64,000 nt of DNA from Candidatus Latescibacterota bacterium (lineage in GTDB: Bacteria; Latescibacterota; UBA2968; UBA8231), in the NCBI GenBank assembly GCA_965208105.1, contig OZ242318.1, forward strand, positions 672,001 through 736,000, in the 5' to 3' direction. The notes beneath the pieces were generated by a model. It made no database searches and was not told where the DNA came from. It worked only from the letters and a program-made list of their open reading frames with translations. The translations under genes were made by a program, and so were the position numbers. Shown here piece by piece: positions 1 to 64,000 of the stretch. Position 1 is the stretch's first letter. Each line of letters opens with the position of its first letter.

Positions 1-74
1 TCCTCTTCGCCGAGGGCGTTCTCCAGGTGGAGGTAGCCGGCGATGTCGAAGAAATAACGCTGTTCGGGGGTCAT
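1..74 (-). CDS. Phytanoyl-CoA dioxygenase (PhyH) family protein, N-terminal fragment running off the window
   Basis: Manual translation from ATG at 74: MTPEQRYFFDIAGYLHLENALGEE, a typical PhyH-family N-terminus (F..GYL.LEN.L); GGAG RBS upstream. Confidence 0.6.
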   Translation of the reverse strand, partial: MTPEQRYFFDIAGYLHLENALGEE

Positions 75-98
75 GCTGATGCTCCTTGGATGGCCGTG

Positions 99-890
99 TC
101 AATGATCCGAAATGACCTTGCGCAGGTTCTCGCCGTTTTCCCGCATCCAGCGGTGGACCACCATCAGGTCCGTGCCGATGCAGAAATGGCGCACGCCCAG
201 ATCGAGATAGTACCTGGCCGCGTCCGCGCTCTCGATCTCCGCCCGCGGCGGCACCCCCCGGCGCAGGCAGGTCTCGATGACCCTGCGCTCCACCTCCTTC
301 ACCTCCCTGCTCTGGGAAGCCCCCGGCCGCCCTATGCTCATGGAGTAGTCCGAGCCGCCCCACTGGATCATGTCCACCCCATCGAGCTCGAGGATCTGGT
401 CCAACTGCTCGACCGCGGCCTTTTTCTCGATCATGAGAACGACGACGATATCCTTCAGGGCCTGGACGTACTCGCTGCTGCCGCCGCCGTATGCCATGTA
501 GGCGTTGCGGCGCGAGGCAGCGCCGTAGGTGCCGCCGACATCCGGGGTATCGGGACGCACAGTCAGCACGCAGCGGCGCGCCTCATCCACATCGTGACTG
601 TCGGCGAAGAGCACGCTCTGAAAGCCGGCCCCCACCGCGCGCTGGGCGAGAAAGCGCTGCGGCTCCTGGTCCACCTTGATCATCGTCGACATGCCGTGGA
701 GTTCCGCCGCCCGGCAGAAGTTGTCGAGAGAGAACAGGTCGAAGGGTGCGTATTCGGCGACGAACTCCACGTAGTCGAACATGCCTGTATGCCCCACGGC
801 CTCCACCACCGAGGGCCAGGAGCTGTGGATGTGGGTCCCCACGGTGGCCTTACCTTCGTCCAGAAGCCTGCGCAAATTGTTTACTCTCAT
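99..890 (-). CDS. HpcH/HpaI aldolase family protein
   Basis: FDYVEFVAEYAP, VVLMIEKKAAVEQLDQIL..DGVDMIQWGGSDYSMSIG motifs of the HpcH/GarL fold. Confidence 0.85.
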   Translation of the reverse strand: MRVNNLRRLLDEGKATVGTHIHSSWPSVVEAVGHTGMFDYVEFVAEYAPFDLFSLDNFCRAAELHGMSTMIKVDQEPQRFLAQRAVGAGFQSVLFADSHDVDEARRCVLTVRPDTPDVGGTYGAASRRNAYMAYGGGSSEYVQALKDIVVVLMIEKKAAVEQLDQILELDGVDMIQWGGSDYSMSIGRPGASQSREVKEVERRVIETCLRRGVPPRAEIESADAARYYLDLGVRHFCIGTDLMVVHRWMRENGENLRKVISDH

Positions 891-938
891 CGAAGATTCC
901 TCATATGAAAATCGGGCCGCACCATCCCGCCGGCGCTC

Positions 939-1739
939 TCAGCCCATCGCGATTCCGCCGTCGACGTTGATCGACTGCCCACTGATATTGCGCGCCTCAT
1001 CCGATGCCAGAAAGGCGACCAGGTCCCCGATGTCACCGGGTGTCTGCTCCCGCTGCAGCGGGGTGTTCTTCCTCACGTACTCGTCGAACACGGCGCGCGC
1101 CGGCATCCCGGCATAGGCCGGGTCGCCTGCCGCGATCAGGGGAGCGAGCAGGTGCCAGAAGGAAGTCCATACCAGGCCGGGGCAGACGGCATTGACGTTG
1201 ACGTTGTAGGGACCCAGGTCCTTGGCAACACAGCGCGTGAGACTGAGGAGGGCATTCTTGGCCGCGGCGTAGCTGGGCAGGATCTGGGGGTCCCGCTGCG
1301 CCGCGATGGAGGAGATGTTGACGATCTTGCCGTACCTGCGCTCCATCATGTGGGGAGCCACTGCCCGGCACAGAAAGAAGGGCCCCTTGACGTGGATTTC
1401 GTAGTTGTCATCCCAGTCCGCCGCGGTCTGGTTGGTGAAGGGCAGGCCCAGGTTTTCGCCGAAGTGACCGGCATTGTTGACCAGGATGTCCACCCGGCCG
1501 AAGGCATTCAGGGAGGCTTCCACCAGGGCCTCGCACCCCGGCTCCCGGGTAATGTCCGATTCCACCGCCACGCACCTGCGGCCGGACTTCTCGAGCTCGG
1601 CCACCTGCCTCTCGGCTGCTTCCAGATCAAGGTCGGCGACGACCACGTCCGCCCCTTCCCGGGCAAGACTGGCGCAGATCCCCCCTCCCATTCCGCCGCC
1701 CCCGCCGGTAACGATGGCAATTCTGTCTTTCAAGCGCAT
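939..1739 (-). CDS. SDR family NAD(P)-dependent oxidoreductase
   Basis: Start reassigned to MRLKDRIAIVTGGGGGMG; NNAG, YAAAK catalytic motif, NAVCPG. Confidence 0.9.
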   Translation of the reverse strand: MRLKDRIAIVTGGGGGMGGGICASLAREGADVVVADLDLEAAERQVAELEKSGRRCVAVESDITREPGCEALVEASLNAFGRVDILVNNAGHFGENLGLPFTNQTAADWDDNYEIHVKGPFFLCRAVAPHMMERRYGKIVNISSIAAQRDPQILPSYAAAKNALLSLTRCVAKDLGPYNVNVNAVCPGLVWTSFWHLLAPLIAAGDPAYAGMPARAVFDEYVRKNTPLQREQTPGDIGDLVAFLASDEARNISGQSINVDGGIAMG

Positions 1740-1882
1740 GGCGCCCCCTCTTCTGTTCAATCGTGCTGGCGCGATACCGATCATTCCAAGATACCACCAG
1801 CCCTTTCTCCCATCAAGAAGCACAGAAGGAACCCCCCACTCTCGCCGGCGCAGAGGAAACCTCAGGCGACCGAACCGGCGGG

Positions 1883-2854
1883 TCAGGGCGGGTCGGAGTG
1901 CTTTTCGTGGTAGAGTTGGGCGATCTCGGCGCCGATAATGAAGACGATGGCGGCAAAGTAGATCCACAAGGCGATGGCCGCGGACAGAACATAGGCGCCG
2001 TAGAGATACCAGATCGAGGCGAAATGGCTCAGGTAATAGCCGAAGATCCAGGCGGCGAACTCCCACAGGAGTGCTGCCCACAGGGCCCCCACGGCCAGAA
2101 TTCTCAACGGGGGTTTGCGGTAGGGTACCAGCCGGTACAGGCTCAGGAACACGGCGAAGATCAGGGCCAGGGAGGACAGGCTGTACAGGTAGGTGATGTA
2201 GGCCTGGGAGCGCAGGGGAGAAAGGGCGGCGTCGATGACGGCGGCCAGGACCGGCAGCGCGAAAACCAGGAGCAGGAAGGCGGAAAGCACCAGCAGTACC
2301 GCTACCATATCCCGCAATTTGTCCAGCAATACGGGAAATGTGCTGACGATTGCCCGCGTGATACCTGCCACCTCCCCGCCGAGCACCTTCCTGCCCAAAC
2401 GCCGCAGCGCGGTCCACGTCTCGTCCCTGTGCTCGCTTTCGGCCTGGAAGACCTGGTTGAGCAGGGTCCTCATGCTGCTGAACAGGCTGCTGACGCTCAG
2501 CACCAGGATCAACAGGCCGAAGACTCCGTAGTTCTCCTTGAACTTGACCACTCCGGGAACTCGAGATGCCAGGGCCTCCTTGAGGTGCTCCGCCTCTCCC
2601 TCGTAGGGGATGAACATCTCCACCGTCCTGCCTACCAGGAGAGCCAGGGACTCGGCGTCCAGGACGGCCCCGAGCACGAAGAAAATCAGGAAAACCGAGG
2701 GGACCAGGCAGAGGAGGGTGGCAAAGGCAAGGCCGCCGGCGAAGAGGAATAGGTGGTTGTCACTGGTCCGGTGGTAGAGGCCTCCCAGATAGTGGGTCCA
2801 GAAGCCCCGCCTGGACCTCCACCTGCCCGGCAGAAATCTGTTCGGCCTGGTCAA
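1883..2854 (-). CDS. YihY/virulence factor BrkB family membrane protein
   Basis: AGGLAFATLLCLVP, LYRLVP, LYGAY...WIY....FIIGAEI; likely TTG start at 2854 overlapping the upstream TGA (ORF track gives 2890). Confidence 0.85.
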   Translation of the reverse strand: MTRPNRFLPGRWRSRRGFWTHYLGGLYHRTSDNHLFLFAGGLAFATLLCLVPSVFLIFFVLGAVLDAESLALLVGRTVEMFIPYEGEAEHLKEALASRVPGVVKFKENYGVFGLLILVLSVSSLFSSMRTLLNQVFQAESEHRDETWTALRRLGRKVLGGEVAGITRAIVSTFPVLLDKLRDMVAVLLVLSAFLLLVFALPVLAAVIDAALSPLRSQAYITYLYSLSSLALIFAVFLSLYRLVPYRKPPLRILAVGALWAALLWEFAAWIFGYYLSHFASIWYLYGAYVLSAAIALWIYFAAIVFIIGAEIAQLYHEKHSDPP

Positions 2855-3654
2855 TGCTCGCGCCTGATCTCCTTGTGGCAGTGAGGACACTTGAAGGAGG
2901 TCTCGCTCTCGCGCTGCATGATGGTCACGAATCCCGATCCGATGATGCCGGCCGGCAGGGCGAAGAACCCGATGCCCAGCATGGCAATGAGGGCGCCGAA
3001 GAATTTACCCATGGTGGTGACGGGTGTAACGTCTCCGTATCCCACCGTGGTCAGCGTTGCCACCCCCCACCACATGGCGGCCGGAATGCTCGAAAACTCC
3101 TCCGGCTGCGCCTCGTTCTCGAGCTGGTAGACGATGGCCGAGGAAAGGACCAGGAGGAAAACGATGGCCAGGAAGACCATGGACAGTTCTTTCCATTTCA
3201 GGTGGCAGACATCGGTGAACGCCCTGATCGATTTGGAATAGCGCACCACCTTGAACAGGAGCGGCAGCCGGACCAGCCTGATGATCCTCATAATCCTCAA
3301 ATCGGTGTCGATGAAAAAGGGCAGGTAGAAGGGCAGGATGGCCACCAGATCGATCAGCGCCATGGGCGTGACCAGGTAGCGCAATCTCCCCTTCAGGGGA
3401 TGTTTGAACCTGTCGTCCGTGGTGCAGACCAAAAGGCGCAGCAGGTACTCGAGGGTGAATACGGAAATCGAGAAGACCTCGAAGTAGCGGAATTGTCGCG
3501 CATACGGAATTTGCAGCCACTGAACCGTCTCCACGATGACGACGAACACATTCAGCAGAATCAGAGAGACCAGGAATACATCGACGGCCTTGCTGACCGA
3601 GTCCCCTTCCTCGGCCTTCTCGAGAATCTCGTAGAGCCTGGTTTGAACCTTCAT
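2851..3654 (-). CDS. Voltage-gated-type potassium channel (6TM ion transporter)
   Basis: TTVGYGD selectivity filter, Arg-rich S4 (LRIMRIIRLVRL), C-terminal CPHC. Confidence 0.92.
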   Translation of the reverse strand: MKVQTRLYEILEKAEEGDSVSKAVDVFLVSLILLNVFVVIVETVQWLQIPYARQFRYFEVFSISVFTLEYLLRLLVCTTDDRFKHPLKGRLRYLVTPMALIDLVAILPFYLPFFIDTDLRIMRIIRLVRLPLLFKVVRYSKSIRAFTDVCHLKWKELSMVFLAIVFLLVLSSAIVYQLENEAQPEEFSSIPAAMWWGVATLTTVGYGDVTPVTTMGKFFGALIAMLGIGFFALPAGIIGSGFVTIMQRESETSFKCPHCHKEIRREH

Positions 3655-3781
3655 CTTGCGAAGTTCCCCTTTTGCACGTCCTCTCCAGGCGGCGAAATTC
3701 CGCGTGTTTCAGGCTGGTCCACCGCCCTGCGCAGGGCGCATGGGGGCCTTTGACTCGGCGGCATAATCCCGTGACCGCACC

Positions 3782-6754
3782 CTAGAGCGGCTGCCCGTAC
3801 AGGGTGAATCCCACCATGGCGCGCACGAAGAAGGTGAGCCCGTCGAAATCGCGCGCGTCCAGGAACTTCGTCTCGTATTCCTTCTGGTTCTGCCTCAGGC
3901 CCATGATGGTAACCAGTTCGTAGCCGAAGTACTTGGATTGGTTGGTAAGGGTCGCGAAGGCGGTGCGCTGCTCGAAACTGAAGCGGCTGGCCACGCGGTC
4001 ATGGCGCAGATAGGGTACAGGGCCCCAGCCCTGGATCCCGGCGCGCAACGTCGTCCGCAGCAACAGCGGACACTCGAGGCGCAGGATGGGGATCGAGCGG
4101 AAATCGTCCCGCAGGCGACGGTCCTTGTCGCGGTCCACCAGTTGCAGGACCATGATTTTGTACTGCGGCGTCACCTTCAGTCGGCCCCAGTGCCAGGTGT
4201 ATTCCAGGCGGCTGACCCAGGTGTGGAAGTCCAGGCGGCGGTCCTTCTGGAAGAGACCGTTGTAGAGCCGGCCGCCCTGCTGCCAGTTCATCCGCAGGCG
4301 CATTTTCTGCACCACGTTCAAGGTCGACCAGGGCCGCAGCCTGGCCTCGAGGTAGGTCTCGTTGACGTAGCTGTCCTGGTAGTACATCAGGTCGGGGACG
4401 AATCTGAAGCTGAAAATAGGAGGATAGTCGTGGATGAAGGCGTCGATGACATTGCCTCTGCTCAGTCCGCGGAAGCTGAAGTTGCGCGTCCTGTCCGCGT
4501 TCTCGTCCCAAGAGACGTACTCGTCGGCGATGTCGTCCTGCACCCGGCGAAAGCTGTTCTCGAAGAACAGCTGCCGCAGGCGGTCGATGCCCTGGCGCTG
4601 GTATGTCAGCAGGGCATAGGACGAGTAGTTACGGCCGCCGCCGGCAATCTGGGCGGTGGCGTAGCGGCCCAGGGCAAGGGACCAGTTGGGGGTCAGGTCC
4701 AGTTGCCCGAAGAGGTGGTAGCCGCGCTGATCGTAGTCGTAGGGATAGTCCACCTCGCCGTCGTCCTCGCGCGGGTCCGGCTCGTCGTTGTGATTGCGGT
4801 CGAGACCGTAGGCGTAGGCGTTGGGCTCCACGTGGAACATGAGGAAGGGCTCTTCGGCATCGGGAATGAGGTCCCCGTCGCGGTTGGTCTCGGGCCAGCC
4901 GTCGTTGTCCTCGTCCTGGTCCAGGAACACCCCATCCACGTCGTGCGCCTGGCTGTCGTTGGAAAAACCGACCAGGTTGCCGACGCGCCGGTCGGGAAAC
5001 CGGTCGCCGTCGTCGTTGTCCTCCACCAGGTCCCAGTAAACCGTCTGGTTGTACATCCCTATCAGGTTGGTGTTATTGCGCCGGTGAGTCCCCCGGTTCA
5101 AAAAGGTGCGCAGGCTGGTGGTGAACCCCGGATTGATGGCGAATAATTCTGCCCCCAGGCGCCCCCTCCCGAACCAGCGGGTGGCGTTGAGAAAAGCGGC
5201 CGAGTTGCGATCCGCGAAGCGCGGACTGTCGTCGAAGGCAGGTTGCCCGTCACTCTCTCCCGGATAGCGCTGGTAAAGAGCCGACCGCGCGTACTCCCCC
5301 TGCACTTCCAGGCCGGGCAGGGAAAGGTTCAAGTCGGCGCTGTAGGTGAAAACTCCGGTGTCCTCGCCGATCCCGAAGCGCCTTCTCTTGAGGTTGCCAA
5401 GGTCGCGGACGTTGCCGGGGGAGCGCAGTACCGGCCGGTAAAAGGTGCTCAGGTATTCGCCGTAGTAGGCCTTGGCGCGCGGGTTCACGTTGCTCAGCAG
5501 GGCGACGTCCACGCGGTAGTCGTTGCCCAGCAGGGCCTCCACCTGGACCGATTCGACGAGGGGCTCCTGCGACACGTCGAAGAGGAATACCAGTTGCTCT
5601 GCGCCATCGGCGCGCAGTGCCTCCTCGGGCGACTCCACCTTGAAGATGGCCCTCAGCCCCTCGGGGTCGGCGTTGGCACTGACGTCCACTCCCTCCTCCA
5701 GGTCCAGGCGGTATAGATAGTCGGCGTAGAGGGGCATGTCGTCCCTGCCGCGGTAGAAAAGCCGATGCCCGCCGAACTGGGTGTACTGCACCACCGCGAC
5801 ATTGCCCGTGCGCTGCGACAAGGTCCCCACCTGCGGTCCGATCCCCCCGTGGTGGCGCACCACCCGAGGCACCAAGTCCGGCCTCGCCTGCCCGTTGACC
5901 ACCAGTTGCACCTCCTGCACGACCGCTCCCCCGGTGCGGTCCAGCGGCGAGTCGTCGGAGAAACGCACGACGATCCAGTCCATCAAGGGCTGGGCCGGCT
6001 TCAGCCGGCCCTTGAGGCCGTTCCCCGGCTGGGTGCTCTGGTATACGTGGGCATTGGCCCAGTTCAGCCCCATCTTCAAACGGCCCAGGTCCACCTGTGC
6101 CCGGCTGCCCAGAAGCATGGTCGATTCATCGGCATAGTGAGTTCTCTCGATGGCCCAGAACAAACCCTCCTCCTGGTAGGTGTGGGGCCGCTCGATGCGG
6201 GACCCCATCCCGGTCAGCTGCAGGCGGGGCGTGGATATGTCCAGGCGGAAGCCATTGAAGGATGTCATCGAGAGGGTCAGAGGCGACAACCGTGCGATCA
6301 TGTTGTCGGCCACCACGAAACTGTAGCCCCAACGGCCGTAACCGTCCCTCCCCACCACCACCCCGTCGTAGACCTTGTACCACACCAGTTGGTACATTTC
6401 ATTGGGTTTGAAAATTGCGCTGCCGAACTCCTGTCCCGGGATCCTCGTCTCCTCCCAACTGTAGAGGTCGTAGCCCCTGATCAGGTAATCCCCCAGAGGG
6501 CCGTAGTAGGCCCGCGGCGCATCCTCGTATGGGAAGGAGTGATTGGGATAGTTGGCATAGTTTTGCAGCGCGTAGTTGCGATAGGTGGGGCGGTCCCAGC
6601 GCAGGAAGGGCCGCGCAGATTCAATCTCGGAAGCCGCCCGCAAGCGGGGCTCCTGCCCCTCGACGAGCGTGGCCACACAGACCAGGACCAGCAGTCCTGT
6701 CCAGCCGCGGAAGGCGTGCAAGCAGGCCGGAACTCCCACAAATTTCGGATTCAT
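3782..6754 (-). CDS. Large secreted hypothetical protein with Asp-rich Ca-binding-like repeats, possible outer-membrane beta-barrel
   Basis: Long ORF; signal-peptide-like N-terminus from ATG 6754 (ORF track start 6844); DNDDGDRFPD, DEDNDGWPETNRDGDLIPD, DRNHNDEPD; amphipathic aromatic strands at C-terminus. Confidence 0.7.
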   Translation of the reverse strand: MNPKFVGVPACLHAFRGWTGLLVLVCVATLVEGQEPRLRAASEIESARPFLRWDRPTYRNYALQNYANYPNHSFPYEDAPRAYYGPLGDYLIRGYDLYSWEETRIPGQEFGSAIFKPNEMYQLVWYKVYDGVVVGRDGYGRWGYSFVVADNMIARLSPLTLSMTSFNGFRLDISTPRLQLTGMGSRIERPHTYQEEGLFWAIERTHYADESTMLLGSRAQVDLGRLKMGLNWANAHVYQSTQPGNGLKGRLKPAQPLMDWIVVRFSDDSPLDRTGGAVVQEVQLVVNGQARPDLVPRVVRHHGGIGPQVGTLSQRTGNVAVVQYTQFGGHRLFYRGRDDMPLYADYLYRLDLEEGVDVSANADPEGLRAIFKVESPEEALRADGAEQLVFLFDVSQEPLVESVQVEALLGNDYRVDVALLSNVNPRAKAYYGEYLSTFYRPVLRSPGNVRDLGNLKRRRFGIGEDTGVFTYSADLNLSLPGLEVQGEYARSALYQRYPGESDGQPAFDDSPRFADRNSAAFLNATRWFGRGRLGAELFAINPGFTTSLRTFLNRGTHRRNNTNLIGMYNQTVYWDLVEDNDDGDRFPDRRVGNLVGFSNDSQAHDVDGVFLDQDEDNDGWPETNRDGDLIPDAEEPFLMFHVEPNAYAYGLDRNHNDEPDPREDDGEVDYPYDYDQRGYHLFGQLDLTPNWSLALGRYATAQIAGGGRNYSSYALLTYQRQGIDRLRQLFFENSFRRVQDDIADEYVSWDENADRTRNFSFRGLSRGNVIDAFIHDYPPIFSFRFVPDLMYYQDSYVNETYLEARLRPWSTLNVVQKMRLRMNWQQGGRLYNGLFQKDRRLDFHTWVSRLEYTWHWGRLKVTPQYKIMVLQLVDRDKDRRLRDDFRSIPILRLECPLLLRTTLRAGIQGWGPVPYLRHDRVASRFSFEQRTAFATLTNQSKYFGYELVTIMGLRQNQKEYETKFLDARDFDGLTFFVRAMVGFTLYGQPL

Positions 6755-7058
6755 GGCATCAATCCCAGGGTTGATTTTTCTCCAACATTCCACCAACAAA
6801 ATAAGAAATGGCCAGCAGATTTCCCAACTCCAAAATTGCCACACCGATCGAGGCGACGACGGGCTCTCCCATTCCTTCGATTGCCCAGGTCGGTTGGCGC
6901 GATGGCTCGCCTGGATCCTGACTGGGCAATTCCACCTGAGTTCGGCCGCCCCTGCTCGCCCCCCGCGACCCTGCCCCAGCTAGCCGTAAACCACACAGCC
7001 ACGCCCCGCCGGGGCGCTTCGGCCCCCTCTTTCCCACGCTTGACCTCGAGCGCAGGCA

Positions 7059-9755
7059 CTAGCTCAGGCGCAGCGTCACGATCTGCTTGGGCCCCAGGGT
7101 GATCGCCGCCTCGCCATCGACCAGGGCCCCTTCCTCTCCGGTGGGCAGGCTCTCCAGGTTGACCGGCTGGACTCGGGTGAAGGACAACAAGGAGCTCATG
7201 CCCAGGACCGCCTCTACCTCCGTGGCCAAGGGGTTGAACAGCCGCACCTCCAGACCGCCCTCGACGTGGCGCATGCTCGTGAGCACCGCGGGTCCTTCCA
7301 CCTGCAGGAACCGGGCTTCGGCGGGAAGGTCGGCAGTCCCTGCGCGGTAGATGCCCAGGTCCACGGGGTCGAGCTGCACGCTGCGCACTCCCGCGGCCAG
7401 TTGCTGGCCCAGGGAGCACATCACGGCGCGGTCAGGCTCTCCCTGCAACGGCGCGATCCAGTAGCGGAAGTGCAGGGGGCCGCGCAACTGGCCCTCGGGC
7501 TCACCATCCGTCCACACGGTCAGGCGGGTGCCGCGGAACAGGGTCAGAGCCAGGATGCGCTCGTCGAAATCGCGCACCGCAGTTTCCAGTTGTCCGCTGC
7601 TGATCAAGGCCAGTCCCCGGTCGCCGGCGTAGACCGCGCTCCAACTCTGCTGGGGCCTGGTCTCCACCTCCAACTCGCGGTATAGATGATTGTCCGGGCG
7701 CAGGGCAACCGGGCGCTCGACCACGTCGAAGGGGGTGTCGGCCAGGTAGGTCGGCGCCCTGGTCCCGGTGGGAAACAGCACGCGCAGGCGGTGGTCGTCC
7801 GCTCCATTCTCCACCAGGGTCTCCACCTCGACCCTGGGGACACCGGGGCGCAAGGTGAGGAAAGAGTCGATGGCCAGCTCGACCAGGCGCTCGGACCTCC
7901 TCATGCTGTCGTCGAAATGGAACTCGGCCGGAACCTGCATGGTGGTGCGCACCCGAAAAGTGGTGCGGTAGGGTCCGTCGTGGACCAGGGCCACCGCGGC
8001 CGAGCTGGCGGTGGAAAGGAAAGCCTGGTCGTTGACGGCCTGCCCGTGATACCAGCCATCGCCGATATCGGCGCTGTCTTCATAGGTGAGCAGGCGCTCG
8101 TATACGTGCCCGGTGCGCCTGTCCGTCAAGGTCATGGACCCGTTGTCGGCGATGGCCACTTGCAGGTGCTCGTTGGACATGGACCGCTCGCTGTCGGCCA
8201 ATCCCGGTACTGCGGGATGGCGGGTGGCGGTGCGGCTGCGGTCCGCCCGCACCCTCAACGTGGTGTAGCCCAGGGCCGGCAGCGAGAGAAGCAGGCTCAC
8301 GTCCACCTCGTGGGTCTCGTACTTCTGGCGGTATTGGGAGGGGAACAGCCGCACCTTGCTGCGCCTCATGCGCTGGGCAAGGCGCTGGTAGGGGATCTCC
8401 CCGCCGTCGGGGGCGTAGAGGCGGAAGCCAGGCTTGGGCTCGAAGCCGAAGAACTCGTTGAACTGGGGCCAGTCCGGAGGAATCTCCAGGGTCAGCTCCA
8501 CACTCTGGTCCAGGGGACGAGGCAGCGGATTGAAGACGGTGACGCTCAACTCGTCGGAGGCCAGCTCACCCGCCGCGGCCGCGGCCAGCCCCCGGGTGGC
8601 CTCCAGTGTCAGGCGCTCGCCGATGCGGCGGGTCTGGCTGAAGCGGAACTTCATGTCCTCGTGTACGGCGTCGATGCTGCAGCCGCAGATCGAATCGTGG
8701 GCATGGTTCTTGAGCAGCCATTTCCACGCCACCTCGAGAAAGCCCTCCGGGACCTCGGCGCCGAGGGTGAGATGGGCGAGAGCGCTGGAGGGCTCGGCCC
8801 AGTGGCACAGCAGGGTCTGACACTCGGCGTTGGCCTGCTTGATCCAAACGCGGCTGGAAAGGACCCCGGGAATCATCACCTGGGTATCGTCGAAATACCG
8901 CCCCGGCTCGCGCAGCTCTCCCTCCACCTGGGTGCCGATGCGCTGCGCCTGGGGCACCATCTCCTCGAGGTAGGTGTCCAGGCTGGTGTGGACGAGGTCG
9001 AAGCCTTCCTGGTCCCTGCCCAGGTGCTCTGCCACCACTGCGTAGGCCTCCTGGTCCCATTCCTGGTGGTCGCCCCCGTCAAAGAGGAGGATGGGGTCCA
9101 CCTCGGTGCACCCTGCCTCGCGCTGGATGTAGGCGCGCAGATGCTTCCCGACCTCTTCCAGGTCGAACGCCAGCTCGTGCTGGCGCACCCGGCGGACGTT
9201 GACGCTGTAGTCGAAGTAACCGAACTGGGCGAAGCGGAAGAAGGGCATTTCCGTTCCGTCGGCGCCGCGCCAGCGCAGCAGCCGGGTGCCCACCTCGTTG
9301 GTCCCCCGCCACAGGAAGCCTCCGGGGATGCCGAATCCTGCCAGGATCTGCGGGGTCTGGCTGTTGTGCCCGAAGGTGTCGTTGATGAACCCCGCGTTGG
9401 AAGGCTGGCCTCCAAGGCTGCGAACCAGGCGGCGGCCGAGCCGCAGGTTCCGCACGAGTGCCTCGCCGCTGACGATGAACTCGTCGGGGATGGTGTACCA
9501 GGGACCGACCACCAGCCTGCCCTGGCGCACGAACTCCTCCACCTGGCCGCGGCGCTCGGGACGCACCTCCAGGTAGTCCTCTACTACAATGCTCTGGCCA
9601 TCTGTCTGAAAGGGACCCCGCAGGGAGCCGCTTTCCAACCCGGCCATCACCTGGTCCAGGAGGCGGGCAAGGAGGTAGCGAAAGTCCTGGAATGGCTGGT
9701 GCCACTCCCGGTCCCAGTGGGTGCTGAGCACGTAGTGGACGCGCCGTTTGCTCAT
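7059..9755 (-). CDS. Glycoside hydrolase family 38 alpha-mannosidase
   Basis: THWDREW zinc motif, DTFGH nucleophile motif, HAHDSICGCSID. Confidence 0.92.
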   Translation of the reverse strand: MSKRRVHYVLSTHWDREWHQPFQDFRYLLARLLDQVMAGLESGSLRGPFQTDGQSIVVEDYLEVRPERRGQVEEFVRQGRLVVGPWYTIPDEFIVSGEALVRNLRLGRRLVRSLGGQPSNAGFINDTFGHNSQTPQILAGFGIPGGFLWRGTNEVGTRLLRWRGADGTEMPFFRFAQFGYFDYSVNVRRVRQHELAFDLEEVGKHLRAYIQREAGCTEVDPILLFDGGDHQEWDQEAYAVVAEHLGRDQEGFDLVHTSLDTYLEEMVPQAQRIGTQVEGELREPGRYFDDTQVMIPGVLSSRVWIKQANAECQTLLCHWAEPSSALAHLTLGAEVPEGFLEVAWKWLLKNHAHDSICGCSIDAVHEDMKFRFSQTRRIGERLTLEATRGLAAAAAGELASDELSVTVFNPLPRPLDQSVELTLEIPPDWPQFNEFFGFEPKPGFRLYAPDGGEIPYQRLAQRMRRSKVRLFPSQYRQKYETHEVDVSLLLSLPALGYTTLRVRADRSRTATRHPAVPGLADSERSMSNEHLQVAIADNGSMTLTDRRTGHVYERLLTYEDSADIGDGWYHGQAVNDQAFLSTASSAAVALVHDGPYRTTFRVRTTMQVPAEFHFDDSMRRSERLVELAIDSFLTLRPGVPRVEVETLVENGADDHRLRVLFPTGTRAPTYLADTPFDVVERPVALRPDNHLYRELEVETRPQQSWSAVYAGDRGLALISSGQLETAVRDFDERILALTLFRGTRLTVWTDGEPEGQLRGPLHFRYWIAPLQGEPDRAVMCSLGQQLAAGVRSVQLDPVDLGIYRAGTADLPAEARFLQVEGPAVLTSMRHVEGGLEVRLFNPLATEVEAVLGMSSLLSFTRVQPVNLESLPTGEEGALVDGEAAITLGPKQIVTLRLS

Positions 9756-9783
9756 GATCCCCCTTCCTGTCGCTGTCCAGCTT

Positions 9784-11157
9784 TCAACCCAAGGAGGCCA
9801 CGACCCTTGCCTCCCTCAGTGTGTGGATGGTTTCGCCGAAGGCCTCGAGGACCCGCTCGATATCCGCCTGGGTGTGCGCCGCCGAGGTCATTCCCCCCGT
9901 GTAGGAAAGCAGCTCCACCCCGCGGATCTGGAGGTTCTTCTGAAAACCCCTCACCACGGTGGCGGGAATGCCTTTGAGGACGGCCGCGTCGCTGGTGTGG
10001 AGAGCGCTGCGGGTGGCCGCTCCGGAGCCTGGGGCCGCTTCCAGGTAGACGTGGAAGATCGACGCGTCGCCGTAGACATAACCGCTGGCGCGCTCGCGCT
10101 CCAGCAGCGCTTCCATGCCGGAGCGCAGGAGCCCGGCCATGCGGTCGGCGTGGGCCTGGGGATCGCCGCTGCGCGTCTGTTTCAGGGTGGCGATCCCCGC
10201 TGCCGCCGAGAGGGGACTCGCGTTGAAGGTGCCCATGTGCTGCACCCTCTGATGGCGGTCGCGCCGGGGATCTCCGCAGAACTCGAGAAGCCCCATGACG
10301 TCGGAGCGCCCCGCAACCACTCCCCCCGGCATGCCCCCGGCGACGATCTTGCCCATCACCGTCAGGTCGGGTGTGACACCGGCGTATTGCTGGTATCCTC
10401 CGGGGCTGTAGCGAAATCCCGTGACCACCTCGTCGTATATGAGGAGGACGTCGCGCGCTTCCGTGATCCGGCGCAACTCGCGGTTGAAGTCCACCCCCAG
10501 GGGCACGGTTCCCCAGGAGGCCCCCGATGGCTCCAGCATGACCGCGGCTATGCCTTCATCGGCGCGCAGGGTCTCATCCACCACGTTCAGATCGGCGGGG
10601 ACTATCAGGGTGGTCTCGAGCCGGGTCGCCGGAATGCCCAGGGAAACCGGGGCATCGAAGGGGGGCATCGCCCCCCTGCCCACGTCGTCGTGCCAGCCGC
10701 TGAAGTGGCCCTCGAATCGCAGAATCTTGTCGCAGCTTTTGAAGGCGCGCGCCAGCCGCACCGACAGCATGGCTCCTTCGGTCCCCGAGTTGACGAATCT
10801 GACCCGCTCCGCAGATGGGATGGCCTCCTGGATGAGCTCGGCCCACTCCACCTGAAGGGGGTGGTCCTGCCCGAAGTGAAAGCCATTCTCCAGGGCCGCG
10901 CCCACGGCCTGCAGCACCTCCGGGGGCGAGTGTCCGAGGAGTATGGCACCATTGCCGAGACCGCAGTCGATCATCTCGTTGCCGTCCATGTCCCACATGC
11001 GGGATCCGGACCCCCGCTGGATGTAGGTCGGACAGGGAGGACTGAAGCGCATGTCGTGTCCGACCCCGCCGGCTATGCATGCCCTGGCGCGCTCGTACAA
11101 GGCACCGCAATTGGGGCGCTGACGGGCAAATTCCTCGAGCCAGAATTCAACTGTCAT
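9784..11157 (-). CDS. Class III PLP aminotransferase (glutamate-1-semialdehyde aminomutase-like)
   Basis: RFVNSGTE, FEGHFSGWHD, LIYDEVVTGFR, DLTVMGKIVAGG (PLP Lys), HMGTFN. Confidence 0.88.
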   Translation of the reverse strand: MTVEFWLEEFARQRPNCGALYERARACIAGGVGHDMRFSPPCPTYIQRGSGSRMWDMDGNEMIDCGLGNGAILLGHSPPEVLQAVGAALENGFHFGQDHPLQVEWAELIQEAIPSAERVRFVNSGTEGAMLSVRLARAFKSCDKILRFEGHFSGWHDDVGRGAMPPFDAPVSLGIPATRLETTLIVPADLNVVDETLRADEGIAAVMLEPSGASWGTVPLGVDFNRELRRITEARDVLLIYDEVVTGFRYSPGGYQQYAGVTPDLTVMGKIVAGGMPGGVVAGRSDVMGLLEFCGDPRRDRHQRVQHMGTFNASPLSAAAGIATLKQTRSGDPQAHADRMAGLLRSGMEALLERERASGYVYGDASIFHVYLEAAPGSGAATRSALHTSDAAVLKGIPATVVRGFQKNLQIRGVELLSYTGGMTSAAHTQADIERVLEAFGETIHTLREARVVASLG

Positions 11158-11262
11158 GTGACTTCTTCCTGACGATCAACCTGGAGCGGGGCCTCGAGGA
11201 GCCCTCGGCCCTCTTTCCAGTCGGTAATGGCGGCGAAACCCGGCCCCGGCGCAGCAGGTGTT

Positions 11263-12504
11263 TCAGGCCCCCGGCGCCACCAGCTTTACCATGACCACAC
11301 TGACTGCCCCGACGATGAGGGCGGCGGCCAACCCGACGCTGATCGGCTTGAGTCCCAGGCCCCGCAACCTGGTCAGACTCGTACCCAACCCCACGCCGGC
11401 CATGGCCAGGGCCAGGCACCACCGGGCCGCCGCATCCGCCCGCCCGACGAGGTGGTCCCAGCCCTGCCGGTCGAAAAGGCCCAGGGACTGGGAGCCAATA
11501 TCTCCGAGGGACCGCAGAAGGACCATTGCCACGAACCCCAGGACGAAGAGCGGCACCATCCGGTACCATTTCTCCCGCACTCTTCCGTGCTGCCCCGAGC
11601 GCTGATAGAGCATGGCGATCAAGGGAATTACGGCGACCATGAAGGTGTTGCGAACCAGCTTGGTCGCCGTGGCCGCGTCGAGGGCGACCGGGGCGGCGTA
11701 GCGCTCGGCATAGAGAAGCCCGGCCCCGGCCACCTGGGCGGTGTCGTGGACCGCGGTGCCCAGAAAGAGGCCGGCCATCAGCGGGTCGCCATCGAAAATC
11801 CAGAACGAAAGGAAAGGATAGGCGAGAAGTCCGATCAATCCGAAAATGGTCACGCATGCCACCGCGTAGCCCACTTCGTCCTCGTCGGCGTCTATGGCCG
11901 CGCTGGTGGCCATCACCGCGCTGACGCCGCAGATGCTGGTTCCCACCGCGATCAGGCTGCCCAGTCTCCGGGGCAGATCGAGGACGCGGTTGAACCAGTT
12001 CACCACCACCAGCGCGGTGGCGATGCAGCAGACGACCACGGGCAGGCAGAGGAGGCCGATCTGGCCCAGCGCACCTAGACTCAGGCGCAGGCCGAGCAGC
12101 ACGATGCCGAGGCGCAGCAACCTTCTGACACAGAGACCCAGCCCCTTTTCGTAGGACGAAGGAAGGCCGACGATGTTGCGGATCAACAGACCGAGGACCA
12201 CCATCACCAGGACCGCGCTGACTGGGACCTGATCGACCCCACCCAGCGAATCCCCGGCCCACGCCGCCAGGGCCTTGCCGAGCAAAGCCACGCCGAGGGC
12301 AAGGGCCAGCCCCGGCAGCATGAGCCCGAGACTGTCGAACGACCTGTAGAGAAAATTCTGCCATCGGGTCCGGGCTTCCTTCTCCCCCGGCAACTCGTTG
12401 GTCAGGGGCCAGTCGTGCAAGCCCTCGAATCCGGCCATCCAGTTGGCCAACTCGGGGTTGGCGTAGGGATTGCCGGAGTTGCCGGCGCGCCTGCGATCGG
12501 TCAA
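11263..12504 (-). CDS. YeiH/UPF0324 putative sulfate exporter family membrane protein
   Basis: LLRLGIVLLG, GTSICGVSA, GTAVHDTAQV, KLVRN, AMAGVGL. Confidence 0.88.
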   Translation of the reverse strand: MTDRRRAGNSGNPYANPELANWMAGFEGLHDWPLTNELPGEKEARTRWQNFLYRSFDSLGLMLPGLALALGVALLGKALAAWAGDSLGGVDQVPVSAVLVMVVLGLLIRNIVGLPSSYEKGLGLCVRRLLRLGIVLLGLRLSLGALGQIGLLCLPVVVCCIATALVVVNWFNRVLDLPRRLGSLIAVGTSICGVSAVMATSAAIDADEDEVGYAVACVTIFGLIGLLAYPFLSFWIFDGDPLMAGLFLGTAVHDTAQVAGAGLLYAERYAAPVALDAATATKLVRNTFMVAVIPLIAMLYQRSGQHGRVREKWYRMVPLFVLGFVAMVLLRSLGDIGSQSLGLFDRQGWDHLVGRADAAARWCLALAMAGVGLGTSLTRLRGLGLKPISVGLAAALIVGAVSVVMVKLVAPGA

Positions 12505-12567
12505 TGCCCACCTCCCTCGGGCTCGAAGGGCCAGCGCTGCGCAAGGGCCCCTTGGGAGAACTCAGGG

Positions 12568-13647
12568 TCAATCCGCCCCCGTGGAATCCCCGCTTGGAGC
12601 GGAGGAGTCTCCCGCGACCGCACTGGCAATGCGCCAGTTGCCGCTGCGGTCGCAGGCCGCGTAGTACATCCGGTAGCTGCCCGCGCCGATCTTCACCAGC
12701 GACATGTCCTCCGCGTGGACGGCGTCTATTCCCTCCCGGCCATGCCCGCGGCCTTCGATGACGCAAGCTCCCCGCTCCCACTTCAGTCCGTCCTTCGAGG
12801 CGGCGGCGAAAATCCGCGATCTGTAGCCCGCCAGGTCCGAGGCGATGGATGCGGAGGCGAACTCCTCCGCCGACATGTTCCTGGCCGTCGCGGCGTCCTG
12901 GCTTGGATGCAAGGGTACCTCCGTGCCCTCCGGCACGTCCTGCCACGCCGAAAAGAACATGGTCCAGGAGCCGCCGTTCGCAGGTGGGAATACCTCCGCC
13001 GCGGTGATTCCCGCGGTGTCGTATTCGGACTGCCGGTGGCGCAGGCGAAACCCCGGTTCGAACTCGAAGTCGAGGCCGTCGGCGGTCGTGGCGCTGACCA
13101 CTCCCTGCAACAGCCTCCTTCCCCTTCCAGGGCCTCCGGGGCCGAACTCGGCGCTCCAGCAATAGAGTCGTCCTCCGCCCCCGGGCAGGGGCAGGAAGCG
13201 GGGTCCTCCCAGGTTCCCCAGTCCGCGCAGGCGAATGCCCTCTTCGAGCTCCCAGTCCAGCATATCGGCGGACAGAGCGCTGCAAATTACCGTCGGCTCA
13301 TCGGCCGCGCCGCGGGACTCGAAGTACATGCGCCAGGTGCCGCCGTCACAGCGGACCAGGGTCGAGCAAAGCACCCGGTGCGACATGTGCGGCAAGGAGG
13401 GACGAGGGCTCAGGCGAATGCCAGGTTCAGGAGTGAAGACCAGGCCATCCTCGGAGACAGCGCTGAGAATATACCCCTGGCACACCGGAAACGGCCGGGC
13501 GGGGCCCAGGCCGGTGTAGAACATCCTGAAGCCTCCGGAGGCCAGGCGCACGATACAGGGCGCCAGCACCTTCGACATGTCCAGGTCGCGGGAGCCCTGC
13601 AGCCTCGCGCCGGCTTCCCTGCGCCACTGCCACCTGCTGTCCACCAT
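12568..13647 (-). CDS. Beta-propeller protein with Asp-box-like repeats (glycoside hydrolase-like)
   Basis: Repeats SEDGLVF, SADMLDW, TADGLDF, SKDGLKW and RMFY/RMYF/RMYY strands; start uncertain (13647 or 13731). Confidence 0.65.
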   Translation of the reverse strand: MVDSRWQWRREAGARLQGSRDLDMSKVLAPCIVRLASGGFRMFYTGLGPARPFPVCQGYILSAVSEDGLVFTPEPGIRLSPRPSLPHMSHRVLCSTLVRCDGGTWRMYFESRGAADEPTVICSALSADMLDWELEEGIRLRGLGNLGGPRFLPLPGGGGRLYCWSAEFGPGGPGRGRRLLQGVVSATTADGLDFEFEPGFRLRHRQSEYDTAGITAAEVFPPANGGSWTMFFSAWQDVPEGTEVPLHPSQDAATARNMSAEEFASASIASDLAGYRSRIFAAASKDGLKWERGACVIEGRGHGREGIDAVHAEDMSLVKIGAGSYRMYYAACDRSGNWRIASAVAGDSSAPSGDSTGAD

Positions 13648-13825
13648 ACCCCTGCTCCTTCGGCGCGAAATCCTGCTCTCGCCGGCGAATTCGACAGGAA
13701 TTATAAAAGACCTTATCCTGTGGACAGTCAAGCTCGGAGCTGACGGGTGAGGACCTCATCCAGGGTCCTGGCAGCGTGGACGCCGGGCAGTGCAATACTC
13801 CGAACCTCCTGGGAAAGGATCGATC

Positions 13826-14635
13826 ATGCCTTGGGACACCTTCTACTACAACCACCGATGGTGGATCACCCGGGACCGCAGCCTGGTCGGAGGCTATTCG
13901 GCCAACCGCCTGCGCCCCTATGTCTTTCCCTTATACACTCCGGAAGGAATGCTGGTTCTTCAGGAGGCCCCTCCCGATCACCCCCACCATCAGGGGATCT
14001 GCGCAGGGCTGGAAATAGACGGTCACGACATCTGGAACGCCGGCTCCGGCGACAAACCCCCGCACCGGCAGGAAATGGACCCCTCCGCCGCCGAACTGCA
14101 GCCGGTGACAGACGCCGCCGGGGTCAGCTTCGAGCACGAGGTCAATTGGACCACGGTCGGCGGCAAGGCCCTGTTGCTGGAAAAGCGCTGCGTCGCCTTC
14201 AGCTTTCGCTCCGGCCTCAACCTGGTGACCTGGCATTCCACCTTTGCCGCGGCGGGCGATGCGGTTTCCCTGGGGAAGACCAAGGAGGCCGGCATAGGAG
14301 TCCGGGTGACGCCCCACTGGGAAACCAGGCTGGGAGGCGAGATTCGCAATGCCGCCGGCGCACGCGGAGAGCAGGGGTGTTTCGACCAGCGGTCGCCGTG
14401 GCTGAGCGTGGAGGGCAGCGCCGACGGAGAGGGAATGGCGGGGGTCGTCCTCAGGCCGCTGAGCTCAACCGAAGCCTGTCCCTGGTTCACCCGCGACTAC
14501 GGCCTCCACCTCTACAACCCCCTGCGCCACCACGCGGTGAACCTGGCCTCGGGAGACTCCTTGAGTTGGGCGATGGAGATCGCGGCTTATGACGGCGCCA
14601 GGACCACGGAGGAGCTGAACGGGTTGTTCGCCTGA
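13826..14635 (+). CDS. DUF6807/'PmoA-family' beta-supersandwich protein (not methane monooxygenase)
   Basis: RPYVFPLYTPEG, PPDHPHHQG, WFTRDYG motifs; GGA RBS before ATG 13826. Confidence 0.7.
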   Translation: MPWDTFYYNHRWWITRDRSLVGGYSANRLRPYVFPLYTPEGMLVLQEAPPDHPHHQGICAGLEIDGHDIWNAGSGDKPPHRQEMDPSAAELQPVTDAAGVSFEHEVNWTTVGGKALLLEKRCVAFSFRSGLNLVTWHSTFAAAGDAVSLGKTKEAGIGVRVTPHWETRLGGEIRNAAGARGEQGCFDQRSPWLSVEGSADGEGMAGVVLRPLSSTEACPWFTRDYGLHLYNPLRHHAVNLASGDSLSWAMEIAAYDGARTTEELNGLFA

Positions 14636-14659
14636 GACGGAGGGCGACTTCGCTGTCCC

Positions 14660-15691
14660 TCAGGGGTTGAAATACCTCCTCAGGAATGGCCACGCCCCCT
14701 CGCTGTAGTAGCGGTGCCCACCCGCGCCCACGTACAGGCTGCAATGCTCTCCGGCGCCGGCGGCGGCGTAGATTTCCCGCAGCCGCCGATAGGCGTATTT
14801 CACCTGCCGCAGCGGAAATATCCCGTCGTCCCTTCCGGCTATGGCCGCAAATGGGCGCGGAGCGATAAGCCCCGCGACGTCGTACATCTCTCCCAGACGC
14901 AGAATTCCGGGAAGGTAGTTGCACTCGCAGTGGCCGATTGTCCCGATGCTGCCTTCGAAGGTACAGAAATAACAGCCCGGCATCGCCACCGCGATGCGGC
15001 TGTCGCAGGCTGCGGCAAAGAGGGTCACGGTACCGCCGCCGGAATTCCCGGTCATGGCTATTCGCGCCGGGTCCACATCGAGGTTGGCGAGCGCCCAGTC
15101 GATGAGGCAGCCCATGTCCCACACGCGCTCGCCGATGGGGGTGCGCCCGGCCAGCAGGCCGTGGAGGAGCTGGGAACGGCATGAACTGGTGCTGTCCTCG
15201 GCCTGGTCCTTTTCCGTGCGCGTTTCCCCGAACCCCCGCGTCGTGGGGGCGATGGCTATGTATCCCTCGCGCACGGCCTGCACGGCGATATCCCGCTGGC
15301 CGGAGACCGCCTCGGCCTCCTCCTTTTCGTTCCTGCAAATTCCGGCGTAGAGATGCGGGTGGTTGTGTCCGTGGGGGGTGAGGACCAGGGGCCTAGGTCC
15401 CGCGGGGGACCGGGGCCGAAGAAGATAAAACGGCAGCGGAACGGTGGGCTCCACCTGTATGTGCCAGATTTCGCGGACATGGTCTCCCATGTCCTCCGAG
15501 GACCTTCTCTCGGCCGCCGGAGCGTGGCCCGCGAGGTCCGCCTCGAGGTTGTCGAGGCCTAGAACCTGGCGCAGCCTCGGGCGGAATGCCCGCTGCCATG
15601 CCTCCAGCTCCGGGCGCGAGCGGGCGCGAAACCCGAACGCGGGCCGGAATGCCCGGTAGGTGGACCTGAAATGCCTGACTGAATCATACAT
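14660..15691 (-). CDS. Alpha/beta hydrolase (dienelactone hydrolase / acetylxylan esterase-like)
   Basis: GNSGGG nucleophile elbow, HCECNYLPG, LIAPRP, GRDD, GGHRY. Confidence 0.85.
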   Translation of the reverse strand: MYDSVRHFRSTYRAFRPAFGFRARSRPELEAWQRAFRPRLRQVLGLDNLEADLAGHAPAAERRSSEDMGDHVREIWHIQVEPTVPLPFYLLRPRSPAGPRPLVLTPHGHNHPHLYAGICRNEKEEAEAVSGQRDIAVQAVREGYIAIAPTTRGFGETRTEKDQAEDSTSSCRSQLLHGLLAGRTPIGERVWDMGCLIDWALANLDVDPARIAMTGNSGGGTVTLFAAACDSRIAVAMPGCYFCTFEGSIGTIGHCECNYLPGILRLGEMYDVAGLIAPRPFAAIAGRDDGIFPLRQVKYAYRRLREIYAAAGAGEHCSLYVGAGGHRYYSEGAWPFLRRYFNP

Positions 15692-15810
15692 GCAGCGGCT
15701 CCTTCGTCAGGGGCAGGCCGGCACCATGCCGCCAAGGGAACGAGAGAGGACGGCGCCTGGAGAATCGAAGCCCGCCTCCCGACCTTCTCTCTCCGGTTGA
15801 TGCGCTGCCC

Positions 15811-17769
15811 CTACCACCCGTGGAGATGGTGGGCTTCGGAGGGGAACCAGATCAGGTCCACGACTGCTGACAGAATGATCCCGCTCGCATAGCCGATGGC
15901 CAACCCGTAAAAGAACGGTTTTCCCGCCAGGTAAGCGCGCACGCCACCGTAGCGCAGGAGGGTTACCTTGACCGCGCACACCAGCAACAGGCTGAACCAG
16001 TAGAGCCAGGTGCCGAAGGTGTACTGGAACGCCGGCCCGATGGGATGGAGGGGGAACCAGTGGAGGCGGGCGCGCAGAAAGGCGATCCCCGCCGCCTCGA
16101 AGAAACCCCAGAGCCAGACTACCCACTTGCCCAGGTCCAGGGTGGTCAGGCGCTCCACGTTGGCCAGACTGTCGAAGAACACCATTCCATAACCTCCCCC
16201 GATCACCGAGAAACCTCCGCGCTCGTAGGACAGGTCCAGGTAGGAGCCGATTATCACCAGAAAGCCCACCGGGAAGGCCACCAAGACGGCAGCAACCACC
16301 CACCCGGGCTGGTCCCGCAACGAGAAGATGCGCAGGTGGTGGGGAATAGCCGGCCAGGCCGGAATGCGAAAGGTGGAGAAGAAGGCGTGGGATGTGAAGA
16401 GCTTGAAGCCCACCAGGTCGCGCGGCGATATGTTGGCGGTGCCCACCAGGTCGACGATGAAGGACTCTCCCTTGAGGTGGGGCATGTTGGGGAACAGGTA
16501 GGCGAACCCGGTGGCCGCGATGAGCTTGATGGTGACGAAGTACACCAGCGCCATGAGGACGAAGACCCCAGCGGCCAGGGGAAGGCTCATCCCCAGCCAT
16601 ACTCCCCAGGCCACTATGTAGGCCCCGGAAAGCACCAGGCCAACCACCGCCAGGCGGTAGTGCGCCACGTCGCGGCGGTCGCCCGATCCCGAGCTCACCA
16701 GCCCCCAAACCCGCCTGAGATGTTTGCGCGCCAGCCAGATGGACCAGAGCGCCAGAAAGATGAGGGCGCCGTAGCTCTCCATGTAGAGGATGTCCCAGTT
16801 CTCCAGCTGCTGCCCCTCGTCACCGACGCTGACGCCCAGGCGCCGGATCATCCACTCCTTGGGCACGCTCAGCCAGTAGAACACCAGGAGGCTGGCGAGA
16901 ATGTCCAGGGGGCAGAGGTAGGCCAGAGCGAGGACCGGCGGCATCACCCTGAACCAGATTCCCCTGGGCAGATGCTGGCTGATCTGGACATTGTAGTGTT
17001 CGAAGAAGACATCCATCCTGGGCAGGCCCAGGGCGAAGTAGGTGATGATGTTGTAGAAGATGGTCAGGAAGACCACCCCGAAACCCAGCCAGAACAGGTA
17101 GGAGCGGAAGATGTCCGGCATGCGCCTCGGACCATCGAACCCCCGCGTCATCTCCAGGGGCATCTGGGCAAGGGGGAAAGTAAGCTTCTCGGCCTCGGTC
17201 CAATGGCGCTGGAACAGGGCGACCACGCACAGCCCGAAGACCACCATGGCCATCGACACTCCCAGCCACTGGCCGATCATGCCGGTCCAGCCGTACCAAG
17301 GCAGCTCCGCTCCCGAGGGGGACCCCATCCAGAATCCCTCCATCACCCAGCGCGCCGTCGATGGAAATATGTGCCATGGGACGAATGGAAAGACCGCATC
17401 CGCCCACTGATTTTCGGGGGTGGCGAAATAGCCGGGCGCCGCCACCAGGCTGAGCCAGTAGTTCATCCAGCCGCACTGGGGCAAGGTGCCAACCACCCAG
17501 ACCATCACGAAGATGGTCAGGACCTCGCCCCGGCGCAGCGCCATCCGCGGCCACAGGCGCTTGAGCCCCACGTTGGCGAAGAGCCAGATCACGAAGGGCA
17601 ACCACACCGTCATGGGAAACTGCGACTTCACGTAGCTCCCCGTGCGCATCCCCTGCCCAACGTAGGCCGAGTAGGTGAACACCGCGGCTATGGTCAGGAC
17701 TCCCAGGACGAGGGCCCTCAAGGAAATCCTCGGCAGCCCTTCATGTTGTCGATCTGGTTCGCGTCTCAT
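15811..17769 (-). CDS. Polytopic membrane protein, DUF6785/DUF6784-like (putative transporter)
   Basis: Many TM helices; YFATPENQW, W...EKLTFPLAQMP, WFPLHPIG motifs. Confidence 0.7.
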   Translation of the reverse strand: MRREPDRQHEGLPRISLRALVLGVLTIAAVFTYSAYVGQGMRTGSYVKSQFPMTVWLPFVIWLFANVGLKRLWPRMALRRGEVLTIFVMVWVVGTLPQCGWMNYWLSLVAAPGYFATPENQWADAVFPFVPWHIFPSTARWVMEGFWMGSPSGAELPWYGWTGMIGQWLGVSMAMVVFGLCVVALFQRHWTEAEKLTFPLAQMPLEMTRGFDGPRRMPDIFRSYLFWLGFGVVFLTIFYNIITYFALGLPRMDVFFEHYNVQISQHLPRGIWFRVMPPVLALAYLCPLDILASLLVFYWLSVPKEWMIRRLGVSVGDEGQQLENWDILYMESYGALIFLALWSIWLARKHLRRVWGLVSSGSGDRRDVAHYRLAVVGLVLSGAYIVAWGVWLGMSLPLAAGVFVLMALVYFVTIKLIAATGFAYLFPNMPHLKGESFIVDLVGTANISPRDLVGFKLFTSHAFFSTFRIPAWPAIPHHLRIFSLRDQPGWVVAAVLVAFPVGFLVIIGSYLDLSYERGGFSVIGGGYGMVFFDSLANVERLTTLDLGKWVVWLWGFFEAAGIAFLRARLHWFPLHPIGPAFQYTFGTWLYWFSLLLVCAVKVTLLRYGGVRAYLAGKPFFYGLAIGYASGIILSAVVDLIWFPSEAHHLHGW

Positions 17770-17842
17770 AGTCTGAAACCGGCAAAGCTATCGAACGGGC
17801 GGGGACCGGACACTCTCCCGATCACCTGATCGACGGGGCCGA

Positions 17843-18682
17843 CTACCCCTTCAACGCCCCCTCGGTCAATCCGCCGATAATCCTTCTCTGCAGGAAGAGG
17901 AACACCACGATCAGCGGCACCGCCACGATCACGATCGCCGCCGAGAGGACGCCGAATGCCCAGGACTGGGCCTCGTCTTTCAGGTAGGTGATTCCCACCG
18001 CCAGGGTGGTGGACTGAGGAAGGGAGTTCAAGGTCACAGCGTAGGTGTACTCCTTCCAGCACGACAAAAAGGTCATCAGAATCACCACAACCATCGACGG
18101 CTGCGCAATGGGCAGCATCACCCTCCACCAGATGGTGAACTCCCCGGCGCCGTCCATCTGGGCCACCTGGCGCAGATCGGCGGGGATTGCGAGGAAGGCC
18201 GAGCGCATGATAAGGATCCCGACGGGGAGAAACATCGCCGCGTAAGGGAGTATCAACCCCGGAAGGGTATTCAAAAGGCCCAGCTTCACCTCCATCTCGT
18301 AGATGGGCATCAGCATCATCATCCACGGGACCGCCATGATGAACAGGAGAAACCCCAGCATGAGGCGCTTGCCCGCGAACTGCAGGTGGGCAAGGGCATA
18401 GCCGCACAACGAACTGACCAGCAGCACCGCCGCCACCGTCGCCAAGGTGATCTTGATGGTGTTGAAGCAGTACACCGGAAAATCACCCAGTTGGCTGTAG
18501 ACGTGAGCGTAGTGTTCGAGGGTGGGCTCCAGAGGCAGGAAGTGGAAGTCGCGGGCGGCGTAAATCTCCCTTTCAGGCTTGATGCTCGTCAGCCCGATCC
18601 ACAACATCGGAGAAAGATATATCAAGGCGAAAGCGGCCAGCAGGAAACCCAGGATTCCTCTTTCCCATCTCGCCGCGATCAC
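17843..18682 (-). CDS. Carbohydrate ABC transporter permease (MalG-like)
   Basis: GTG start overlapping upstream TGA (GTGA); EAA-loop-like IPADLRQVAQMDGAG, ends GLTEGALKG. Confidence 0.9.
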   Translation of the reverse strand: MIAARWERGILGFLLAAFALIYLSPMLWIGLTSIKPEREIYAARDFHFLPLEPTLEHYAHVYSQLGDFPVYCFNTIKITLATVAAVLLVSSLCGYALAHLQFAGKRLMLGFLLFIMAVPWMMMLMPIYEMEVKLGLLNTLPGLILPYAAMFLPVGILIMRSAFLAIPADLRQVAQMDGAGEFTIWWRVMLPIAQPSMVVVILMTFLSCWKEYTYAVTLNSLPQSTTLAVGITYLKDEAQSWAFGVLSAAIVIVAVPLIVVFLFLQRRIIGGLTEGALKG

Positions 18683-19560
18683 GTCCCCTGCTCCCTGCGC
18701 GACAGCAGCAGCCGGGGCGCCGCAATGGCCATGATCATCAGGCCCAGAATGAAGGCCATCGCGCAGGCGTAGCCCATGTCGAAATACTCGAAGGCGTTCT
18801 TGAACACCCAGTGATACATGGTGAGCGTCGCCGTTCCGGGTCCCCCGTCCGTCATCACCTTCGGCAGCGCGAAAACCTTGAGCGCAGCGATCAGGGCCAA
18901 AACCAGCACCACCGTGGTGGTATGGCGCAGGGACGGCAGGGTAACGTGTAGAAAGCGGCGCAGCGGACCGGCTCCGTCGATGGCCGCAGCCTCGTAGTAC
19001 ATCCTGGGGATATTGCCCAGGCCGGCGCTGAACAGCACCACGCTCACCCCGATGCCCCAATAGCTGGTGAGCACGATGGCGGCCATGGACCATCCCACCT
19101 CCCCCAGCCAGTTCACCGCGAAGGGAGCTCCCGCCGCCGCGGATACCACCCGGTTCAGCAGTCCGAAGCGCTCCGACAGCATCCAGATGAAGATGACGGC
19201 GGCCATGGCCTCGGGGATCAACACCGGAATGAACAGCAAGGTCTGACACGTCCGCCCGAACCTGCCCAGGGCCTGGATCATCACCGCCAGCAGCAACGCC
19301 AGGCCCGCGGAAACGGGCACGTGCAGGGCGGTGAACAAAAGGGTGTTCCACATCGCCGTCCTGAAGAGCGGATCGAGCACAGCCCTGGAGTAGTTCTCCA
19401 GACCCACGAAAGCGGTTGTGTTGGACCAGATGAGGTTGTAATCGGTCAGGCTCAGCCACAGCGACCAGGCCAGGGGATAGGCCACGAATACCACCAGGAA
19501 CACCAGGGCCGGAAATGCGAAGAGGTAGCCGGAGAGGGTTTGGCGACCGGGCCTAATCAA
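18679..19560 (-). CDS. Carbohydrate ABC transporter permease (MalF-like)
   Basis: FVGLENY, IPRMYYEAAAIDGAG EAA motif, MTDGGPG. Confidence 0.92.
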   Translation of the reverse strand: MIRPGRQTLSGYLFAFPALVFLVVFVAYPLAWSLWLSLTDYNLIWSNTTAFVGLENYSRAVLDPLFRTAMWNTLLFTALHVPVSAGLALLLAVMIQALGRFGRTCQTLLFIPVLIPEAMAAVIFIWMLSERFGLLNRVVSAAAGAPFAVNWLGEVGWSMAAIVLTSYWGIGVSVVLFSAGLGNIPRMYYEAAAIDGAGPLRRFLHVTLPSLRHTTTVVLVLALIAALKVFALPKVMTDGGPGTATLTMYHWVFKNAFEYFDMGYACAMAFILGLMIMAIAAPRLLLSRREQGT

Positions 19561-20890
19561 AGTGCTTCCTCACATCGGTCAAATTCAACTGCGCCAGCTC
19601 CCCCTGCAGCCGCTCCAACATGGGCTCCAATTCCATCTGTCCCGTCAAATACCCCTGCACGTTGCGCTTGATCGCATCGGTGAGCTGCAGCTCGTCGCGG
19701 AACATGGGATCCGCCGCCGAACCGTCCGCCCACGCCGCCAGCCAGTGCGCCTCCGGCTCGTCCAGGTTGTCGAAGACGCCCAGCAGGCACGGCAGTTTGC
19801 CGTATTTCTCCCAGGCGAACCTGGAAAAGTAAGGCGCCATCAGCTCTTCTTCAACAAAGAGCCGGGCAAGACCGACGGCCCGGCTGTTGGCGGGAATCAC
19901 CGCGCTTCTCGTCCCTCCCACTACACCCCTGGAACCGGGCAGCGCCATTATGGTCGTGGTTCCCGGCCCCAGGGTCTCCTGGGCTTCGAGATAGCGCGAA
20001 TGAGTGGTCAGTATCATCGCCACCAGCCTCGCCTTCAGGTCCGAACGCGGCTGGTTGACGTCGGTCATCGAAGCCAGGGTGGCAATGCCCTCCCCGGCTC
20101 CCGCCCGGGTCAGCCGGAGAAGCTGCCGCACTTCAGGCAGGTCGATGAGAAGGGCGCCGGAGACCGGGTCCACCAGGGTTCCCCGAGCCCCCTTCACGGC
20201 GGCGAACAGCATGTTGTTCGGCCAACTCCAGTTCGCCGCCATTCCCACCACCTGCACGTGCCCCTTCGAGTCGCGCACGGTCATCCTGCGGGCATAGTCG
20301 AACACCTCCTCCCAGTCGCGCGCGGGGATCATCCGCCCCCGGCCATCCAGCAAGCGCGCCCGCTCCGCCATCTCCTTATTGACGCAGAAGCAGAGGACCT
20401 CGGCCGTGACCGGCAAGCCGTACTGCCTGCCGCCGAAGCGGTTCATGTCGTAGAACGTCCCGATGAACGCCGAACGCCGCAGCCCGGACCGGGTCCGGAC
20501 GAAATCGTCCCAGGGCAGCAGCAGGTCCCGGGCGGCCCAGAGAGCAACCGTGTTTTCCACCGTCCCGAAGAACAGGTCCATTTCGCTGCGGCGGCTCATC
20601 ATCGCCACCAGCAACCGGTTGGGGTAGCCCTCCGGCGCCTTCAGGAGCTCCACCTCCACTCCGGGATGGTTGTTTTCGAAGCGCTCCACCGCGGTGCGCA
20701 GCGGATACTTCTTGAACATCCACGGCTCGGACATCACCCGCAGCCGGGTCTGACTGTGCCCGCCTCCATCGCCGCCGCAGGAGGGGATACCCAGACTCAG
20801 GGCCAGGCTCAGCCCCCAGATTCGCAGGAGCCGCCATTTCGGACCCTGCGGAGCCCGCCGACGAGCTGGAAACAGGACGAATGGATTCAT
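19553..20890 (-). CDS. ABC transporter extracellular solute-binding lipoprotein (family 1)
   Basis: Lipobox-like GIPSC, FENNHPGVEVE, GRQYGLP; adjacent to two permeases. Confidence 0.85.
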   Translation of the reverse strand: MNPFVLFPARRRAPQGPKWRLLRIWGLSLALSLGIPSCGGDGGGHSQTRLRVMSEPWMFKKYPLRTAVERFENNHPGVEVELLKAPEGYPNRLLVAMMSRRSEMDLFFGTVENTVALWAARDLLLPWDDFVRTRSGLRRSAFIGTFYDMNRFGGRQYGLPVTAEVLCFCVNKEMAERARLLDGRGRMIPARDWEEVFDYARRMTVRDSKGHVQVVGMAANWSWPNNMLFAAVKGARGTLVDPVSGALLIDLPEVRQLLRLTRAGAGEGIATLASMTDVNQPRSDLKARLVAMILTTHSRYLEAQETLGPGTTTIMALPGSRGVVGGTRSAVIPANSRAVGLARLFVEEELMAPYFSRFAWEKYGKLPCLLGVFDNLDEPEAHWLAAWADGSAADPMFRDELQLTDAIKRNVQGYLTGQMELEPMLERLQGELAQLNLTDVRKHFD

Positions 20891-22515
20891 CGGACCTGTT
20901 CACCCAGGGGTTTGCGGGAAGGAAACCCCGCCCGGTAGCGCTCCAGGTTGGCCCTGAGGCGGGCGGTATCCAGCTTTCGCTGCTGCGCCGCCGCCAGGAT
21001 CTCCTCCTGCAACCGCACCGCCTCCCCGAAGCGGCCGACCTCCGCCAGGGCCATGGCCAGCACCTCTGCGGCCGAGGCCGATTGATCGGCGGCGGCCACC
21101 CGGCGCGCAATGGCCAGGGCCCGCGGTCCGTCGCGAAACTCGACCAGGGGGCATGCCGCCAGCAGACGCGCGTAAGCAAGGGCCAGTGCATGGTCGTGGG
21201 GACGAGCGGCGAAGCCATCGCGGAGCAGGTCCCTGGCCGCTTCCCAGCTCTCGAGCTGCATCAGGGCCATGGCCTTCCCCACCAGGGCCGCGGCCTCGCC
21301 CGGCTCCATCTCCAGGACCCGGTCGAAGTGGGAGGCGGCGTCCTCGAACCGGCGCAGCCGCAGCAGGGCGTTGGCGAGGTTGAAGTAGGCGTTCTTGTAA
21401 CCCGGCCTGAGGGCGATGGCCTCGCCGTAGTGGTCCAGTGCTTCGCGGTCCCGGCCCTGCCTGGCCAGCACGGCGGCCAGGTTGAAATGGGCGAGGGCGT
21501 CCCCGGGGTCGAGCCGCAGAGCATGGCCCAGTTGCCCGGCGGCGCCTTCCAGGTCGTCCAACCTGCTCAGGACCGCAGCCAGGTTGACGCGGAATTCTCC
21601 GTTGTCGGGGTCGGCTTTCACCGCCTTCCTGTAGGCCTCCAGCGCCTCCTGCAGACGACCCTGGCGATAGGCCTCGTTGCCGCGCGCCTGGAGGCTGCGT
21701 GAGCCGGCGGCGAGCTCGGCGAGAACCTCCATCAGGGGATCTTCCAGCGAGACCTTGCGGGCGCCCTGGCGTTCCATGAAGAAGCGCGCCTTCTCCACCT
21801 CTCCCCTCGCCCGATAGGCCATGCCCAGAGGATAGAAGACCGCGGTGGCGCCTGGTTCCAGCTCCAGCGCCGCCTCGAGATAGCGGATGGCCTGGTCGTG
21901 GTCGCCTCGAAGGGATGCCAGCCGGCCCCTGCGGACGAGAACCGCGGGGTTGGAAGCCTCCTCCCGGGCCTTGTCCAGGAAGCGGGCGGCCTCGTCGAGA
22001 TGGTTCGCCTCCATGTGGAGGTCGGCCAGGGCGACGGCGGCGGGAAGGTAGGCCGGGTTGAGCTCGAGAGCGCGCTCGTAGCGGTCCAGACTCTCTTCCC
22101 ACCTTCCCTTCCTGCGCAGGACAGTTCCCAGGTAGTAGCTCCAGCGGAAATCATCGGGGGCCAGCTGCGCGGCATTGAGAAAACAGGCCTGCGCCGCCTG
22201 CTCGAAGGAATAGGCCAGGTAGAGCTGACCTTGCTGGCCCAGCAGGCGGCTCAGCTCGTCAGGACCGGAATCGGACCGCTCCAGGGCCGCGTCCAGCCTT
22301 TCCTGGGCCCCTTCGAGCTGGCCCCGCACGAGGGGCTCCATCGAGGCAAAATCGGGCGCGGGTATGTCCACCCATCGAGCGGTGGCCGGGGCCTCGGGTT
22401 CGGGTCCGCAGTGGATGCAGAATGCAAGGAGCGCGAGACCCGCTGAACGGAGAAGCTCCCTGCGGCGGGTCCCGGGACTTCTCGAGGCGGAGCCGCGGAC
22501 CTTCGTCCTGTTCAT
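20887..22515 (-). CDS. Tetratricopeptide repeat protein
   Basis: Start MNRTKVRG (22515); many TPRs (YERALELNP, AHFNLA, AYFNLANAL); C-terminal RDGPRAL..A motif. Confidence 0.88.
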   Translation of the reverse strand: MNRTKVRGSASRSPGTRRRELLRSAGLALLAFCIHCGPEPEAPATARWVDIPAPDFASMEPLVRGQLEGAQERLDAALERSDSGPDELSRLLGQQGQLYLAYSFEQAAQACFLNAAQLAPDDFRWSYYLGTVLRRKGRWEESLDRYERALELNPAYLPAAVALADLHMEANHLDEAARFLDKAREEASNPAVLVRRGRLASLRGDHDQAIRYLEAALELEPGATAVFYPLGMAYRARGEVEKARFFMERQGARKVSLEDPLMEVLAELAAGSRSLQARGNEAYRQGRLQEALEAYRKAVKADPDNGEFRVNLAAVLSRLDDLEGAAGQLGHALRLDPGDALAHFNLAAVLARQGRDREALDHYGEAIALRPGYKNAYFNLANALLRLRRFEDAASHFDRVLEMEPGEAAALVGKAMALMQLESWEAARDLLRDGFAARPHDHALALAYARLLAACPLVEFRDGPRALAIARRVAAADQSASAAEVLAMALAEVGRFGEAVRLQEEILAAAQQRKLDTARLRANLERYRAGFPSRKPLGEQVR

Positions 22516-22519
22516 CTTC

Positions 22520-24268
22520 TCAGGGCAGCGGGAGGCCGCTGCCCCGCTCCAGGGTATGGTAGCGATTGAGGTCAAAGGAGCTCCCCTCCCAGCGCTCGCG
22601 GGTGCCGTCGGGCCAGAGCACCTCGAGACGGCGGACCGTCGCCGCCGCGCCCAGCCCGAAAAGGACGCGTGGGTCGTTGGAGGAACAATAGCTGCCATCG
22701 GCGCGCACCCGGCGCCAGAGGGTGCGGCCGTCGCCCAGGGTGCAGCCGACGCGGGCGCCGAACTGGTCGCGCCCGCCCTCGCCGCCGACCAGGCGCAGGC
22801 CGAGATAGGCATTGCGCTGCCCCACGTTGTTGACCAGCAGCCGGGCGGGGCCGCTGTTGTTGAGGACGAGCACATCCGTATCGCCGTCGTTGTCCACGTC
22901 GCCGAAGGCGGCGCCGCGGCTGACCTCCGAGAGCGCGAAGACGGCTCCGGCGGCGGAGCTCACCTCCTCGAAGCGGCCCTTGCCGCGGTTGCGAAACAGC
23001 TGGTTGGTCTGATGCAGTGGCAGGGGATCCCCCGCCTGGACCAGGGCCTCGATCACGCGCACCGCTCCGTTGACCGCGAGCAGGTCGAGCCAGCCGTCGT
23101 TGTCGTAGTCCAGGTAGGCGGTGCCGAACCCGGTGAAGCCGCGGCTGGGAGCCCCGAGGCCGGCCTCGATGGTATCGTCCTCGAAGAAAGCGCCCCCCTG
23201 GTTGCGGTAGAGAGTATTGGTTTCTTCGGCCAGGTGGGTCATGAAGAGATCGTCGTCCCCGTCTCCGTCCATATCTCCCGCGTCGATGCCCATGCTGCCC
23301 TCGGGGATTCCCTGGGCGTTGAAGGCGGTCCCGCTCATGAGCGCCTGGTTGTCGAAGCGGCCGTCGCCCCGGTTGATCCACAACTGGTTGGCCATGCCGT
23401 CGTTGGCCACGTAGATATCGGGCCAATCGTCACCGCTGAAGTCGGCGGCGATGACACCGAGGGCCCCGCCGTATTCGGTGGTGATTCGGGAGAAGGCTGA
23501 AACGTCCTCGAAGGTCCCGTCGCCGAGGTTGCGCAGGAGCCGGTCCGGATAGGGCCGGTAGGTCAGGGGCCCGCAATAGTCCTCGGCACCGGCTGGCGAA
23601 TAGCAGGACTTGTGCACGGCCGGGGAAAAATCGACGTAATTTCCCACGTAGAGGTCGAGCCAGCCGTCGCCGTCGTAGTCCACGAAGGTGGCGCTGGTGC
23701 TCCAGCGCCGGTCGTCCGCGGCGGCGGCCAGGGTGACGTCGGTGAAGGTGCCGTCGCCGTTGTTGCGCAGCATCTGGTTGGCGCCGAAGTTGGTTACGTA
23801 GAGGTCCGGCAGGCCGTCATTGGTGAAATCTCCGGCCGCAACCCCCATCCCATAGCCGTCAGCGGCGATGCCTGCCGCGGCGGTGGCGTCGGAGAAGCGG
23901 AGCTGCCCTCTCTCCTCCAGGTGGTTGCGAAACAGGCGGTCGCTCCGCGCGCCTGCGGAGGGAGAGGTGGCCTCCTCCTCAATATCCTCTCCGATCGGAG
24001 CCCCCTGGACCAGGTAGGCATCGAGGTCGCCGTCGGCATCGTAGTCGAGGAGGGCGCCGCCGGGGCCGATGATCTCGGCCAGGTAGCGTCGCCCCGACAT
24101 CCCGTTGAAGTGGGTGAAGTCCAGGCCAAGGTCAGGCGCGCGGTCGGTGAAGATCTCCGCCGCGGCCGGAGCCTGCGATTCGGAGTCGCCGGGAGGGCCA
24201 GGGTCGAAGCCGCAGCCCAGGAAACCGATCAGAAAGGGGAGGCCTATTTCAACTGGTCGTATTACCAA
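22520..24268 (-). CDS. CRTAC1-family FG-GAP/VCBS + ASPIC/UnbV lipoprotein
   Basis: Lipobox GFLGC; repeated DYDxDGxxDLYV; SRGAAFGDVDNDGD; GSYCSSNDPRVLFGLG...EVLWPDG. Confidence 0.92.
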   Translation of the reverse strand: MVIRPVEIGLPFLIGFLGCGFDPGPPGDSESQAPAAAEIFTDRAPDLGLDFTHFNGMSGRRYLAEIIGPGGALLDYDADGDLDAYLVQGAPIGEDIEEEATSPSAGARSDRLFRNHLEERGQLRFSDATAAAGIAADGYGMGVAAGDFTNDGLPDLYVTNFGANQMLRNNGDGTFTDVTLAAAADDRRWSTSATFVDYDGDGWLDLYVGNYVDFSPAVHKSCYSPAGAEDYCGPLTYRPYPDRLLRNLGDGTFEDVSAFSRITTEYGGALGVIAADFSGDDWPDIYVANDGMANQLWINRGDGRFDNQALMSGTAFNAQGIPEGSMGIDAGDMDGDGDDDLFMTHLAEETNTLYRNQGGAFFEDDTIEAGLGAPSRGFTGFGTAYLDYDNDGWLDLLAVNGAVRVIEALVQAGDPLPLHQTNQLFRNRGKGRFEEVSSAAGAVFALSEVSRGAAFGDVDNDGDTDVLVLNNSGPARLLVNNVGQRNAYLGLRLVGGEGGRDQFGARVGCTLGDGRTLWRRVRADGSYCSSNDPRVLFGLGAAATVRRLEVLWPDGTRERWEGSSFDLNRYHTLERGSGLPLP

Positions 24269-25128
24269 TCGCCCGGAAACCTCACATAATCTAGGTCCAG
24301 CGGCTGCTTGAGCATTTCTTCCAACTCCAGGAGGTCCGGTCGGCCTTCCGGAACGCCCTTCTCAATTCTCCCGTCGGGATGTATCGTCACCGTCGTCGTC
24401 ACCTTCATGAACGCCTTTTCCGCTCTCGTTCGCGACACCTGTATGCCGTCCCGCGCAACCGCAATGCGGGAGTGTGCGATACGTCCCTCCCCGATTAGCC
24501 GGAAGAGAAGGGCCAGGACGCCGGACTGCGGGCGCGCTGTAATTCCCTCGATCTCATCGTAGACGACCCAGTCCCCGTAGTCCAGCAGGCGATAGGTGAT
24601 TACCTGCCGATTGGTCACCTTGACCGTTGGCGTCGAAAGAGAATCTATGTAGGAATAGCGGTCGGGCCTGCCCGGTCCGTCCTCCCAGCTCATCCGCAAA
24701 TTCACTGCCAGCTCCGGCATCGGTCCTTCCTTCACCTCGCGGATTGCCCGGTCTTCCCGGTAGTCCAGCTCCATATTCTGTTCGTATCGATGGTTCAGCA
24801 GGGCGTACTCCGGCACCGTGTCCTCCGTCCTGCCGGTAGCCGCCAGAAAGGAAAGATACCAGTCCTCGTGCCCGATGAAGAGCGGCATTCCGCCTGGATC
24901 TCGCTCCCTGGCCTGCCGCGCAAGATCGAACAGCACCTCCGCCATCCACGCTCCATTGGTCGTCGACGTCAGCTCATAATCCCCGTAGTGCCGCCGCATG
25001 GCCCCCAGCACCTCCGACCGGTCCGCCACAACCTGGTCCCGCTTCACAGCGGTCAGCGGGCCGGGCAGCGTCAACAGGCAGAACAGGACCGCGATCCTCA
25101 ATCCACCAATGTATTGGCTAATTTTCAT
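24262..25128 (-). CDS. Secreted hypothetical protein
   Basis: Signal-peptide-like N-terminus, coherent composition, stop overlaps CRTAC1 start. Confidence 0.7.
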   Translation of the reverse strand: MKISQYIGGLRIAVLFCLLTLPGPLTAVKRDQVVADRSEVLGAMRRHYGDYELTSTTNGAWMAEVLFDLARQARERDPGGMPLFIGHEDWYLSFLAATGRTEDTVPEYALLNHRYEQNMELDYREDRAIREVKEGPMPELAVNLRMSWEDGPGRPDRYSYIDSLSTPTVKVTNRQVITYRLLDYGDWVVYDEIEGITARPQSGVLALLFRLIGEGRIAHSRIAVARDGIQVSRTRAEKAFMKVTTTVTIHPDGRIEKGVPEGRPDLLELEEMLKQPLDLDYVRFPGDW

Positions 25129-25298
25129 AGTCCATATCCTGCCCCCGAAAGGAGAGTTGCACGTGAGTCATTGCCGCGCAGGCCATCAAAGCTTCGATGC
25201 AAGGCTTCGGCCGCGCGAATCCATCGGTGATGCGCGAACCTGGCTTCTTCTTCCAAATCGCGGTCTGCGGCATTCTCATCCACCTTCGCAGAGTTCTT

Positions 25299-27035
25299 TC
25301 ACCAGCCGATGGCATACGACGTGGACCGTGGGTCCGCGCCGCCGGTCCTGGTGCCCGTCTCCGGATCAATGGTGATGGCGCACACGCGGCTGACCCCCGC
25401 GCTCCAATCCCCGCCGTCTTCGACGAGGTGGCCGCGGTCCCGCAAAGCCTCGCGCACCCGTGGAGCGATGCGGGATTCCACCGTTACCTCTCCGGGCAAT
25501 GATTGGTGGGGCCAGAACGAGTTCGGGAAACTGTGGCTGATGACGCGGGGGGCCTCGATCGCCTCCTGCGGCTCCATTCCGAACTCGACGATGTTGAGGA
25601 ACACCTGCAGCATCCCCTGCACCTGGGCATCGCCACCGGGGCAGCCGAAGGGCATGAACGGCTTCCCATCCTTGAGGACCAGCGCCGGATTCGGCGTCAG
25701 GCGTGGACGCTTCCACGGCTGCAGACAGGAGGGGTGCGACGGATCGAGCCAGGTCTGCGTACCTCGTCCCGAGACCGGAAAGCCCAGGCCCGGAACCACC
25801 GGACACCAGCCAACCGGATCAGATGGAGTCGCCGAGAACGCATTGCCCTGCCCGTCCACCACGCAGAGGTAGCTGGTATCGCTCTCCCAGTGAGATTTTC
25901 GCCCCGGCTGTGGACGATCGGGGTCGATGACCGGGAAGGGACCGTTCTTGCGGCGCGGTTCAGGATGGAACCGCCACGGGTCGCCGGGGGACGGCATGTC
26001 ACCGGCGGCGCGGCCGGGGTCGATGCAATTCCGCCTTTCAGCGGCAAAGCGCTCATCCAGCAGACCCGCCATCGGGACCTGCACGAAATCGGGGTCGCCG
26101 AAATACGCCTCCCGGTCGGCAAACGCCAGTTTGAGCCCCTCGATGGTGGTGTGGAGGTAATCCGCGGATTCGTGCCCCATCCCCTTCAAGTCAACCCCTT
26201 CGAGAATCTTCAGCGCCATGTTCAAGGCCGGCCCCTGGCACCAGGGTCCACAGGTATACACATCATGGCCCTTGTAGGCGATGCGCACCGGCGGTTCGAC
26301 CCGAACCGAGAAGGCGGCGAGGTCCTCGTAGGTCAGCAGGCCCCCTTCCCGGGCATGAAAATCGGCGATCTCCCGGGCAATTTCGCCCTTGTAGATCAGG
26401 TCGCGCGCGGCCCTGATCCCCGTTTCCCGATCACCCCCTGTTCGCCGTTCGGCGGCGATCATGCGCCGGAAGGTGTTAGCCAGGTCCTTCTGGAAGAATA
26501 TTTCCCCGGTCCGCGGAATACGTCCACCGGGGTTGAAGACCACCGCCGTCGACGGCTCACTTACCTGCTCTCCGGCCGCGAAGGCGTGGAACTGACCGTC
26601 GACGGGGTGGCCGTTTTCGGCGAGGTCCAGGGCCGGCTGCACCACCTGCTCGAAGGTCATGGTGCCGAAGCGCGCCAACGCCGTAAGCCAGGCATCGGGA
26701 GCCGCCGGGGTGACGGTCCGCAAAATTCCCGGGGGCAGGTCGCCGCCGTGATGTTCCTGGAAGTAGCCGATGCTCGCCCCTTTTGGCCAGCGTCCGAGTC
26801 CGCTGATGGTTTCGACAGCTGCGCCCCGGGCCGGGCAATAGATAATCGGCGCAACACCGCCGAAGTGGGTGAGCCCGGGTTGAAGCACGTTGATACAGAT
26901 GCCGACGGCGACGCCTGCATCGGCGGCGTTGCCTCCCCATTCGAGGATGCGGACCCCGCCCATCGTTGCGAGGTAATGGACCGATGAGACCACGTAGCGC
27001 TTCCCTCGGACCGACGGACGATGACTTCCTGGCAT
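25299..27035 (-). CDS. ggt: Gamma-glutamyltransferase family protein
   Basis: Start MPGSHRPSVRG with GGAGG RBS; GGNAADA, DTSYLCVVDGQGNA (Thr nucleophile), PFGCPGGDAQ, GGADPR. Confidence 0.9.
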   Translation of the reverse strand: MPGSHRPSVRGKRYVVSSVHYLATMGGVRILEWGGNAADAGVAVGICINVLQPGLTHFGGVAPIIYCPARGAAVETISGLGRWPKGASIGYFQEHHGGDLPPGILRTVTPAAPDAWLTALARFGTMTFEQVVQPALDLAENGHPVDGQFHAFAAGEQVSEPSTAVVFNPGGRIPRTGEIFFQKDLANTFRRMIAAERRTGGDRETGIRAARDLIYKGEIAREIADFHAREGGLLTYEDLAAFSVRVEPPVRIAYKGHDVYTCGPWCQGPALNMALKILEGVDLKGMGHESADYLHTTIEGLKLAFADREAYFGDPDFVQVPMAGLLDERFAAERRNCIDPGRAAGDMPSPGDPWRFHPEPRRKNGPFPVIDPDRPQPGRKSHWESDTSYLCVVDGQGNAFSATPSDPVGWCPVVPGLGFPVSGRGTQTWLDPSHPSCLQPWKRPRLTPNPALVLKDGKPFMPFGCPGGDAQVQGMLQVFLNIVEFGMEPQEAIEAPRVISHSFPNSFWPHQSLPGEVTVESRIAPRVREALRDRGHLVEDGGDWSAGVSRVCAITIDPETGTRTGGADPRSTSYAIGW

Positions 27036-27289
27036 GCAGATTCCTCCTTCCCCCTGCCCCGGGGTGGTCCTCGACGCTGCCATGCACTGTGCCGGACAGG
27101 ATGAATAATCGGCCTTCTCCCGGTCCCCGACAAGGGCGCCGGATGGGGCAATGGCCAAGGTCAAGGCAACCCGCGTCCGCCGCGGCCCCGCATCCGGCCG
27201 CAGGTGGCGGAGATGCCTGATTGCCGCCGGATCAGTGATCGGATCCGCAATTGCGAGTCCCACCATGGATTCCGCCGGCCATCCTTCCC

Positions 27290-27318
27290 TTGCCATGGCC
27301 CGCCTTTTCCCGTACCAT
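27290..27318 (+). promoter_or_regulatory. Sigma70-type promoter for the ankyrin gene
   Basis: TTGCCA (27290-27295) - 17 nt - TACCAT (27313-27318). Confidence 0.6.
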
Positions 27319-27334
27319 CCCGAAGAGCGCTCCA

Positions 27335-27436
27335 GGGCGCCTCCGGTCCGCGGGCAGGGCTGAGCCCACCTGACACATCTTCTTCGATCCACATTCGACG
27401 GACTCTTCCTGCCCGTCACGCGGACACCGGGTGTTT
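27335..27436 (+). ncRNA. Candidate structured 5' leader RNA
   Basis: Nested stems GTCCGCG/CGCGGAC, GGCAGG/CCTGCC, GAGCCC/GGACTC plus basal GGCGCC/GGTGTT, between the predicted promoter and the GAGGAGG RBS. Confidence 0.55.
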
Positions 27437-27453
27437 CCAGCGAGGAGGTCGTC

Positions 27454-29397
27454 ATGGCTGCTTCCCAACCTTCCCAGGGTGCGCGTTCTCTTCCGCAACG
27501 ACCCGATCTGCGCCAACTCAAGAAACAGGCCAAGGAACTGCTCAAAGGGTATCGCTCCCGCGACCCGTCTGCGCTAACCGAGGTCGCGACACACGAGCGG
27601 GAGCCGGACCCTGGAAGCTTCTTCCTGAATGATGCACAGCGGGTGTTGGCCCGGTCCTACGGATTTACAAGCTGGGCAAAGCTGGTGGAGCACGTAAACG
27701 GCCGCAGTGCCGGTCGCTTCTGGGCGGCCGCCCAGGAAGGGGATCTGCCAACCCTGAAGTCGATTGCCGCCAAGCGGCCTGAGCTGGTCATGATGTCCCG
27801 GCCAGGTCTGGGCAACCCCCTGCACTGTGCCGTGCTCAACCGGGATGCCGCCTGCGCCGGCTTTCTGCTCGAAAACGGGGCCGACCCTCACAAGGGTGTC
27901 TATCCGCACCGCGAGTCCACTTCCCCGCTCGTTCTGGCCCGGGAAAGGGGATACGACGACATCGCGGAGATCATCGAGCGCGAGCTCCAGCGCAGGCGGG
28001 CGAGGGCCGGCGCCACCCGTTCGGATACAGCCGAGGTCGCCGAAGCGATCCGCAAGGGCGATGAGAACAGCGTCGATCGGTTGCTCTCGGCGGACTCCGC
28101 GCGGGCTGCGGCGGTGGACGAAAGGGGCCGCAGCCCGCTGCATCACGCTGCCTCTGCCCGCAACCGGGGCCTGACCCTTCGAATCCTGCAGTCGGACCGC
28201 GAACTCTCCAGACCTGACGTCGATGGATTGGCGCCGATCGACTGCGCCGTTCTGGCGGTGGACTGGACGCGGAGAGAGGAGACCACGAGGGAAGCCATTT
28301 CCGTTGCCCGGCTCCTGCTGGAGCACGGGGCGGGTCCCACTGCGCGAAGCGCGGCAGCCAGCGGAGACCTGGCCTACCTGCAGTCGCTGAGCCGCGCCAG
28401 AATGGAATCCTGCGCCGGGGAAGGCGGAGGGTTGCTGACCCTGGCCGTGGAATTCGGCCAGCGCGAGGTCCTGGACCATTTGCTGGAGAAGGGACTCGAT
28501 CCGGACGAACGGGTGCTACTCGATGAGGCGGAGGAAGAACTCTACACCTGGGGAATGCCGCTCTGGCACGCCGCCTTCCTTTCGGAGTACGAGATGGCGG
28601 AATCGTTGATTGCCGCCGGAGCCGACGTCAACCCCTCGGTGTATGCCAGCGGTTCACCGATGGACCAGGCTTACGGCGCCGATGACGAGAAGATGAAGGC
28701 ACTGTTGCGGCGCCACGGTGCGCTTACCAGTGTCGAAACCATGGGGTTGTATCGCGACACCGAGACGGCACGGGAGGCCCTGGAAGGCAGGGCGGCCGCC
28801 TACTCCCATTCCGACCCGGCTGTGGACGGCACCCCCGCAGAGAAGATGCTGTGGGCAGCGGCATGCGGGGGCGATCCCGAGATCGTCGCCATGTGTCTCG
28901 CCCGCATCGACCGCGCACCCGACGATTCATGGTGGGCGGTGATCCTGCTGCAGCCGATGCGGACCTGGAACCATGGTTACCACCGGCGTCACTCGGGGTT
29001 CGACCGCTCTACCTACACCCGGTGCCTCGGCCTGCTGCTGCAGCATGGCATCGATCCGAACGTGACCGACCAGCGGGGGTTCACCGCGCTGCACCATCTC
29101 GCCCACGGTTCCTGCTCGCGCGCTTGGTACATGACCGGGGACGAGGAGCTGGAGTTCGGCCGCCTGTTGCTGGATGCCGGCGCCAGTACGACCCTGCGCG
29201 ACCCTCTGCTGAAGTCGACCCCGCTGGGCTGGGCTTGCCGCAACAACCGGGTGGCGCTGGTGGAGTTGTTGCTCGAGCGCGCCGCCGCCGTCAACGAGCC
29301 GGAGGCCGAACCATGGGCGACGCCGCTGGCGTGGGCGGCCAAAATGGGTCACGAGGAGCTGGCGAAGTTCCTGCGCGAGCGCGGAGCGGTGGAATGA
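27454..29397 (+). CDS. Ankyrin repeat protein with N-terminal LPxRPxLxQLKKQAK helical domain
   Basis: SLPQRPDLRQLKKQAKELLK...DAQRVLARSYGFTSWAKL; multiple ankyrin repeats (NPLHCA, SPLHHA, TALHHLA, TPLGWAC, TPLAWAA). Confidence 0.9.
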   Translation: MAASQPSQGARSLPQRPDLRQLKKQAKELLKGYRSRDPSALTEVATHEREPDPGSFFLNDAQRVLARSYGFTSWAKLVEHVNGRSAGRFWAAAQEGDLPTLKSIAAKRPELVMMSRPGLGNPLHCAVLNRDAACAGFLLENGADPHKGVYPHRESTSPLVLARERGYDDIAEIIERELQRRRARAGATRSDTAEVAEAIRKGDENSVDRLLSADSARAAAVDERGRSPLHHAASARNRGLTLRILQSDRELSRPDVDGLAPIDCAVLAVDWTRREETTREAISVARLLLEHGAGPTARSAAASGDLAYLQSLSRARMESCAGEGGGLLTLAVEFGQREVLDHLLEKGLDPDERVLLDEAEEELYTWGMPLWHAAFLSEYEMAESLIAAGADVNPSVYASGSPMDQAYGADDEKMKALLRRHGALTSVETMGLYRDTETAREALEGRAAAYSHSDPAVDGTPAEKMLWAAACGGDPEIVAMCLARIDRAPDDSWWAVILLQPMRTWNHGYHRRHSGFDRSTYTRCLGLLLQHGIDPNVTDQRGFTALHHLAHGSCSRAWYMTGDEELEFGRLLLDAGASTTLRDPLLKSTPLGWACRNNRVALVELLLERAAAVNEPEAEPWATPLAWAAKMGHEELAKFLRERGAVE

Positions 29398-29536
29398 GTT
29401 GAGGCAGGGCTACGCGGACCCGGCGGAACCGCCCCGTCGGGCAGGGCGCCGCGAAACCTGGTCACGAACTGGGGTTTGCGGTCCGGAGAGTGCTTCGGCC
29501 TGAGGAACCAGATGTTCCCTCCGACCGCGTCGTGGT

Positions 29537-30607
29537 TCAGGCCGCGCCTCCCTTGACGGCGATTTTGATCGCGTCTCTGCCGTCCAGGTGATAGCTGCCA
29601 TGGAGCGCGTCGAAGCCCTTGGAAACCTCCTCCAGCGCAAGAATGTGGCTTACGAACCCTTCGAAGAGGGAGGCGTGCTTTTCCAGCATGGGGATGGCGC
29701 GGAGAAAGTGCTTCCCCTCGAATCCCCATCCGGCCTCCAACCTCAGGTTCTTCCTCATCAACATCCGGTTGGGATTGCATTCGAAGGAGCCGACGTCCAC
29801 GAAATGCCCATACACGACATAGGTTCCGCCGTACTTTATGTAGTCCAGGCCTTCGGGGATGGCGGGGAGAAAGCCGGTGCATTCGTAGACCACGTCCGCA
29901 CCTTTGCCCTGTGAGGTATTCTCCCGGACTATCCTCTTGCGCTCTTCCGGGTCCGCCACCTCGGCGATGTCGATTACGAGGTCCGCCCCCAACCTCCTCG
30001 CCATCTCGAGCCGGCCCGGTGGTCCGCCTACGACGATGAGCCGTCCGGCACCGGAAACTCTGGCCCAGTTGAGCGCAAGGAGACCTATCGGACCCGTTCC
30101 CTGGATCACAACCGTGTCCCCGAAGTCGATCCCGCCTCGGGACACGCAATGTGCAGCACACGAAGCAGGTTCGGCCAGAACGGCGATTTCGGGCGGCAGA
30201 TCGGTTTTGATGAACATGATCTCGTCCGGGTCCGAGAGATAGATGAATTCGCTGAACCCGCCGCGAAGATAGGGCTCTTCTTCCGACGGAGAAAACCCGA
30301 TTCCACCTTCGGGAGAGACAGCGATTCTGTCTCCCACTTCCACCGGATTGCCGAGAGAGTCTTTATCCACCCCCTCTCCCAGGGCATCGATCACACCGAC
30401 ATTCTCGTGCCCGAGGATGCTATCGTGGCCGATGCGCTGGAATTCCCAGTTGTGGAGGTCGGTTCCGCAAATGCCGCCCAACTCCTGGCGCACGAGGACG
30501 GTTCCGGGAGAGGGATCGGCTACGGGATACTCCCGGATTTCAAACTTCCTGCCACTCATCACGGCGGCACGTGCTGTTCTGGTTTCCATCGTCATTTCCG
30601 GTATCAT
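29537..30607 (-). CDS. Zinc-dependent MDR alcohol dehydrogenase
   Basis: GICGTD, LGHE, AEP catalytic Zn ligands; GTGPIG Rossmann motif. Confidence 0.9.
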   Translation of the reverse strand: MIPEMTMETRTARAAVMSGRKFEIREYPVADPSPGTVLVRQELGGICGTDLHNWEFQRIGHDSILGHENVGVIDALGEGVDKDSLGNPVEVGDRIAVSPEGGIGFSPSEEEPYLRGGFSEFIYLSDPDEIMFIKTDLPPEIAVLAEPASCAAHCVSRGGIDFGDTVVIQGTGPIGLLALNWARVSGAGRLIVVGGPPGRLEMARRLGADLVIDIAEVADPEERKRIVRENTSQGKGADVVYECTGFLPAIPEGLDYIKYGGTYVVYGHFVDVGSFECNPNRMLMRKNLRLEAGWGFEGKHFLRAIPMLEKHASLFEGFVSHILALEEVSKGFDALHGSYHLDGRDAIKIAVKGGAA

Positions 30608-30646
30608 TCCCTGTCGGCATGTGGAGAGAAATTCGCCAGCCGGTCG

Positions 30647-30675
30647 TAGACTCGATTTCGGCTGTGATATAAAAT
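30647..30675 (+). promoter_or_regulatory. Sigma70-type promoter for the CRTAC1-TPR gene
   Basis: TAGACT - 17 nt - TAAAAT in an AT-rich intergenic patch. Confidence 0.55.
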
Positions 30676-30728
30676 ATAGCCTGGATTTACCGCATCAAAC
30701 ACAACATGACCAAGTGAAGAGATTGGCA

Positions 30729-33700
30729 ATGGGACCCGCACCGGCATACCTGGCAGTTTGGGCCCTGATCGTCCTGACCTGGCCGTTGGGGTGTTCTCGC
30801 GAACCCGGCGAGCTATCCCGGGAAACCGGTCCTGGAATTTCCGCATCCGCCGGAAGTGGGGCCGCCGCCGTGGAGCCCGAATCCGGCAGGAGACCGGACC
30901 CCGCGCCCGCGGAGGCGGCCGCAGCACCTGGGGAAAGGGTGCGGTTCGTCGACGTGAGCCCCTCCTCCGGCCTCGACTTCACCCTCGAGTCCGGGTCTCC
31001 GCAGCAGGACTACATCGTCGCGGCCATGGCCGGCGGCGTCGCCTTTCTCGACTATGACGACGACGGCTACCAGGACGTCTTCATGGTCAGCAGCTCGCGC
31101 ATGGAGGGCCCCCCCGCCGGGGCTTTCAACCGCCTCTACAAAAACGTCCCGGGAAACGACGGCGGGCGCGTCTTTCGCGACGTGACCGAGGGATCGGGCC
31201 TGCAGCGCACCGGATGGGGGATGGGGTGCGCCACCGGCGACTACGACAACGACGGCGACGTGGACATCTACGTCACCTACGTGGGCCCCAACGCCCTCTA
31301 CCGCAACAACGGCGACGGCACCTTCGCCAGCGTCGGCCGCAGGGCGGGGGTGGCCGATGAACGCTGGGGCGCCAGCGCCGCCTTCGCCGACCTGGACGCC
31401 GACGGATTCCTGGATCTCTACGTGGCCAACTACCTCGTCTTCGATCCCGAGTCTCCCCCCGAACCGCGGCGCGGCTGGAAAGGGCTGGTGGTATTCTACG
31501 GACCCGACGGCATGGACACGGTCCCCGACGCCCTCTACCGCAACGACGGCGACGGTACCTTCACCGACCTCAGTGCGCGCACAGGTATGAACCGCTACTA
31601 CCTGCCGGGCCTGGGGGTGGTCTTCGGCGACTACGACAACGACGGCGACCAGGACATCTACGTGGCCAACGACGGGCTGCCGAACCTCCTCTTTCGCAAC
31701 GACGGCGATTGGCGCCTGACCGAAGTGGGCACCCCCGCCGAGGTGGCTTACAGCGACGACGGGCGCGCCCAGGCCGGAATGGGCACCACCTTCGGCGACT
31801 TCGACGACGACGGCGATGCCGATATTTTCGTCACCAACTATTCCGACGACGTCAACACCCTCTACCAGAACCAGGGAGACGGCTTTTTCATCGACGCCAC
31901 CTTCGCCCTCGGTCTGGGAGGCGAGGCACAGCCCTATCTGAGCTGGAGCACGAACTTCTTCGACTACGACAACGACCGCGACCTCGACCTCTTCGTGGTC
32001 AACGGCCATCTCTTCCCGCAGTTGCTCGACCACCCGTCGGGACTGCGCTATCCCCAGCGCAACCTGCTCTATGCCAACGAGGGAGGCCGCTTCCGGTCGG
32101 TCGGAGAATCGGCGGGACCTGGCCTGGCGGTGGAGAAAGTCAGCCGCGGCGGCGCCTTCGGAGACTACGACAACGACGGCGACGTCGACCTGCTGATCAC
32201 CAACCTGAACGACACTCCCGACCTGCTGCGCAACGAGGGCGGCAACCACAACAACTGGGTCGGCCTGGACCTGGTGGGAACCAGCTGCAACCGCGACGCC
32301 ATCGGCGCCCGGGTGCAGCTCTTTGCCGGCGGCCAGGTGCAGACGCGCGAGGTCAGACGCGCCTACGGCTACCAGTCCCAGCACGATCCCCGGCTCGTCT
32401 TCGGACTGGGGAATCTGAAAGAAGTGGACCGGGTGGAGATCCGCTGGCCCGGCGGAGGGACCCAGACCCTGCGCAACCCTCCCCTGCGCCGCTATCTGGT
32501 CGTGAAGGAAGCCAGCCCCGGCATCGCCGACAGCTACGCAGCCCGCGCCACCGCCCCCGGGTCCTCGGCGGCCTCGGCGCCGACAGGCCCCGAAAGGCCA
32601 TTCTCAGGGGACCGGCCGAGCTATTCCGGAGACCCCTCGTGGACGGCGGAGGAATACTATCTCCAGGGAGAGAAATTCTACGGATCGGGGCGCTACGGGG
32701 AGGCCATGGCCATGTTCGCCGAGGCAGTGCGGCTGCAGCCGGACCACTTCCAGGCCTACAGGGTGTGGGCGGCCACCCTGATCAAGGGTCTGGGAGATTA
32801 CCAGGGAGCCATCGAGTTGCTGGAGCCGGTGGTCCGCAGGGACTCCACCCGCGCCGAGCTCTACGACCTGATGGCCATGGGCCACATGGGCCTGGATGAG
32901 CCGGAGGAGGCGGTGGAGGCACTGGAGCGGGCCACCGCCCTGGACAGCACCGCGTGGAAATACCACAACCTCCTGGGAAGGGCATACCTGCGCAGCGGCG
33001 ACCTCGCCGCGGCCACCGCGTCCCTGGAACGGGCGGTCCGCATCGCCCCTTCCGCCACAGACCCCCACCTCCACCTCAGCCGGGTCCATGAGCGCCAGGG
33101 CCGCAGTCGGGAGGCGCAGCAGGAGCGCCACAGGTTCCAGACCCTGAAACGCGAACACAAGCAGCTCGAACCCTATCTGCGCAGGCTCGAAGAAGACCCG
33201 GACGACGAAGAAGCCCTCTACCTTCTCGCGGTGGGATACACCCGGCAGCGGCGCTACGAGGCCGCCCTGAAATGCTTCCAGCGGCTGGCCGAACTCACCC
33301 CCGGCCGCGGGATGGTCCACTACGGCCTAGGGGTTGCCTATCACAACCTGGGACGGTTCGAGGAGGCTATCCCGGCCTACAACCACGCCTATGGCCTCGA
33401 CAGCCGCCTGTCCCTGGTCTTCAACGACCTGGGGCGCGCCTACCAGCAGCTGGGGCGCCTGGACGAAGCCCTTGCCGCCTACCGCAGGCTCGTCCGGCTC
33501 AAACCCGATTTCGCCCTGGTCCGAAGCCATCTGGGCGAGGTATACGCCCTGCAGGGAAAGAAGCGGCAGGCCATTGAAGCCTACGAAGAAGCCCTGGCGC
33601 TGGATCCCACTCTGACCGAAAGCCGCGCGGCCCTGGCACGCCTCTACGCAGAGGCCGGACGCCTGCGGGAGGCAGTCGGGGAATGGAAGATCGTGGTGCA

Positions 33701-33770
33701 ACAGGACCCCGGCCATCCCACGGCGAAATCCGACCTGGAGCAGGCGCAGCAGCGTTTGTCCACCCGCTGA
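30729..33770 (+). CDS. CRTAC1/ASPIC-UnbV - TPR fusion lipoprotein
   Basis: Lipobox WPLGC; FG-GAP repeats (GDYDNDGDVDIYV); YQSQHDPRLVFGLG...EIRWPGG; C-terminal TPR array; start 30714 or 30729. Confidence 0.9.
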   Translation: MGPAPAYLAVWALIVLTWPLGCSREPGELSRETGPGISASAGSGAAAVEPESGRRPDPAPAEAAAAPGERVRFVDVSPSSGLDFTLESGSPQQDYIVAAMAGGVAFLDYDDDGYQDVFMVSSSRMEGPPAGAFNRLYKNVPGNDGGRVFRDVTEGSGLQRTGWGMGCATGDYDNDGDVDIYVTYVGPNALYRNNGDGTFASVGRRAGVADERWGASAAFADLDADGFLDLYVANYLVFDPESPPEPRRGWKGLVVFYGPDGMDTVPDALYRNDGDGTFTDLSARTGMNRYYLPGLGVVFGDYDNDGDQDIYVANDGLPNLLFRNDGDWRLTEVGTPAEVAYSDDGRAQAGMGTTFGDFDDDGDADIFVTNYSDDVNTLYQNQGDGFFIDATFALGLGGEAQPYLSWSTNFFDYDNDRDLDLFVVNGHLFPQLLDHPSGLRYPQRNLLYANEGGRFRSVGESAGPGLAVEKVSRGGAFGDYDNDGDVDLLITNLNDTPDLLRNEGGNHNNWVGLDLVGTSCNRDAIGARVQLFAGGQVQTREVRRAYGYQSQHDPRLVFGLGNLKEVDRVEIRWPGGGTQTLRNPPLRRYLVVKEASPGIADSYAARATAPGSSAASAPTGPERPFSGDRPSYSGDPSWTAEEYYLQGEKFYGSGRYGEAMAMFAEAVRLQPDHFQAYRVWAATLIKGLGDYQGAIELLEPVVRRDSTRAELYDLMAMGHMGLDEPEEAVEALERATALDSTAWKYHNLLGRAYLRSGDLAAATASLERAVRIAPSATDPHLHLSRVHERQGRSREAQQERHRFQTLKREHKQLEPYLRRLEEDPDDEEALYLLAVGYTRQRRYEAALKCFQRLAELTPGRGMVHYGLGVAYHNLGRFEEAIPAYNHAYGLDSRLSLVFNDLGRAYQQLGRLDEALAAYRRLVRLKPDFALVRSHLGEVYALQGKKRQAIEAYEEALALDPTLTESRAALARLYAEAGRLREAVGEWKIVVQQDPGHPTAKSDLEQAQQRLSTR

Positions 33771-33883
33771 TAGGGGCCACGGCCTGCGGCCGCTCGAGCC
33801 GCCCTCGCACTCGACGGGCTGCCTCCAGCCAGCTATATTCTCAGGGAACCATGCAACGGGATTGAAAACGGACCGGCCTCATC

Positions 33884-34282
33884 GTGTTCCTCCGCCTCCT
33901 CCTGCTCTTCACCCTCGTGCCCCTGGTCGAGCTGGCCATCCTCATCCAGGTGGGGAAGTACGTCGGGGTCCTTCCAACTGTTGTCCTGGTCGCCGCCACG
34001 GGGGCCGCCGGCGCCGCGCTCGCCCGCCGCCAGGGCCTTCAGGCACTCGGCCGCCTGCAGCGGGCCCTGGCCTCGGGCTCCTTTCCGGGCAACGAGATCT
34101 TCAGCGCTGTCCTCATTCTGGCGGGAGGCCTGCTCCTGCTCACGCCGGGCCTGATCACCGACCTCGCCGGCCTGGCCTTCCTGGCTCCGGGAAGCCGCAA
34201 CCTCATCCAGTCCTGCCTGATGAAGGCCGTGCGCCGGCGCCTGGATTCCAGGGCGGTTCAGGCTCACTACAAATTCAATTGA
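33884..34282 (+). CDS. fxsA: FxsA family membrane protein
   Basis: PLVELAILIQVG, ARRQG, GGLLLLTPGLITD. Confidence 0.9.
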   Translation: MFLRLLLLFTLVPLVELAILIQVGKYVGVLPTVVLVAATGAAGAALARRQGLQALGRLQRALASGSFPGNEIFSAVLILAGGLLLLTPGLITDLAGLAFLAPGSRNLIQSCLMKAVRRRLDSRAVQAHYKFN

Positions 34283-34313
34283 GTGGGGTCAATACGGGCA
34301 GGGCGCCGGCCGC

Positions 34314-35879
34314 TCAGGCCGCTTTTTCGCGCAGCATCTCCACGACCCTGTCTCGTCCGAGAAGCTCGACGAAGGACCCAAAGCGGGGACCGCGCTCCTG
34401 TCCCAGCAGGACCTCGTAGAAGGTCCGAAACAGCTCTCTCGGCTCCACCGAAGCGGCGCGGGCAACCTCGAAGGGAATGGCCTGGAGCTCGGCTTCGCCC
34501 GCGTTCCCCGCGGAGGCCAGTCGATCCCGGATGCGGCCGAGCAACTCGCGCTCGCGGATGGTGGGGCTGCGGAACTTCTTGGTAGGCAGCACCAGGTCGC
34601 GATAGTAGTTGAGCCCCTTTTCAACGAGGTTCCGCACCACCTCGCGGTAATCGCCCGCCCTGCCGTCGTAGCGCTCCAGATAGTCCCGCAACAGGCCGGC
34701 CGAATCCGATCCCAGGGCGGCGATCAGATTGTTCACCATGGTGAAGTTCACCTGAGCGCCGTAGGCGGGCACGTTGCGGCCCCCCTGGAAGATGTGCCAC
34801 AGGTCCTGCTCGGGCCGGGCTTCCTCGTCCACCTGCGGAAACCGGCGCAGGGCCTCCAGGTAGTCGTCCACGGCCTTTGGCACCACGTCCCAGAAGAGCC
34901 GGCGCGCCCGCCTGGGATTCTGATAGAGGTAGTAGAGCAGGGACTCGATGGGCGCGTACTCCTTCCAAGCATCTACCGTCACCCCCATGCGGCCGGCGCT
35001 GCTTGCCAACCCGCGCCCTTCCTCGTCGAGAAAAAACTCGTAGCACAGGCCGACCGGCGGCTGCTTGCCCATCAGGCGCACGATGCGGGAGGACTGGCGC
35101 ACCGAGTCGACGAGGTCTTTGCCGTACATTTCATAATCGACCTCGTAGGAGTACCAGCGCAGGGCCCAATCGACTTTCCAGCCCACCTTGGCGTTGCCCC
35201 CCAGCACCGACCGCTCGCCGCTCTCGCCGCACCCGGTGTAGAGGCCGGCATCGAGGTCGCAGGTGAAGCTCACGGTGCCCCGGCCGGGGTGGTAAGCGGT
35301 AACCCGCGTGGCCATGATCGAACCACAGTTGGGGCAAATCGGAAAGAAGGGCGACCAGCGCTGGCGGTTTTGTTCCCGCAGGGTAGGCACGATGATCCGG
35401 CGGACTTCCTCGGCCTTGTCGAGGAGAATCGAAAGCCCTTCGTCGAAGTCGCCTCGCAGGTAGGCTGCACGCGAGCTCTGGAACTCGTAGTCGAAGCCGG
35501 ACGCGGCGAAAAACTCGCGCAGCCTGGCGTTCATGTGGTCGCTGAAACTCGCACAGGAACCAAAGGGATCTGGGACGGCGTGCAGGGGTTTGCCGAGGTG
35601 GGCTGCGAGCATGTCAGGATTCGGCAAGTTGCCGGGCACCTTGCGCAAGCCGTCCATGTCGTCGCTGAAGCAGAGCAGGCGGGTTTCCAGTCCTCCGTGG
35701 AGGTGCTCACAGGCGCGGCGCACCCAGGAGGTGCGGACGCCTTCGGAAAAGTGACCTAGATGGGGGAAGCCGCTGGGGCCGAATCCGGTCTCGAAAAGAA
35801 CGGGCCGGTCCCCCTTGGGGGAACGGCGTTTCAAAATCTGGGCGGCTTCCTCAAAGGGCCATGCCCGGTAGTTCCGCAC
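34314..35879 (-). CDS. lysS: Class I lysyl-tRNA synthetase (LysRS1) with degenerate KMSKS loop
   Basis: FETGFGPSGFPHLG, SDDMDGLRKVP, WKVDWALRW, YEMYGKDL, GQERGPRFGSF. Confidence 0.88.
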   Translation of the reverse strand: MRNYRAWPFEEAAQILKRRSPKGDRPVLFETGFGPSGFPHLGHFSEGVRTSWVRRACEHLHGGLETRLLCFSDDMDGLRKVPGNLPNPDMLAAHLGKPLHAVPDPFGSCASFSDHMNARLREFFAASGFDYEFQSSRAAYLRGDFDEGLSILLDKAEEVRRIIVPTLREQNRQRWSPFFPICPNCGSIMATRVTAYHPGRGTVSFTCDLDAGLYTGCGESGERSVLGGNAKVGWKVDWALRWYSYEVDYEMYGKDLVDSVRQSSRIVRLMGKQPPVGLCYEFFLDEEGRGLASSAGRMGVTVDAWKEYAPIESLLYYLYQNPRRARRLFWDVVPKAVDDYLEALRRFPQVDEEARPEQDLWHIFQGGRNVPAYGAQVNFTMVNNLIAALGSDSAGLLRDYLERYDGRAGDYREVVRNLVEKGLNYYRDLVLPTKKFRSPTIRERELLGRIRDRLASAGNAGEAELQAIPFEVARAASVEPRELFRTFYEVLLGQERGPRFGSFVELLGRDRVVEMLREKAA

Positions 35880-36019
35880 GTCGCTTGCCTCGTAAAAATC
35901 GCCTGTGTTGTCCGAAGGGGCCGCAGTTACCGCTTCACCGGACTGCCGGCGTCCGGCGGGTCCCGCCCCCGGTCATGGGCGTCCTTCCCCCGGCGCCGCC
36001 GGCTCGCCGCAGCGAAAAA

Positions 36020-36238
36020 CTAGCGGTTGCGGAAGGTGATCCGCCCGCGGCTCAGATCGTAGGGGGAAAGGGCAACCGTGACCTGGTCCCCCGGCAGCAC
36101 GCGGATATAGTACTTGCGCATCTTGCCGGAAAGGTGGGCCAGGATCTGGTGGCCGTTTTCCATCTCCACTTTGAAATAGGCGTTGGGCAGGGCTTCCCTG
36201 ACCACTCCCTGGACCTCAATCGCTTCTTCCTTGGCCAT
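36020..36238 (-). CDS. infA: Translation initiation factor IF-1
   Basis: [21 protein letters not shown]......[35 protein letters not shown]. Confidence 0.98.
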
Positions 36239-36429
36239 CTATCTCCTCTTTCGCGCAGGTGAGGTTCTTTGTGCCGAAAAACAGCCGCACAAAAAAAGCG
36301 AGCAATCCCCTGAGAATAATTCCCAGAATGCCTGCTCGCTCTCGATGCGCACGGAAATGGGAAGACCTCAGCGGTTCATGCCTATGCCCCTGAAGGGATT
36401 TCCTGTTATCAACACACGACTAGAAAAAA

Positions 36430-36458
36430 ATTTTAACTAATTGCAGCACAAAAGTCAA
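36430..36458 (-). promoter_or_regulatory. Sigma70 promoter of infA
   Basis: Minus strand TTGACT (36458-36453) - 17 nt - TAAAAT (36435-36430), in the most AT-rich stretch of the window. Confidence 0.75.
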
Positions 36459-36486
36459 CGCTTTTAACCTGCAACTCAGACAGGAT

Positions 36487-37827
36487 CTAGGGGCCAAATT
36501 TCTGGATGCGGTTGTTGAATGTATCGGCGACGTAGATGTATCCCCTGTCATCGCGCCCGATGCCGCCTGCCACCACCTCGGCCTCTGTCGTCATGCTCGT
36601 TCTGAGACCCTGGATCACCGTGGCTCTTCCCGCAAAGCGGAACTGCCCGGCGCCCTCCCCGCCTTCGCCCCATGCGGTCAGGAACCCGCCCTCGCGGAAG
36701 ACTTCGATGCGGTCCGACCCGGCATTGACCACGAATACCCGGGGGCCCTCCGGATCCGCGACAAAATCGCTGGGACGCCGCAGCACGCCGCCGCCGCGGT
36801 CCCCCGAGAACAGGGGATCCCGCCCTATGGAGGAGGCAATTGTCCTGCGCTCCAGGTCTTCGTAGACGACCAGCTTGGGAGCGCGCCATCCTCCCTTCGC
36901 CAGGCTCAGAGGCTCGATCAAGGCGGCGAAGCGCCCTCTCCAGAAGCGCAGGCAGGAGACCAGTTGGGGCGGCGTCGTCGTCTGCTTCACCAGCTCTCCC
37001 TCCGGATCGAACTGGCGGACCTGGCCGATTCCCTCGATGAATATGCGTTCCCCCTCGATGGCGATATGGCGCGCGTACAGTCCCGGAAGGGGCCGTCGCC
37101 ACAACCTCTGTCCCGCCGGGTCGAACTTGGTCCAGAAAGCGCGCGGCGCCCCTCCGCCGGGTTGCAGCAGGTTGAAAACCAGGTGCAGGTTTCCGCTCTC
37201 GTCCAGAGCGAGGTCGGGACCATCCAGGGTACTGGTCTGCAGGCAGGCAAGGGAGTCGGGTGCGTACTCCCAGCTTCCCAGGGGAATCCCGCTGCGGTCG
37301 AAGCGCTCGACTCTGCCCGATCCGACCCCGGCGGCGAAGACCACCCCGCGGTCGCTTACGGCCAGGCAGGTGGGATGGAAGTTTCCTCCCTCCCCGCCCA
37401 CCTTCCACGAGTGCACGAACAGGTGGATTCCCCCCTCCACCGGGGAACTGGCGAGAGCCTGAAGGTCCTCACCGGTCCCGAAATGACTCAGAACCCGGAA
37501 GCGGTGGATGACACCCGACCTCAACCCCGGGACAACCAGGGTAGTGTCCTCGACCTCGGCGACGGTGTCTGTCCGGACCCAGGCATCGCCTTTTAAGTGC
37601 TGCACCTCGTAGTGCGAGAATCCCCGCTGCCAGACCCTGCCCCAACTCAGGTGTGCCGAGGCGGCGGCACTGTCGAAACGCACCTGCAGCTCCGGAGGAC
37701 CGGCGCTGTGCACGGATGGTCGGCGAGTGTCAATACGACCTGTACAGGACCACAGAAGGCAGATGATGACTCCGGCCCAAGCTCTTCGCATACCAGGGAG
37801 ACTAGCCCCGCCCGGAAGCTCTGTCAA
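36487..37827 (-). CDS. Lipoprotein with FN3-like domain and NHL-repeat beta-propeller
   Basis: Lipobox-like LLWSC; FN3-like LSW...YEV...GLRSG..HRFRV; NHL motifs WGEGGEGAGQF, YIYVADTFNNRIQKF. Confidence 0.75.
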   Translation of the reverse strand: MTELPGGASLPGMRRAWAGVIICLLWSCTGRIDTRRPSVHSAGPPELQVRFDSAAASAHLSWGRVWQRGFSHYEVQHLKGDAWVRTDTVAEVEDTTLVVPGLRSGVIHRFRVLSHFGTGEDLQALASSPVEGGIHLFVHSWKVGGEGGNFHPTCLAVSDRGVVFAAGVGSGRVERFDRSGIPLGSWEYAPDSLACLQTSTLDGPDLALDESGNLHLVFNLLQPGGGAPRAFWTKFDPAGQRLWRRPLPGLYARHIAIEGERIFIEGIGQVRQFDPEGELVKQTTTPPQLVSCLRFWRGRFAALIEPLSLAKGGWRAPKLVVYEDLERRTIASSIGRDPLFSGDRGGGVLRRPSDFVADPEGPRVFVVNAGSDRIEVFREGGFLTAWGEGGEGAGQFRFAGRATVIQGLRTSMTTEAEVVAGGIGRDDRGYIYVADTFNNRIQKFGP

Positions 37828-37944
37828 GAAGGATTGAACAGTGGATGAACGGGGCCGTTGAGATTAGATTAGGGGTCCCCCTCGTAAAATGCGCGAGTGG
37901 CGTCACGGTCCGATCATACCCAGGTTCCCCCTGATGAATCACCC

Positions 37945-39315
37945 ATGGCTGAAGACCCTGCCCTCATAGTCAGTATCTCGGGCATCCGCGGCATCGTCGA
38001 TCAATCCCTGAACCCCGAGGTAGTCAGGCGCTACGCAGCGGCCTTCGGCACCTGGCTGGGACCAGAAGCCGGGGTAGTACTGGCGCGCGATACGCGTCCC
38101 TCGGGAGAGGGATTGGGCCAGCAGGCCGCCAGTGCCCTGGTAGAGGCGGGCTGCGGTGTATTCGATCTCGGCGTCTGTCCGACCCCCAGCGCCAAGCTCA
38201 TGGTCACCGAGCTGCAGGCCGCGGGAGCCATCATCGTAACCGCCAGCCACAATCCGGCCCCCTGGAACGGACTCAAGCTCATCCGCTCCGACGGCATTTT
38301 TCTCAACGGGGAGCAGGGCCGCCAGGTCGAGGCAATCTTCAGCTCCGGCGCCTTCCGCCGCGGCGGCCGCGGCCGCATCCGCCAGGTGGACCGGTCCGAG
38401 ATCAGCCGCAGACACCTGCGGCGCCTCCTCGCGAGAATAGACGTGGAACCCATTCGCCGGGCCCGGCTCAAGGTCACCGTGGATCTGTGCAACGGCGCCG
38501 GAGCCGTGTCCATTCCTCCCCTGCTCGACCAACTGGGAGTGGAGGCCACCTATATCAACGCCGAGCCCGACGGCCTCTTCGCCCACGACCCCGAGCCCGT
38601 GCCCGCCAACCTCGGGCAACTGCGCAGCGCCATGCGGGCAGGGCGAAGCGCCGCGGGATTCGCCGTCGATCCTGACGCCGACCGCGTCGCCCTGGTGGGC
38701 GAAAGCGGCGAATCCATCGGCGAGGACTACACTCTGGCCCTGGCCGTCGACGCGGTGGCCTCGCGCCGTCCGGGTCCGGTGGTGACCACCCTGTCCACCT
38801 CCCAGGCGGTTTCCGACGCGGCCCGCGCCCACAGGTGTCCGGTGTTCCTCACCCCGGTGGGAGAAATCCACGTGGTCGAGAAGATGCTGGAGGAACGGGC
38901 GGTGGTGGGCGGTGAAGGCAACGGCGGCGTGATCCTGACCGAGGTTCACCCGGGGCGCGATGCGGCGCTAGGCGCGGCCATCGTCCTCGAAGCCCTTGCC
39001 CGCCGGGAACTGGCCTTGAGCGCGCTGGTGGCCAGCCTGCCGGCATATCATCTCGAGAAGAGGAAGATGACCTGCAGCCCGGCACAGCTCGAGCGCGCCA
39101 TAACCGCACTGCGCCAATCCCACAGGGGCGCCTTCGTCCACCCGGTGAAGGACGGGTCCAAGCTTTATTTGAAGGGGGAATTGGCCTGCCCCTGGATTCA
39201 CCTGCGGGCTTCGAACACCGAACCTGTGGTCCGCATCTGCGCCGAGAGCGAGAAGCTGGAGGAAGCCTCGGGACTGTGCGACGAAGTGGAAGCCCTGATC
39301 GGGGCAGCAGAATGA
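37945..39315 (+). CDS. Phosphohexomutase (phosphoglucosamine / phosphomannomutase family)
   Basis: SISGIRG, TASHNP phosphoserine loop, DPDADR metal loop, GEGNGG, RASNTEP. Confidence 0.92.
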   Translation: MAEDPALIVSISGIRGIVDQSLNPEVVRRYAAAFGTWLGPEAGVVLARDTRPSGEGLGQQAASALVEAGCGVFDLGVCPTPSAKLMVTELQAAGAIIVTASHNPAPWNGLKLIRSDGIFLNGEQGRQVEAIFSSGAFRRGGRGRIRQVDRSEISRRHLRRLLARIDVEPIRRARLKVTVDLCNGAGAVSIPPLLDQLGVEATYINAEPDGLFAHDPEPVPANLGQLRSAMRAGRSAAGFAVDPDADRVALVGESGESIGEDYTLALAVDAVASRRPGPVVTTLSTSQAVSDAARAHRCPVFLTPVGEIHVVEKMLEERAVVGGEGNGGVILTEVHPGRDAALGAAIVLEALARRELALSALVASLPAYHLEKRKMTCSPAQLERAITALRQSHRGAFVHPVKDGSKLYLKGELACPWIHLRASNTEPVVRICAESEKLEEASGLCDEVEALIGAAE

Positions 39316-39494
39316 TGCGGGAGGCTGTTTCAGCCCATTGGAGGTAAGGGAAGACGGCCGCCCGTAAGCTCTTCATGCCTTTCCCGCACAGGAAGAGCCG
39401 AGGTCGGAGGATGGGGGACCCCCTGGGCAGGTGGATTCATCTGGATGAGACTGAACTCTGGATTCTCCTGGTCCGCTGCAGAAGGTGTCGCATC
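39314..39494 (-). ncRNA. ssrS: Probable 6S RNA (boundaries uncertain; core hairpin 39333-39428)
   Basis: Directly downstream of zapA (known synteny). Minus-strand fold: GCCCA/TGGGC, GGGGGT/ACCTCC, central pyrimidine-rich bubble, CCGACC/GGGCGG, GCTCTTC/GAAGAGC terminal stem. Confidence 0.55.
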
Positions 39495-39832
39495 CCGGTT
39501 TCCTCCGCGCTCCCGGAGGACTCCGCGGACATGCCCGCCCGCTCCTCCACCAGCCTGGCCAGGCGATCCAGGCTCTCGTGGGCGTCGGGGCTGAGCATGC
39601 TTTTCTCCCGCAGGGTGCCCATCAACTCGGCCGCTATCTCCATGGCCGCCCACACCGCCAGGGTCGCCCGCGGGACGCGGCCCTTGTGCTTGGCGGAAAT
39701 CTCACTCATCTTCTGGTCCACGTAGGCGGCTACCTGCCTGATCTGGTCCTCGTCGCCTCCTTCGCTGGCGAATTGATATTCGTCGCCGAATATCTGCACG
39801 ATGACACCCTCTATGTGCCTTCTGCCGTTCAT
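39437..39832 (-). CDS. zapA: Cell division protein ZapA
   Basis: VQIFGDEY, IRQVAAYVDQKMSEI, LAVWAAMEIAAEL, coiled-coil tail. Confidence 0.88.
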   Translation of the reverse strand: MNGRRHIEGVIVQIFGDEYQFASEGGDEDQIRQVAAYVDQKMSEISAKHKGRVPRATLAVWAAMEIAAELMGTLREKSMLSPDAHESLDRLARLVEERAGMSAESSGSAEETGMRHLLQRTRRIQSSVSSR

Positions 39833-39840
39833 CGAGGGGT

Positions 39841-39869
39841 AATCTACCTAGAGGGGAGGCCGAATGCAA
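39841..39869 (-). promoter_or_regulatory. Sigma70 promoter of zapA (probably leaderless transcript)
   Basis: Minus strand TTGCAT - 17 nt - TAGATT, ending 8 nt before the ATG. Confidence 0.6.
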
Positions 39870-40040
39870 GTTTTCCGGCGTCCCGCGCAGGCGGGACTCA
39901 GCGGCGGCCGCAAGGAAGGAAACCCTTCCCCCTGGGGCAACTGCACCAGGCCACCTGGCCCCGGGACTCCGTTGAACATCCCGCCCCGAGGACTTGCAGG
40001 CGGGCACCGGTGATTCCGGCTTCCTTACGAGGAGAAGAAG

Positions 40041-40925
40041 ATGGCAACCCATTGTCTCGTCGGCATCGTCACCATGGAGGCCGTTCCGTGGGAACTCGAG
40101 GAGAATTTCCGGCGCATGGAGGAGTACGTGCGCGAAGCGGTGCGGCGCCGGGCCAGGGTGGTGATCGCGCCGGAGTCGGTTCTCGACGGCTACGTGTACG
40201 GGGCCGACCCGGACGTCACCAGGGAGGGCATGCTGGAGATCGCCCAAACCATACCCGATGGTCCATACCTGGTCCGCGGCGGCGAACTCAGCAAGGAACT
40301 TGGCATCTACCTGGTCTTCGGTTTCCTCGAGCGCCACGGCGATGATTTGTTCAACTCCTGTGCCCTCTTCGACCCGCAGGGAAAGATCATCGCCAAGCAC
40401 AGCAAGGTCCACTCCGGCGGCGAGGCCTTCATCACCCCCGGCCGCGAGCTCAGACCTTTCGACACCCCCATCGGCCGCATCGGCTTCCTGATCTGCAAGG
40501 ACCGCGAAGTCCCGGACAATTTCAACATGCTGGCGGTGCAGAACGTGGACGCCGTCTTCATTCCCATGGACGGGGCCGGCGGTCCCCTCAACACCCGCAA
40601 GCTGGTGCAGCGCGCCCAGGACAACTGCTGCTGGATCATCGTTGCCAACACCTGGAGCGCCGTGGTCATCAGCCCCGGAGGAGAGATTCACCTGGAGAAG
40701 TACGAATCCGAGTGCGTCAGCGTCCAGCGGGCTGACCTCGCCAAGGCCCCCAGGGGCCCGGGACGCACCCGCTTCATGGAAAGGCGCTACGACCTCTACA
40801 CCACCCTCGCCCAATCCTACGAAGCGGAGAAATACTACGACGAGGACGGACGCACGACCTCGGTTGCCGAGGACTTCGGGGTCGAACACCGCAAGGAGCT
40901 TTTAAATCCTCCAGGCAGAGCCTGA
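40041..40925 (+). CDS. Carbon-nitrogen hydrolase (nitrilase superfamily)
   Basis: Glu-Lys-Cys triad: IAPES, KHSKVH, FLICKD. Confidence 0.88.
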   Translation: MATHCLVGIVTMEAVPWELEENFRRMEEYVREAVRRRARVVIAPESVLDGYVYGADPDVTREGMLEIAQTIPDGPYLVRGGELSKELGIYLVFGFLERHGDDLFNSCALFDPQGKIIAKHSKVHSGGEAFITPGRELRPFDTPIGRIGFLICKDREVPDNFNMLAVQNVDAVFIPMDGAGGPLNTRKLVQRAQDNCCWIIVANTWSAVVISPGGEIHLEKYESECVSVQRADLAKAPRGPGRTRFMERRYDLYTTLAQSYEAEKYYDEDGRTTSVAEDFGVEHRKELLNPPGRA

Positions 40926-41061
40926 CCGAAGGCCGGGCGCAAGCTACGGCGGCCCTCCACCGCTGCCGGCCTGAGAGCGCGGTTGACCAGGCAGCGGGGC
41001 TTCCTCCGCATCAAATTTTTACAGGTCCGCGGAATGCAGAACCTGCCCGGTCGAAGATACC

Positions 41062-42090
41062 ATGGCTGAAATCGGGGTTATTCTCGCCGGCGTCGGCGCC
41101 GTCGGCCAGAATCTGACCCGCCTTCTGAGCGCCCGGCCCGGCCTCCGCCTGGCAGCGGCCTATACCCGCAACCCACGGTTCGCCGGACGGGATCTGGGGT
41201 TACACTCGGGCGCCAGACCCATCGGAGTGGAGATCACCACAGACCGCGGCGCCGCCCTTGAGCAGGACGCAGACCTCCTGCTGGTGGCGACGACCTCCTT
41301 CCTGAAGGTGGTGGCCGGCGATCTGCGCGCCGGAATCGACCGCGGCCTCAACGCCATCACCACCGCCGAGGAGGCGTCCTTCCCGTGGCTGGTGGACGAG
41401 CACCTGGCCAACGAGCTGGATGGACGCGCCCGTGACCGCGGGGTTTCCATCCTCGGGGCCGGCCTCAATCCCGGGTTTGTCTTCGACGCTCTCCTGCTGA
41501 CCGCCAGCGGCATCGCCTGGGACGTGAGCCGCATTGGTCTGCGCAGGGTGGTGGACGTCTCCGGCTTCAGCGCAACCGTTCAGCGCCGCCTCGGGATAGG
41601 ATTCAGCAGGGAGGATTTCGAGGCCGGAGTGGAAGCCGGAACCATCCGCGGGCACATTGGCTTTCCCCAGAGTTTCAGCCTGGCCGCAAGGTGCCTGGGC
41701 CGCAGCCTGGAGCGCATCGACAAATCCTTCGAGCCCCTCATCGCCGACCATTCCTTGGGAAACGAGCGTCTCAGGGTCGAGACCGGTACCACCGGAGGCT
41801 TCGTGCAGCGCGTGTCCGGGTTTGGCGCGGGCCATCCCTGGATCGAGGCCGAGTTCATCGCCCACGTCGATCCTCCCGGGGTCGGCCTCGGGTCGCGGGA
41901 CTCCATTTCCATCGATGGACACAACCCCATCAATCTCAGCATCGATCCCGGCTGCAACCCGCAACTGGGCACCGCGGGCATGCTGGCCAACTGCATACCC
42001 CGCGTGGTCGAAGCACAGCCGGGGTTCATAACAGTGGCCGACCTGGGAATCCCCCATGCGCGCCCCACCCGCAGGGAGGGCTGGTTCTAG
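41062..42090 (+). CDS. 2,4-diaminopentanoate dehydrogenase / DapB-like NAD(P) oxidoreductase
   Basis: GVGAVG Rossmann, TTAEE, GAGLNPGFVFD, GHIGFPQS, PG..TVADL. Confidence 0.75.
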   Translation: MAEIGVILAGVGAVGQNLTRLLSARPGLRLAAAYTRNPRFAGRDLGLHSGARPIGVEITTDRGAALEQDADLLLVATTSFLKVVAGDLRAGIDRGLNAITTAEEASFPWLVDEHLANELDGRARDRGVSILGAGLNPGFVFDALLLTASGIAWDVSRIGLRRVVDVSGFSATVQRRLGIGFSREDFEAGVEAGTIRGHIGFPQSFSLAARCLGRSLERIDKSFEPLIADHSLGNERLRVETGTTGGFVQRVSGFGAGHPWIEAEFIAHVDPPGVGLGSRDSISIDGHNPINLSIDPGCNPQLGTAGMLANCIPRVVEAQPGFITVADLGIPHARPTRREGWF

Positions 42091-42138
42091 CTTGAATCGC
42101 AGGTGCCGGAAGGCCTATCTTCATGGGAAAGGATCAGC

Positions 42139-42591
42139 ATGGCCAAAAGGGTCGATCATTTTGCCTTGACCGTCGGCGACCTGGAGCGCTCCCTGCGGTT
42201 CTACCGCGATTTGCTGGGACTTGAGGTGAAGGTGCGGCGCGTCTGGAACGAGGAGTACGTCCGCGAGATGGTCGGGTTCCCCGACGCCTCCATGGACATC
42301 GCCCTTCTCGCCCTTCCCGGGAGCGAGGACCAGCAGCTCGAGCTGATCGAGTATCAGCAGCCCCGGGCGCGGCCGACGCGCAATCAAATCAATGCCGCCG
42401 GCAGCGCCCACCTCTGCTTCATGGTGGACGATATCCAGGAGACTTACGATCGCCTGCGCCGGGAGGGAATCGAGTTCGTGTCCGCGCCGGTCGCCGTCCC
42501 CGTTGGCCCCAACAAGGGGAGGCGCACCGCCTATCTGCTGGACCCGGACGGGATCGTGGTGCAGTTGATGCAACCGGCCGGGGAGAAATAG
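42139..42591 (+). CDS. VOC (glyoxalase) family protein
   Basis: HFALTVGDLERSLRFYRDLLG, LELIEY, HLCFMVDD, YLLDPDGIVVQL. Confidence 0.9.
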   Translation: MAKRVDHFALTVGDLERSLRFYRDLLGLEVKVRRVWNEEYVREMVGFPDASMDIALLALPGSEDQQLELIEYQQPRARPTRNQINAAGSAHLCFMVDDIQETYDRLRREGIEFVSAPVAVPVGPNKGRRTAYLLDPDGIVVQLMQPAGEK

Positions 42592-42593
42592 TT

Positions 42594-42821
42594 ATATTCA
42601 CTGTCCTGGAAACGGAGACCGCCTTCATCGTGGCGGCGGCCGGCGACCCCGGTGACTGGGTGGCTTCCTTCCGCAAGAGCCCCGGCTTTCCCGCCCGCGA
42701 CTGGGCCCGGCGCATGGCCGACCTCTACAACCAGCGCCTTGCGGGGGACGTCCACTGTCCGGACGGCCCGGATCCGTCCGGGTCCTCCTTCCACCCGGAG
42801 GCCGACGGGGATTGCACCTGA
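42594..42821 (+). CDS. Small hypothetical protein (start uncertain: ATA 42594, CTG 42606 or GTG 42630)
   Basis: Fills an operon gap; protein-like sequence FTVLETETAFIVAAAGDPGDWVASFRK...RDWARRMADLYN. Confidence 0.45.
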   Translation: MFTVLETETAFIVAAAGDPGDWVASFRKSPGFPARDWARRMADLYNQRLAGDVHCPDGPDPSGSSFHPEADGDCT

Positions 42822-42865
42822 CCCTGCACTCGCAGCCCCACCGCCCTAGAGGAGATGCATTGTCC

Positions 42866-44035
42866 ATGACGACCCAACCAACCCACGCCGAGGAGCTGTC
42901 AGCGCGCAAGGAGCGCACCCGGGAGAGCCTGGAGGACATTCTCGTCGTGGATGTCGACGTCCACGTCCACGAAATCCCCTCCGAAATGGCGGCTTACTGC
43001 GACATGCCCTGGCGCAAATCGCTGCAGCGAATCGGAGCCATGCCCGACGACCGCTACCTCGATCTGCCGGGCTTTTCCCCGGGCAACAGCGCCTTCTCCG
43101 CGCCCTACCCGGGGGGACACGACGGCACCAGGGTGGTCACCTCGCCGGAGCAGATGCGGCAGGAGCTGGCGGAGTTCAGCATCGACCTCGCCGTCCTCTT
43201 TCCCGACCACCTGCTCAAGCTGGCGGTATTTCCCCAGGCCGACTACGCCGCCGCCCTCGCCCGCGCCTACAACGCCTGGCTCATCGACCGCTGGTGCCTG
43301 CGCCAGAGAGGCCTGCTGGGCTGCCTCATCGCCGCCCCCCAGGACCCAGAGGACGCGGCGCGGGAAATCGAGCGCTACGCCCGGGAGCCCGGGATCGTCG
43401 GCGTCTACCTCCCCACGGCGGGAGTTGACCCGCTCTGGGGCCACCGCAGCTACAACCCCATCTTCCAGGCAGCCCAGGACGCCGATCTGCCCGTCCTGCT
43501 GCACAGCGTCACGGTAGTTTTTCCTGTCTTCCCCTGCCAGGTGCACAAGTACGAAACCCCCTTCGCCAAGCACGCCGTCGCCCACACCTTCTCCATGATG
43601 GCCAACCTGGTGAGCCTGATCGAAACCGGGGTGCCCGAGCGCTTTCCCGACCTGCGCATCGCCTTCACCGAGTCGGGGCTTTCCTGGGTCCCCTTCATCA
43701 TGAACCGCCTCGACAAGGAATACATCGAGCACCGCCGCGAGATGCATTATCTGAGAAATCGGCCCAGCCAGTACATCAAGCAATTCTACTTCGCCACCCA
43801 GCCCCTGGAAGAGCCGGAAGATCCATCCGACATGGCCAAGCTGATCGAGATCTACGGCGGCGAGGACACCACCATGTTCGCCTCGGACTGGCCCCACCAC
43901 GACTTCGACCATCCGCGCCTGGCCTACCAGTTGCCCTTCACCGCTCCGGTGCGGCGCAAGATCATGGGGGAAAACGCGCTGAACTTCTTCAGGATCGACG
44001 CGGCCGGGCAACGCCTCAAGCTGAAGACAGGGTAG
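42866..44035 (+). CDS. Amidohydrolase_2-fold metalloenzyme, probable dinuclear oxygenase
   Basis: DVDVH, AYNAW, PVLLH, GVPERFPDLRIAFTESG, ATQPLEEP, SDWPHHDFD; Rieske gene 3 nt downstream. Confidence 0.85.
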   Translation: MTTQPTHAEELSARKERTRESLEDILVVDVDVHVHEIPSEMAAYCDMPWRKSLQRIGAMPDDRYLDLPGFSPGNSAFSAPYPGGHDGTRVVTSPEQMRQELAEFSIDLAVLFPDHLLKLAVFPQADYAAALARAYNAWLIDRWCLRQRGLLGCLIAAPQDPEDAAREIERYAREPGIVGVYLPTAGVDPLWGHRSYNPIFQAAQDADLPVLLHSVTVVFPVFPCQVHKYETPFAKHAVAHTFSMMANLVSLIETGVPERFPDLRIAFTESGLSWVPFIMNRLDKEYIEHRREMHYLRNRPSQYIKQFYFATQPLEEPEDPSDMAKLIEIYGGEDTTMFASDWPHHDFDHPRLAYQLPFTAPVRRKIMGENALNFFRIDAAGQRLKLKTG

Positions 44036-44038
44036 GGC

Positions 44039-44407
44039 ATGGCGAGGAAAACCCGGGAGTACACCGTCGCCGAGGCGGCGGAACTCCCCCCCGGCTCGCA
44101 GCGGGTGGTGCAGGTGGGCCGGCGCGAGATCGGCCTTTTCAACATCGGTGGGACCTTCCACGCCCTGCCCAACCTCTGCCCCCACCAGATCGGCCCCCTT
44201 TGCACCGGCAAGGTATCAGGCACCCTGGCATCGAGCAGGGAAAACGGCTGGAAGGTGGAGTGGGTCCACGAGGGCGAGATTCTCATCTGTCCCTGGCACG
44301 GCCTCGAGTACCACATCCCCAGCGGGCGCTGCCTGGCCTACCCCGAAGTCCGCCTGCGCAGCTACGAGGTCTGGGTGGAGAAGGGCATGGTCAAGCTCCG
44401 TCTCTAG
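44039..44407 (+). CDS. Rieske [2Fe-2S] ferredoxin
   Basis: CPHQ and CPWHG ligand motifs; 122 aa. Confidence 0.93.
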   Translation: MARKTREYTVAEAAELPPGSQRVVQVGRREIGLFNIGGTFHALPNLCPHQIGPLCTGKVSGTLASSRENGWKVEWVHEGEILICPWHGLEYHIPSGRCLAYPEVRLRSYEVWVEKGMVKLRL

Positions 44408-44445
44408 TTCTAGTCTGCCGGCCTTCACCTGAAGGAGACGCGAAG

Positions 44446-45573
44446 ATGAAGATCGCAAGTATCCAGGCATTTCCCCTTGCCTATCCGGAGCCCCACTACA
44501 AGGGGATCGAACGCTACATCACCCTGGCCCGGGTGGAATCCTCCGACGGCCTGGTGGGCTGGGGCGAGTGCATCTCCCAGTTCCGCGAGGCCTCGCTGGC
44601 CACCAGGATCGTCATCGAGCAGGGCTACGCGCCCCTTCTGGTCGGCGAGGACCCCCTCGAGGTCGAGCGCCTGTGGAACAGGATGCTGGACCACGTCTGG
44701 TGGTACGGCCCCGAGGGCATCGCCGCCTTCGGGGTCAGCGCCGTGGACATGGCGCTGTGGGACCTCAAGGGCAAGGCCCTGGGCCTGCCCGTGTCCTCTC
44801 TGCTGGGGGGCCGCCTGCACGACAAGGTGGTGGCCATGGGCTCCATCATTTTCGATATGGAGGACTTCGACTGGACCGTCGACGAGTTCCGCTGGATGAA
44901 GGACCAGGGCTACCGCGTGGTCAAGGCCGGCTGGGGAATGCGCCCCGAGGTGGTGTTCGGCATGGACCGCAAGCGCGACATCGAGATAGTGAGCGCGGTG
45001 CGCCGGGTCATCGGCGACGCTCTCGAGCTGGTGGTGGATACGCCGGGAGGCTGGAACATATGGGACGTGCCCACCGCCATCCAGCGCTTCGGCGACCTCG
45101 AGCCCTTCAACCTGCGCTGGATCGAGCAGCCCCTGCTCCCGCGCGACCTCGAGGCCCACGCCCGCCTGCGCGCGGCGGTGGCCATCCCCATCGGCACAGG
45201 CGAGGACGAGTGGAACGTGGAGAGCTACTCCCGCCTGGTCCACTCGGGGGGTGTGGACGTGGTGCAGATGGACCCGGGCCGCTGCCACGGCATCAGCGGC
45301 TGCCGCCACGTGATCAAGCTCATCGAGGCGCAGAACCTGCAGTGGAGCGCCCATACCTGGAGCAGCGCCCTCAACACCGCCGCCAGCGTGCACCTGATGG
45401 CCAACTCGACCCGCGGGGTTGCCATGGACTTCAAGCCCCACGAATCTCCCATGCAGCACGAGCTGGTGAGCGATCCATGGGTCCAGGAAGACGGTTGCCT
45501 GGCGGTGCGGGACCAGCCGGGGCTCGGGGTCGAGGTGCGCGAAGAAATCGTGCAGAAGTACCTGTTTGACTGA
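44446..45573 (+). CDS. Mandelate racemase/muconate lactonizing enzyme family protein
   Basis: SAVDMALWDLKGK, VD/WIEQP/TGEDE metal ligands, PGLGVE; AAGGAG RBS. Confidence 0.92.
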   Translation: MKIASIQAFPLAYPEPHYKGIERYITLARVESSDGLVGWGECISQFREASLATRIVIEQGYAPLLVGEDPLEVERLWNRMLDHVWWYGPEGIAAFGVSAVDMALWDLKGKALGLPVSSLLGGRLHDKVVAMGSIIFDMEDFDWTVDEFRWMKDQGYRVVKAGWGMRPEVVFGMDRKRDIEIVSAVRRVIGDALELVVDTPGGWNIWDVPTAIQRFGDLEPFNLRWIEQPLLPRDLEAHARLRAAVAIPIGTGEDEWNVESYSRLVHSGGVDVVQMDPGRCHGISGCRHVIKLIEAQNLQWSAHTWSSALNTAASVHLMANSTRGVAMDFKPHESPMQHELVSDPWVQEDGCLAVRDQPGLGVEVREEIVQKYLFD

Positions 45574-45617
45574 GAGGCGGTATTTCCATAGTATTGCCAG
45601 CCTTGAAGGAGGAGGTA

Positions 45618-46439
45618 ATGGCCGACCCTCAATCTGCTCCGCGCCGGGCCCTCGTCACCGGCGGGGCCAACGGCTTCGGCCTGGCCACCGCCCGCGCCCT
45701 TCTCGCCCAGGGGGGTCAGGTGGCCATCGGCGACATCGACGCCGCCCAGCTGGACAGGGCCGCCCGGAGCCTGGCCAGCGACCAGGTGCTGCCCCTGGAA
45801 CTGGACGTCACCTCCCGCGCTTCGGCCGAAGCGGCGGTGGAAGCCTGCCGGAGCAGCTTCGGGGGCCTGGACACCCTGGTCAACTCGGCCGGGGTCATCC
45901 ACTTCGGCTTCCTGGAAGAGATCGGCGAGGAGGACTGGGACCGGGTCATCGACGTGGACCTCAAGGGGGTCTTCCTGTGCTGCCAGGCGGCCTCGGCGCT
46001 GCTGCGCGAGAGCGGCCGCCGCGGCCGCATCGTCAACATCGGCTCGGACGCCAGCAAGATCGGCTGGCCCATTATTTCGGTCTACTGCGCCGCCAAATTC
46101 GGCGTGGTGGGCCTCACCAAGTCCCTGGCGGGTGAATTCGCCCCCTCCGGAGTCACCGTCAACTGCGTCTGCCCCGCCGGCGTTTCGACCACGGGAATGG
46201 GGCAGGACGTCCTGGCGTGGAAGAAGGAAGCCACCAGCAAAGATCCCCGGGACATCCTGGCGGCCACCGCCGCGGAGATCCCCCTCGGGCGCAACCCCAC
46301 CGAGGACGACATCGTCAACGCCATCATGTTCTTCCTCGCCGACGCCTCGGACTTCATAACCGGGGTTGCCCTCGACGTCGAAGGCGGCCTGATCAGCACG
46401 ACCACGGCCATGCCCGGCGCGGCCGGGGAGCCCCCGTAG
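45618..46439 (+). CDS. SDR family oxidoreductase
   Basis: TGGANGFG, NSAG, YCAAK. Confidence 0.9.
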   Translation: MADPQSAPRRALVTGGANGFGLATARALLAQGGQVAIGDIDAAQLDRAARSLASDQVLPLELDVTSRASAEAAVEACRSSFGGLDTLVNSAGVIHFGFLEEIGEEDWDRVIDVDLKGVFLCCQAASALLRESGRRGRIVNIGSDASKIGWPIISVYCAAKFGVVGLTKSLAGEFAPSGVTVNCVCPAGVSTTGMGQDVLAWKKEATSKDPRDILAATAAEIPLGRNPTEDDIVNAIMFFLADASDFITGVALDVEGGLISTTTAMPGAAGEPP

Positions 46440-46471
46440 TCACGAGCCCATCCAACGAGGAGAACAACCCC

Positions 46472-46840
46472 ATGCAACGAGTCGCCTTCATCCTGCGAGT
46501 CAAGGAAGGCCACGAGGAGGAGTACATCCGCCGCCACCGGGAGATCTGGCCCCAGATCCTGGACGATCTCGAACGGGCGCGGGTGCACAAGATGAGCATC
46601 TTCATGTCCGGCCTCCAGCTCTTCCTCTACATGGAGGTGGAGGACTACGCCGAAGCCGCCCGCGTCCTCGGCGAAAGCCCCGAGTCCATGCGCTGGGAGG
46701 AGTACATGGCGCCGATCATGGAGGACGCCGCGGGAGGCGACTACGACCCGCAGAACGCCTATCCCGACGGATTGCCCGAGGTCTTCTACTGGGAGAGCCG
46801 GGGCGGCAATTCTTCACCGAAAGGAACGAACCGTGAGTGA
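46472..46840 (+). CDS. rhaM: L-rhamnose mutarotase family protein
   Basis: EEYIRRHREIWP, SIF, LFLYMEV, RWEEYMAPIM, LPEVFY. Confidence 0.85.
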   Translation: MQRVAFILRVKEGHEEEYIRRHREIWPQILDDLERARVHKMSIFMSGLQLFLYMEVEDYAEAARVLGESPESMRWEEYMAPIMEDAAGGDYDPQNAYPDGLPEVFYWESRGGNSSPKGTNRE

Positions 46841-47663
46841 CATCAAGCTGGCCGGCGCGGCCTGGTCCTTCGTCGGAACCTCCCTGGCCGAATCCGCCGC
46901 CATCTGGCGCGCCCTGGGCATCGGGGCCATGGACCTGATCGCGGTGACCGGGATGGGCATGGACCCGGCGGCCATCGACCGCGACCCCAGGGGGCAGGCG
47001 GGGCTGGCCGCTGCCCCGGGCCTGGAGCTGAGCAACCTTCTCTACCTCTTCGGCGAGGACTTCCAGGACCGCGCCATCAACTCGGCCGACCCCGAGGTGC
47101 GCGCCCGCAACACCGCCACCCTCGGGAACGTGCTGGACTTCTGCGTCGCGGCACGCATTCCATCCCTGCTGGTCCTGCCCGGGGTGGACCAGCCCGGCAT
47201 GAGCCACCGGGAATCCCTGGAGCTCTCGGCCCAGGTGCTCACCGAGATGAGCGCCTCGGCCTCCGAGGCCGGGGTCCTGCTGGTCTTCGAGCCCCACATC
47301 GATTCCCACCTGGAGGACCCGGCGGAGACTCTAGCGTTCCTGCAGGAGAACCCCCACCTCAGGATCGCCCTCGACTACGCCCACTTCATCGCCCAGGGCT
47401 ACAAGGCCGCCGACGTCGATCCCCTGGTTCCCTACGCCGGACACTTCCACCTGCGCCAGGGCGCCGACAAGCAGCTGCAGGCGCGCTGGGACGACGGCGA
47501 GATCGACTTCACCGCGGTGGTCGGCAAGCTCAAGGAGGCCGGCTACCAGGGCTACCTGACCCTGGAGTACGAGCACGAACCGGGGTGGATGGACATGGAC
47601 AGGTGCGACGTGATAACCGAGTCCATCAAGATGCGCGACCTGGTCCTGCCGCTGCTGTCATGA
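46833..47663 (+). CDS. Sugar phosphate isomerase/epimerase (xylose isomerase-like TIM barrel)
   Basis: FEPH, LDYAH, HFHLR, GYQGYLTLEYE metal-ligand pattern. Confidence 0.85.
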   Translation: MSDIKLAGAAWSFVGTSLAESAAIWRALGIGAMDLIAVTGMGMDPAAIDRDPRGQAGLAAAPGLELSNLLYLFGEDFQDRAINSADPEVRARNTATLGNVLDFCVAARIPSLLVLPGVDQPGMSHRESLELSAQVLTEMSASASEAGVLLVFEPHIDSHLEDPAETLAFLQENPHLRIALDYAHFIAQGYKAADVDPLVPYAGHFHLRQGADKQLQARWDDGEIDFTAVVGKLKEAGYQGYLTLEYEHEPGWMDMDRCDVITESIKMRDLVLPLLS

Positions 47664-47712
47664 ACCGCCCGGGCCCCGTTTCCTCTCACCTCCCCCAACA
47701 GGAATCCGCCGC

Positions 47713-48783
47713 ATGGCCGCAAAAGCCCGGATAGGAATCATCGGCACCGGATGGTGGGCGACCACCGCCCATTTCCCCGCCGTCATCGCGCACCCCGACG
47801 CCGAGCTCGCCGCCGCCGCCGACATCCGCCCGGAGGTGCTGGCCCAGGCCGCCGCCAAGTACGGAGTCGAGCGCACCTACACCGACTACCGCGAGATGCT
47901 CGACCGCGAAAGACTCGACGGGGTCGTCGTCGCCGTCTACCACGCCGCCCATTTCGAGGTAGCCCGGGCCTGCCTGCAGCGCGGTCTCCACGTCATGCTG
48001 GAGAAGCCCATGGTGCTCAGCGCGGACCACGCGCGCCGACTGGTGGAGCTGGCGCGGCGGCAGAAGCGCGAGCTGATCGTGGGCTACCCCTGGCACTACA
48101 CCCCCCACACCTTGAGGGCGCGCGAGCTGCTGCAGTCGGGCGAGCTGGGCGAGGTCCGCTACATCAACTCCATGTTCGCATCCATGGTCCTCGCCCTCTA
48201 CCGCGGCGAGGACCGCAGCTACGAGTCCTTCTTCCAGTACCCCGTGGTGGGCCCCGGAGACGTCTACAGCGACCCGGAGCGCTCCGGCGGCGGCCAGGGC
48301 CACCTGCAGGTGACCCACTCGGCGGCGCTCGTATTCTTCATGACCGGGCTCAGGCCCGTCACCGTCATGGCCCTGATGGACAACATGGACACCAGGGTGG
48401 ACGTCACCGATGCCTGCGTCGCGCGGATGGACAACGGCGCCCTGGTCACGGTGGGCAGCACCGGGGCCATACCCGCCAACGACGTGGAGCAGCTCGAAAC
48501 CCGGATCTACTGCGACAGGGGCTGGATCGACATCTCCTCATTCGCCGGGACCATGCGCGTCAGCCATCCCGACCGCAGAATCGAGACCCTACCGCCCCTG
48601 GAGGGAGAGGACGAGATCTACCCCATGCAGGCAACGGCGGCCAACCTGGTCGATGTGATCAACGGCACCGCCGCCAACGGCTCGCCCCCGGAGATCGGCT
48701 GGCGCACGGTGGAGTTCCTCGACGCCGCCTACCGCTCGGCGGCAAAGGGCGGCGAAGCGGTGGAGGTGGACTCGCTGTACTAG
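47713..48783 (+). CDS. Gfo/Idh/MocA family oxidoreductase
   Basis: IGIIGTG, HVMLEKP, SGGG, AAYRSA. Confidence 0.9.
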   Translation: MAAKARIGIIGTGWWATTAHFPAVIAHPDAELAAAADIRPEVLAQAAAKYGVERTYTDYREMLDRERLDGVVVAVYHAAHFEVARACLQRGLHVMLEKPMVLSADHARRLVELARRQKRELIVGYPWHYTPHTLRARELLQSGELGEVRYINSMFASMVLALYRGEDRSYESFFQYPVVGPGDVYSDPERSGGGQGHLQVTHSAALVFFMTGLRPVTVMALMDNMDTRVDVTDACVARMDNGALVTVGSTGAIPANDVEQLETRIYCDRGWIDISSFAGTMRVSHPDRRIETLPPLEGEDEIYPMQATAANLVDVINGTAANGSPPEIGWRTVEFLDAAYRSAAKGGEAVEVDSLY

Positions 48784-48918
48784 GGCAAGGATTATTGAAG
48801 GGGAGAATGCCGGGGATCCAAGGCGGCATCGGACTGGGCGACCAGATCCGCGTTGAAGGCTTCTAAAACCCGCGGCAGGGTCGCCATCACAAAGTCATCA
48901 CGGGAGCATAACCACAAC

Positions 48919-49941
48919 ATGACCACGGCAACAGAAACCGGGCGCGGCACCAAGATTTCCTGGTACCGCACCCCCATATCCAGAGACCTGCTCAACGAGC
49001 TCAACCAGCGCAGCGACTGGCGCGGTCTGCTGCAGACCGTGGGCTTTCTGGGTGTGCTCACCCTTACCGGGGCGGTTGCCTGGTTCGCCTCGGTGCGCCT
49101 CTCCTGGCCCTGGTTCCTTCTCGCCCTGCTAGCCCACGGAACGGTTTACGGCTTCGTCATCAACGGCTTCCACGAGCTCTGCCACCGCACCGTATTCCGC
49201 ACGCGCTGGCTCAATGCCTTCTTCCTCAACATCTACAGCTTCATCGGCTGGTACAATCCCGTGCTCTTCTGGGCCAGCCACAGCGCCCATCACAAGTACA
49301 CTCTGCATCCCCCCGACGACCTCGAGGTGGTGCTGCCGACGAAGTTGAGGCTGAAGGACTATCTCAAGTTCGCCCTGGTGAACCCCTGGAGACTCGGGAC
49401 GACCATGAAAAGGGTCATCCGCCATTGCCGGGGACGGGTGGAGGAAGGGTGGAACACCTCTCTGTTCCCTCCCGATGACCGGGTTGGACGACGGCGGCTC
49501 TTCCGCTTCGACCGCTTCCTGCTGGTCGGCCACGCTGCTATTGCGGCGGTTTCGCTCTACAGCGGCCACTGGCAGCCCATCGTCCTGATCACCCTGGGCT
49601 CCTTCTACGGCGGCTGGCTGTTCTTCCTCTGCAACACCACCCAGCACATCGGCTTGAGCGACCAGGTAACCGACTTCCGCCTGTGCACCCGCACCATCCT
49701 GCTCGGCCCCTTCGTGGGCTTTCTCTACTGGCACATGCACTACCACATCGAGCACCACATGTACGCCGCGGTACCCTGCTACCGGCTCAAGCGCCTGCAC
49801 CAAGCCGTCGCCCACGACCTGCCGCCGTGCAGCCGCGGCCTGGTCGCCAACTGGCGGCAGATCATCGCCATTCTCAGGCGCCAGCGCTCCGATCCCGGCT
49901 ACCAGTTCGTTCCCGAGCTTCCTTCGCGCAATCCAGGCTGA
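48919..49941 (+). CDS. Fatty acid desaturase-like membrane diiron protein
   Basis: His boxes HELCH, HSAHH, YHIEHH; TM segments. Confidence 0.85.
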   Translation: MTTATETGRGTKISWYRTPISRDLLNELNQRSDWRGLLQTVGFLGVLTLTGAVAWFASVRLSWPWFLLALLAHGTVYGFVINGFHELCHRTVFRTRWLNAFFLNIYSFIGWYNPVLFWASHSAHHKYTLHPPDDLEVVLPTKLRLKDYLKFALVNPWRLGTTMKRVIRHCRGRVEEGWNTSLFPPDDRVGRRRLFRFDRFLLVGHAAIAAVSLYSGHWQPIVLITLGSFYGGWLFFLCNTTQHIGLSDQVTDFRLCTRTILLGPFVGFLYWHMHYHIEHHMYAAVPCYRLKRLHQAVAHDLPPCSRGLVANWRQIIAILRRQRSDPGYQFVPELPSRNPG

Positions 49942-49993
49942 CCCCGTCCCAGCCCGCGCAGCTCCTCCTCAGTTGCTCGGCCGATGCATCTAC

Positions 49994-50419
49994 TCACGCG
50001 GCGCTGCATCCCGCCCCCGCTGAGGACGCCTCGGCTACCACCGCAACCGCTTCGATCTCGATGAGCCACTCCGGGTCGATGAGCCGGGCAACCTGGACCA
50101 GGGTGCTGGCGGGATAGGGTTCGTTGAAGAACTCGCGGCGCACCTCGTGTATGGTCGCGACCTCGCTGACATCGGTCACCAGCACGGTGACCTTCACCAC
50201 GTCGTCCATGGTGGCGCCGGCGTGGGCCAGCACGGTGCGGATGTTCTCGAGCACCTGCCGGGTCTGGGCCTCCATGCTGTTTCCGCCGACGGTTTCGCCG
50301 TTCTCGTCCTGGGCCACGCAACCGGACACGTGCAGCACCCTGCCGGGGGGCTGCCATGCGGCGCTGGAAAACGCTCCGAAGGGCTTGACCACCCCCGGCG
50401 CGTTGAATGCGTCTGCCAT
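49994..50419 (-). CDS. RidA/YjgF family protein
   Basis: VSG, QTRQVLENI, PASTLVQV, IEIEAVA; Arg in EVRREFF. Confidence 0.9.
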   Translation of the reverse strand: MADAFNAPGVVKPFGAFSSAAWQPPGRVLHVSGCVAQDENGETVGGNSMEAQTRQVLENIRTVLAHAGATMDDVVKVTVLVTDVSEVATIHEVRREFFNEPYPASTLVQVARLIDPEWLIEIEAVAVVAEASSAGAGCSAA

Positions 50420-50505
50420 CTATCACTCCTCGGGAAGTTGACTGAGAGCTGCCCCGGTCGCGGGGTTGAGCGAGGTCACCGCGAACCCGGAAGGCTGCGC
50501 CCAGG

Positions 50506-51939
50506 TTATATGGGGGGATGCATGCGGTGCCAGCCGCTGGCCTGCTCGAAGGCGTGGCCCACCCGGCACAGCAGGGGCTCGGCCAGGTGGCGGGCGGCGA
50601 TCTGAAGACTCAGCGGCAGGCCTTCGCTGTGCATGCCGCAGGGCACCGACAGGGTGGGACCGCCGCTGAAGTTGAAAGGCGCCGTGAAGCGCTGCAGCCT
50701 GGAGTCGCGGTCCCGCGGCATGGGGCCGTAGAGTTCATCCGGGGTGACCGCATGGGGCAGGGCGGCCATGGTCGGGGAGACGAGCAGATCGACCTGGGCA
50801 AAGACCCGGCGCAGGTGGCCGGTGCACTCGGACCTGAGCTTGTCGGCCCTGGCGTACTGCGCCCCGGTGACCTTGGAGCCCATGTCGAGCCAGTCCCGGA
50901 ACCAGGGGCCGTAGTCCCCTCTCCGGGACGGATAGGTCTCCTCGTGGGCCGCCGCGGCCTCGGCCGAACAGAGAACGGGCCACGCCGGGGAATACTGGTC
51001 CATGTCGGGCAGCTGCACCTCCACCAGCTCGGCCCCGAGTTCCTCCAGAACCTCGATTGCCTGGAGAACGGCGACGGAGATTTCAGGGTCGATCCCATCT
51101 GTGGCGAAGCGGGCGTCGTACCCCATGCGGAGGCCGGCCATACCCTTGTCGACGTCGGCGAGCATGTCGGGAACGGGGTCCGGCAGGGAGGTGGGATCGT
51201 TGGGATCGAAGCCGGCGATGGCCTGCAGCACGAGTCCGGCATCGGCAGTGCTCCGGGTCATCGGCCCCACGTGGTCCAGGGATTCGGCCAGCGCGAGTAC
51301 GCCGTGGCGGCTCACCCTGCCCCAGGTGGGTTTGAGACCCGCCAGGCCGCAGCAGGCCGAAGGGTAGCGGATCGAGCCCCCCGTATCGCTCCCCAGCGAG
51401 CCGAAGCACAGGCCCGCCGCCGTCGCCACCCCCGAGCCGCTTGAGGAGGTCCCGGTCCAGCGGCTCGAGTTCCATGGATTGAGCGGAATGTCGAAGGCGG
51501 AGTGATACCCCCCCATGGCCCCTTCGGAGAGGTTGAGCTTGCCGAGGACCACGGCCCCGGCCGCCGCGAGTCTGGTCACCACGGTGGCGTCGAAGTCGGG
51601 CACGTGCCGCGCCAGCACCTCCGTGCCGCCCATGGTGCGCACTCCCCTGGTGAAGCACAGGTCCTTGACCGCTATGGGGACCCCGTGCAGGGGGCCGCGC
51701 CAGGAACCGGAGGCGATCTCGCGCTCGGCCGCGGCGGCGGCTGCCAGGGCGTGATCCGCCATGACCGTGGCATAGCTTTTGAGGCGTCCGTCCAGCTCCC
51801 CTATGCGCTGCAGCGAGGTCTCCGTCAGCTCAACCGGCGACAACTGTTTCTTCCGAATCAGCTCGGCGGCCTGCTGAATGGTCTTGTAGTGGAGCGGAGT
51901 TTCTTCCTTGCGCGAAGTCCGAACGGCAGCTTGGTCCAT
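50506..51939 (-). CDS. Amidase signature family protein
   Basis: GPLHGVPIAVKD, GTSSSGSG, LGSDTGGSIRYPS. Confidence 0.92.
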   Translation of the reverse strand: MDQAAVRTSRKEETPLHYKTIQQAAELIRKKQLSPVELTETSLQRIGELDGRLKSYATVMADHALAAAAAAEREIASGSWRGPLHGVPIAVKDLCFTRGVRTMGGTEVLARHVPDFDATVVTRLAAAGAVVLGKLNLSEGAMGGYHSAFDIPLNPWNSSRWTGTSSSGSGVATAAGLCFGSLGSDTGGSIRYPSACCGLAGLKPTWGRVSRHGVLALAESLDHVGPMTRSTADAGLVLQAIAGFDPNDPTSLPDPVPDMLADVDKGMAGLRMGYDARFATDGIDPEISVAVLQAIEVLEELGAELVEVQLPDMDQYSPAWPVLCSAEAAAAHEETYPSRRGDYGPWFRDWLDMGSKVTGAQYARADKLRSECTGHLRRVFAQVDLLVSPTMAALPHAVTPDELYGPMPRDRDSRLQRFTAPFNFSGGPTLSVPCGMHSEGLPLSLQIAARHLAEPLLCRVGHAFEQASGWHRMHPPI

Positions 51940-51942
51940 GGT

Positions 51943-53103
51943 TCAATCCCCTCCGCTCTTTTCCCGCTCCGCCCACTCCGCCTTCCTCCTCCGCATCTCG
52001 TCGTTCAGTTCGGGCTCGCTTCTGGGCGTCCGGGCATGCGGATCGATGATCCACTCCCCGTTCCCGTCTCTGAGAACGGGCTTCCGCTGCGGTGCGGGGA
52101 GAATGCCGAACGGTTCGTGCGGCTCGATCTGGTACCAGTAGGCAACCGAGGCCATCTCGTTGCGAAGATGGTTGCCGTGGCCGTGCTCGATGCTCACCCG
52201 GATCTCCTTTTCGAAGCGAATGGGATTTTCGAGGTGAAAGACATACGAGGTCTGGTAGCCCTCAAGCTGCTTCTCGCAGATGGACGAACCGTTGTGGCGG
52301 AAGGCGTTGGGCTGCATGCCCCAGGCCTGGTTCAGGTAGTCCTCGGATCCGGTGCCGTGAAGGTCCGGCGGCCATTTGTAGCCGTCCACCCAGATCATGT
52401 CGTCGCCTTCGCCCCACCAGGTGCCCTGAAAGTTGGTGACCGAGAGATTGCAGCCGATGTAGTGGCCTATGCCGCGGGCGTCGAGGATGGCGTAGTTGTT
52501 GTCCCAGGCGAGCCGCTCCTTGTTGACGATGTCGGCGTCAGGGGTGTTGACCCTGATTTCGTGGCCCCAGCCGTCGCAGGGGTTCTCGCGGCGGAACTGG
52601 GCGTGGAAATAGGCGATGTCCCGCTCCAGCCCCCGATCGTAGGTTTCGTAGTCGATGTAGAAGAATTGCCGGTGGGGTTCACCGCCCTCGTTGACCAGCT
52701 CGACTCGCGCAGACTTGTCGAACGGCATCTGGACGTAGCTGTTCAATGCGCAACCGGTGTTGAACTGGTTGTTGTGGTTGGTCGAGGCCGAGAACAGAAG
52801 CGAATCGTAGGAGTTGACGAGCTCGTGTCCAAGCCCGAAGAAATCACCCAGGGGACACAGCACGCTCGGATGTTCTTCGCCGTCCCAGAAGAACCGCAGC
52901 AGGACGTCGCGGTAACCATCGCTCTGGGTCATCCAGAGGTGGTTGATGCAGCCGCTGCCTTCGATCTCTCCGAGCACCCGGACCTCACCCGGTTCGATCA
53001 TCCAGGAGTCTGCATTCCGGCCCGTCCGGTCCCATGAAGAAATGCGCGCCGAACGCGCATTTTTCACCCGGGGCAGAGAGGATAGAAGTCCGTGCTCGAA
53101 CAT
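51943..53103 (-). CDS. DUF2961 / GH172 family glycoside hydrolase
   Basis: SSWDRTGRNAD, PLGDFFG, WWGEGDD, GTGSEDY, IEHGH, SVAYWYQ. Confidence 0.88.
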   Translation of the reverse strand: MFEHGLLSSLPRVKNARSARISSWDRTGRNADSWMIEPGEVRVLGEIEGSGCINHLWMTQSDGYRDVLLRFFWDGEEHPSVLCPLGDFFGLGHELVNSYDSLLFSASTNHNNQFNTGCALNSYVQMPFDKSARVELVNEGGEPHRQFFYIDYETYDRGLERDIAYFHAQFRRENPCDGWGHEIRVNTPDADIVNKERLAWDNNYAILDARGIGHYIGCNLSVTNFQGTWWGEGDDMIWVDGYKWPPDLHGTGSEDYLNQAWGMQPNAFRHNGSSICEKQLEGYQTSYVFHLENPIRFEKEIRVSIEHGHGNHLRNEMASVAYWYQIEPHEPFGILPAPQRKPVLRDGNGEWIIDPHARTPRSEPELNDEMRRRKAEWAEREKSGGD

Positions 53104-53131
53104 GCCGTTGAAGTCAGGGTCAACCGCCGCC

Positions 53132-53908
53132 CTAGTCCTTGAAGGACGGGTCCTCCTCCTCCATCAGCCGCATCAGCGCGTCGAACTCGAGCTGCCCGGT
53201 GTCGGAAGCGCAGCGCGCGAACTCCCGCATCTGGCGCGCCGAGCGCTCGATCGCATCCTGTGGCGGGTAGCGCAGCTGGCCGCAGGACATGGCGTCGAGC
53301 TGCACCCTGCAGGCGCTTTCGAGGCGGTAGAGGTAGAGGAAGGCCTCGGCCACGGTGCGGCCGACGCTCAGGAGGCCGTGGTTGCGCAGGATGAGGACGT
53401 CGGCCGCTCCCAGATCGCGAGCCAGCTTCTCGCGTTCCTCCAGCAGCAGGGTCGAGCCCTCGTAGTCGTGGTAGGCCAGGCAACCGTGAAAGCTCATCCC
53501 GTTCATGCTCACCGGCAGCAGGCCGCATTCCAGGGCGGCTATGGCCATGCCGGCGCGGGTGTGGGTGTGCATGATGCAATGGGCATTCTCCCGGTGCTGG
53601 TGAATGGCGCTGTGGATGACGAATCCGGCCGGGTTGAAGCCGTACTCGCTGGGCTCGACGAGGTCGCCTGCGAGGTCGATCTTGACCAGATTGGAAGCGG
53701 TGACCTCGTCGTAGCGCAAACCGTAGGGGTTGATCAGAAAGTGGTGCTCAGGGCCAGGCACCCGCAGGGAGATGTGGCCATAGATCAGCTCGCACCAGCC
53801 CAGGTGGTGGAAGATCCTGTAGGCGGCGGCGAGCTGGACCCGCAGGTCGCGCTCGTCGCCGAGGGTCGCACCGGTGTCGACGGATGGCAGCGGCAATGTC
53901 GAAGTCAT
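53132..53908 (-). CDS. Class II aldolase/adducin family protein
   Basis: LAAAYR, HISLR, FLINPYG, GFVIHSAIH, MHTHT, LRNHGL. Confidence 0.92.
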   Translation of the reverse strand: MTSTLPLPSVDTGATLGDERDLRVQLAAAYRIFHHLGWCELIYGHISLRVPGPEHHFLINPYGLRYDEVTASNLVKIDLAGDLVEPSEYGFNPAGFVIHSAIHQHRENAHCIMHTHTRAGMAIAALECGLLPVSMNGMSFHGCLAYHDYEGSTLLLEEREKLARDLGAADVLILRNHGLLSVGRTVAEAFLYLYRLESACRVQLDAMSCGQLRYPPQDAIERSARQMREFARCASDTGQLEFDALMRLMEEEDPSFKD

Positions 53909-54048
53909 GGTCCTTCCCTCCGGGAAAGTGTGCGGCTCACGGCGCCGGTGAAATCCCCTGGTCGCCCGGAAACCGGTTTCGAAGGTTGGCTCGGCACCAC
54001 TGCGATGCGGATCCGACCAGGGCGGCAGCGGCGCCCGCCGATTCTCTG

Positions 54049-54077
54049 AGTATAGCCCCCAGTAGGAGGCCTCGCAA
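54049..54077 (-). promoter_or_regulatory. Sigma70 promoter for the aldolase-GH172-amidase-RidA run
   Basis: Minus strand TTGCGA (54077-54072) - 17 nt - TATACT (54054-54049). Confidence 0.65.
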
Positions 54078-54242
54078 GATCGATCCCAGGGCGGGGCCTC
54101 CGGGTCCGGTAGCGCCAGGGGCCTTGCCGAAACATGGGCGTTGAACCGGAGAAGATCCCATTGTTGGCACAGTTTTCGAAGCGGTCGCGCCTGTCCCCTG
54201 CCCCTGCTTCAAGCGGGTCCCCAGCCTGTAGCATCCCCCGCA

Positions 54243-56405
54243 TCAGGACTCCGGCTCGACCAGGACCACCTCGTGCAGCTCGACCCGGGGAACCACGATC
54301 TCCTGGGGAGTGCCGGCAAGCGCCAGGTCCGATTCCTGCAGGGGAAGCCGGGCCCTCCTCCCCTGGAAGCCGGGCAGGCGGATGCGGATATCGTGGACCG
54401 GGACAATTTCCTGGGTGAAATAGTAGCGGTAGATCTCATCGCCGTCGATCTGCGGCGGGAAAGGAGGCGACGGGTTGTTGAGCAGGTGTATCATCAACTC
54501 CCCGGAGGGCCGGATGGCGGCGGTCAACTCTATGGCCGCCGGCGCCTCCACCTGGATGGGAGCCGGGGTCCGCCCGATCAGGCTGGCGAGAAAGCGCATC
54601 AGCGGCGGATAGGGCACTTCCACGTAGGCGCGGCCCACGTCGCCGCTGATGTAGCAGGCCGAGCCCTGGCCGAAGCGGTTCACCGTCACCGTCGGTTCGC
54701 CGGTGTCGTACTCCATCTTCGGATTGAACTCGGGAAGGACCTCCCCCTGCAGGCTGCTGCGGGTGCACAGGACCTCGACCTGGGCGTCGGACCGCACGCT
54801 TACGGTGGACTCGATGCCGGAAAAGGGCAGAAGGACGTATCCGGTTGCAGCGGCGAGCTCATCGTGGACGACATAGACCACCCCGTTCCCCGCCCCGGTC
54901 TGGTGCGGACCGGTGTGGTCGAGGCCGAAGACGTCGGCCAGGGCGAAGTTCCCGCGCCGCTGCCCGAGCTCGTCCATGGTGGAGGTCTGATGCGTGGCGA
55001 TCAAGGTGCCGCCGCGGTCCACGAACTCCCTGATGTTTTCTACCTGCCGGTCGGAGAGGCAGGCGCTGTTGGACAGCAGCAGCACCTCGTAGGATCCAAG
55101 GGTGTCGTCGGCGAGCTGCTTGTCGTGCAGGAAGTCCACCGGGACGTGGGAGCGCCCCAGCATGTCGTACATGCCGTATATGTCCCGGAGGGTATAGCCG
55201 CCTTCCTTGCCTATGTTCTTGTAGAGCTCCGCCGGGCGGAAGTCGCGGTTCCGGGTGGAATAGTGCAGGGCGAGGTATTTCACCGTCTCGCCGGCGATGT
55301 AGTCCCTGCGCTTTCGGGCTTCGGCGAACCCGAACCTGATCATGTCATCCTGGAGTATGGGAGAGGTGTAGTTGGAAAAGGCGCTGCCACCGTTGGCCAT
55401 GGCTCCGAGTATGTGCTGGGTGAACATCCAGCGCTCCGGGTAGGGCGCCAGGCCCGCGGCCACGCCGGGCATGCTCTGCTGCCCGTGCCGCAACAGGGAG
55501 TGGAAGGTCCCCTTGCCGCGGTTGATCTTGGCCACGTAGCCGGTGTCGCGGCTGGAGCGGCTCATCTCCGTGAATGCATAGGCGGGAATGTCCTCGAAGC
55601 CGAACATGTCGATGGGATGGCCGCGCACCCACGAGGTGTCGGGCCGGGTATAGTAGTTGAACTCGAGGATGCAGTCGGGATACGCCCGGCGAATGCGGCC
55701 GAGAATGTACTTCACCGACTCCCGGGTCTTTTCGTAGCGCCAGACGATCCAGCGGCGGAAGTCCATGGAGCCGAAATCCACCTCGCGCGGCATGCGCAGC
55801 CCGGTCTCGTCCCTGAGCAGCCTGGTGCACACCTCGCAGCAGCATCCGGGGTACTCCCTGCCGCCCTGGTGGGTGCCGATGTTGGTGTCGTCGAAGTAGA
55901 ACCCGTCCAGGTCCAGGTTGTCGAGCCATTCGATGAGGTAGTCGGCCACCCAGTCGCGGAAGGGGGAATTAAGGCAGAACCAGCCCTCGTTCTCGATGAA
56001 GGGGCGGTCGTCGTAGAGGAAGTGCATCAGCCACTCGGGATGCAGGGGAACGAGCGGTTTGCAGAAGATCAGGGGATAATAGGAGATGGCGATGATCCCC
56101 TTCTCATGCAGCGCCCTGATGTAGCTGGGCAGGCGGTCCTCGTCCACGTCGTCGCGGCAGGGCAGCATCCTGGAGCGGTAGCGCGGGGTGCCGCGGTCGA
56201 TCTCCCCGTTGAGGACGGTCGCCTCCAGTCCCACGTCGGCCGCCCACTCGGCGAACTCATCCACCGACAGTCCCTGGAACTCCTTTGTCGGCCGGGAACA
56301 GGCAGGATAGGCCTCGGTCTTGCACACCCGCAGTTCGTAGGGCATCTGGCGCAGCCGCTCCGCCGTCGATCCAACTCTCTGCACAGTGGTTGAGGAATTC
56401 CTCAT
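54243..56405 (-). CDS. GH42/GHL6-like protein with beta-galactosidase trimerisation domain
   Basis: TIM-barrel part (HPEW, FCLNSP, DGFYFD, GCCCEVC Zn-like motif); LLLSNSACLSD...REFVDRGGTLIAT; NRFGQG. Confidence 0.7.
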   Translation of the reverse strand: MRNSSTTVQRVGSTAERLRQMPYELRVCKTEAYPACSRPTKEFQGLSVDEFAEWAADVGLEATVLNGEIDRGTPRYRSRMLPCRDDVDEDRLPSYIRALHEKGIIAISYYPLIFCKPLVPLHPEWLMHFLYDDRPFIENEGWFCLNSPFRDWVADYLIEWLDNLDLDGFYFDDTNIGTHQGGREYPGCCCEVCTRLLRDETGLRMPREVDFGSMDFRRWIVWRYEKTRESVKYILGRIRRAYPDCILEFNYYTRPDTSWVRGHPIDMFGFEDIPAYAFTEMSRSSRDTGYVAKINRGKGTFHSLLRHGQQSMPGVAAGLAPYPERWMFTQHILGAMANGGSAFSNYTSPILQDDMIRFGFAEARKRRDYIAGETVKYLALHYSTRNRDFRPAELYKNIGKEGGYTLRDIYGMYDMLGRSHVPVDFLHDKQLADDTLGSYEVLLLSNSACLSDRQVENIREFVDRGGTLIATHQTSTMDELGQRRGNFALADVFGLDHTGPHQTGAGNGVVYVVHDELAAATGYVLLPFSGIESTVSVRSDAQVEVLCTRSSLQGEVLPEFNPKMEYDTGEPTVTVNRFGQGSACYISGDVGRAYVEVPYPPLMRFLASLIGRTPAPIQVEAPAAIELTAAIRPSGELMIHLLNNPSPPFPPQIDGDEIYRYYFTQEIVPVHDIRIRLPGFQGRRARLPLQESDLALAGTPQEIVVPRVELHEVVLVEPES

Positions 56406-56483
56406 GGCCTGCCTCCTCTCTAATTGCGCCCGGCGGCGGGGGACCGCATCCCCTCCCGGCCAGGGGCCCGCCGCTGCCCGGAC

Positions 56484-56622
56484 GTCCTGATGCTGAAAAA
56501 CAGCCGCCTGGATTGCGGTGCTCAGCTTGTCGGGGTGCTCTCCCAGCCAAAATACAGCCCCGCCTGGGGCCTGGCAAGATCATCACCTAGCAGCCCGGAT
56601 GGACTTTTCAACGGGCTGCTAG
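56484..56622. mobile_element. MITE-like / IS-end remnant
   Basis: Left GATGCTGAAAAA, right ACTTTTCAACGGGCTGCTAG; perfect 11-bp IR CTAGCAGCCCG (56587-56597) / CGGGCTGCTAG (56612-56622). Confidence 0.45.
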
Positions 56623-56774
56623 GCTCCTTTCATCAGCTTCATCGCCCCGACCGGGCTCCTGCGCTTCCGACTCCTTGCGCCGCATCCGCCTTGACCTGTC
56701 CGGGCGGGTTGGACTACCTTCCAGCCGTTGCGGGAAGGTTCGCAGATTACCCACACGAGGAGGTTGGCCGCAGC

Positions 56775-57662
56775 ATGTTCCGCAAAGTCGATGTCGCCGC
56801 GATTTCGTTCGTACCCGGGAAGTTCGATCTGGAAGGCAACGGAAATCGCCTGGAGGAGCTGTTCCGCAGGGCCGCGGCCGGTGGCGCCGAGCTCGCCGTG
56901 GCTCCGGAGGGAGCCCTGGAGGGTTACGTGGTGAATGAGCTGGTCTCGGGGGACGAGCCGCCGCAGCGCATGAACGAGGTGGCGGTGACCATGCGCGGCG
57001 CGGTGATCGGGCGCTTCCGCGATCTTGCCCGCGAGCTCGGCATGTGCCTGGCCTTCGGCTGCGCCGAAAAGATCGGCAGGGGGGTGTTCAACTGCGCCGT
57101 GTTCATCGACCGGACCGGGCGCCTCTGCGGCCGCTATCACAAGATGCAGCTGGCCGAGGGCTCCCACCGCTCCTGGTGGTACAACCGGCTGGGGCGCAGG
57201 AGCCGGGCGATCGACACGCCCCTGGGGCGTTGCGGCTTTCTCATCTGCAACGACCGCTGGAATCCGGACCTGGCGCGCATCCCCGTCCTGGACGGCGCCA
57301 GGCTCCTCCTCATCCCTTCCTACGGGGACTGCTCGAAGAATCAGGACCGGGCAGTGCTCGCCCGCGCCCGCGAGAACGGCGTGCCAGTGGTGGAAGCCAA
57401 CGTGGGGGTGACACTCGCCGTCAGCAAGGGTGAAATCGTCGCCGTATCGCGCCGGAAGACGGAAGTTCTCCTGGCCACCATAGAGATTCCGGAGGCGCCT
57501 GCGAGGCGCAATCGCGACGCCGTGGAGAAGCGTTTTCTGGCCTGGCGCAAGAAGGAGATGCCCATTCGCTATCGCCGGCGAATGGAAGAGAAGGGCGCCA
57601 TGAGCTCCACCCGGGTCCTGCACGATTCCCGCGGAAGGCTGGTGGGCGAAGGCCAGAAGTGA
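56775..57662 (+). CDS. Carbon-nitrogen hydrolase (nitrilase superfamily)
   Basis: VAPEG, YHKMQL, FLICND triad; GAGGAGG RBS. Confidence 0.88.
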   Translation: MFRKVDVAAISFVPGKFDLEGNGNRLEELFRRAAAGGAELAVAPEGALEGYVVNELVSGDEPPQRMNEVAVTMRGAVIGRFRDLARELGMCLAFGCAEKIGRGVFNCAVFIDRTGRLCGRYHKMQLAEGSHRSWWYNRLGRRSRAIDTPLGRCGFLICNDRWNPDLARIPVLDGARLLLIPSYGDCSKNQDRAVLARARENGVPVVEANVGVTLAVSKGEIVAVSRRKTEVLLATIEIPEAPARRNRDAVEKRFLAWRKKEMPIRYRRRMEEKGAMSSTRVLHDSRGRLVGEGQK

Positions 57663-57716
57663 GGGGACGGCGCAACCGGGTCAAGGACCGGAACTCAACG
57701 CCGACTTCGGAGCGCC

Positions 57717-57883
57717 CTAGTGCCTGCTTGCGTAATTAAGCGTACGAACGAGGGCGCAGAAGCGCCCGGCTCGCAAGGCGCCTTAGCGAGTCGTACCAGT
57801 AGTGTACGGCGAGTGAAGGCAACGCCGTGGGTCGGGATGGATCGGTGGAAAAATGGCGACATATTTCTGCGAAGGGACACTAG
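57717..57883. mobile_element. CTAG-bounded MITE-like element (167 bp)
   Basis: Imperfect terminal IRs CTAGTGCCTGCTTGCGTAATTA / TATTTCTGCGAAGGGACACTAG; internal CGTAC-N7-GTACG hairpin. Confidence 0.6.
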
Positions 57884-59016
57884 CCGTGGCGCCAGCGCTC
57901 GATGACCTCGGGACGCAGCGGCAGGCCGAACCCAGGTCCCTCGGGCAGAATCATGTACCCCTCCCGGATCTCGGGCCGTTCCCGGGGAAGATCGAACCAC
58001 ATGGGATCGCGGTTGTAGTTGGGAAAGATCTCGACGCAGAGACCGTTTGGCGCCGCGGCGAGGAGGTGCAGGGCGACCTGGGGCTCTTCGTGGTGGGCCA
58101 TGCCGATCCCGAAGCAGTGGGCCATGGCGGCGATGCGCCGCCACTCCGTCACCCCCGCCGCAATGGTGGCGTCCACGTTGAGGATGTCCACGGCGCCGCG
58201 CACGATCATGTCGCGGCAGCCGTGCCTGGATATCTCCCCCTGCCCCGCGGTCACCGGGATGCCGGCCGCCCGTATGCGCGCGTTTCCTTCGATCTGCTCA
58301 TTCCACCGGGCGGGTTCTTCGAGCCAGGCGAGGTTCAGGTCAACGGCGCCGCGGGCGAAGGCCAGGGCCTGATCCACCGTCCATCCCTGGTTGGCGTCGA
58401 CGCAGAGATGGAAATCGGCCCCTCCGGTCCTGCGCGCCAGGCGGGCGCGCTCGATATCCTCCTCCACGCTCAGGTGCCCGACCTTGAGCTTCATGCCGTG
58501 AATCCCCTGGTCGAGATAGTGGGCGACCTCGGCTTCCAGGTCGGCGCGGCGCCCCTCCTGCATCACGTAGCCGCCGATCGCGATTACCGGCACCCGGTCG
58601 CGGTAGCCGCCCAGCAGTTTGAACACGGGTTGTCCGAGGGATTTCCCCAGGGCGTCCCACAGGGCCATGTCCACGGCGGCGATTGCCTGGCTTTTGGCGC
58701 AGTGCTTGGCCAGGTCCAGACTGTGGATCCCCCGGTTGCCCAGGTCGATATGAGTCGACCACATGGATTCCCAGTGGCTTTCAACGTCCCTGACGTCCTT
58801 GCCCTCGAGCAGGGGCCGGAAGATGGTGTTCACGACCCGGCAGACCTCCAGCTGGTATTGGTCTTCGTCGCCGCCGAAGACCTCTCCGACCACGCCGTTG
58901 TCCAGCTCCGCGCGGGTGACGATGGTGTTGCGGGAGGTAATCTTGTAGGTGCCGCCCTGAAATGTTTCCTCCAAGCGGCGCACCAGGGGAACGGCCTCCA
59001 GGTTTTTGATCATCAT
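57880..59016 (-). CDS. Mandelate racemase/muconate lactonizing enzyme family protein
   Basis: AAVDMALWDALGK, MKLKVG, VDANQGW, WLEEP, PGFG. Confidence 0.92.
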   Translation of the reverse strand: MMIKNLEAVPLVRRLEETFQGGTYKITSRNTIVTRAELDNGVVGEVFGGDEDQYQLEVCRVVNTIFRPLLEGKDVRDVESHWESMWSTHIDLGNRGIHSLDLAKHCAKSQAIAAVDMALWDALGKSLGQPVFKLLGGYRDRVPVIAIGGYVMQEGRRADLEAEVAHYLDQGIHGMKLKVGHLSVEEDIERARLARRTGGADFHLCVDANQGWTVDQALAFARGAVDLNLAWLEEPARWNEQIEGNARIRAAGIPVTAGQGEISRHGCRDMIVRGAVDILNVDATIAAGVTEWRRIAAMAHCFGIGMAHHEEPQVALHLLAAAPNGLCVEIFPNYNRDPMWFDLPRERPEIREGYMILPEGPGFGLPLRPEVIERWRHG

Positions 59017-59031
59017 GGTCGGATTTCGTCC

Positions 59032-59577
59032 TCAGGCTTTACCTGCCCGGGCGGCTTCGTAGAGATCACCGCCGCGGCAGTCGTTGAGCACCACCGCGGG
59101 AAAACGGTTGAGGCGCATGCGGTGAACGGCTTCGCTCAAAAGCTCCGCGAAGGCGACGACCTCGACTTCCTCGATGGCGGTGGAAAGCAGGGCGCCGGTG
59201 CCCCCTATGGCGCCGAGGTAGACGCCGCCGTGCTGCGCCAGGGAAGCCTTGACCCGCGATGAAACGTACCCCTTGCCGATGAAGCCGCGAAGACCGCGGC
59301 CCATCAGTGCGGGAATGAAGGGATTCATGCGGCCGCTGGTGGTGGGGCCGGCCGCACCGACCACCTGTCCGTCCCTGGCGGGGGAGGGGCCGACGAAGTA
59401 GAGCAGCTGTCCTTCCAGGTCCACGGGCGGCTCCTCACCCCGGACCAGAAGCTCGTGGATGCGCGCGCAAGCCTGGTCCCGGCCGGTGAATACATCGCCC
59501 ACCAGCTCCACCTCTTCGCCCGCCCGCAGGGAGGCGGCCGCCTCCTTTTCCAGGGGCAGGTGAATCTCGGTGGCCAT
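59032..59577 (-). CDS. Class I fumarate hydratase / tartrate dehydratase, beta subunit
   Basis: TGRDQA, YFVGPSP, AGPTTSGRMN, FIGKG, D..GGDLY. Confidence 0.9.
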   Translation of the reverse strand: MATEIHLPLEKEAAASLRAGEEVELVGDVFTGRDQACARIHELLVRGEEPPVDLEGQLLYFVGPSPARDGQVVGAAGPTTSGRMNPFIPALMGRGLRGFIGKGYVSSRVKASLAQHGGVYLGAIGGTGALLSTAIEEVEVVAFAELLSEAVHRMRLNRFPAVVLNDCRGGDLYEAARAGKA

Positions 59578-60419
59578 CAGAGGACCGCCTCCTGGTGGCG
59601 ATGGGCGTGGCACTCGATATTGACGCTCACGGGAAGACTGGCGACGTGACAGGCGGCAGCTTCGGCGTGGACCGCGAGGGCCGTGGTCTCGCCGCCGTAG
59701 CCCTGGGGGCCGATGCCGGAGGCGTTGATCCGGCGTAGCGCCTCCTGCTCGAAGGCAGCCAGGTGCGACTGCGGACTTGGGGCCCCGATCGGGCGCAGCA
59801 ACGCCTTTTTGGCCAGCAGGGCCGAGTACTCGAAGGAGCCCCCGAGACCAACCCCCACAACCATGGGAGGGCATGCGTTGGGACCTGCCTGGGCGGCCGT
59901 ATCCACGACGAATTGGAGCGCCCCTTCGCGCCCGTCCGCCGGCGTCAGCATCTTGAAGCGGCTCATGTTCTCGCAACCCCCGCCCTTGGCCAGGAGCTGC
60001 AGGCGCAGGTGCTCCCCTGCGACCAGCTCGGCGTGAACCACCGCCGGGGTGTTGTCCCCGGTGTTTCCGCGCTCCAGGGGATCGGCTGTAATGGAAGCCC
60101 GCAGGTAGCCCTCCTTGTACCCCCTGCTCACCCCGTCGTTGATCGCATCCTCCAGGAGGCCGCCGACGATGCGCACCTCCTGCCCCACCGCGGCGAATAC
60201 CACCACAAGGCCCGTGTCCTGGCACATCGGCAGCGAGCGCGACGAGGCGATCTCCGCGTTCTGCAGAATTCGGTCCAGGGTATTTACCGCGAGTGGATTG
60301 GTTTCCCTCCGCGCGGCCTGGGCGAGAGCCGCCCGCATGTCCTCCTTGAGCTCGAAATTGGCCTTCCTGCACATCGTCGCAACGGCGTCGCGGATCCGGG
60401 TAACGCTTATCTCTTTCAT
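59577..60419 (-). CDS. Class I fumarate hydratase / tartrate dehydratase, alpha subunit
   Basis: PMCQDTG, YLRAS, NTGDNTP, KGGGCEN, ACPP, GIGPQGYGG, CHVASLPV, CHAHRH. Confidence 0.92.
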   Translation of the reverse strand: MKEISVTRIRDAVATMCRKANFELKEDMRAALAQAARRETNPLAVNTLDRILQNAEIASSRSLPMCQDTGLVVVFAAVGQEVRIVGGLLEDAINDGVSRGYKEGYLRASITADPLERGNTGDNTPAVVHAELVAGEHLRLQLLAKGGGCENMSRFKMLTPADGREGALQFVVDTAAQAGPNACPPMVVGVGLGGSFEYSALLAKKALLRPIGAPSPQSHLAAFEQEALRRINASGIGPQGYGGETTALAVHAEAAACHVASLPVSVNIECHAHRHQEAVL

Positions 60420-60480
60420 CGCAGAATCAAAAGGTTTCCGAAATGGAGCTGGAGGGGCGGCGGGACATCCACCGCGGCCC

Positions 60481-61233
60481 TTATTCCACGTCCCTTCTTT
60501 CAGGCCCGGAATAGGAGATCGAATCTACTCCGGCGGCCTTGAAAGGGCGCTCCCTGGTCGCTTGCTCGTGGGCGTGTGCGGCATATCCCGGCGCGCGGCT
60601 TACGATGAAGAAGGTCTTGCCCAGGGCCGGATCGATTCCCATGTCGCAGATCAGCGCGGCTATGGCCCCGTCCACGTTCAGCGGCAGCCGCCGGCCCAGG
60701 TCCTCCTCCAGGGCATCCTCCAGGCATCGGGCAAGGGCCGCGTGCGCCCCCGCTATCCTCCACTCGTGCGCCAGCTCGAAGAGGGTGACCGCGCGCGGGT
60801 CCGGATTGTGGGCAGGATGTCCGAATCCGGGCAGGCGGAGTCCGGCGGCGCGCTGTGCCGCGACTATCTCGGAGGCGGAGCGGCCCGCGGCCACGGCTTC
60901 CTGCAGAATGCGCGCGCAAGGTTCCATCGCGCCTCCGTGGACATCGCCGATGGCGCTGATCCCGGCGGCCACGGCGGTCTGCAGGGGGACGCCGCAGGAG
61001 GCCACGAAGCGAACGGCGTCGGCGCTGGGAGAAGCCAGGCTGTGCTCGCAGCAGGAAACCAGGATGGCCTCGACCATCCGGCCCTCGGCCCCGGACGGCA
61101 ATTCTCCCTTGAGCAGAAGGTACACCGTATCGCCGAAGCTACAGCGGCGGGTCAACTGCTCGATGGGGTAGCCCCGGACCAGGATCTCGTTGGGCTTGAC
61201 CCGCGATATGGAGGTTCTCCAGAAATCGCTCAT
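60481..61233 (-). CDS. ccl: Citryl-CoA lyase (citrate synthase-like short protein)
   Basis: About 250 aa; WRTSIS....ILVRGY, GDVHGGA, RLPGFGHP.H..DPR, LPLNVDG, FIVSRAPG..AH..EQ. Confidence 0.82.
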   Translation of the reverse strand: MSDFWRTSISRVKPNEILVRGYPIEQLTRRCSFGDTVYLLLKGELPSGAEGRMVEAILVSCCEHSLASPSADAVRFVASCGVPLQTAVAAGISAIGDVHGGAMEPCARILQEAVAAGRSASEIVAAQRAAGLRLPGFGHPAHNPDPRAVTLFELAHEWRIAGAHAALARCLEDALEEDLGRRLPLNVDGAIAALICDMGIDPALGKTFFIVSRAPGYAAHAHEQATRERPFKAAGVDSISYSGPERRDVE

Positions 61234-62108
61234 GAGAGAAGTCCTGTCAAAAGATCGTCGAACTCTTCGGCCACGAAAACCCCCGCGCGCCGCAGCGCCT
61301 CCTCCTTGCCGCGCACGGAGCCGCGGCCCTCCTCCACGATGGCGCCGGCGTGTCCGAAACGCATGCCTTCGAACCTGTCCACGAAGCGCCCGGCGAGGAA
61401 GGCGTTGATGCGCAGCCGGCTCCCGTTCCGTTCCAGGTGCCGGGCGAGCTTCTCCTCGGCCACGCCGCCGGGCTCGCCGAAGATCACCACCGCGCTGGTG
61501 GTGGGATCGGCCTCGAGCAACTCGATCAACTGCACGAAGTCGGAGCCGATGATGGGGTCGCCGCCCACGCCCACGGCGATGCTCTGGCCGATCCCGTTGC
61601 TCGTCAGGAAACTGGCGATTTCGGTCGTCATCCCGCCGCTCCTCGACAGCACCGCCACCTCCCCCGCCATGTAGGAGCGGCGCACATTGTCCACGCGGCC
61701 GCCGATGGTGCCCACCTTGGCGAGGCCGGGGCGGATGAGCCCCAGGGAGTTGGGGCCGATGACCGTGCATCGGCCATTGGCGGCGGCCACGATCCTGCTG
61801 GCGTCCAGCCGCGGCACCCGTTCGGACATGATGAGGCAAAGCCCGATGGCGTGGGCGAAGGCTTCGAGTGCCGCCTCGAGAACCGCAGGGGCCGGCACCG
61901 AGATCACCGATACGGCGGGATCGTGTTCCTTGAGAACCTGCCCCAAGGTATCGTAGACGGGGATGTCATGCACCTTCTCCCCGCCCTTGCCCGGGGTCAC
62001 CCCGGCGACGATGTTGCTGCCGTAGGCCAGCATGTCCCCCACCATCGCCCGGGCCTCGCGCCCGGTGATCCCCTGCACCACGATTCCGGCTCGTGGCTCA
62101 AGCAGCAT
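61230..62108 (-). CDS. Acyl-CoA synthetase (ADP-forming) alpha subunit, SucD / citryl-CoA synthetase small subunit-like
   Basis: VQGITG, GVTPGKGG, IGPNSLG, SRSGG, GGDPIIG, GEPGG, FGHAGA phospho-His. Confidence 0.9.
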   Translation of the reverse strand: MLLEPRAGIVVQGITGREARAMVGDMLAYGSNIVAGVTPGKGGEKVHDIPVYDTLGQVLKEHDPAVSVISVPAPAVLEAALEAFAHAIGLCLIMSERVPRLDASRIVAAANGRCTVIGPNSLGLIRPGLAKVGTIGGRVDNVRRSYMAGEVAVLSRSGGMTTEIASFLTSNGIGQSIAVGVGGDPIIGSDFVQLIELLEADPTTSAVVIFGEPGGVAEEKLARHLERNGSRLRINAFLAGRFVDRFEGMRFGHAGAIVEEGRGSVRGKEEALRRAGVFVAEEFDDLLTGLLS

Positions 62109-63297
62109 GGCCCCCGACCCTTTCCACCGCCATGCGCGCAGCCCGGTCCAGGGAAATCTCCCGCCCCAGCGCTTCGACCCCTGCCGCCGCCATGATCCGG
62201 CGCGCCTCCTGCTCCCACGAGCCCGGAACGCGAAAGACGGCGATGGTCTCGGCGGGATTCCGGCCTGCCCCCTCCATGCCGCGCAGGACTCCTTCGGCGA
62301 TTATGTCGGCGCGGGTGTTGTTGACCACGTTCATGATGGCCGCCAGCTTCACCACGCCAGGCTTGGAGAGCAGCAGGGTGGTCAGGGCCGCCACCTTCTC
62401 CGCGGTGGGATTCCCTCCCATCTCGCTGTAGTTTGCCGGCCTGCCTCCATGCCGGAGCACCGCGTCGAACACGGTCAGGCTGGCCCCGCCGCCCCCGATG
62501 AGCAAGCCCAGGTCGCCGTCGAACTCGACCACGCGGCCCGCCACCCCGCGGTGGTCCATTGCGTCGATGCGCCGGGCATGCTCCTCCATGGGCGTGGGAG
62601 AGCGTCCCGCGGAAGCCGCCTCGACCTCCCCCAGGCCGGCCACCCGGTGTTCCTGCCTCCAGGAGGCGTCATCGTCGATCTCCACCTTCGCGTCCAGGCC
62701 GACGAGCTCCCCGTCCGCTGTCACCACGAGGGGGTTGATTTCCACCGTTACTGCATCGATCTCGAGAAAAGCCCGCGCCAGGCGGTCGAGTATGCGGCCC
62801 ACGCCCACCAGGTTTTTTCCGGTCAGGCCGGCGGCGGCGGCCATCTCCCGGCCCTCATGCGGCCGCAGTCCGCAAACCGGATCAAGGTGGCGGCGGACCC
62901 TGCCCTGCGCAAAGCTCTTCTCCACTTCGATCCCCCCACCCGTACTCAGCAGCGCCAGCGGCCGTCTGGCGGCCAGGTCCCAGGTGATCCCGGCGTAGAG
63001 CTCGCGCTCGAAGTCGATCCAGGGCTCCACCGAAACGGCGCCCACAGGGTGCTGGCGCAGCACCATGGCCAGGAGAGCCTTCGCCGCACGCTGCGCATCC
63101 CTGGAATTCCGGGCAGTCCTGACGGCCCCGGCCTTGCCGCGTCCGCCAAACGGGACCTGGGCCTTGAGCACCGCCGGCCTACCCAAGCGCTCCACCGCGG
63201 AGGCCGCTTCTTCCGGCGTCCGCGCCACGGCCGGGAGGGTGAAATCCAGACCGAAATCGCCGAGCACCATCTTGCTCTGGTATTCGACCAACCTCAA
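62098..63297 (-). CDS. Acyl-CoA synthetase (ADP-forming) beta subunit, citryl-CoA synthetase large subunit-like
   Basis: Likely TTG start at LRLVEYQSK; KAQV..GGRGKAG, EINPL, LDAK; C-terminal GGGGAS and ANYSEMGGNP (ACL/CCS-type). Confidence 0.85.
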   Translation of the reverse strand: MRLVEYQSKMVLGDFGLDFTLPAVARTPEEAASAVERLGRPAVLKAQVPFGGRGKAGAVRTARNSRDAQRAAKALLAMVLRQHPVGAVSVEPWIDFERELYAGITWDLAARRPLALLSTGGGIEVEKSFAQGRVRRHLDPVCGLRPHEGREMAAAAGLTGKNLVGVGRILDRLARAFLEIDAVTVEINPLVVTADGELVGLDAKVEIDDDASWRQEHRVAGLGEVEAASAGRSPTPMEEHARRIDAMDHRGVAGRVVEFDGDLGLLIGGGGASLTVFDAVLRHGGRPANYSEMGGNPTAEKVAALTTLLLSKPGVVKLAAIMNVVNNTRADIIAEGVLRGMEGAGRNPAETIAVFRVPGSWEQEARRIMAAAGVEALGREISLDRAARMAVERVGGHAA

Positions 63298-63656
63298 AAA
63301 ATCTGTTTCTCTCCAGGTGCCGGCCCCGCGAACTTCAGCGGACCCATGCCGCACCGGACTTCCCTTCCCCCGGACCGGAGAGGAAAGATATTCCCGGAGC
63401 GGCCGAGCTCCCATGGATCCGTCCTGATTGAGAGACGCCATCGGGCATCGATTCAAATCTTAACCACCTCCTCAGCGGATGACAAGAGCCCCGGCGATCG
63501 GCCGTTCACCCTGATTCCATCTCCGTCCGAATTTTCATTTTCGCCGGGGTCCATCGCTTCGGCACCGGCCACATTCAGGAACCACTCCTTGCGCCGCGGG
63601 GGCAACAATCGATATCCTATTACAGCACGCATTTCAACCTGAGGAAGGACGAGAAC

Positions 63657-64000
63657 ATGGGCGACAGCACGTTGACCGCAGGGGTGGCGCGCCTCGACAT
63701 CACCCCACCCCTGGGATTTCGCATGCAGGGAATAATGAGCCGCACCGAGGGAGCGGACGGCGTGGAATCGGCGCTGCTGGCTACGGTGCTGGTATTGGCC
63801 GATGAGCACACCAAACTGGCCATCTTCGACTGCGATCTCATCGGCTTCGACCTGCCTCTGGCGGACGAGATCCGCCAGGCCGTGGGCGGCCGCCTGTCCA
63901 TCCCCTCCAGCCACGTACTGCTGGGATGCACCCACACCCACAACGGCCCCTGTACCTCCCGGGGGAACCTGGGAGGCGTGCACGATGTGGGCGGCGATCC
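63657..64000 (+). CDS. Neutral/alkaline ceramidase N-terminal-like protein, runs off the window
   Basis: Manual translation MGDSTLTAGVARLDITPPLG...DCDLIG...VLLGCTHTHNGP. Confidence 0.8.
   Translation, partial: MGDSTLTAGVARLDITPPLGFRMQGIMSRTEGADGVESALLATVLVLADEHTKLAIFDCDLIGFDLPLADEIRQAVGGRLSIPSSHVLLGCTHTHNGPCTSRGNLGGVHDVGGD

Follow-up and report, generated by a model that had tools for sequence, protein, structure and literature searches.

What lies between the promoter and the start codon of an ankyrin-repeat gene in this Latescibacterota genome, and could it control the gene that follows? The question arises from a 64,000-nt stretch of DNA (the window), in which two divergent genes are separated by an intergenic region of 417 nt that contains the element described here. 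A preliminary description of this region proposed a promoter, one long interrupted hairpin behind it, and an undescribed cis-regulatory or protein-binding RNA coupled to the downstream gene family. Our analyses uphold the last of these proposals, which is borne out by the link to a gene family, covariation, a negative Rfam search and a fixed distance to the promoter, and they replace the long hairpin with a different structure.

The locus and its promoter

The features that frame the element are as follows (P0 is the first hairpin of the leader; R1 and R2 are covariance models described below).

25299-27035, minus strand: gamma-glutamyltranspeptidase gene, the divergent neighbor (PF01019, E 8.9e-110), outside the element
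27290-27295, plus strand: -35-like hexamer TTGCCA, from a promoter scan, with family-wide TTG enrichment at the same distance from P0
27313-27318, plus strand: -10-like hexamer TACCAT, from a promoter scan, implying a start near 27325, 1-2 nt before P0
27320-27456, plus strand: whole leader motif through the ATG (R1 E 7.7e-28, 128.8 bits; R2 98.9 bits)
27454-29397, plus strand: ankyrin-repeat gene of 647 aa, presumably the regulated gene (Ank_2 E 9.4e-35)
27454-27723, plus strand: N-terminal domain (N-domain) of the ankyrin protein, approximately aa 1-90, found by the N-domain profile, with ankyrin repeats after it

The promoter that had been proposed, TTGCCA and TACCAT with a 17-nt spacer, was recovered at 27290-27318 with 9 of 12 matching positions; one such site was found versus 0.1 expected in shuffled sequence. 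Its position is a family trait. Of the 174 leader copies with enough upstream sequence, 148 have a best σ70-like -35/-10 match whose downstream end is 6-11 nt from the first base of P0, most often 9 nt, and the gap between the -10 hexamer and P0 is 8 nt in the window copy. Since the promoter-to-P0 distance is fixed, the leader is predicted to start essentially at P0. As to the downstream gene, NCBIfam matches of the ankyrin part to Ank effector models were generic, repeat-level and far below the cut-off, and membership was not accepted.

Two sponge metatranscriptome runs contain contigs that are 95-99% alike to the region and come from a near relative of the source organism. A 188-nt contig corresponds to 27389-27573, i.e., the 3′ part of the leader and the start of the gene, and no contig in the two runs covers 27157-27388. 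These contigs attest only to presence in an RNA library of a near relative and are uninformative on transcript start, strand or level.

A leader family shared by N-domain genes

When the N-terminal 99 residues of the ankyrin protein were searched against its own 4.85-Mb genome, eight further loci matched, and a search with an N-domain profile gives nine N-domain genes in total for this genome. When the 260 nt upstream of eight N-domain genes were compared, a leader common to four was found: that of the window and those of the genes starting at genome positions 2519358, 856126 and 2014495. These four leaders extend from just past the -10 box to the ATG, and the conserved length is approximately 135 nt. 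The other five of the nine N-domain genes are without the leader; the one at 4339707 retains only its last ~25 nt, including the Shine-Dalgarno (SD) sequence.

Alignment of the four paralogue leaders (A1) followed by RNAalifold gave a 5′ hairpin, a long-range GTCCGC/GCGGAC pairing and a small hairpin, GGGC/GCCC (GAAC/GTTC in one of the four). Five pairs are already changed on both sides in A1. The covariance model R1, built from these four sequences, recovers only the four copies in this genome (E 8.3e-29 to 1.6e-22), and the next match has an E of 2.3. At E ≤ 0.1, R1 also finds the leader in 50 of 101 related genomes, one of which has as many as 16 copies. A second model, R2, contains the RBS-proximal helices P3 and anti-SD:SD (below) in place of the long-range helix P1, and matches in 58 of 151 genomes sampled across the phylum; many of the non-matching genomes are incomplete.

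The family is not confined to this phylum. When one representative genome for each prokaryote species was scanned with a degenerate pattern, at least 120 stretches matched; among the matches listed, 75 of 80 fetched loci are full-length matches to both R1 (E ≤ 8.7e-9) and R2. Five loci (L146, L168, L179, L215 and L219), including the sole Achromobacter record, match neither model and probably fit the pattern by chance. By record title, the 75 loci among the matches listed belong mostly to Acidobacteriota, with others from Gemmatimonadota, Actinomycetota, Alphaproteobacteria (Inquilinus), Armatimonadota, Planctomycetota, Chloroflexota and Eremiobacterota. By this measure the leader spans at least 8-9 phyla. 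Cultured carriers include Inquilinus and Actinopolymorpha strains. Run on the full set of viral contigs, the degenerate pattern gave a single match, and we therefore see no link to phages.

Covarying structure of the leader

The preliminary description called for a covariation check upstream of homologues. This check, set beforehand, found a conserved covarying structure, whose elements in the window copy are listed here.

27327-27340, plus strand: P0 hairpin, GCGC 27327-30 paired with GCGC 27337-40, loop 27331-36
27333-27336, plus strand: pseudoknot 5′ strand CAGG, the 3′ half of the P0 loop (covariation)
27346-27351, plus strand: P1 5′ strand GTCCGC (covariation in A3 and A4)
27352-27356, plus strand: unpaired junction, consensus GGnAA, here GGGCA (G, G and A conserved at 90% or more in 100 copies)
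27357-27367, plus strand: P2 hairpin, GGGC, TGA loop, GCCC (covariation in A3 and A6)
27369-27372, plus strand: pseudoknot 3′ strand CCTG, directly after the conserved A that follows P2
27373-27396, plus strand: variable linker, ~15-40 nt across the family, no conserved columns, here with a local TCGA/TCGA stem
27411-27415, plus strand: P3 5′ strand GCCCG (A6 covariation; a register parse of 171 copies agrees)
27420-27425, plus strand: P1 3′ strand GCGGAC, inside the P3 loop (covariation in A3 and A4)
27428-27432, plus strand: P3 3′ strand CGGGT (A6 covariation; register parse of 171 copies)

Two alignments carry most of the evidence: A3, consisting of 100 copies from related genomes, and A6, consisting of 95 copies absent from the building of R2 (75 from other phyla and 20 from relatives). 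Both were aligned to the very models that supplied the pairs to be counted, and the following counts lean towards those structures to that extent. For P0, 98.5% of A3 cells are paired and three of four pairs are changed on both sides, one pair reading UA 57, GC 31, CG 5 and AU 2; in A6 the values are 98.4% and four of four. For P2, all A3 cells (100%) are paired with four of four pairs changed on both sides, and 99.5% are paired in A6. P1 is paired in 98.8% of A3 cells, with five of six pairs changed on both sides. It is paired in 97.3% of A4 cells, where the copies from other phyla, like those in A6, were pre-selected by a pattern fixing part of P1 and of the pyrimidine tract; the inner pairs of P1 are invariant in the other-phyla copies because of this selection. 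None of 500 column shuffles of A3 reached the observed values for P0, P1 and P2, a comparison in which related sequences may beat the shuffles without any structure.

The 3′ half of the P0 loop also pairs with the four nucleotides that come after the conserved A behind P2, forming a 4-bp pseudoknot. Its third pair reads AT 63, GC 24 and CG 4, and its fourth is paired in 81 of 99 copies, whereas shuffles average 42 and reach at most 56. The pseudoknot was replicated on an independent set (65 of 94 versus a shuffle mean of 36 and maximum of 49). P3, of 5 bp, is paired in 97.9% of A6 cells, and its middle pair reads UA 49, CG 33, UG 8 and GC 1. Shifting the 3′ partner by 1-3 columns in A6 lowers overall pairing from 95.5% to 42-57%. 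Together with the anti-SD:SD helix, covariation thus backs six pairings: P0, the pseudoknot, P2, P1, P3 and anti-SD:SD. Conservation of at least 90% is seen at the unpaired junction bases cnCCn and GGnAA, and the 5′ domain has ~10 invariant unpaired bases. An aptamer-like domain with covarying helices and invariant unpaired bases, a generic riboswitch trait, is therefore present. Conserved U-G pairs are frequent, e.g., UG 65 and UA 26 at one anti-SD:SD position in A6, and these fit an RNA of the gene's own strand.

The single long hairpin of the preliminary description does appear in the single-sequence minimum free energy (MFE) structure of 27325-27453, at a stability no better than chance. 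The plus-strand MFE is -46.8 kcal/mol, whereas 200 shuffles average -47.65 kcal/mol (z +0.21) and 109 of them are at least as stable; the minus strand gives a z of -0.69, and the z for whole motifs averages -0.73 across the family. Part of the drawing survives, in that GTCCGC (27346-51) and GCGGAC (27420-25) of its GTCCGCG/CGCGGAC helix form the conserved and covarying P1. Its other helices are not conserved: GGCAGG/CCTGCC and GAGCCC/GGACTC both overlap the P2 hairpin (GGGC 27357-60, GCCC 27364-67), and GGCGCC/GGTGTT overlaps the P0 hairpin (27327-30/27337-40) and the P3 3′ strand. The TCGA/TCGA apical stem can be seen locally in this copy and is common to close relatives only.

Covariation of GGCAGG/CCTGCC was rejected, as the best contiguous pairing scores 5.19 with a copy's own sequence and 5.19 with other sequences. 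The family-wide duplex energy is -7.0 kcal/mol versus -6.8 kcal/mol with a shuffled partner (172 sequences). The pairing is strong solely in the lineage of the window, reaching -16.8 kcal/mol in the window copy, and the GGGCAGGGC block of this copy is present in only 3 of 172 copies. We also considered an "anti-anti-SD" arrangement, with the 5′ purine block GGnAAGGG competing for the pyrimidine tract. This was rejected on the same grounds (family-wide -7.0 versus -6.8 kcal/mol; strong in the window's lineage only).

Predicted occlusion of the ribosome binding site

The ribosome binding site (RBS) GAGGAGG named earlier was confirmed 5 nt before the ATG at 27454. The element had been thought to end before it; instead, the RBS belongs to the element as one side of the anti-SD:SD helix.

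27397-27411, plus strand: anti-SD pyrimidine tract, consensus ACCUUCUUUC, here GACG..CUCUUCCUG, pairing with 27438-27453
27442-27448, plus strand: Shine-Dalgarno sequence GAGGAGG, inside the predicted anti-SD helix

Across the family, the tract ACCUUCUUUC pairs with an SD region reading GGAAAGAGGGU or GAAAGGAGG. In the window copy, CUCUUCCUG (27403-11) and GACG (27397-400) pair with 27438-47 and 27450-53, burying GAGGAG; this duplex has an energy of -17.3 kcal/mol, and the MFE of the platform is -27.0 kcal/mol. Over 172 copies the anti-SD:SD duplex averages -16.0 kcal/mol versus -8.7 kcal/mol with a shuffled tract. The helix, of ~10 bp, is paired in 91.5% of A6 cells, and seven of ten pairs are changed on both sides. 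Folded alone, the platform has a mean z of -2.06, and 47% of copies fall below -2. A platform that overlaps the RBS, another generic riboswitch trait, is thus present via the anti-SD:SD helix.

In 100 copies, a spacer of 2-8 nt separates the P3 5′ strand from the P1 3′ strand, and one of 0-4 nt (mode 2) follows between the P1 3′ strand and the P3 3′ strand. Because the P1 3′ strand sits in the P3 loop, P1 and P3 cross, and they either form a coaxially stacked pseudoknot or exclude each other; a linker of 0-4 nt suits both. In a nested model with pseudoknots left out, enforcing P3 leaves on average 9.4 of 10 SD-region positions paired, versus 4.5 of 10 when P1 is enforced, and the P3 fold is on average 4.6 kcal/mol more stable than the P1 fold. 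A gap of this size could, in this model, be overcome by a bound ligand.

The downstream genes

Of the open reading frames (ORFs) that begin at the ATG of the motif, 109 of 133 in relatives and 66 of 75 in other phyla encode the LPxxPxLxxLKKQAK N-domain. Most ORFs that fail the N-domain profile begin alike before going out of frame; four FliG_C-only proteins of 64-96 aa, which lack the N-domain (L101, L106, L108 and L131), are clear exceptions. For Pfam analysis we sampled 67 of 108 downstream ORFs of at least 90 aa, with near-duplicates and broken ORFs thinned by eye. The part of these 67 proteins that follows the N-domain is varied: ankyrin repeats in 20, FliG_C or FliG_N in 13, FliM in six, a sigma-54 AAA+ domain in four, Clp_N in three, a BFN nuclease domain in three, APH in two, and TPR, AhpC and a methyltransferase in one each; nothing was recognised in 13. 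The regulated proteins have no metabolic theme, which is unusual for a metabolite riboswitch and equally fits a protein effector.

The N-domain itself belongs to a large family. Its profile matches 10,736 representative clusters (50% identity) at E ≤ 0.001 and 5,708 at 1e-10, and identity across leader-bearing genes goes down to 24-69%. It is predicted to form four helices (pLDDT 76.2) and has a conserved basic helix, LKKQAK. Searches against Pfam and NCBIfam gave no family, only chance or sub-threshold rows, and a search of PDB sequences gave no relative, the best match being a designed protein (E 0.0098). In the ESM Atlas only "hypothetical protein" clusters were matched (0.79). The predicted fold has no convincing structural relative by Foldseek (best E 4.8) or VIA-align (best Z 3.8).

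Searches for a known family

In agreement with the preliminary description, which recognised no riboswitch here, searching the window against Rfam 15 gave no family match: the 4227 covariance models, run on 26800-27700 at E ≤ 10, yielded two chance matches of 13-15 bits against thresholds of 39-40. When 20 diverse copies were searched at E ≤ 5, there was a single opposite-strand match to malK-III in one of the 20, with 27 bits against a threshold of 50. The ZTP (pfl, RF01750) and ROSE/fourU thermometer models matched neither the window nor the 20 copies.

No description of the leader was found in the openly accessible full-text literature. The Rhodopirellula-1, Soil-1 and Solibacter-1 motifs of Weinberg 2010 (PMC2864571) have different sequences from the leader, and the motif's pyrimidine-tract strings are absent from four supplement files of that paper. 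The words ankyrin, Acidobacteria, Planctomycetes and Gemmatimonadetes have 0 occurrences in the main text of Weinberg 2017 (PMC5737381; "224 motifs"), and likewise in the main texts of Brewer 2021 (PMC8632094) and Narunsky 2024 (PMC11109978). With Rfam and the openly accessible literature both negative, it is unlikely that the leader has already been described.

Proposed mechanism and alternatives

Based on conservation, covariation and predicted pairing, we consider it quite probable that the leader represents a new family of structured, cis-acting translational regulators that sequester the SD. Transcription would start 1-3 nt before P0. The 5′ half would fold as a compact domain made of P0, the 4-bp pseudoknot between the P0 loop and bases past P2, and the unpaired cnCCn and GGnAA segments, and the 3′ half as a hairpin of P3 and the ~10-bp pyrimidine-tract:SD helix that occludes the RBS. 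P1 would tie the two halves together, its 3′ strand lying in the apical loop of the RBS-occluding hairpin, so that the state of the 5′ domain could reach the RBS. The leader would then act in cis on translation initiation of genes that share the N-domain. In a riboswitch model, the RBS-occluded fold would be OFF by default, and the balance would be shifted when a ligand stabilises a 5′ domain in which P1 is closed; here we infer both the switching and its trigger.

As for the effector, we tentatively favor a small molecule or ion, i.e., a riboswitch, over a protein-bound leader. In favor of this reading are the conserved, aptamer-like junctions, the occurrence in several phyla and the multiple copies per genome. 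Somewhat more speculatively, the leader may be a new multi-phylum riboswitch class whose signal is a global one (a second messenger, an alarmone or an ion, for instance) and which turns on or off a regulon of otherwise unrelated proteins, marked by the N-domain and including ankyrin, FliG/FliM-like, Clp_N, sigma-54 AAA+ and kinase-like members. The same RNA could instead respond to a protein, either the N-domain feeding back on the leaders of its own family or another RNA-binding protein, and we regard this as a rather doubtful but serious alternative. The RNA and the N-domain do travel together across phyla (109/133 and 66/75), the N-domain is the only feature common to the products because their C-terminal modules are mutually unrelated, its basic helix LKKQAK is conserved, and the gene set suggests no metabolite. 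Feedback by the N-domain is harder to reconcile with the four leaders that precede small FliG_C-only proteins lacking it, and with the five of nine N-domain genes in this genome that have no leader. The predicted N-domain resembles no solved RNA-binding fold (Foldseek E 4.8, Z 3.8), a result that gives no verdict either way.

The remaining alternatives do away with an effector or with the structure itself. A ligand-free device, whether an RNA thermometer or a constitutive translation-damping or stability element, would use the 5′ domain as a mere scaffold, and the anti-SD helix would melt or be opened by general factors. Several conserved U-G wobbles in the pyrimidine tract:SD pairing would suit such a device, as would products that suggest a stress response (Clp_N, AhpC). 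A thermometer, however, needs neither a pseudoknotted 5′ domain with ~10 invariant unpaired bases nor a covarying P1, and no Rfam thermometer family was matched; we find this account improbable. It is far less probable that the long interrupted hairpin spanning ~27336-27435 serves as the functional structure. This hairpin does dominate the MFE of the window copy folded alone, and its GGCAGG/CCTGCC helix is strong there at -16.8 kcal/mol, but its energy is at chance level (z +0.21), and three of its four helices are unconserved, lack covariation and clash with the covarying P0, P2 and P3. That copies adjoin paralogous genes directly past the promoter could also point to a gene-duplication remnant or a DNA-level operator and thus to no functional RNA at all. 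We find this scarcely credible, since the core is kept across at least 8 phyla while N-domain identity fell to 24-69%, the compensatory changes and U-G pairs are signs of selection for pairing in the RNA, and the element extends to the start codon, SD included.

Significance and relation to known systems

New riboswitch ligands or RNA-protein regulatory circuits are commonly discovered by starting from orphan structured leaders of this kind, with strong covariation, a clear expression platform and a presence in many phyla. This one is tied to a large protein family that is unnamed in domain databases, and its trigger would therefore give a first functional handle on that family. If the riboswitch-class reading is true, the RNA and N-domain would be inherited together as one "leader plus N-domain" module. 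In sponge symbionts, ankyrin proteins have been implicated in host interaction, and a translation switch on an ankyrin protein would be ecologically interesting given the sponge metatranscriptome matches. R1, R2 and alignments A3-A6 can be converted directly into a database family.

In our comparison, the likeness of the leader to ZTP, SAM-II, preQ1 and GEMM riboswitches and to RNA thermometers appears to be architectural only, and it would be a member of none of these classes. ROSE and fourU thermometers are simple hairpins in which the SD is paired to a pyrimidine-rich strand with wobbles. The SD pairing of the leader is alike, but the leader adds a covarying pseudoknotted 5′ domain and a long-range helix. 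Autoregulatory ribosomal-protein leaders are structured and occlude the RBS of a gene whose product could bind them. RBS occlusion is shared with our leader, whereas its products are not ribosomal, some of them lack the N-domain, and the N-domain has no clear match to an RNA-binding fold by Foldseek or VIA-align.

Among riboswitches, SAM-II and preQ1-II/III are 50-100 nt in length and hold the SD inside the aptamer pseudoknot. Like them, the leader has no terminator and would draw its RBS into a helix whose stability depends on a pseudoknotted, aptamer-like domain. Unlike them, it carries the SD on a separate ~15-bp hairpin (P3 plus anti-SD:SD), which touches the aptamer-like domain only through P1 in its loop, and it has no Rfam match. 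The ZTP riboswitch (pfl, RF01750) has two sub-domains, a variable linker and a long-range pseudoknot, and its 3′ sub-domain overlaps the expression platform. This architecture is alike, but the conserved sequences of the leader differ and there is no covariance-model match; ZTP also controls purine and folate genes, whereas the leader precedes a family of non-metabolic proteins. Finally, c-di-GMP-I (GEMM) and other second-messenger riboswitches have no sequence or model similarity to the leader, and strict coupling to one N-terminal domain is not known as a GEMM trait. Like the leader (up to 16 copies), these riboswitches occur many times per genome in front of diverse genes, and the leader's partly motility-related genes (FliG_C, FliM and sigma-54 activators) recall GEMM.

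The N-terminal domain and its genomic setting

Most proteins encoded behind the leader, the structured 5' RNA upstream of the ankyrin gene, share an uncharacterised N-terminal domain (N-domain) of ~90 amino acids with the consensus LPxxPxLxxLKKQAKxLL...DAQxVIAREYGFxSWxxL, for which a fold of four helices is predicted. Searches with this domain returned a family match in neither Pfam nor NCBIfam. In a library of 1.84 billion proteins, 10,736 clusters carry the N-domain, which is present two or three times in many proteins (several matched stretches per protein). The window's own genome carries nine paralogues, the ankyrin gene included:

Window 27454-27738, N-domain stretch of the ankyrin gene
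Own genome, starts of the further N-domain genes: 830178, 856126, 2014495, 2519358, 4311394, 4339707, 4606382 and ~4632299

The leader locus is flanked on both sides by large, repeat-rich ORFs, whose motifs, including the TPR-like tail, were judged by eye from the translations:

22520-24268, minus strand, large ORF with D-x-D-x-DG / FG-GAP-like repeats
30348-33770, plus strand, large ORF with D-x-D-x-DG / FG-GAP-like repeats and a TPR-like tail

Conservation and loss of the leader

A 155-nt contig from sequencing run X3 is similar to the window only at 27338-27372 (35 nt, two differences) and is diverged beyond that. DNA of this run is near-identical to the window's own genome, of which the run may be the source, and the contig is most likely a different copy of the leader. 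The match exemplifies the strong conservation of the core that spans the 5' hairpins P0 to P2. At locus L004 (own genome 4339620-4339709), a paralogue of the gene at 2014495, the 5' domain is gone and only the last ~25 nt of the leader (the Shine-Dalgarno region, ...CCGTCGAAAGGAGG...) are left. This gene starts ~80 nt downstream of the preceding gene, and the locus looks like a natural "leader-less" control.

Genes associated with the leader

In four related genomes, a complete leader precedes short FliG_C-only proteins of 64-96 amino acids that lack the N-domain (L101 in G004, L106 in G025, L108 in G033 and L131 in G013). Other members of the family have FliG_C as well, positioned after the N-domain. 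Hence the leader follows a functional set of genes and not the N-domain alone. Relative G050 has two such N-domain and FliG_C genes in tandem on one strand, within 2 kb and each with its own leader (L133, G050:C73:90761-90900; L130, G050:C73:92528-92664). Four further loci in relatives (L023, L024, L054 and L064) encode sigma-54-interaction AAA+ proteins; Pfam searches reported no DNA-binding domain in them, and the N-domain stands where such proteins usually have a sensory domain.

Follow-up and report, generated by a model that had tools for sequence, protein, structure and literature searches.

A putative citryl-CoA synthetase/lyase-type module joined to hydro-lyase genes in an operon of a heterotrophic Latescibacterota bacterium

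The 64,000-nucleotide stretch of Candidatus Latescibacterota DNA analysed here (the window) contains a six-gene operon built around the beta and alpha subunits of an acyl-CoA synthetase and a short citryl-CoA-lyase-like (Ccl-like) enzyme. This trio is conserved as a unit and lies outside any reductive TCA (rTCA) cycle. That it belongs, in general terms, to a Ccs/Ccl-type module serving heterotrophic catabolism is highly probable. The leading reading is a previously undescribed CoA-dependent route whose substrate would be citrate or an analogue of it, and no published description of this operon was found. Taken whole, the best explanation is an ATP- and CoA-dependent module that uses citrate, or something closely analogous, as substrate and is coupled to hydro-lyases. 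Judged from sequence, it stands at slightly under an even chance, and equally tentative are the direction of cleavage and the position given to the hydro-lyases.

The initial annotation placed six tightly packed minus-strand genes at 57880-63297, and the open reading frame listing and translations agree, with all six intact. First comes the large, or beta, subunit of an acyl-CoA synthetase of the NDP-forming type (62098-63297, 399 aa, TTG start), whose C-terminal substrate domain is CcsA-like. It overlaps by 11 nt the SucD-like alpha (small) subunit (61230-62108, 292 aa), which in turn shares an ATGA overlap with a short citrate-synthase-fold lyase of the citryl-CoA-lyase family (60481-61233, 250 aa). 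After 61 nt follows a class I (Fe-S) hydro-lyase of the fumarase/tartrate-dehydratase type, made of two subunits: a FumA-like alpha (59577-60419, 280 aa) and, overlapping it by 1 nt, a FumB-like beta (59032-59577, 181 aa). A 15-nt gap separates the latter from an MR/MLE enzyme of the mandelate-racemase subgroup of the enolase superfamily, resembling acid-sugar dehydratases (57880-59016, 378 aa). The corresponding Pfam domains are ATP-grasp_2 with Citrate_bind, CoA_binding with Ligase_CoA, Citrate_synt, Fumerase, Fumerase_C and MR_MLE_N/C.

Two plus-strand genes bound the operon: a convergent CN-hydrolase gene (56424-57662, by Pfam) and the divergent start of a gene resembling the neutral ceramidase N-domain (63657-64000, a weak Pfam Ceramidase_alk match). 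The divergent intergenic region (63298-63656) is the presumed promoter region at the level of consensus matches. It holds two sigma-70-like matches where 0.7 are expected, one of them, scoring 9/12, at 63485-63457 on the minus strand. The arrangement is not a chance one, since the six genes recur in identical order in a congeneric genome (L004; protein identity 79-92%) and one 4494-base DNA-run contig spans most of the operon (57842-62334). Short metatranscriptome contigs from three runs fall on all six genes, a weak hint of expression.

The beta subunit matches Pfam ATP-grasp_2 at 139 bits and Citrate_bind at 27.9 (cut-off 26.8), and falls below the NCBIfam cut-offs for SucC (239 < 370) and MtkA (186 < 604). 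Its best full-length structure is Thermus succinyl-CoA synthetase (SCS) at 200 bits, slightly above CcsA at 171, and its N-terminal ATP-grasp is most SCS-like. The C-terminal 180 residues match Hydrogenobacter CcsA (6hxq_B) at 85 bits, SCS chains at 56 or less and AclB (6hxj_A) at 43. The motifs first quoted for this protein were confirmed, GGGGAS (residue 268) and PANYSE (residue 287). In HMMER alignments these motif sites read GGGGS, PANFTDIGGNP and NNTRID in Hydrogenobacter CcsA, and NGAGLAM, PANFLDVGGGA and GGI.RCD in succinyl-CoA synthetases. Common to beta and CcsA are GGGG(A)S, PAN(F/Y)..GGNP.AEK and NNTR.D, all near-invariant among beta relatives; LIGGGGASLT is kept in 119 of 120 family members. 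A Thr of CcsA aligns with Ser here and with Cys in most relatives. In ACLY the presumable counterpart is Thr348, which contacts citrate; the ligand here may therefore be something other than citrate.

The phylogeny proposed as a check in the initial annotation sets beta outside the SucC/MtkA clade, in a 32-row tree built without CcsA and autotroph AclB sequences. Beta lies in a 21-row clade (support 94/87, core 99/99), and SucC, MtkA, the genome's own SucC and its paralogue form a separate clade (99/94). The alpha subunit falls below the NCBIfam SucD cut-off (249 < 353) and carries a phosphohistidine-type GHAGA motif at residue 252. Its best structural match is an archaeal SCS alpha (2yv2, 217 bits), with CcsB at 176 and E. 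coli SucD at 172-174; on these scores it resembles SucD proteins in general, and CcsB is no nearer to it than the usual SucD is. The earlier assignment of the set to CcsAB/Ccl rather than SucCD consequently holds for beta (C-terminal domain, tree, motifs) and for the lyase (NCBIfam, 6hxp) but not for alpha. By these comparisons, beta and alpha are predicted to form an acyl-CoA synthetase of the NDP-forming type whose substrate domain is of the CcsA/ACL kind.

The third gene encodes, as read from its residues, a citrate-synthase-fold lyase with a complete catalytic set (His/His/Asp plus Arg residues). It passes two NCBIfam citryl-CoA-lyase models (NF004866, 262 > 245; NF004869, 247 > 212), and its best PDB match is Hydrogenobacter Ccl (6hxp, 2e-56; family profile 252 bits). 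Within the family 40/40 sequences share H64, H99, H139, D188, R147 and R213, and 39/40 have R or K at position 229. Taking the arginines to have the roles we assign to them, their invariance points to an oxaloacetate-type product rather than pyruvate. All characterised citrate-synthase-fold enzymes, to our knowledge, form or cleave a bond to oxaloacetate.

The FumA-like protein (Pfam Fumerase, 360 bits; PDB 7xky, 200 bits) is the genome's only Fumerase-family gene product, with its cysteines Cys66, Cys149 and Cys183 in CQDTG, GGGCEN and ACPP. It may simply be a fumarase, since its score clears the cut-off of the fumarate hydratase equivalog (NF004885, 381 > 276); it scores 187 against a cut-off of 365 as TtdA. 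FumB matches Fumerase_C at 156 bits and lies below NF005310 (186.5 < 238) and TIGR00723 (143.6 < 145.15). The MR enzyme bears the motifs KLK176, VDAN206, LEEP232, GQGE258, NVDA280 and AHHE307. Among NCBIfam models, arabinonate dehydratase (173 < 650) scores best for it, followed by talarate/galactarate dehydratase (156 < 500), and its best PDB matches are unnamed MR/MLE entries (3msy/4h83/3no1, 1e-85). The D-tartrate dehydratase structures 2dw6/2dw7 are remote, at about 80 bits.

Relatives of the operon's proteins are labelled as at least five phyla, and the cluster family occurs in polysaccharide- and glycan-degrading heterotroph lineages. The full order in metagenome contigs is E2, beta, alpha, Ccl, E1beta, E1alpha, (FumAB), MR, so that a PDH-like complex flanks the trio; sugar-acid genes often accompany it, and its E1beta passes the PDH E1beta model. 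Linkage was counted over 44 metagenome loci with a Ccl at least 57% identical, with testable loci as denominators. Alpha adjoins Ccl in 29/30 and beta in 22/22, and the relatives' operons, which are translationally coupled, carry E2 in 16/19 and E1beta in 23/28. Around the trio MR occurs in 8/11 and FumA in 6/11, and a PrpD-like dehydratase in two loci (G098, L080). In G098 it stands in for MR/FumAB, at 44 bits to the PrpD model. The hydro-lyases are, on this gene-content evidence, apparently interchangeable around one constant core. Two further loci (L005, L006) pair a 60%-identical beta/alpha with a CitE-like lyase instead of Ccl (CitE 235 bits, the best score; RipC 169; malyl-CoA lyase 78). 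Citryl thioesters are the sole substrate class that we know of for both lyase folds.

A sugar-acid module at 40987-48783 on the plus strand (by Pfam) is probably linked to the operon. It encodes a DAP_DH_C-like dehydrogenase, a glyoxalase-fold protein, an amidohydrolase, a Rieske protein, the MR paralogue MR2 (44446-45570), an SDR, a xylose-isomerase-like TIM barrel (AP_endonuc_2) and a GFO/IDH/MocA oxidoreductase. In L020 a module directly adjoining the cluster has counterparts of DAP_DH_C, MR2, SDR and AP_endonuc_2 at 62-79% identity, and seven metagenome loci have an MR2 orthologue (69-76%) upstream of the cluster. The ceramidase-like gene is also a recurrent neighbour, in identical divergent placement in L004, L020 and L021; a homologue (30% identity) separates E1beta from E1alpha in L043 and L052, and in L055 it comes after MR. 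No carboxylate transporter was found among 46 flanking ORFs scanned in eight loci.

In the proposed mechanism, the Fe-S hydro-lyase and the MR-type enzyme would add or remove water on an ene- or hydroxy-polycarboxylate just upstream of thioester formation. Beta/alpha would then convert ATP, CoA and citrate, or a close 2-substituted-malate/citrate analogue, into a CoA thioester through a phospho-histidine on alpha. From this thioester the Ccl-like enzyme would release an oxaloacetate-type 2-oxo acid together with an acyl-CoA, in the simplest case acetyl-CoA. Where relatives have the full-length operon, its dedicated E1alpha-beta/E2 would perform the adjoining conversion of 2-oxo acid to acyl-CoA; housekeeping complexes would do so here.

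Running the trio in the opposite direction, as an ATP-conserving citrate or alkyl-citrate synthase, is somewhat unlikely but the most credible alternative. A PDH-like or, here, housekeeping complex would supply acetyl- or another acyl-CoA, Ccl would join it to oxaloacetate as a citryl-type CoA ester, and beta/alpha would free the acid with formation of ATP. The hydro-lyases would dehydrate tartrate-type dihydroxy-dicarboxylates to oxaloacetate or process the tricarboxylate as PrpD or aconitase does. PDH-type complexes run solely towards acyl-CoA, and the trio has E2 on one side and E1beta/E1alpha on the other within a single coupled operon; because citrate-synthase-fold enzymes work on oxaloacetate, as far as we know, this complex has no obvious substrate in the cleavage direction. 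Dispensability of E1/E2, as in the six-gene operon and L033, is expected if it makes acetyl-CoA only. The invariant arginines fit oxaloacetate use. Of the two tartrate dehydratase classes known to us, one is related to class I fumarases and the other belongs to the MR subgroup, and FumAB and MR match this pair; a PrpD-like protein, from a family acting on (methyl)citrate, replaces them in G098. Substrate-level ATP would be valuable, since sugar-acid genes are present and no kinase or aldolase family was found within the scanned operons. However, the coupled acetyl-CoA/oxaloacetate/ATP reaction is near equilibrium and requires high oxaloacetate, and the genome already has two ordinary, full-length citrate synthases. 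FumA also scores far higher as fumarate hydratase than as TtdA, MR is remote from 2dw6/2dw7, and no methylisocitrate-lyase-type gene was seen in the scanned loci.

It is improbable that the synthetase acts on a non-citrate substrate, conserving ATP, in the way that SCS follows OGDH, from a CoA ester that the PDH-like complex forms from a 2-keto-3-deoxy sugar acid, with Ccl cleaving a different 3-hydroxyacyl-CoA on the same route. MR-type dehydratases yield 2-keto-3-deoxy acids, which are 2-oxo acids, and MR2, SDR, GFO, FucI/SftI-like isomerase and RhaM-like genes accompany the cluster. Yet the trio stays together where E1/E2 is absent (here and in L004, L025, L026, L046 and L098), the beta substrate domain is CcsA-like, and a CitE-like lyase can replace Ccl. 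That these are ordinary TCA paralogues, a second SCS plus a fumarase with an unrelated lyase and racemase next to them, is very improbable. SucC and SucD are the best NCBIfam models for the pair, FumA passes its equivalog and Thermus SCS is the best full-length structure for beta, but the scores lie far under curated cut-offs, the tree sets beta apart and linkage to Ccl is strict. The recommended genome search found a canonical SucCD (SucC at 541 bits, above cut-off), a further SucCD-like pair and a class II FumC elsewhere; the operon pair is not the cell's own SucCD. Least likely, at a very slim chance, is citrate cleavage for an autotrophic rTCA cycle as in Aquificae, part of which had been suggested initially: homology to CcsA and Ccl and one two-subunit 2-oxoacid:ferredoxin oxidoreductase favour it, but the genome's OGDH E1o, SucCD, FumC and pair of citrate synthases point to a cycle run oxidatively, the family sits in sugar-acid operons of glycan degraders, only 5/168 genomes of the phylum have a close Ccl, and sponge Latescibacterota are portrayed as polysaccharide degraders (PMC13200403).

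The preferred citrate-type module differs from each known system. CcsAB and Ccl are the two-step citrate-splitting enzymes of hot-spring autotrophs. Those of Hydrogenobacter thermophilus (6hxq, 6hxp) are likewise three separate polypeptides of the same folds and the nearest solved structures for the beta C-terminal domain and the lyase, whose catalytic residues are kept. Here, however, the host is a heterotroph, one operon includes hydro-lyases (with a PDH-like complex in relatives), alpha is SucD-sized, beta has N-Y-S/C for N-F-T, and the system is known from sequence. ATP-citrate lyase (AclBA/ACLY) shares the expected chemistry (ATP, CoA, phospho-His, citrate-synthase-fold cleavage) and the Citrate_bind match, but alpha and lyase are unfused here and the AclB match is weak; a true fused AclA-type gene, present in other Latescibacterota (L022), branches far away. 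SucCD and MtkAB share superfamily and subunit sizes and differ in clade and substrate-loop motifs. Mesaconate/itaconate degradation clusters (Burkholderia xenovorans) combine a class I fumarase-mesaconase, CoA activation and citramalyl-CoA lyase, similarly grouping a fumarase with an enzyme for CoA activation and one that cleaves a C-C bond of a substituted malate, but with a CoA transferase and an HpcH-fold lyase in place of the ATP-dependent synthetase and citrate-synthase-fold lyase. The methylcitrate cycle (PrpC, PrpD, aconitase) also unites a citrate-synthase-fold enzyme with a dehydratase acting on substituted citrate, as the PrpD-like gene of G098 recalls despite its low score; no thioester-hydrolysing synthase or PrpB-type lyase was seen here, whereas an ATP-coupled synthetase is present.

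By gene order and content, the six-gene operon appears to be a reduced version of a widespread heterotroph operon whose invariant core is the CcsAB/Ccl-type trio. It probably handles a sugar-derived organic acid, and a sugar-acid-derived or plant/algal polycarboxylate would thereby enter central metabolism.

The cluster at 57880–63297 is genuine: an operon that is intact and conserved, and a variant of the citryl-CoA synthetase/citryl-CoA lyase (Ccs/Ccl) system placed in the catabolism of a heterotroph. It is not unique to the window. ORF listing and translation gave six intact minus-strand genes joined by overlaps or by gaps of at most 61 nt, and Pfam and NCBIfam confirmed the families of all six products. 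The putative acyl-CoA synthetase is formed by beta (62098–63297; TTG start, 399 aa) and alpha (61230–62108; 292 aa), followed by a short Ccl-like citrate-synthase-fold protein (60481–61233; 250 aa). These three genes, termed the trio, precede the FumA-like (59577–60419) and FumB-like (59032–59577) halves of a split hydro-lyase, FumAB, and an MR/MLE enzyme, denoted MR (57880–59016). A convergent CN-hydrolase gene lies at one end and a divergent ceramidase-like gene at the other, and G+C is even throughout the operon at 0.64–0.70. Upstream of beta is a single sigma-70-like match, which is evidence at consensus level only. The terminator scan found 4 candidates against 3.8 expected, the background level, and no Rfam family matched within 56300–64000.

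A repeat of about 130–170 nt occupies the intergenic stretch directly downstream of MR (57716–57885). The 4.85-Mb genome has 128 further blastn matches to it, about 90% identical, and its contig depth is very high in one DNA run; it has no Rfam match and folds no better than shuffles (z −0.45). A palindromic element of about 35–40 nt at 56587–56622 has 31 further genome matches, and one DNA contig omits 34 nt there.

The larger synthetase subunit is more like citryl-CoA synthetase than SucC, as the initial annotation had proposed: it fails the NCBIfam cut-offs for SucC (239 against 370) and MtkA (186 against 604), its C-terminal domain is closest to CcsA, and it belongs to a separate clade. 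Pfam Citrate_bind, the ACL/Ccs-type citrate-binding C-terminal domain, scores 27.9 over a cut-off of 26.8. The C-terminal 180 aa give 85 bits to CcsA of Hydrogenobacter (6hxq_B), against at most 56 to any SCS and 43 to Chlorobium AclB, and share with CcsA the motifs GGGG(A)S, PAN(F/Y)..GGNP.AEK, NNTR.D and DHRG.AG..VE.DGD. At full length, beta is about equally distant from Thermus SCS (200 bits), Hydrogenobacter CcsA (171) and E. coli SucC (168). The loop motifs are near-invariant among 120 beta relatives, LIGGGGASLT being present in 119. The eight commonest loop variants, covering 92 sequences, read N-Y-C in 88 and N-Y-S in four, the window beta among the latter, whereas the CcsA loop is N-F-T, a motif also carried by ACLY.

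A maximum-likelihood tree of 32 rows, with 14 of the 120 family proteins, places beta within a 21-row clade (94/87) that has a core of 18 rows (99/99). A clade apart from it (99/94) unites the SucC of E. coli, S. aureus and Streptomyces, three annotated MtkA, and the genome's own SucC with its paralogue. The ACL-type pair of other Latescibacterota is likewise apart. Of the phylogeny proposed at the outset, the tree covers SucC, MtkA and the ACL-type pair, with beta outside them all; CcsA and autotroph AclB are not among its rows.

The small subunit did not turn out to be specifically CcsB-like. It matches archaeal SCS alpha best (217 bits), ahead of CcsB (176) and E. coli SucD (172–174), and its 292 aa compare with 353 aa in the CcsB chain. 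Judged by sequence, alpha is a generic SucD-like protein. Identification of the pair as malate thiokinase MtkAB is rejected on the MtkA score and on the position of the three annotated MtkA inside the SucC clade. SucCD itself is rejected on both scores (that of alpha being 249 against 353), on the separate clade and on the presence of the genome's own SucC at 541 bits.

The third gene product belongs to the citryl-CoA-lyase family, as first annotated: two NCBIfam citryl-CoA-lyase subfamily models are passed (NF004866, 261.9 over 245; NF004869, 247.3 over 212), the nearest structure is Hydrogenobacter Ccl (6hxp, 2e-56; family profile 252 bits), and the catalytic residues are kept. HGGA99, GFGH139, DPR147, NVDG188 and R213 do not vary across 40 of 40 proteins of the family, 39 of which have R or K at the position of R229. 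The His/His/Asp residues are taken to be catalytic and the Arg residues oxaloacetate-binding, roles that we assign after citrate synthase. Short Ccl-like proteins are diverse as a whole, with 351 representative clusters at E ≤ 1e-30.

In two other Latescibacterota (loci L005 and L006), beta/alpha 60% and 70% identical to the window pair, and nested inside its family in the tree, are preceded by an HpcH-fold lyase that replaces Ccl. This lyase is most like CitE (235 bits), followed by RipC (169) and malyl-CoA lyase (78), and neither FumAB nor MR lies near these two loci. No substrate class other than citryl thioesters is known for both lyase folds. We take the swap as the strongest individual hint that the substrate is citrate or an acid very like it.

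The L005 (7054–10068) and L006 sets of CitE-like HpcH lyase, beta and alpha stand alone among unrelated flanks and may represent an alternative split citrate-lyase-type system. A true ACL-type pair is present in further Latescibacterota (L022, 4590–8002, and L024; genomes G012 and G016). It consists of an AclB-like protein (Citrate_bind, 57 bits) and an 808-aa fusion of CoA_binding, Ligase_CoA and Citrate_synt, is 30–37% identical to the window proteins, and forms a long separate branch.

Of the hydro-lyase subunits, FumA passes its model (NF004885, 381 over 276), and FumB is slightly below its cut-offs (186.5 against 238; 143.6 against 145.15) and passes Pfam Fumerase_C. Cys66, Cys149 and Cys183 of FumA sit in conserved motifs and are presumably the cluster ligands. 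By these features FumAB would be a class I (Fe-S) two-subunit fumarate hydratase, with fumarate, mesaconate, tartrate or another acid as candidate substrates. The L(+)-tartrate dehydratase TtdAB is rejected by score (TtdA 187 against 365; TtdB 55 against 264), and a role as the housekeeping fumarase is rejected because FumC is encoded elsewhere in the genome. Because FumAB is the sole class I enzyme of the genome and additional to the class II FumC, it is read as a dedicated hydro-lyase. The last gene product belongs to the mandelate racemase subgroup of the enolase superfamily, with Pfam MR_MLE_N/C and the full motif set: KLK176, D207 (VDAN), E233/E234 (LEEP), E261 (GQGE), D282 (NVDA) and H308/H309 (AHHE). 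These are taken to be the KxK motif, three metal-binding acidic residues and the barrel Asp-His dyad. MR reaches no NCBIfam equivalog cut-off for any named dehydratase, and the open-access literature searched describes no function for 3msy-type MR enzymes.

Comparison of the cluster with its relatives shows that the trio is tightly conserved, that the hydro-lyases are interchangeable, and that the setting is one of catabolic, sugar-acid-type operons. The best 120 relatives of beta are 60–98% identical and the best 120 of Ccl 65–93%, with source labels that include Verrucomicrobia, Chthoniobacterales, Lentisphaerae, Planctomycetes (Pirellulales), Poribacteria and Abditibacteriaceae. Within Latescibacterota, the window's own phylum according to record titles, a close Ccl occurs in only 5 of 168 genomes; a congeneric genome (L004) has the identical six-gene order at 79–92% identity, with the same flanks. 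A metagenome scan with the Ccl alignment returned 80 loci, and neighbor counts were made on the 44 whose Ccl reached 57% identity or more. Gene order was taken from tblastn with probe proteins; simple GC3 and greedy selection of ORFs had miscalled antisense frames where G+C was high.

Among the loci testable for each gene, alpha lies near Ccl in 29 of 30 and beta in 22 of 22. Genes of a complex resembling pyruvate dehydrogenase (PDH) surround the trio, with the lipoyl acyltransferase E2 upstream (16/19), E1beta downstream (23/28) and E1alpha (10/14). An MR orthologue is found in 8 of 11 loci, FumA in 6 of 11, a FucI/AraA-like isomerase in 6 of 16, a ceramidase-like gene inside the operon in 3 of 11 and a RhaM-like gene in 2 of 11. 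E1beta exceeds the PDH E1beta model cut-off (337 over 321), E1alpha and E2 are PDH-like with scores under cut-offs, and the isomerase is most like sulfoquinovose isomerase (72 bits). The canonical order is E2, beta, alpha, Ccl, E1beta, E1alpha, (FumA, FumB), MR. In L052, 16 translationally coupled genes run GFO, SDR, a 104-aa ORF, a second MR paralogue (MR2), P450, isomerase, E2, beta, alpha, Ccl, E1beta, ceramidase-like, E1alpha, FumA, FumB, MR. Variants lack FumAB, with MR directly after E1alpha (L044, L062, L094, L061, G099); carry a PrpD/MmgE-like gene instead of MR/FumAB (G098, L080); consist of the trio alone (L025, L026, L046, L098); or, like the window, lack E1 and have FumA directly after Ccl (L033). 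The replacement in G098 (L021, 12398–13804) is a distant MmgE/PrpD-family protein (44 bits to the PrpD model). The window's own genome has no cluster-type E1/E2 orthologue, its best matches being paralogues of 31–44% identity.

A plus-strand module of sugar-acid type lies 12 kb away in the window (40987–48783) and encodes a DAP_DH_C-like dehydrogenase, a glyoxalase-fold protein, an amidohydrolase, a Rieske protein, MR2 (44446–45570), an SDR, a TIM-barrel protein and a GFO oxidoreductase. Its DAP_DH_C, MR2, SDR and TIM-barrel proteins are 62–79% identical to those of a module beside the cluster in G099. Core genes of the module are orthologous to one directly beside the Ccs/Ccl cluster in genomes of genus g5 (L020, L021). 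Between the module and the operon (50506–57662) are genes for an amidase, RidA, two CN-hydrolases, DUF2961, a class II aldolase-family protein and a GHL6-type glycosidase; a link of the amide/nitrile hydrolase-type genes to N-containing sugars is possible. The neutral-ceramidase N-domain protein (about 480 aa; 63657–64000 on the plus strand, G000:C1:735663-737084 in the genome) is a recurrent partner, a divergent neighbor in Latescibacterota and placed between E1beta and E1alpha in L043 and L052. Of 62 unassigned ORFs with 120 aa or more, 46 were run against Pfam, the other 16 being mostly antisense or overlapping calls. No carboxylate transporter was found among these 46 flanking ORFs, which suggests that the acid arises inside the cell during sugar breakdown and is not taken up from outside.

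A partial reductive TCA cycle, one of the explanations first offered, is not supported: the genome encodes OGDH E1o (1086 bits), two full-length citrate synthases, SucC and FumC. The suggested search for a separate sucCD found the canonical SucC and a further SucCD-like pair elsewhere in the genome. The search for kor/por found a single two-subunit 2-oxoacid:ferredoxin oxidoreductase locus. The trio is independent of SucCD and of the reductive TCA cycle. The SucCD-like pair at G000:C1:906490-908487 (L002), third in the genome, has an alpha above its SucD cut-off (373 over 336) and a beta just short of that for SucC (336 against 370), on a long branch of the tree.

In the cleavage direction, beta/alpha would spend ATP to convert a citrate-type acid into its CoA thioester, which Ccl would split into an acyl-CoA and a 2-oxo acid of the oxaloacetate type. 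The hydroxy acid would be prepared by FumAB and MR through water addition or removal. That the trio works in this direction is proposed tentatively, with slightly less than even confidence. The main rival, held with clearly less confidence, is the reverse, in which the trio would act as an ATP-conserving citrate (or alkyl-citrate) synthase in a kinase- and aldolase-free route for sugars or sugar acids. The dedicated PDH-like complex would then deliver acyl-CoA for condensation by Ccl, with release by beta/alpha yielding ATP; the Fe-S and MR hydro-lyases would supply the oxaloacetate-type partner or process the product. Such a flow accounts no less well than cleavage for the position of the trio between E2 and E1, for the Arg residues of the oxaloacetate type and for the PrpD swap, but it is thermodynamically tight, and ordinary citrate synthases are already in the cell. 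Against any citrate reading stand the generic alpha, the N-Y-S/C loop in place of N-F-T, and the lack of a carboxylate transporter among the 46 flanking ORFs. A citramalate/mesaconate substrate, with pyruvate passing to the PDH-like complex, ranks below citrate-type acids, since the Arg residues of the oxaloacetate type never vary and the lyase that replaces Ccl resembles CitE most.

Near-identical DNA occurs in runs labeled sponge or marine metagenome from 11 studies, one contig of 4494 bases spanning 57842–62334. Three metatranscriptome runs (three studies) contain short, low-depth contigs of 150–390 nt, 92–99% alike, that touch all six genes and leave the operon partly uncovered. Two of these bridge the Ccl/alpha and alpha/beta junctions, although DNA carry-over is possible and a single operon transcript is not demonstrable from contigs. 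PMC13200403 names sponge Latescibacterota as main expressers of polysaccharide lyases, which fits a lifestyle based on glycans and sugar acids.

In the open-access literature searched, Ccs/Ccl is discussed for autotrophs only, and no operon of this kind is described from a heterotroph. Ccs/Ccl is taken to mark a reductive TCA cycle of the Aquificae type, and KEGG-style annotation of such genes in metagenome-assembled genomes can pass for carbon-fixation potential. Since the same trio is conserved in catabolic operons of uncultured heterotrophs labeled as Verrucomicrobia, Planctomycetes (Pirellulales), Lentisphaerae, Poribacteria, Abditibacteriaceae and Latescibacterota, the marker is unsafe on its own. 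The operon also points to an undescribed route in which the breakdown of sugar acids is combined with a PDH-like complex and with thioester chemistry coupled to ATP. If the trio did run in reverse, a deoxy-sugar or sugar acid would be funneled into citrate with a substrate-level gain of ATP, a catabolic logic that, to our knowledge, has been described for no organism. Once the substrate is assigned, 'succinate--CoA ligase / citrate synthase / mandelate racemase' annotations numbering from several hundred to thousands would gain a function, and either a new pathway for the cleavage of organic acids or a citrate synthase that conserves energy could come to light.
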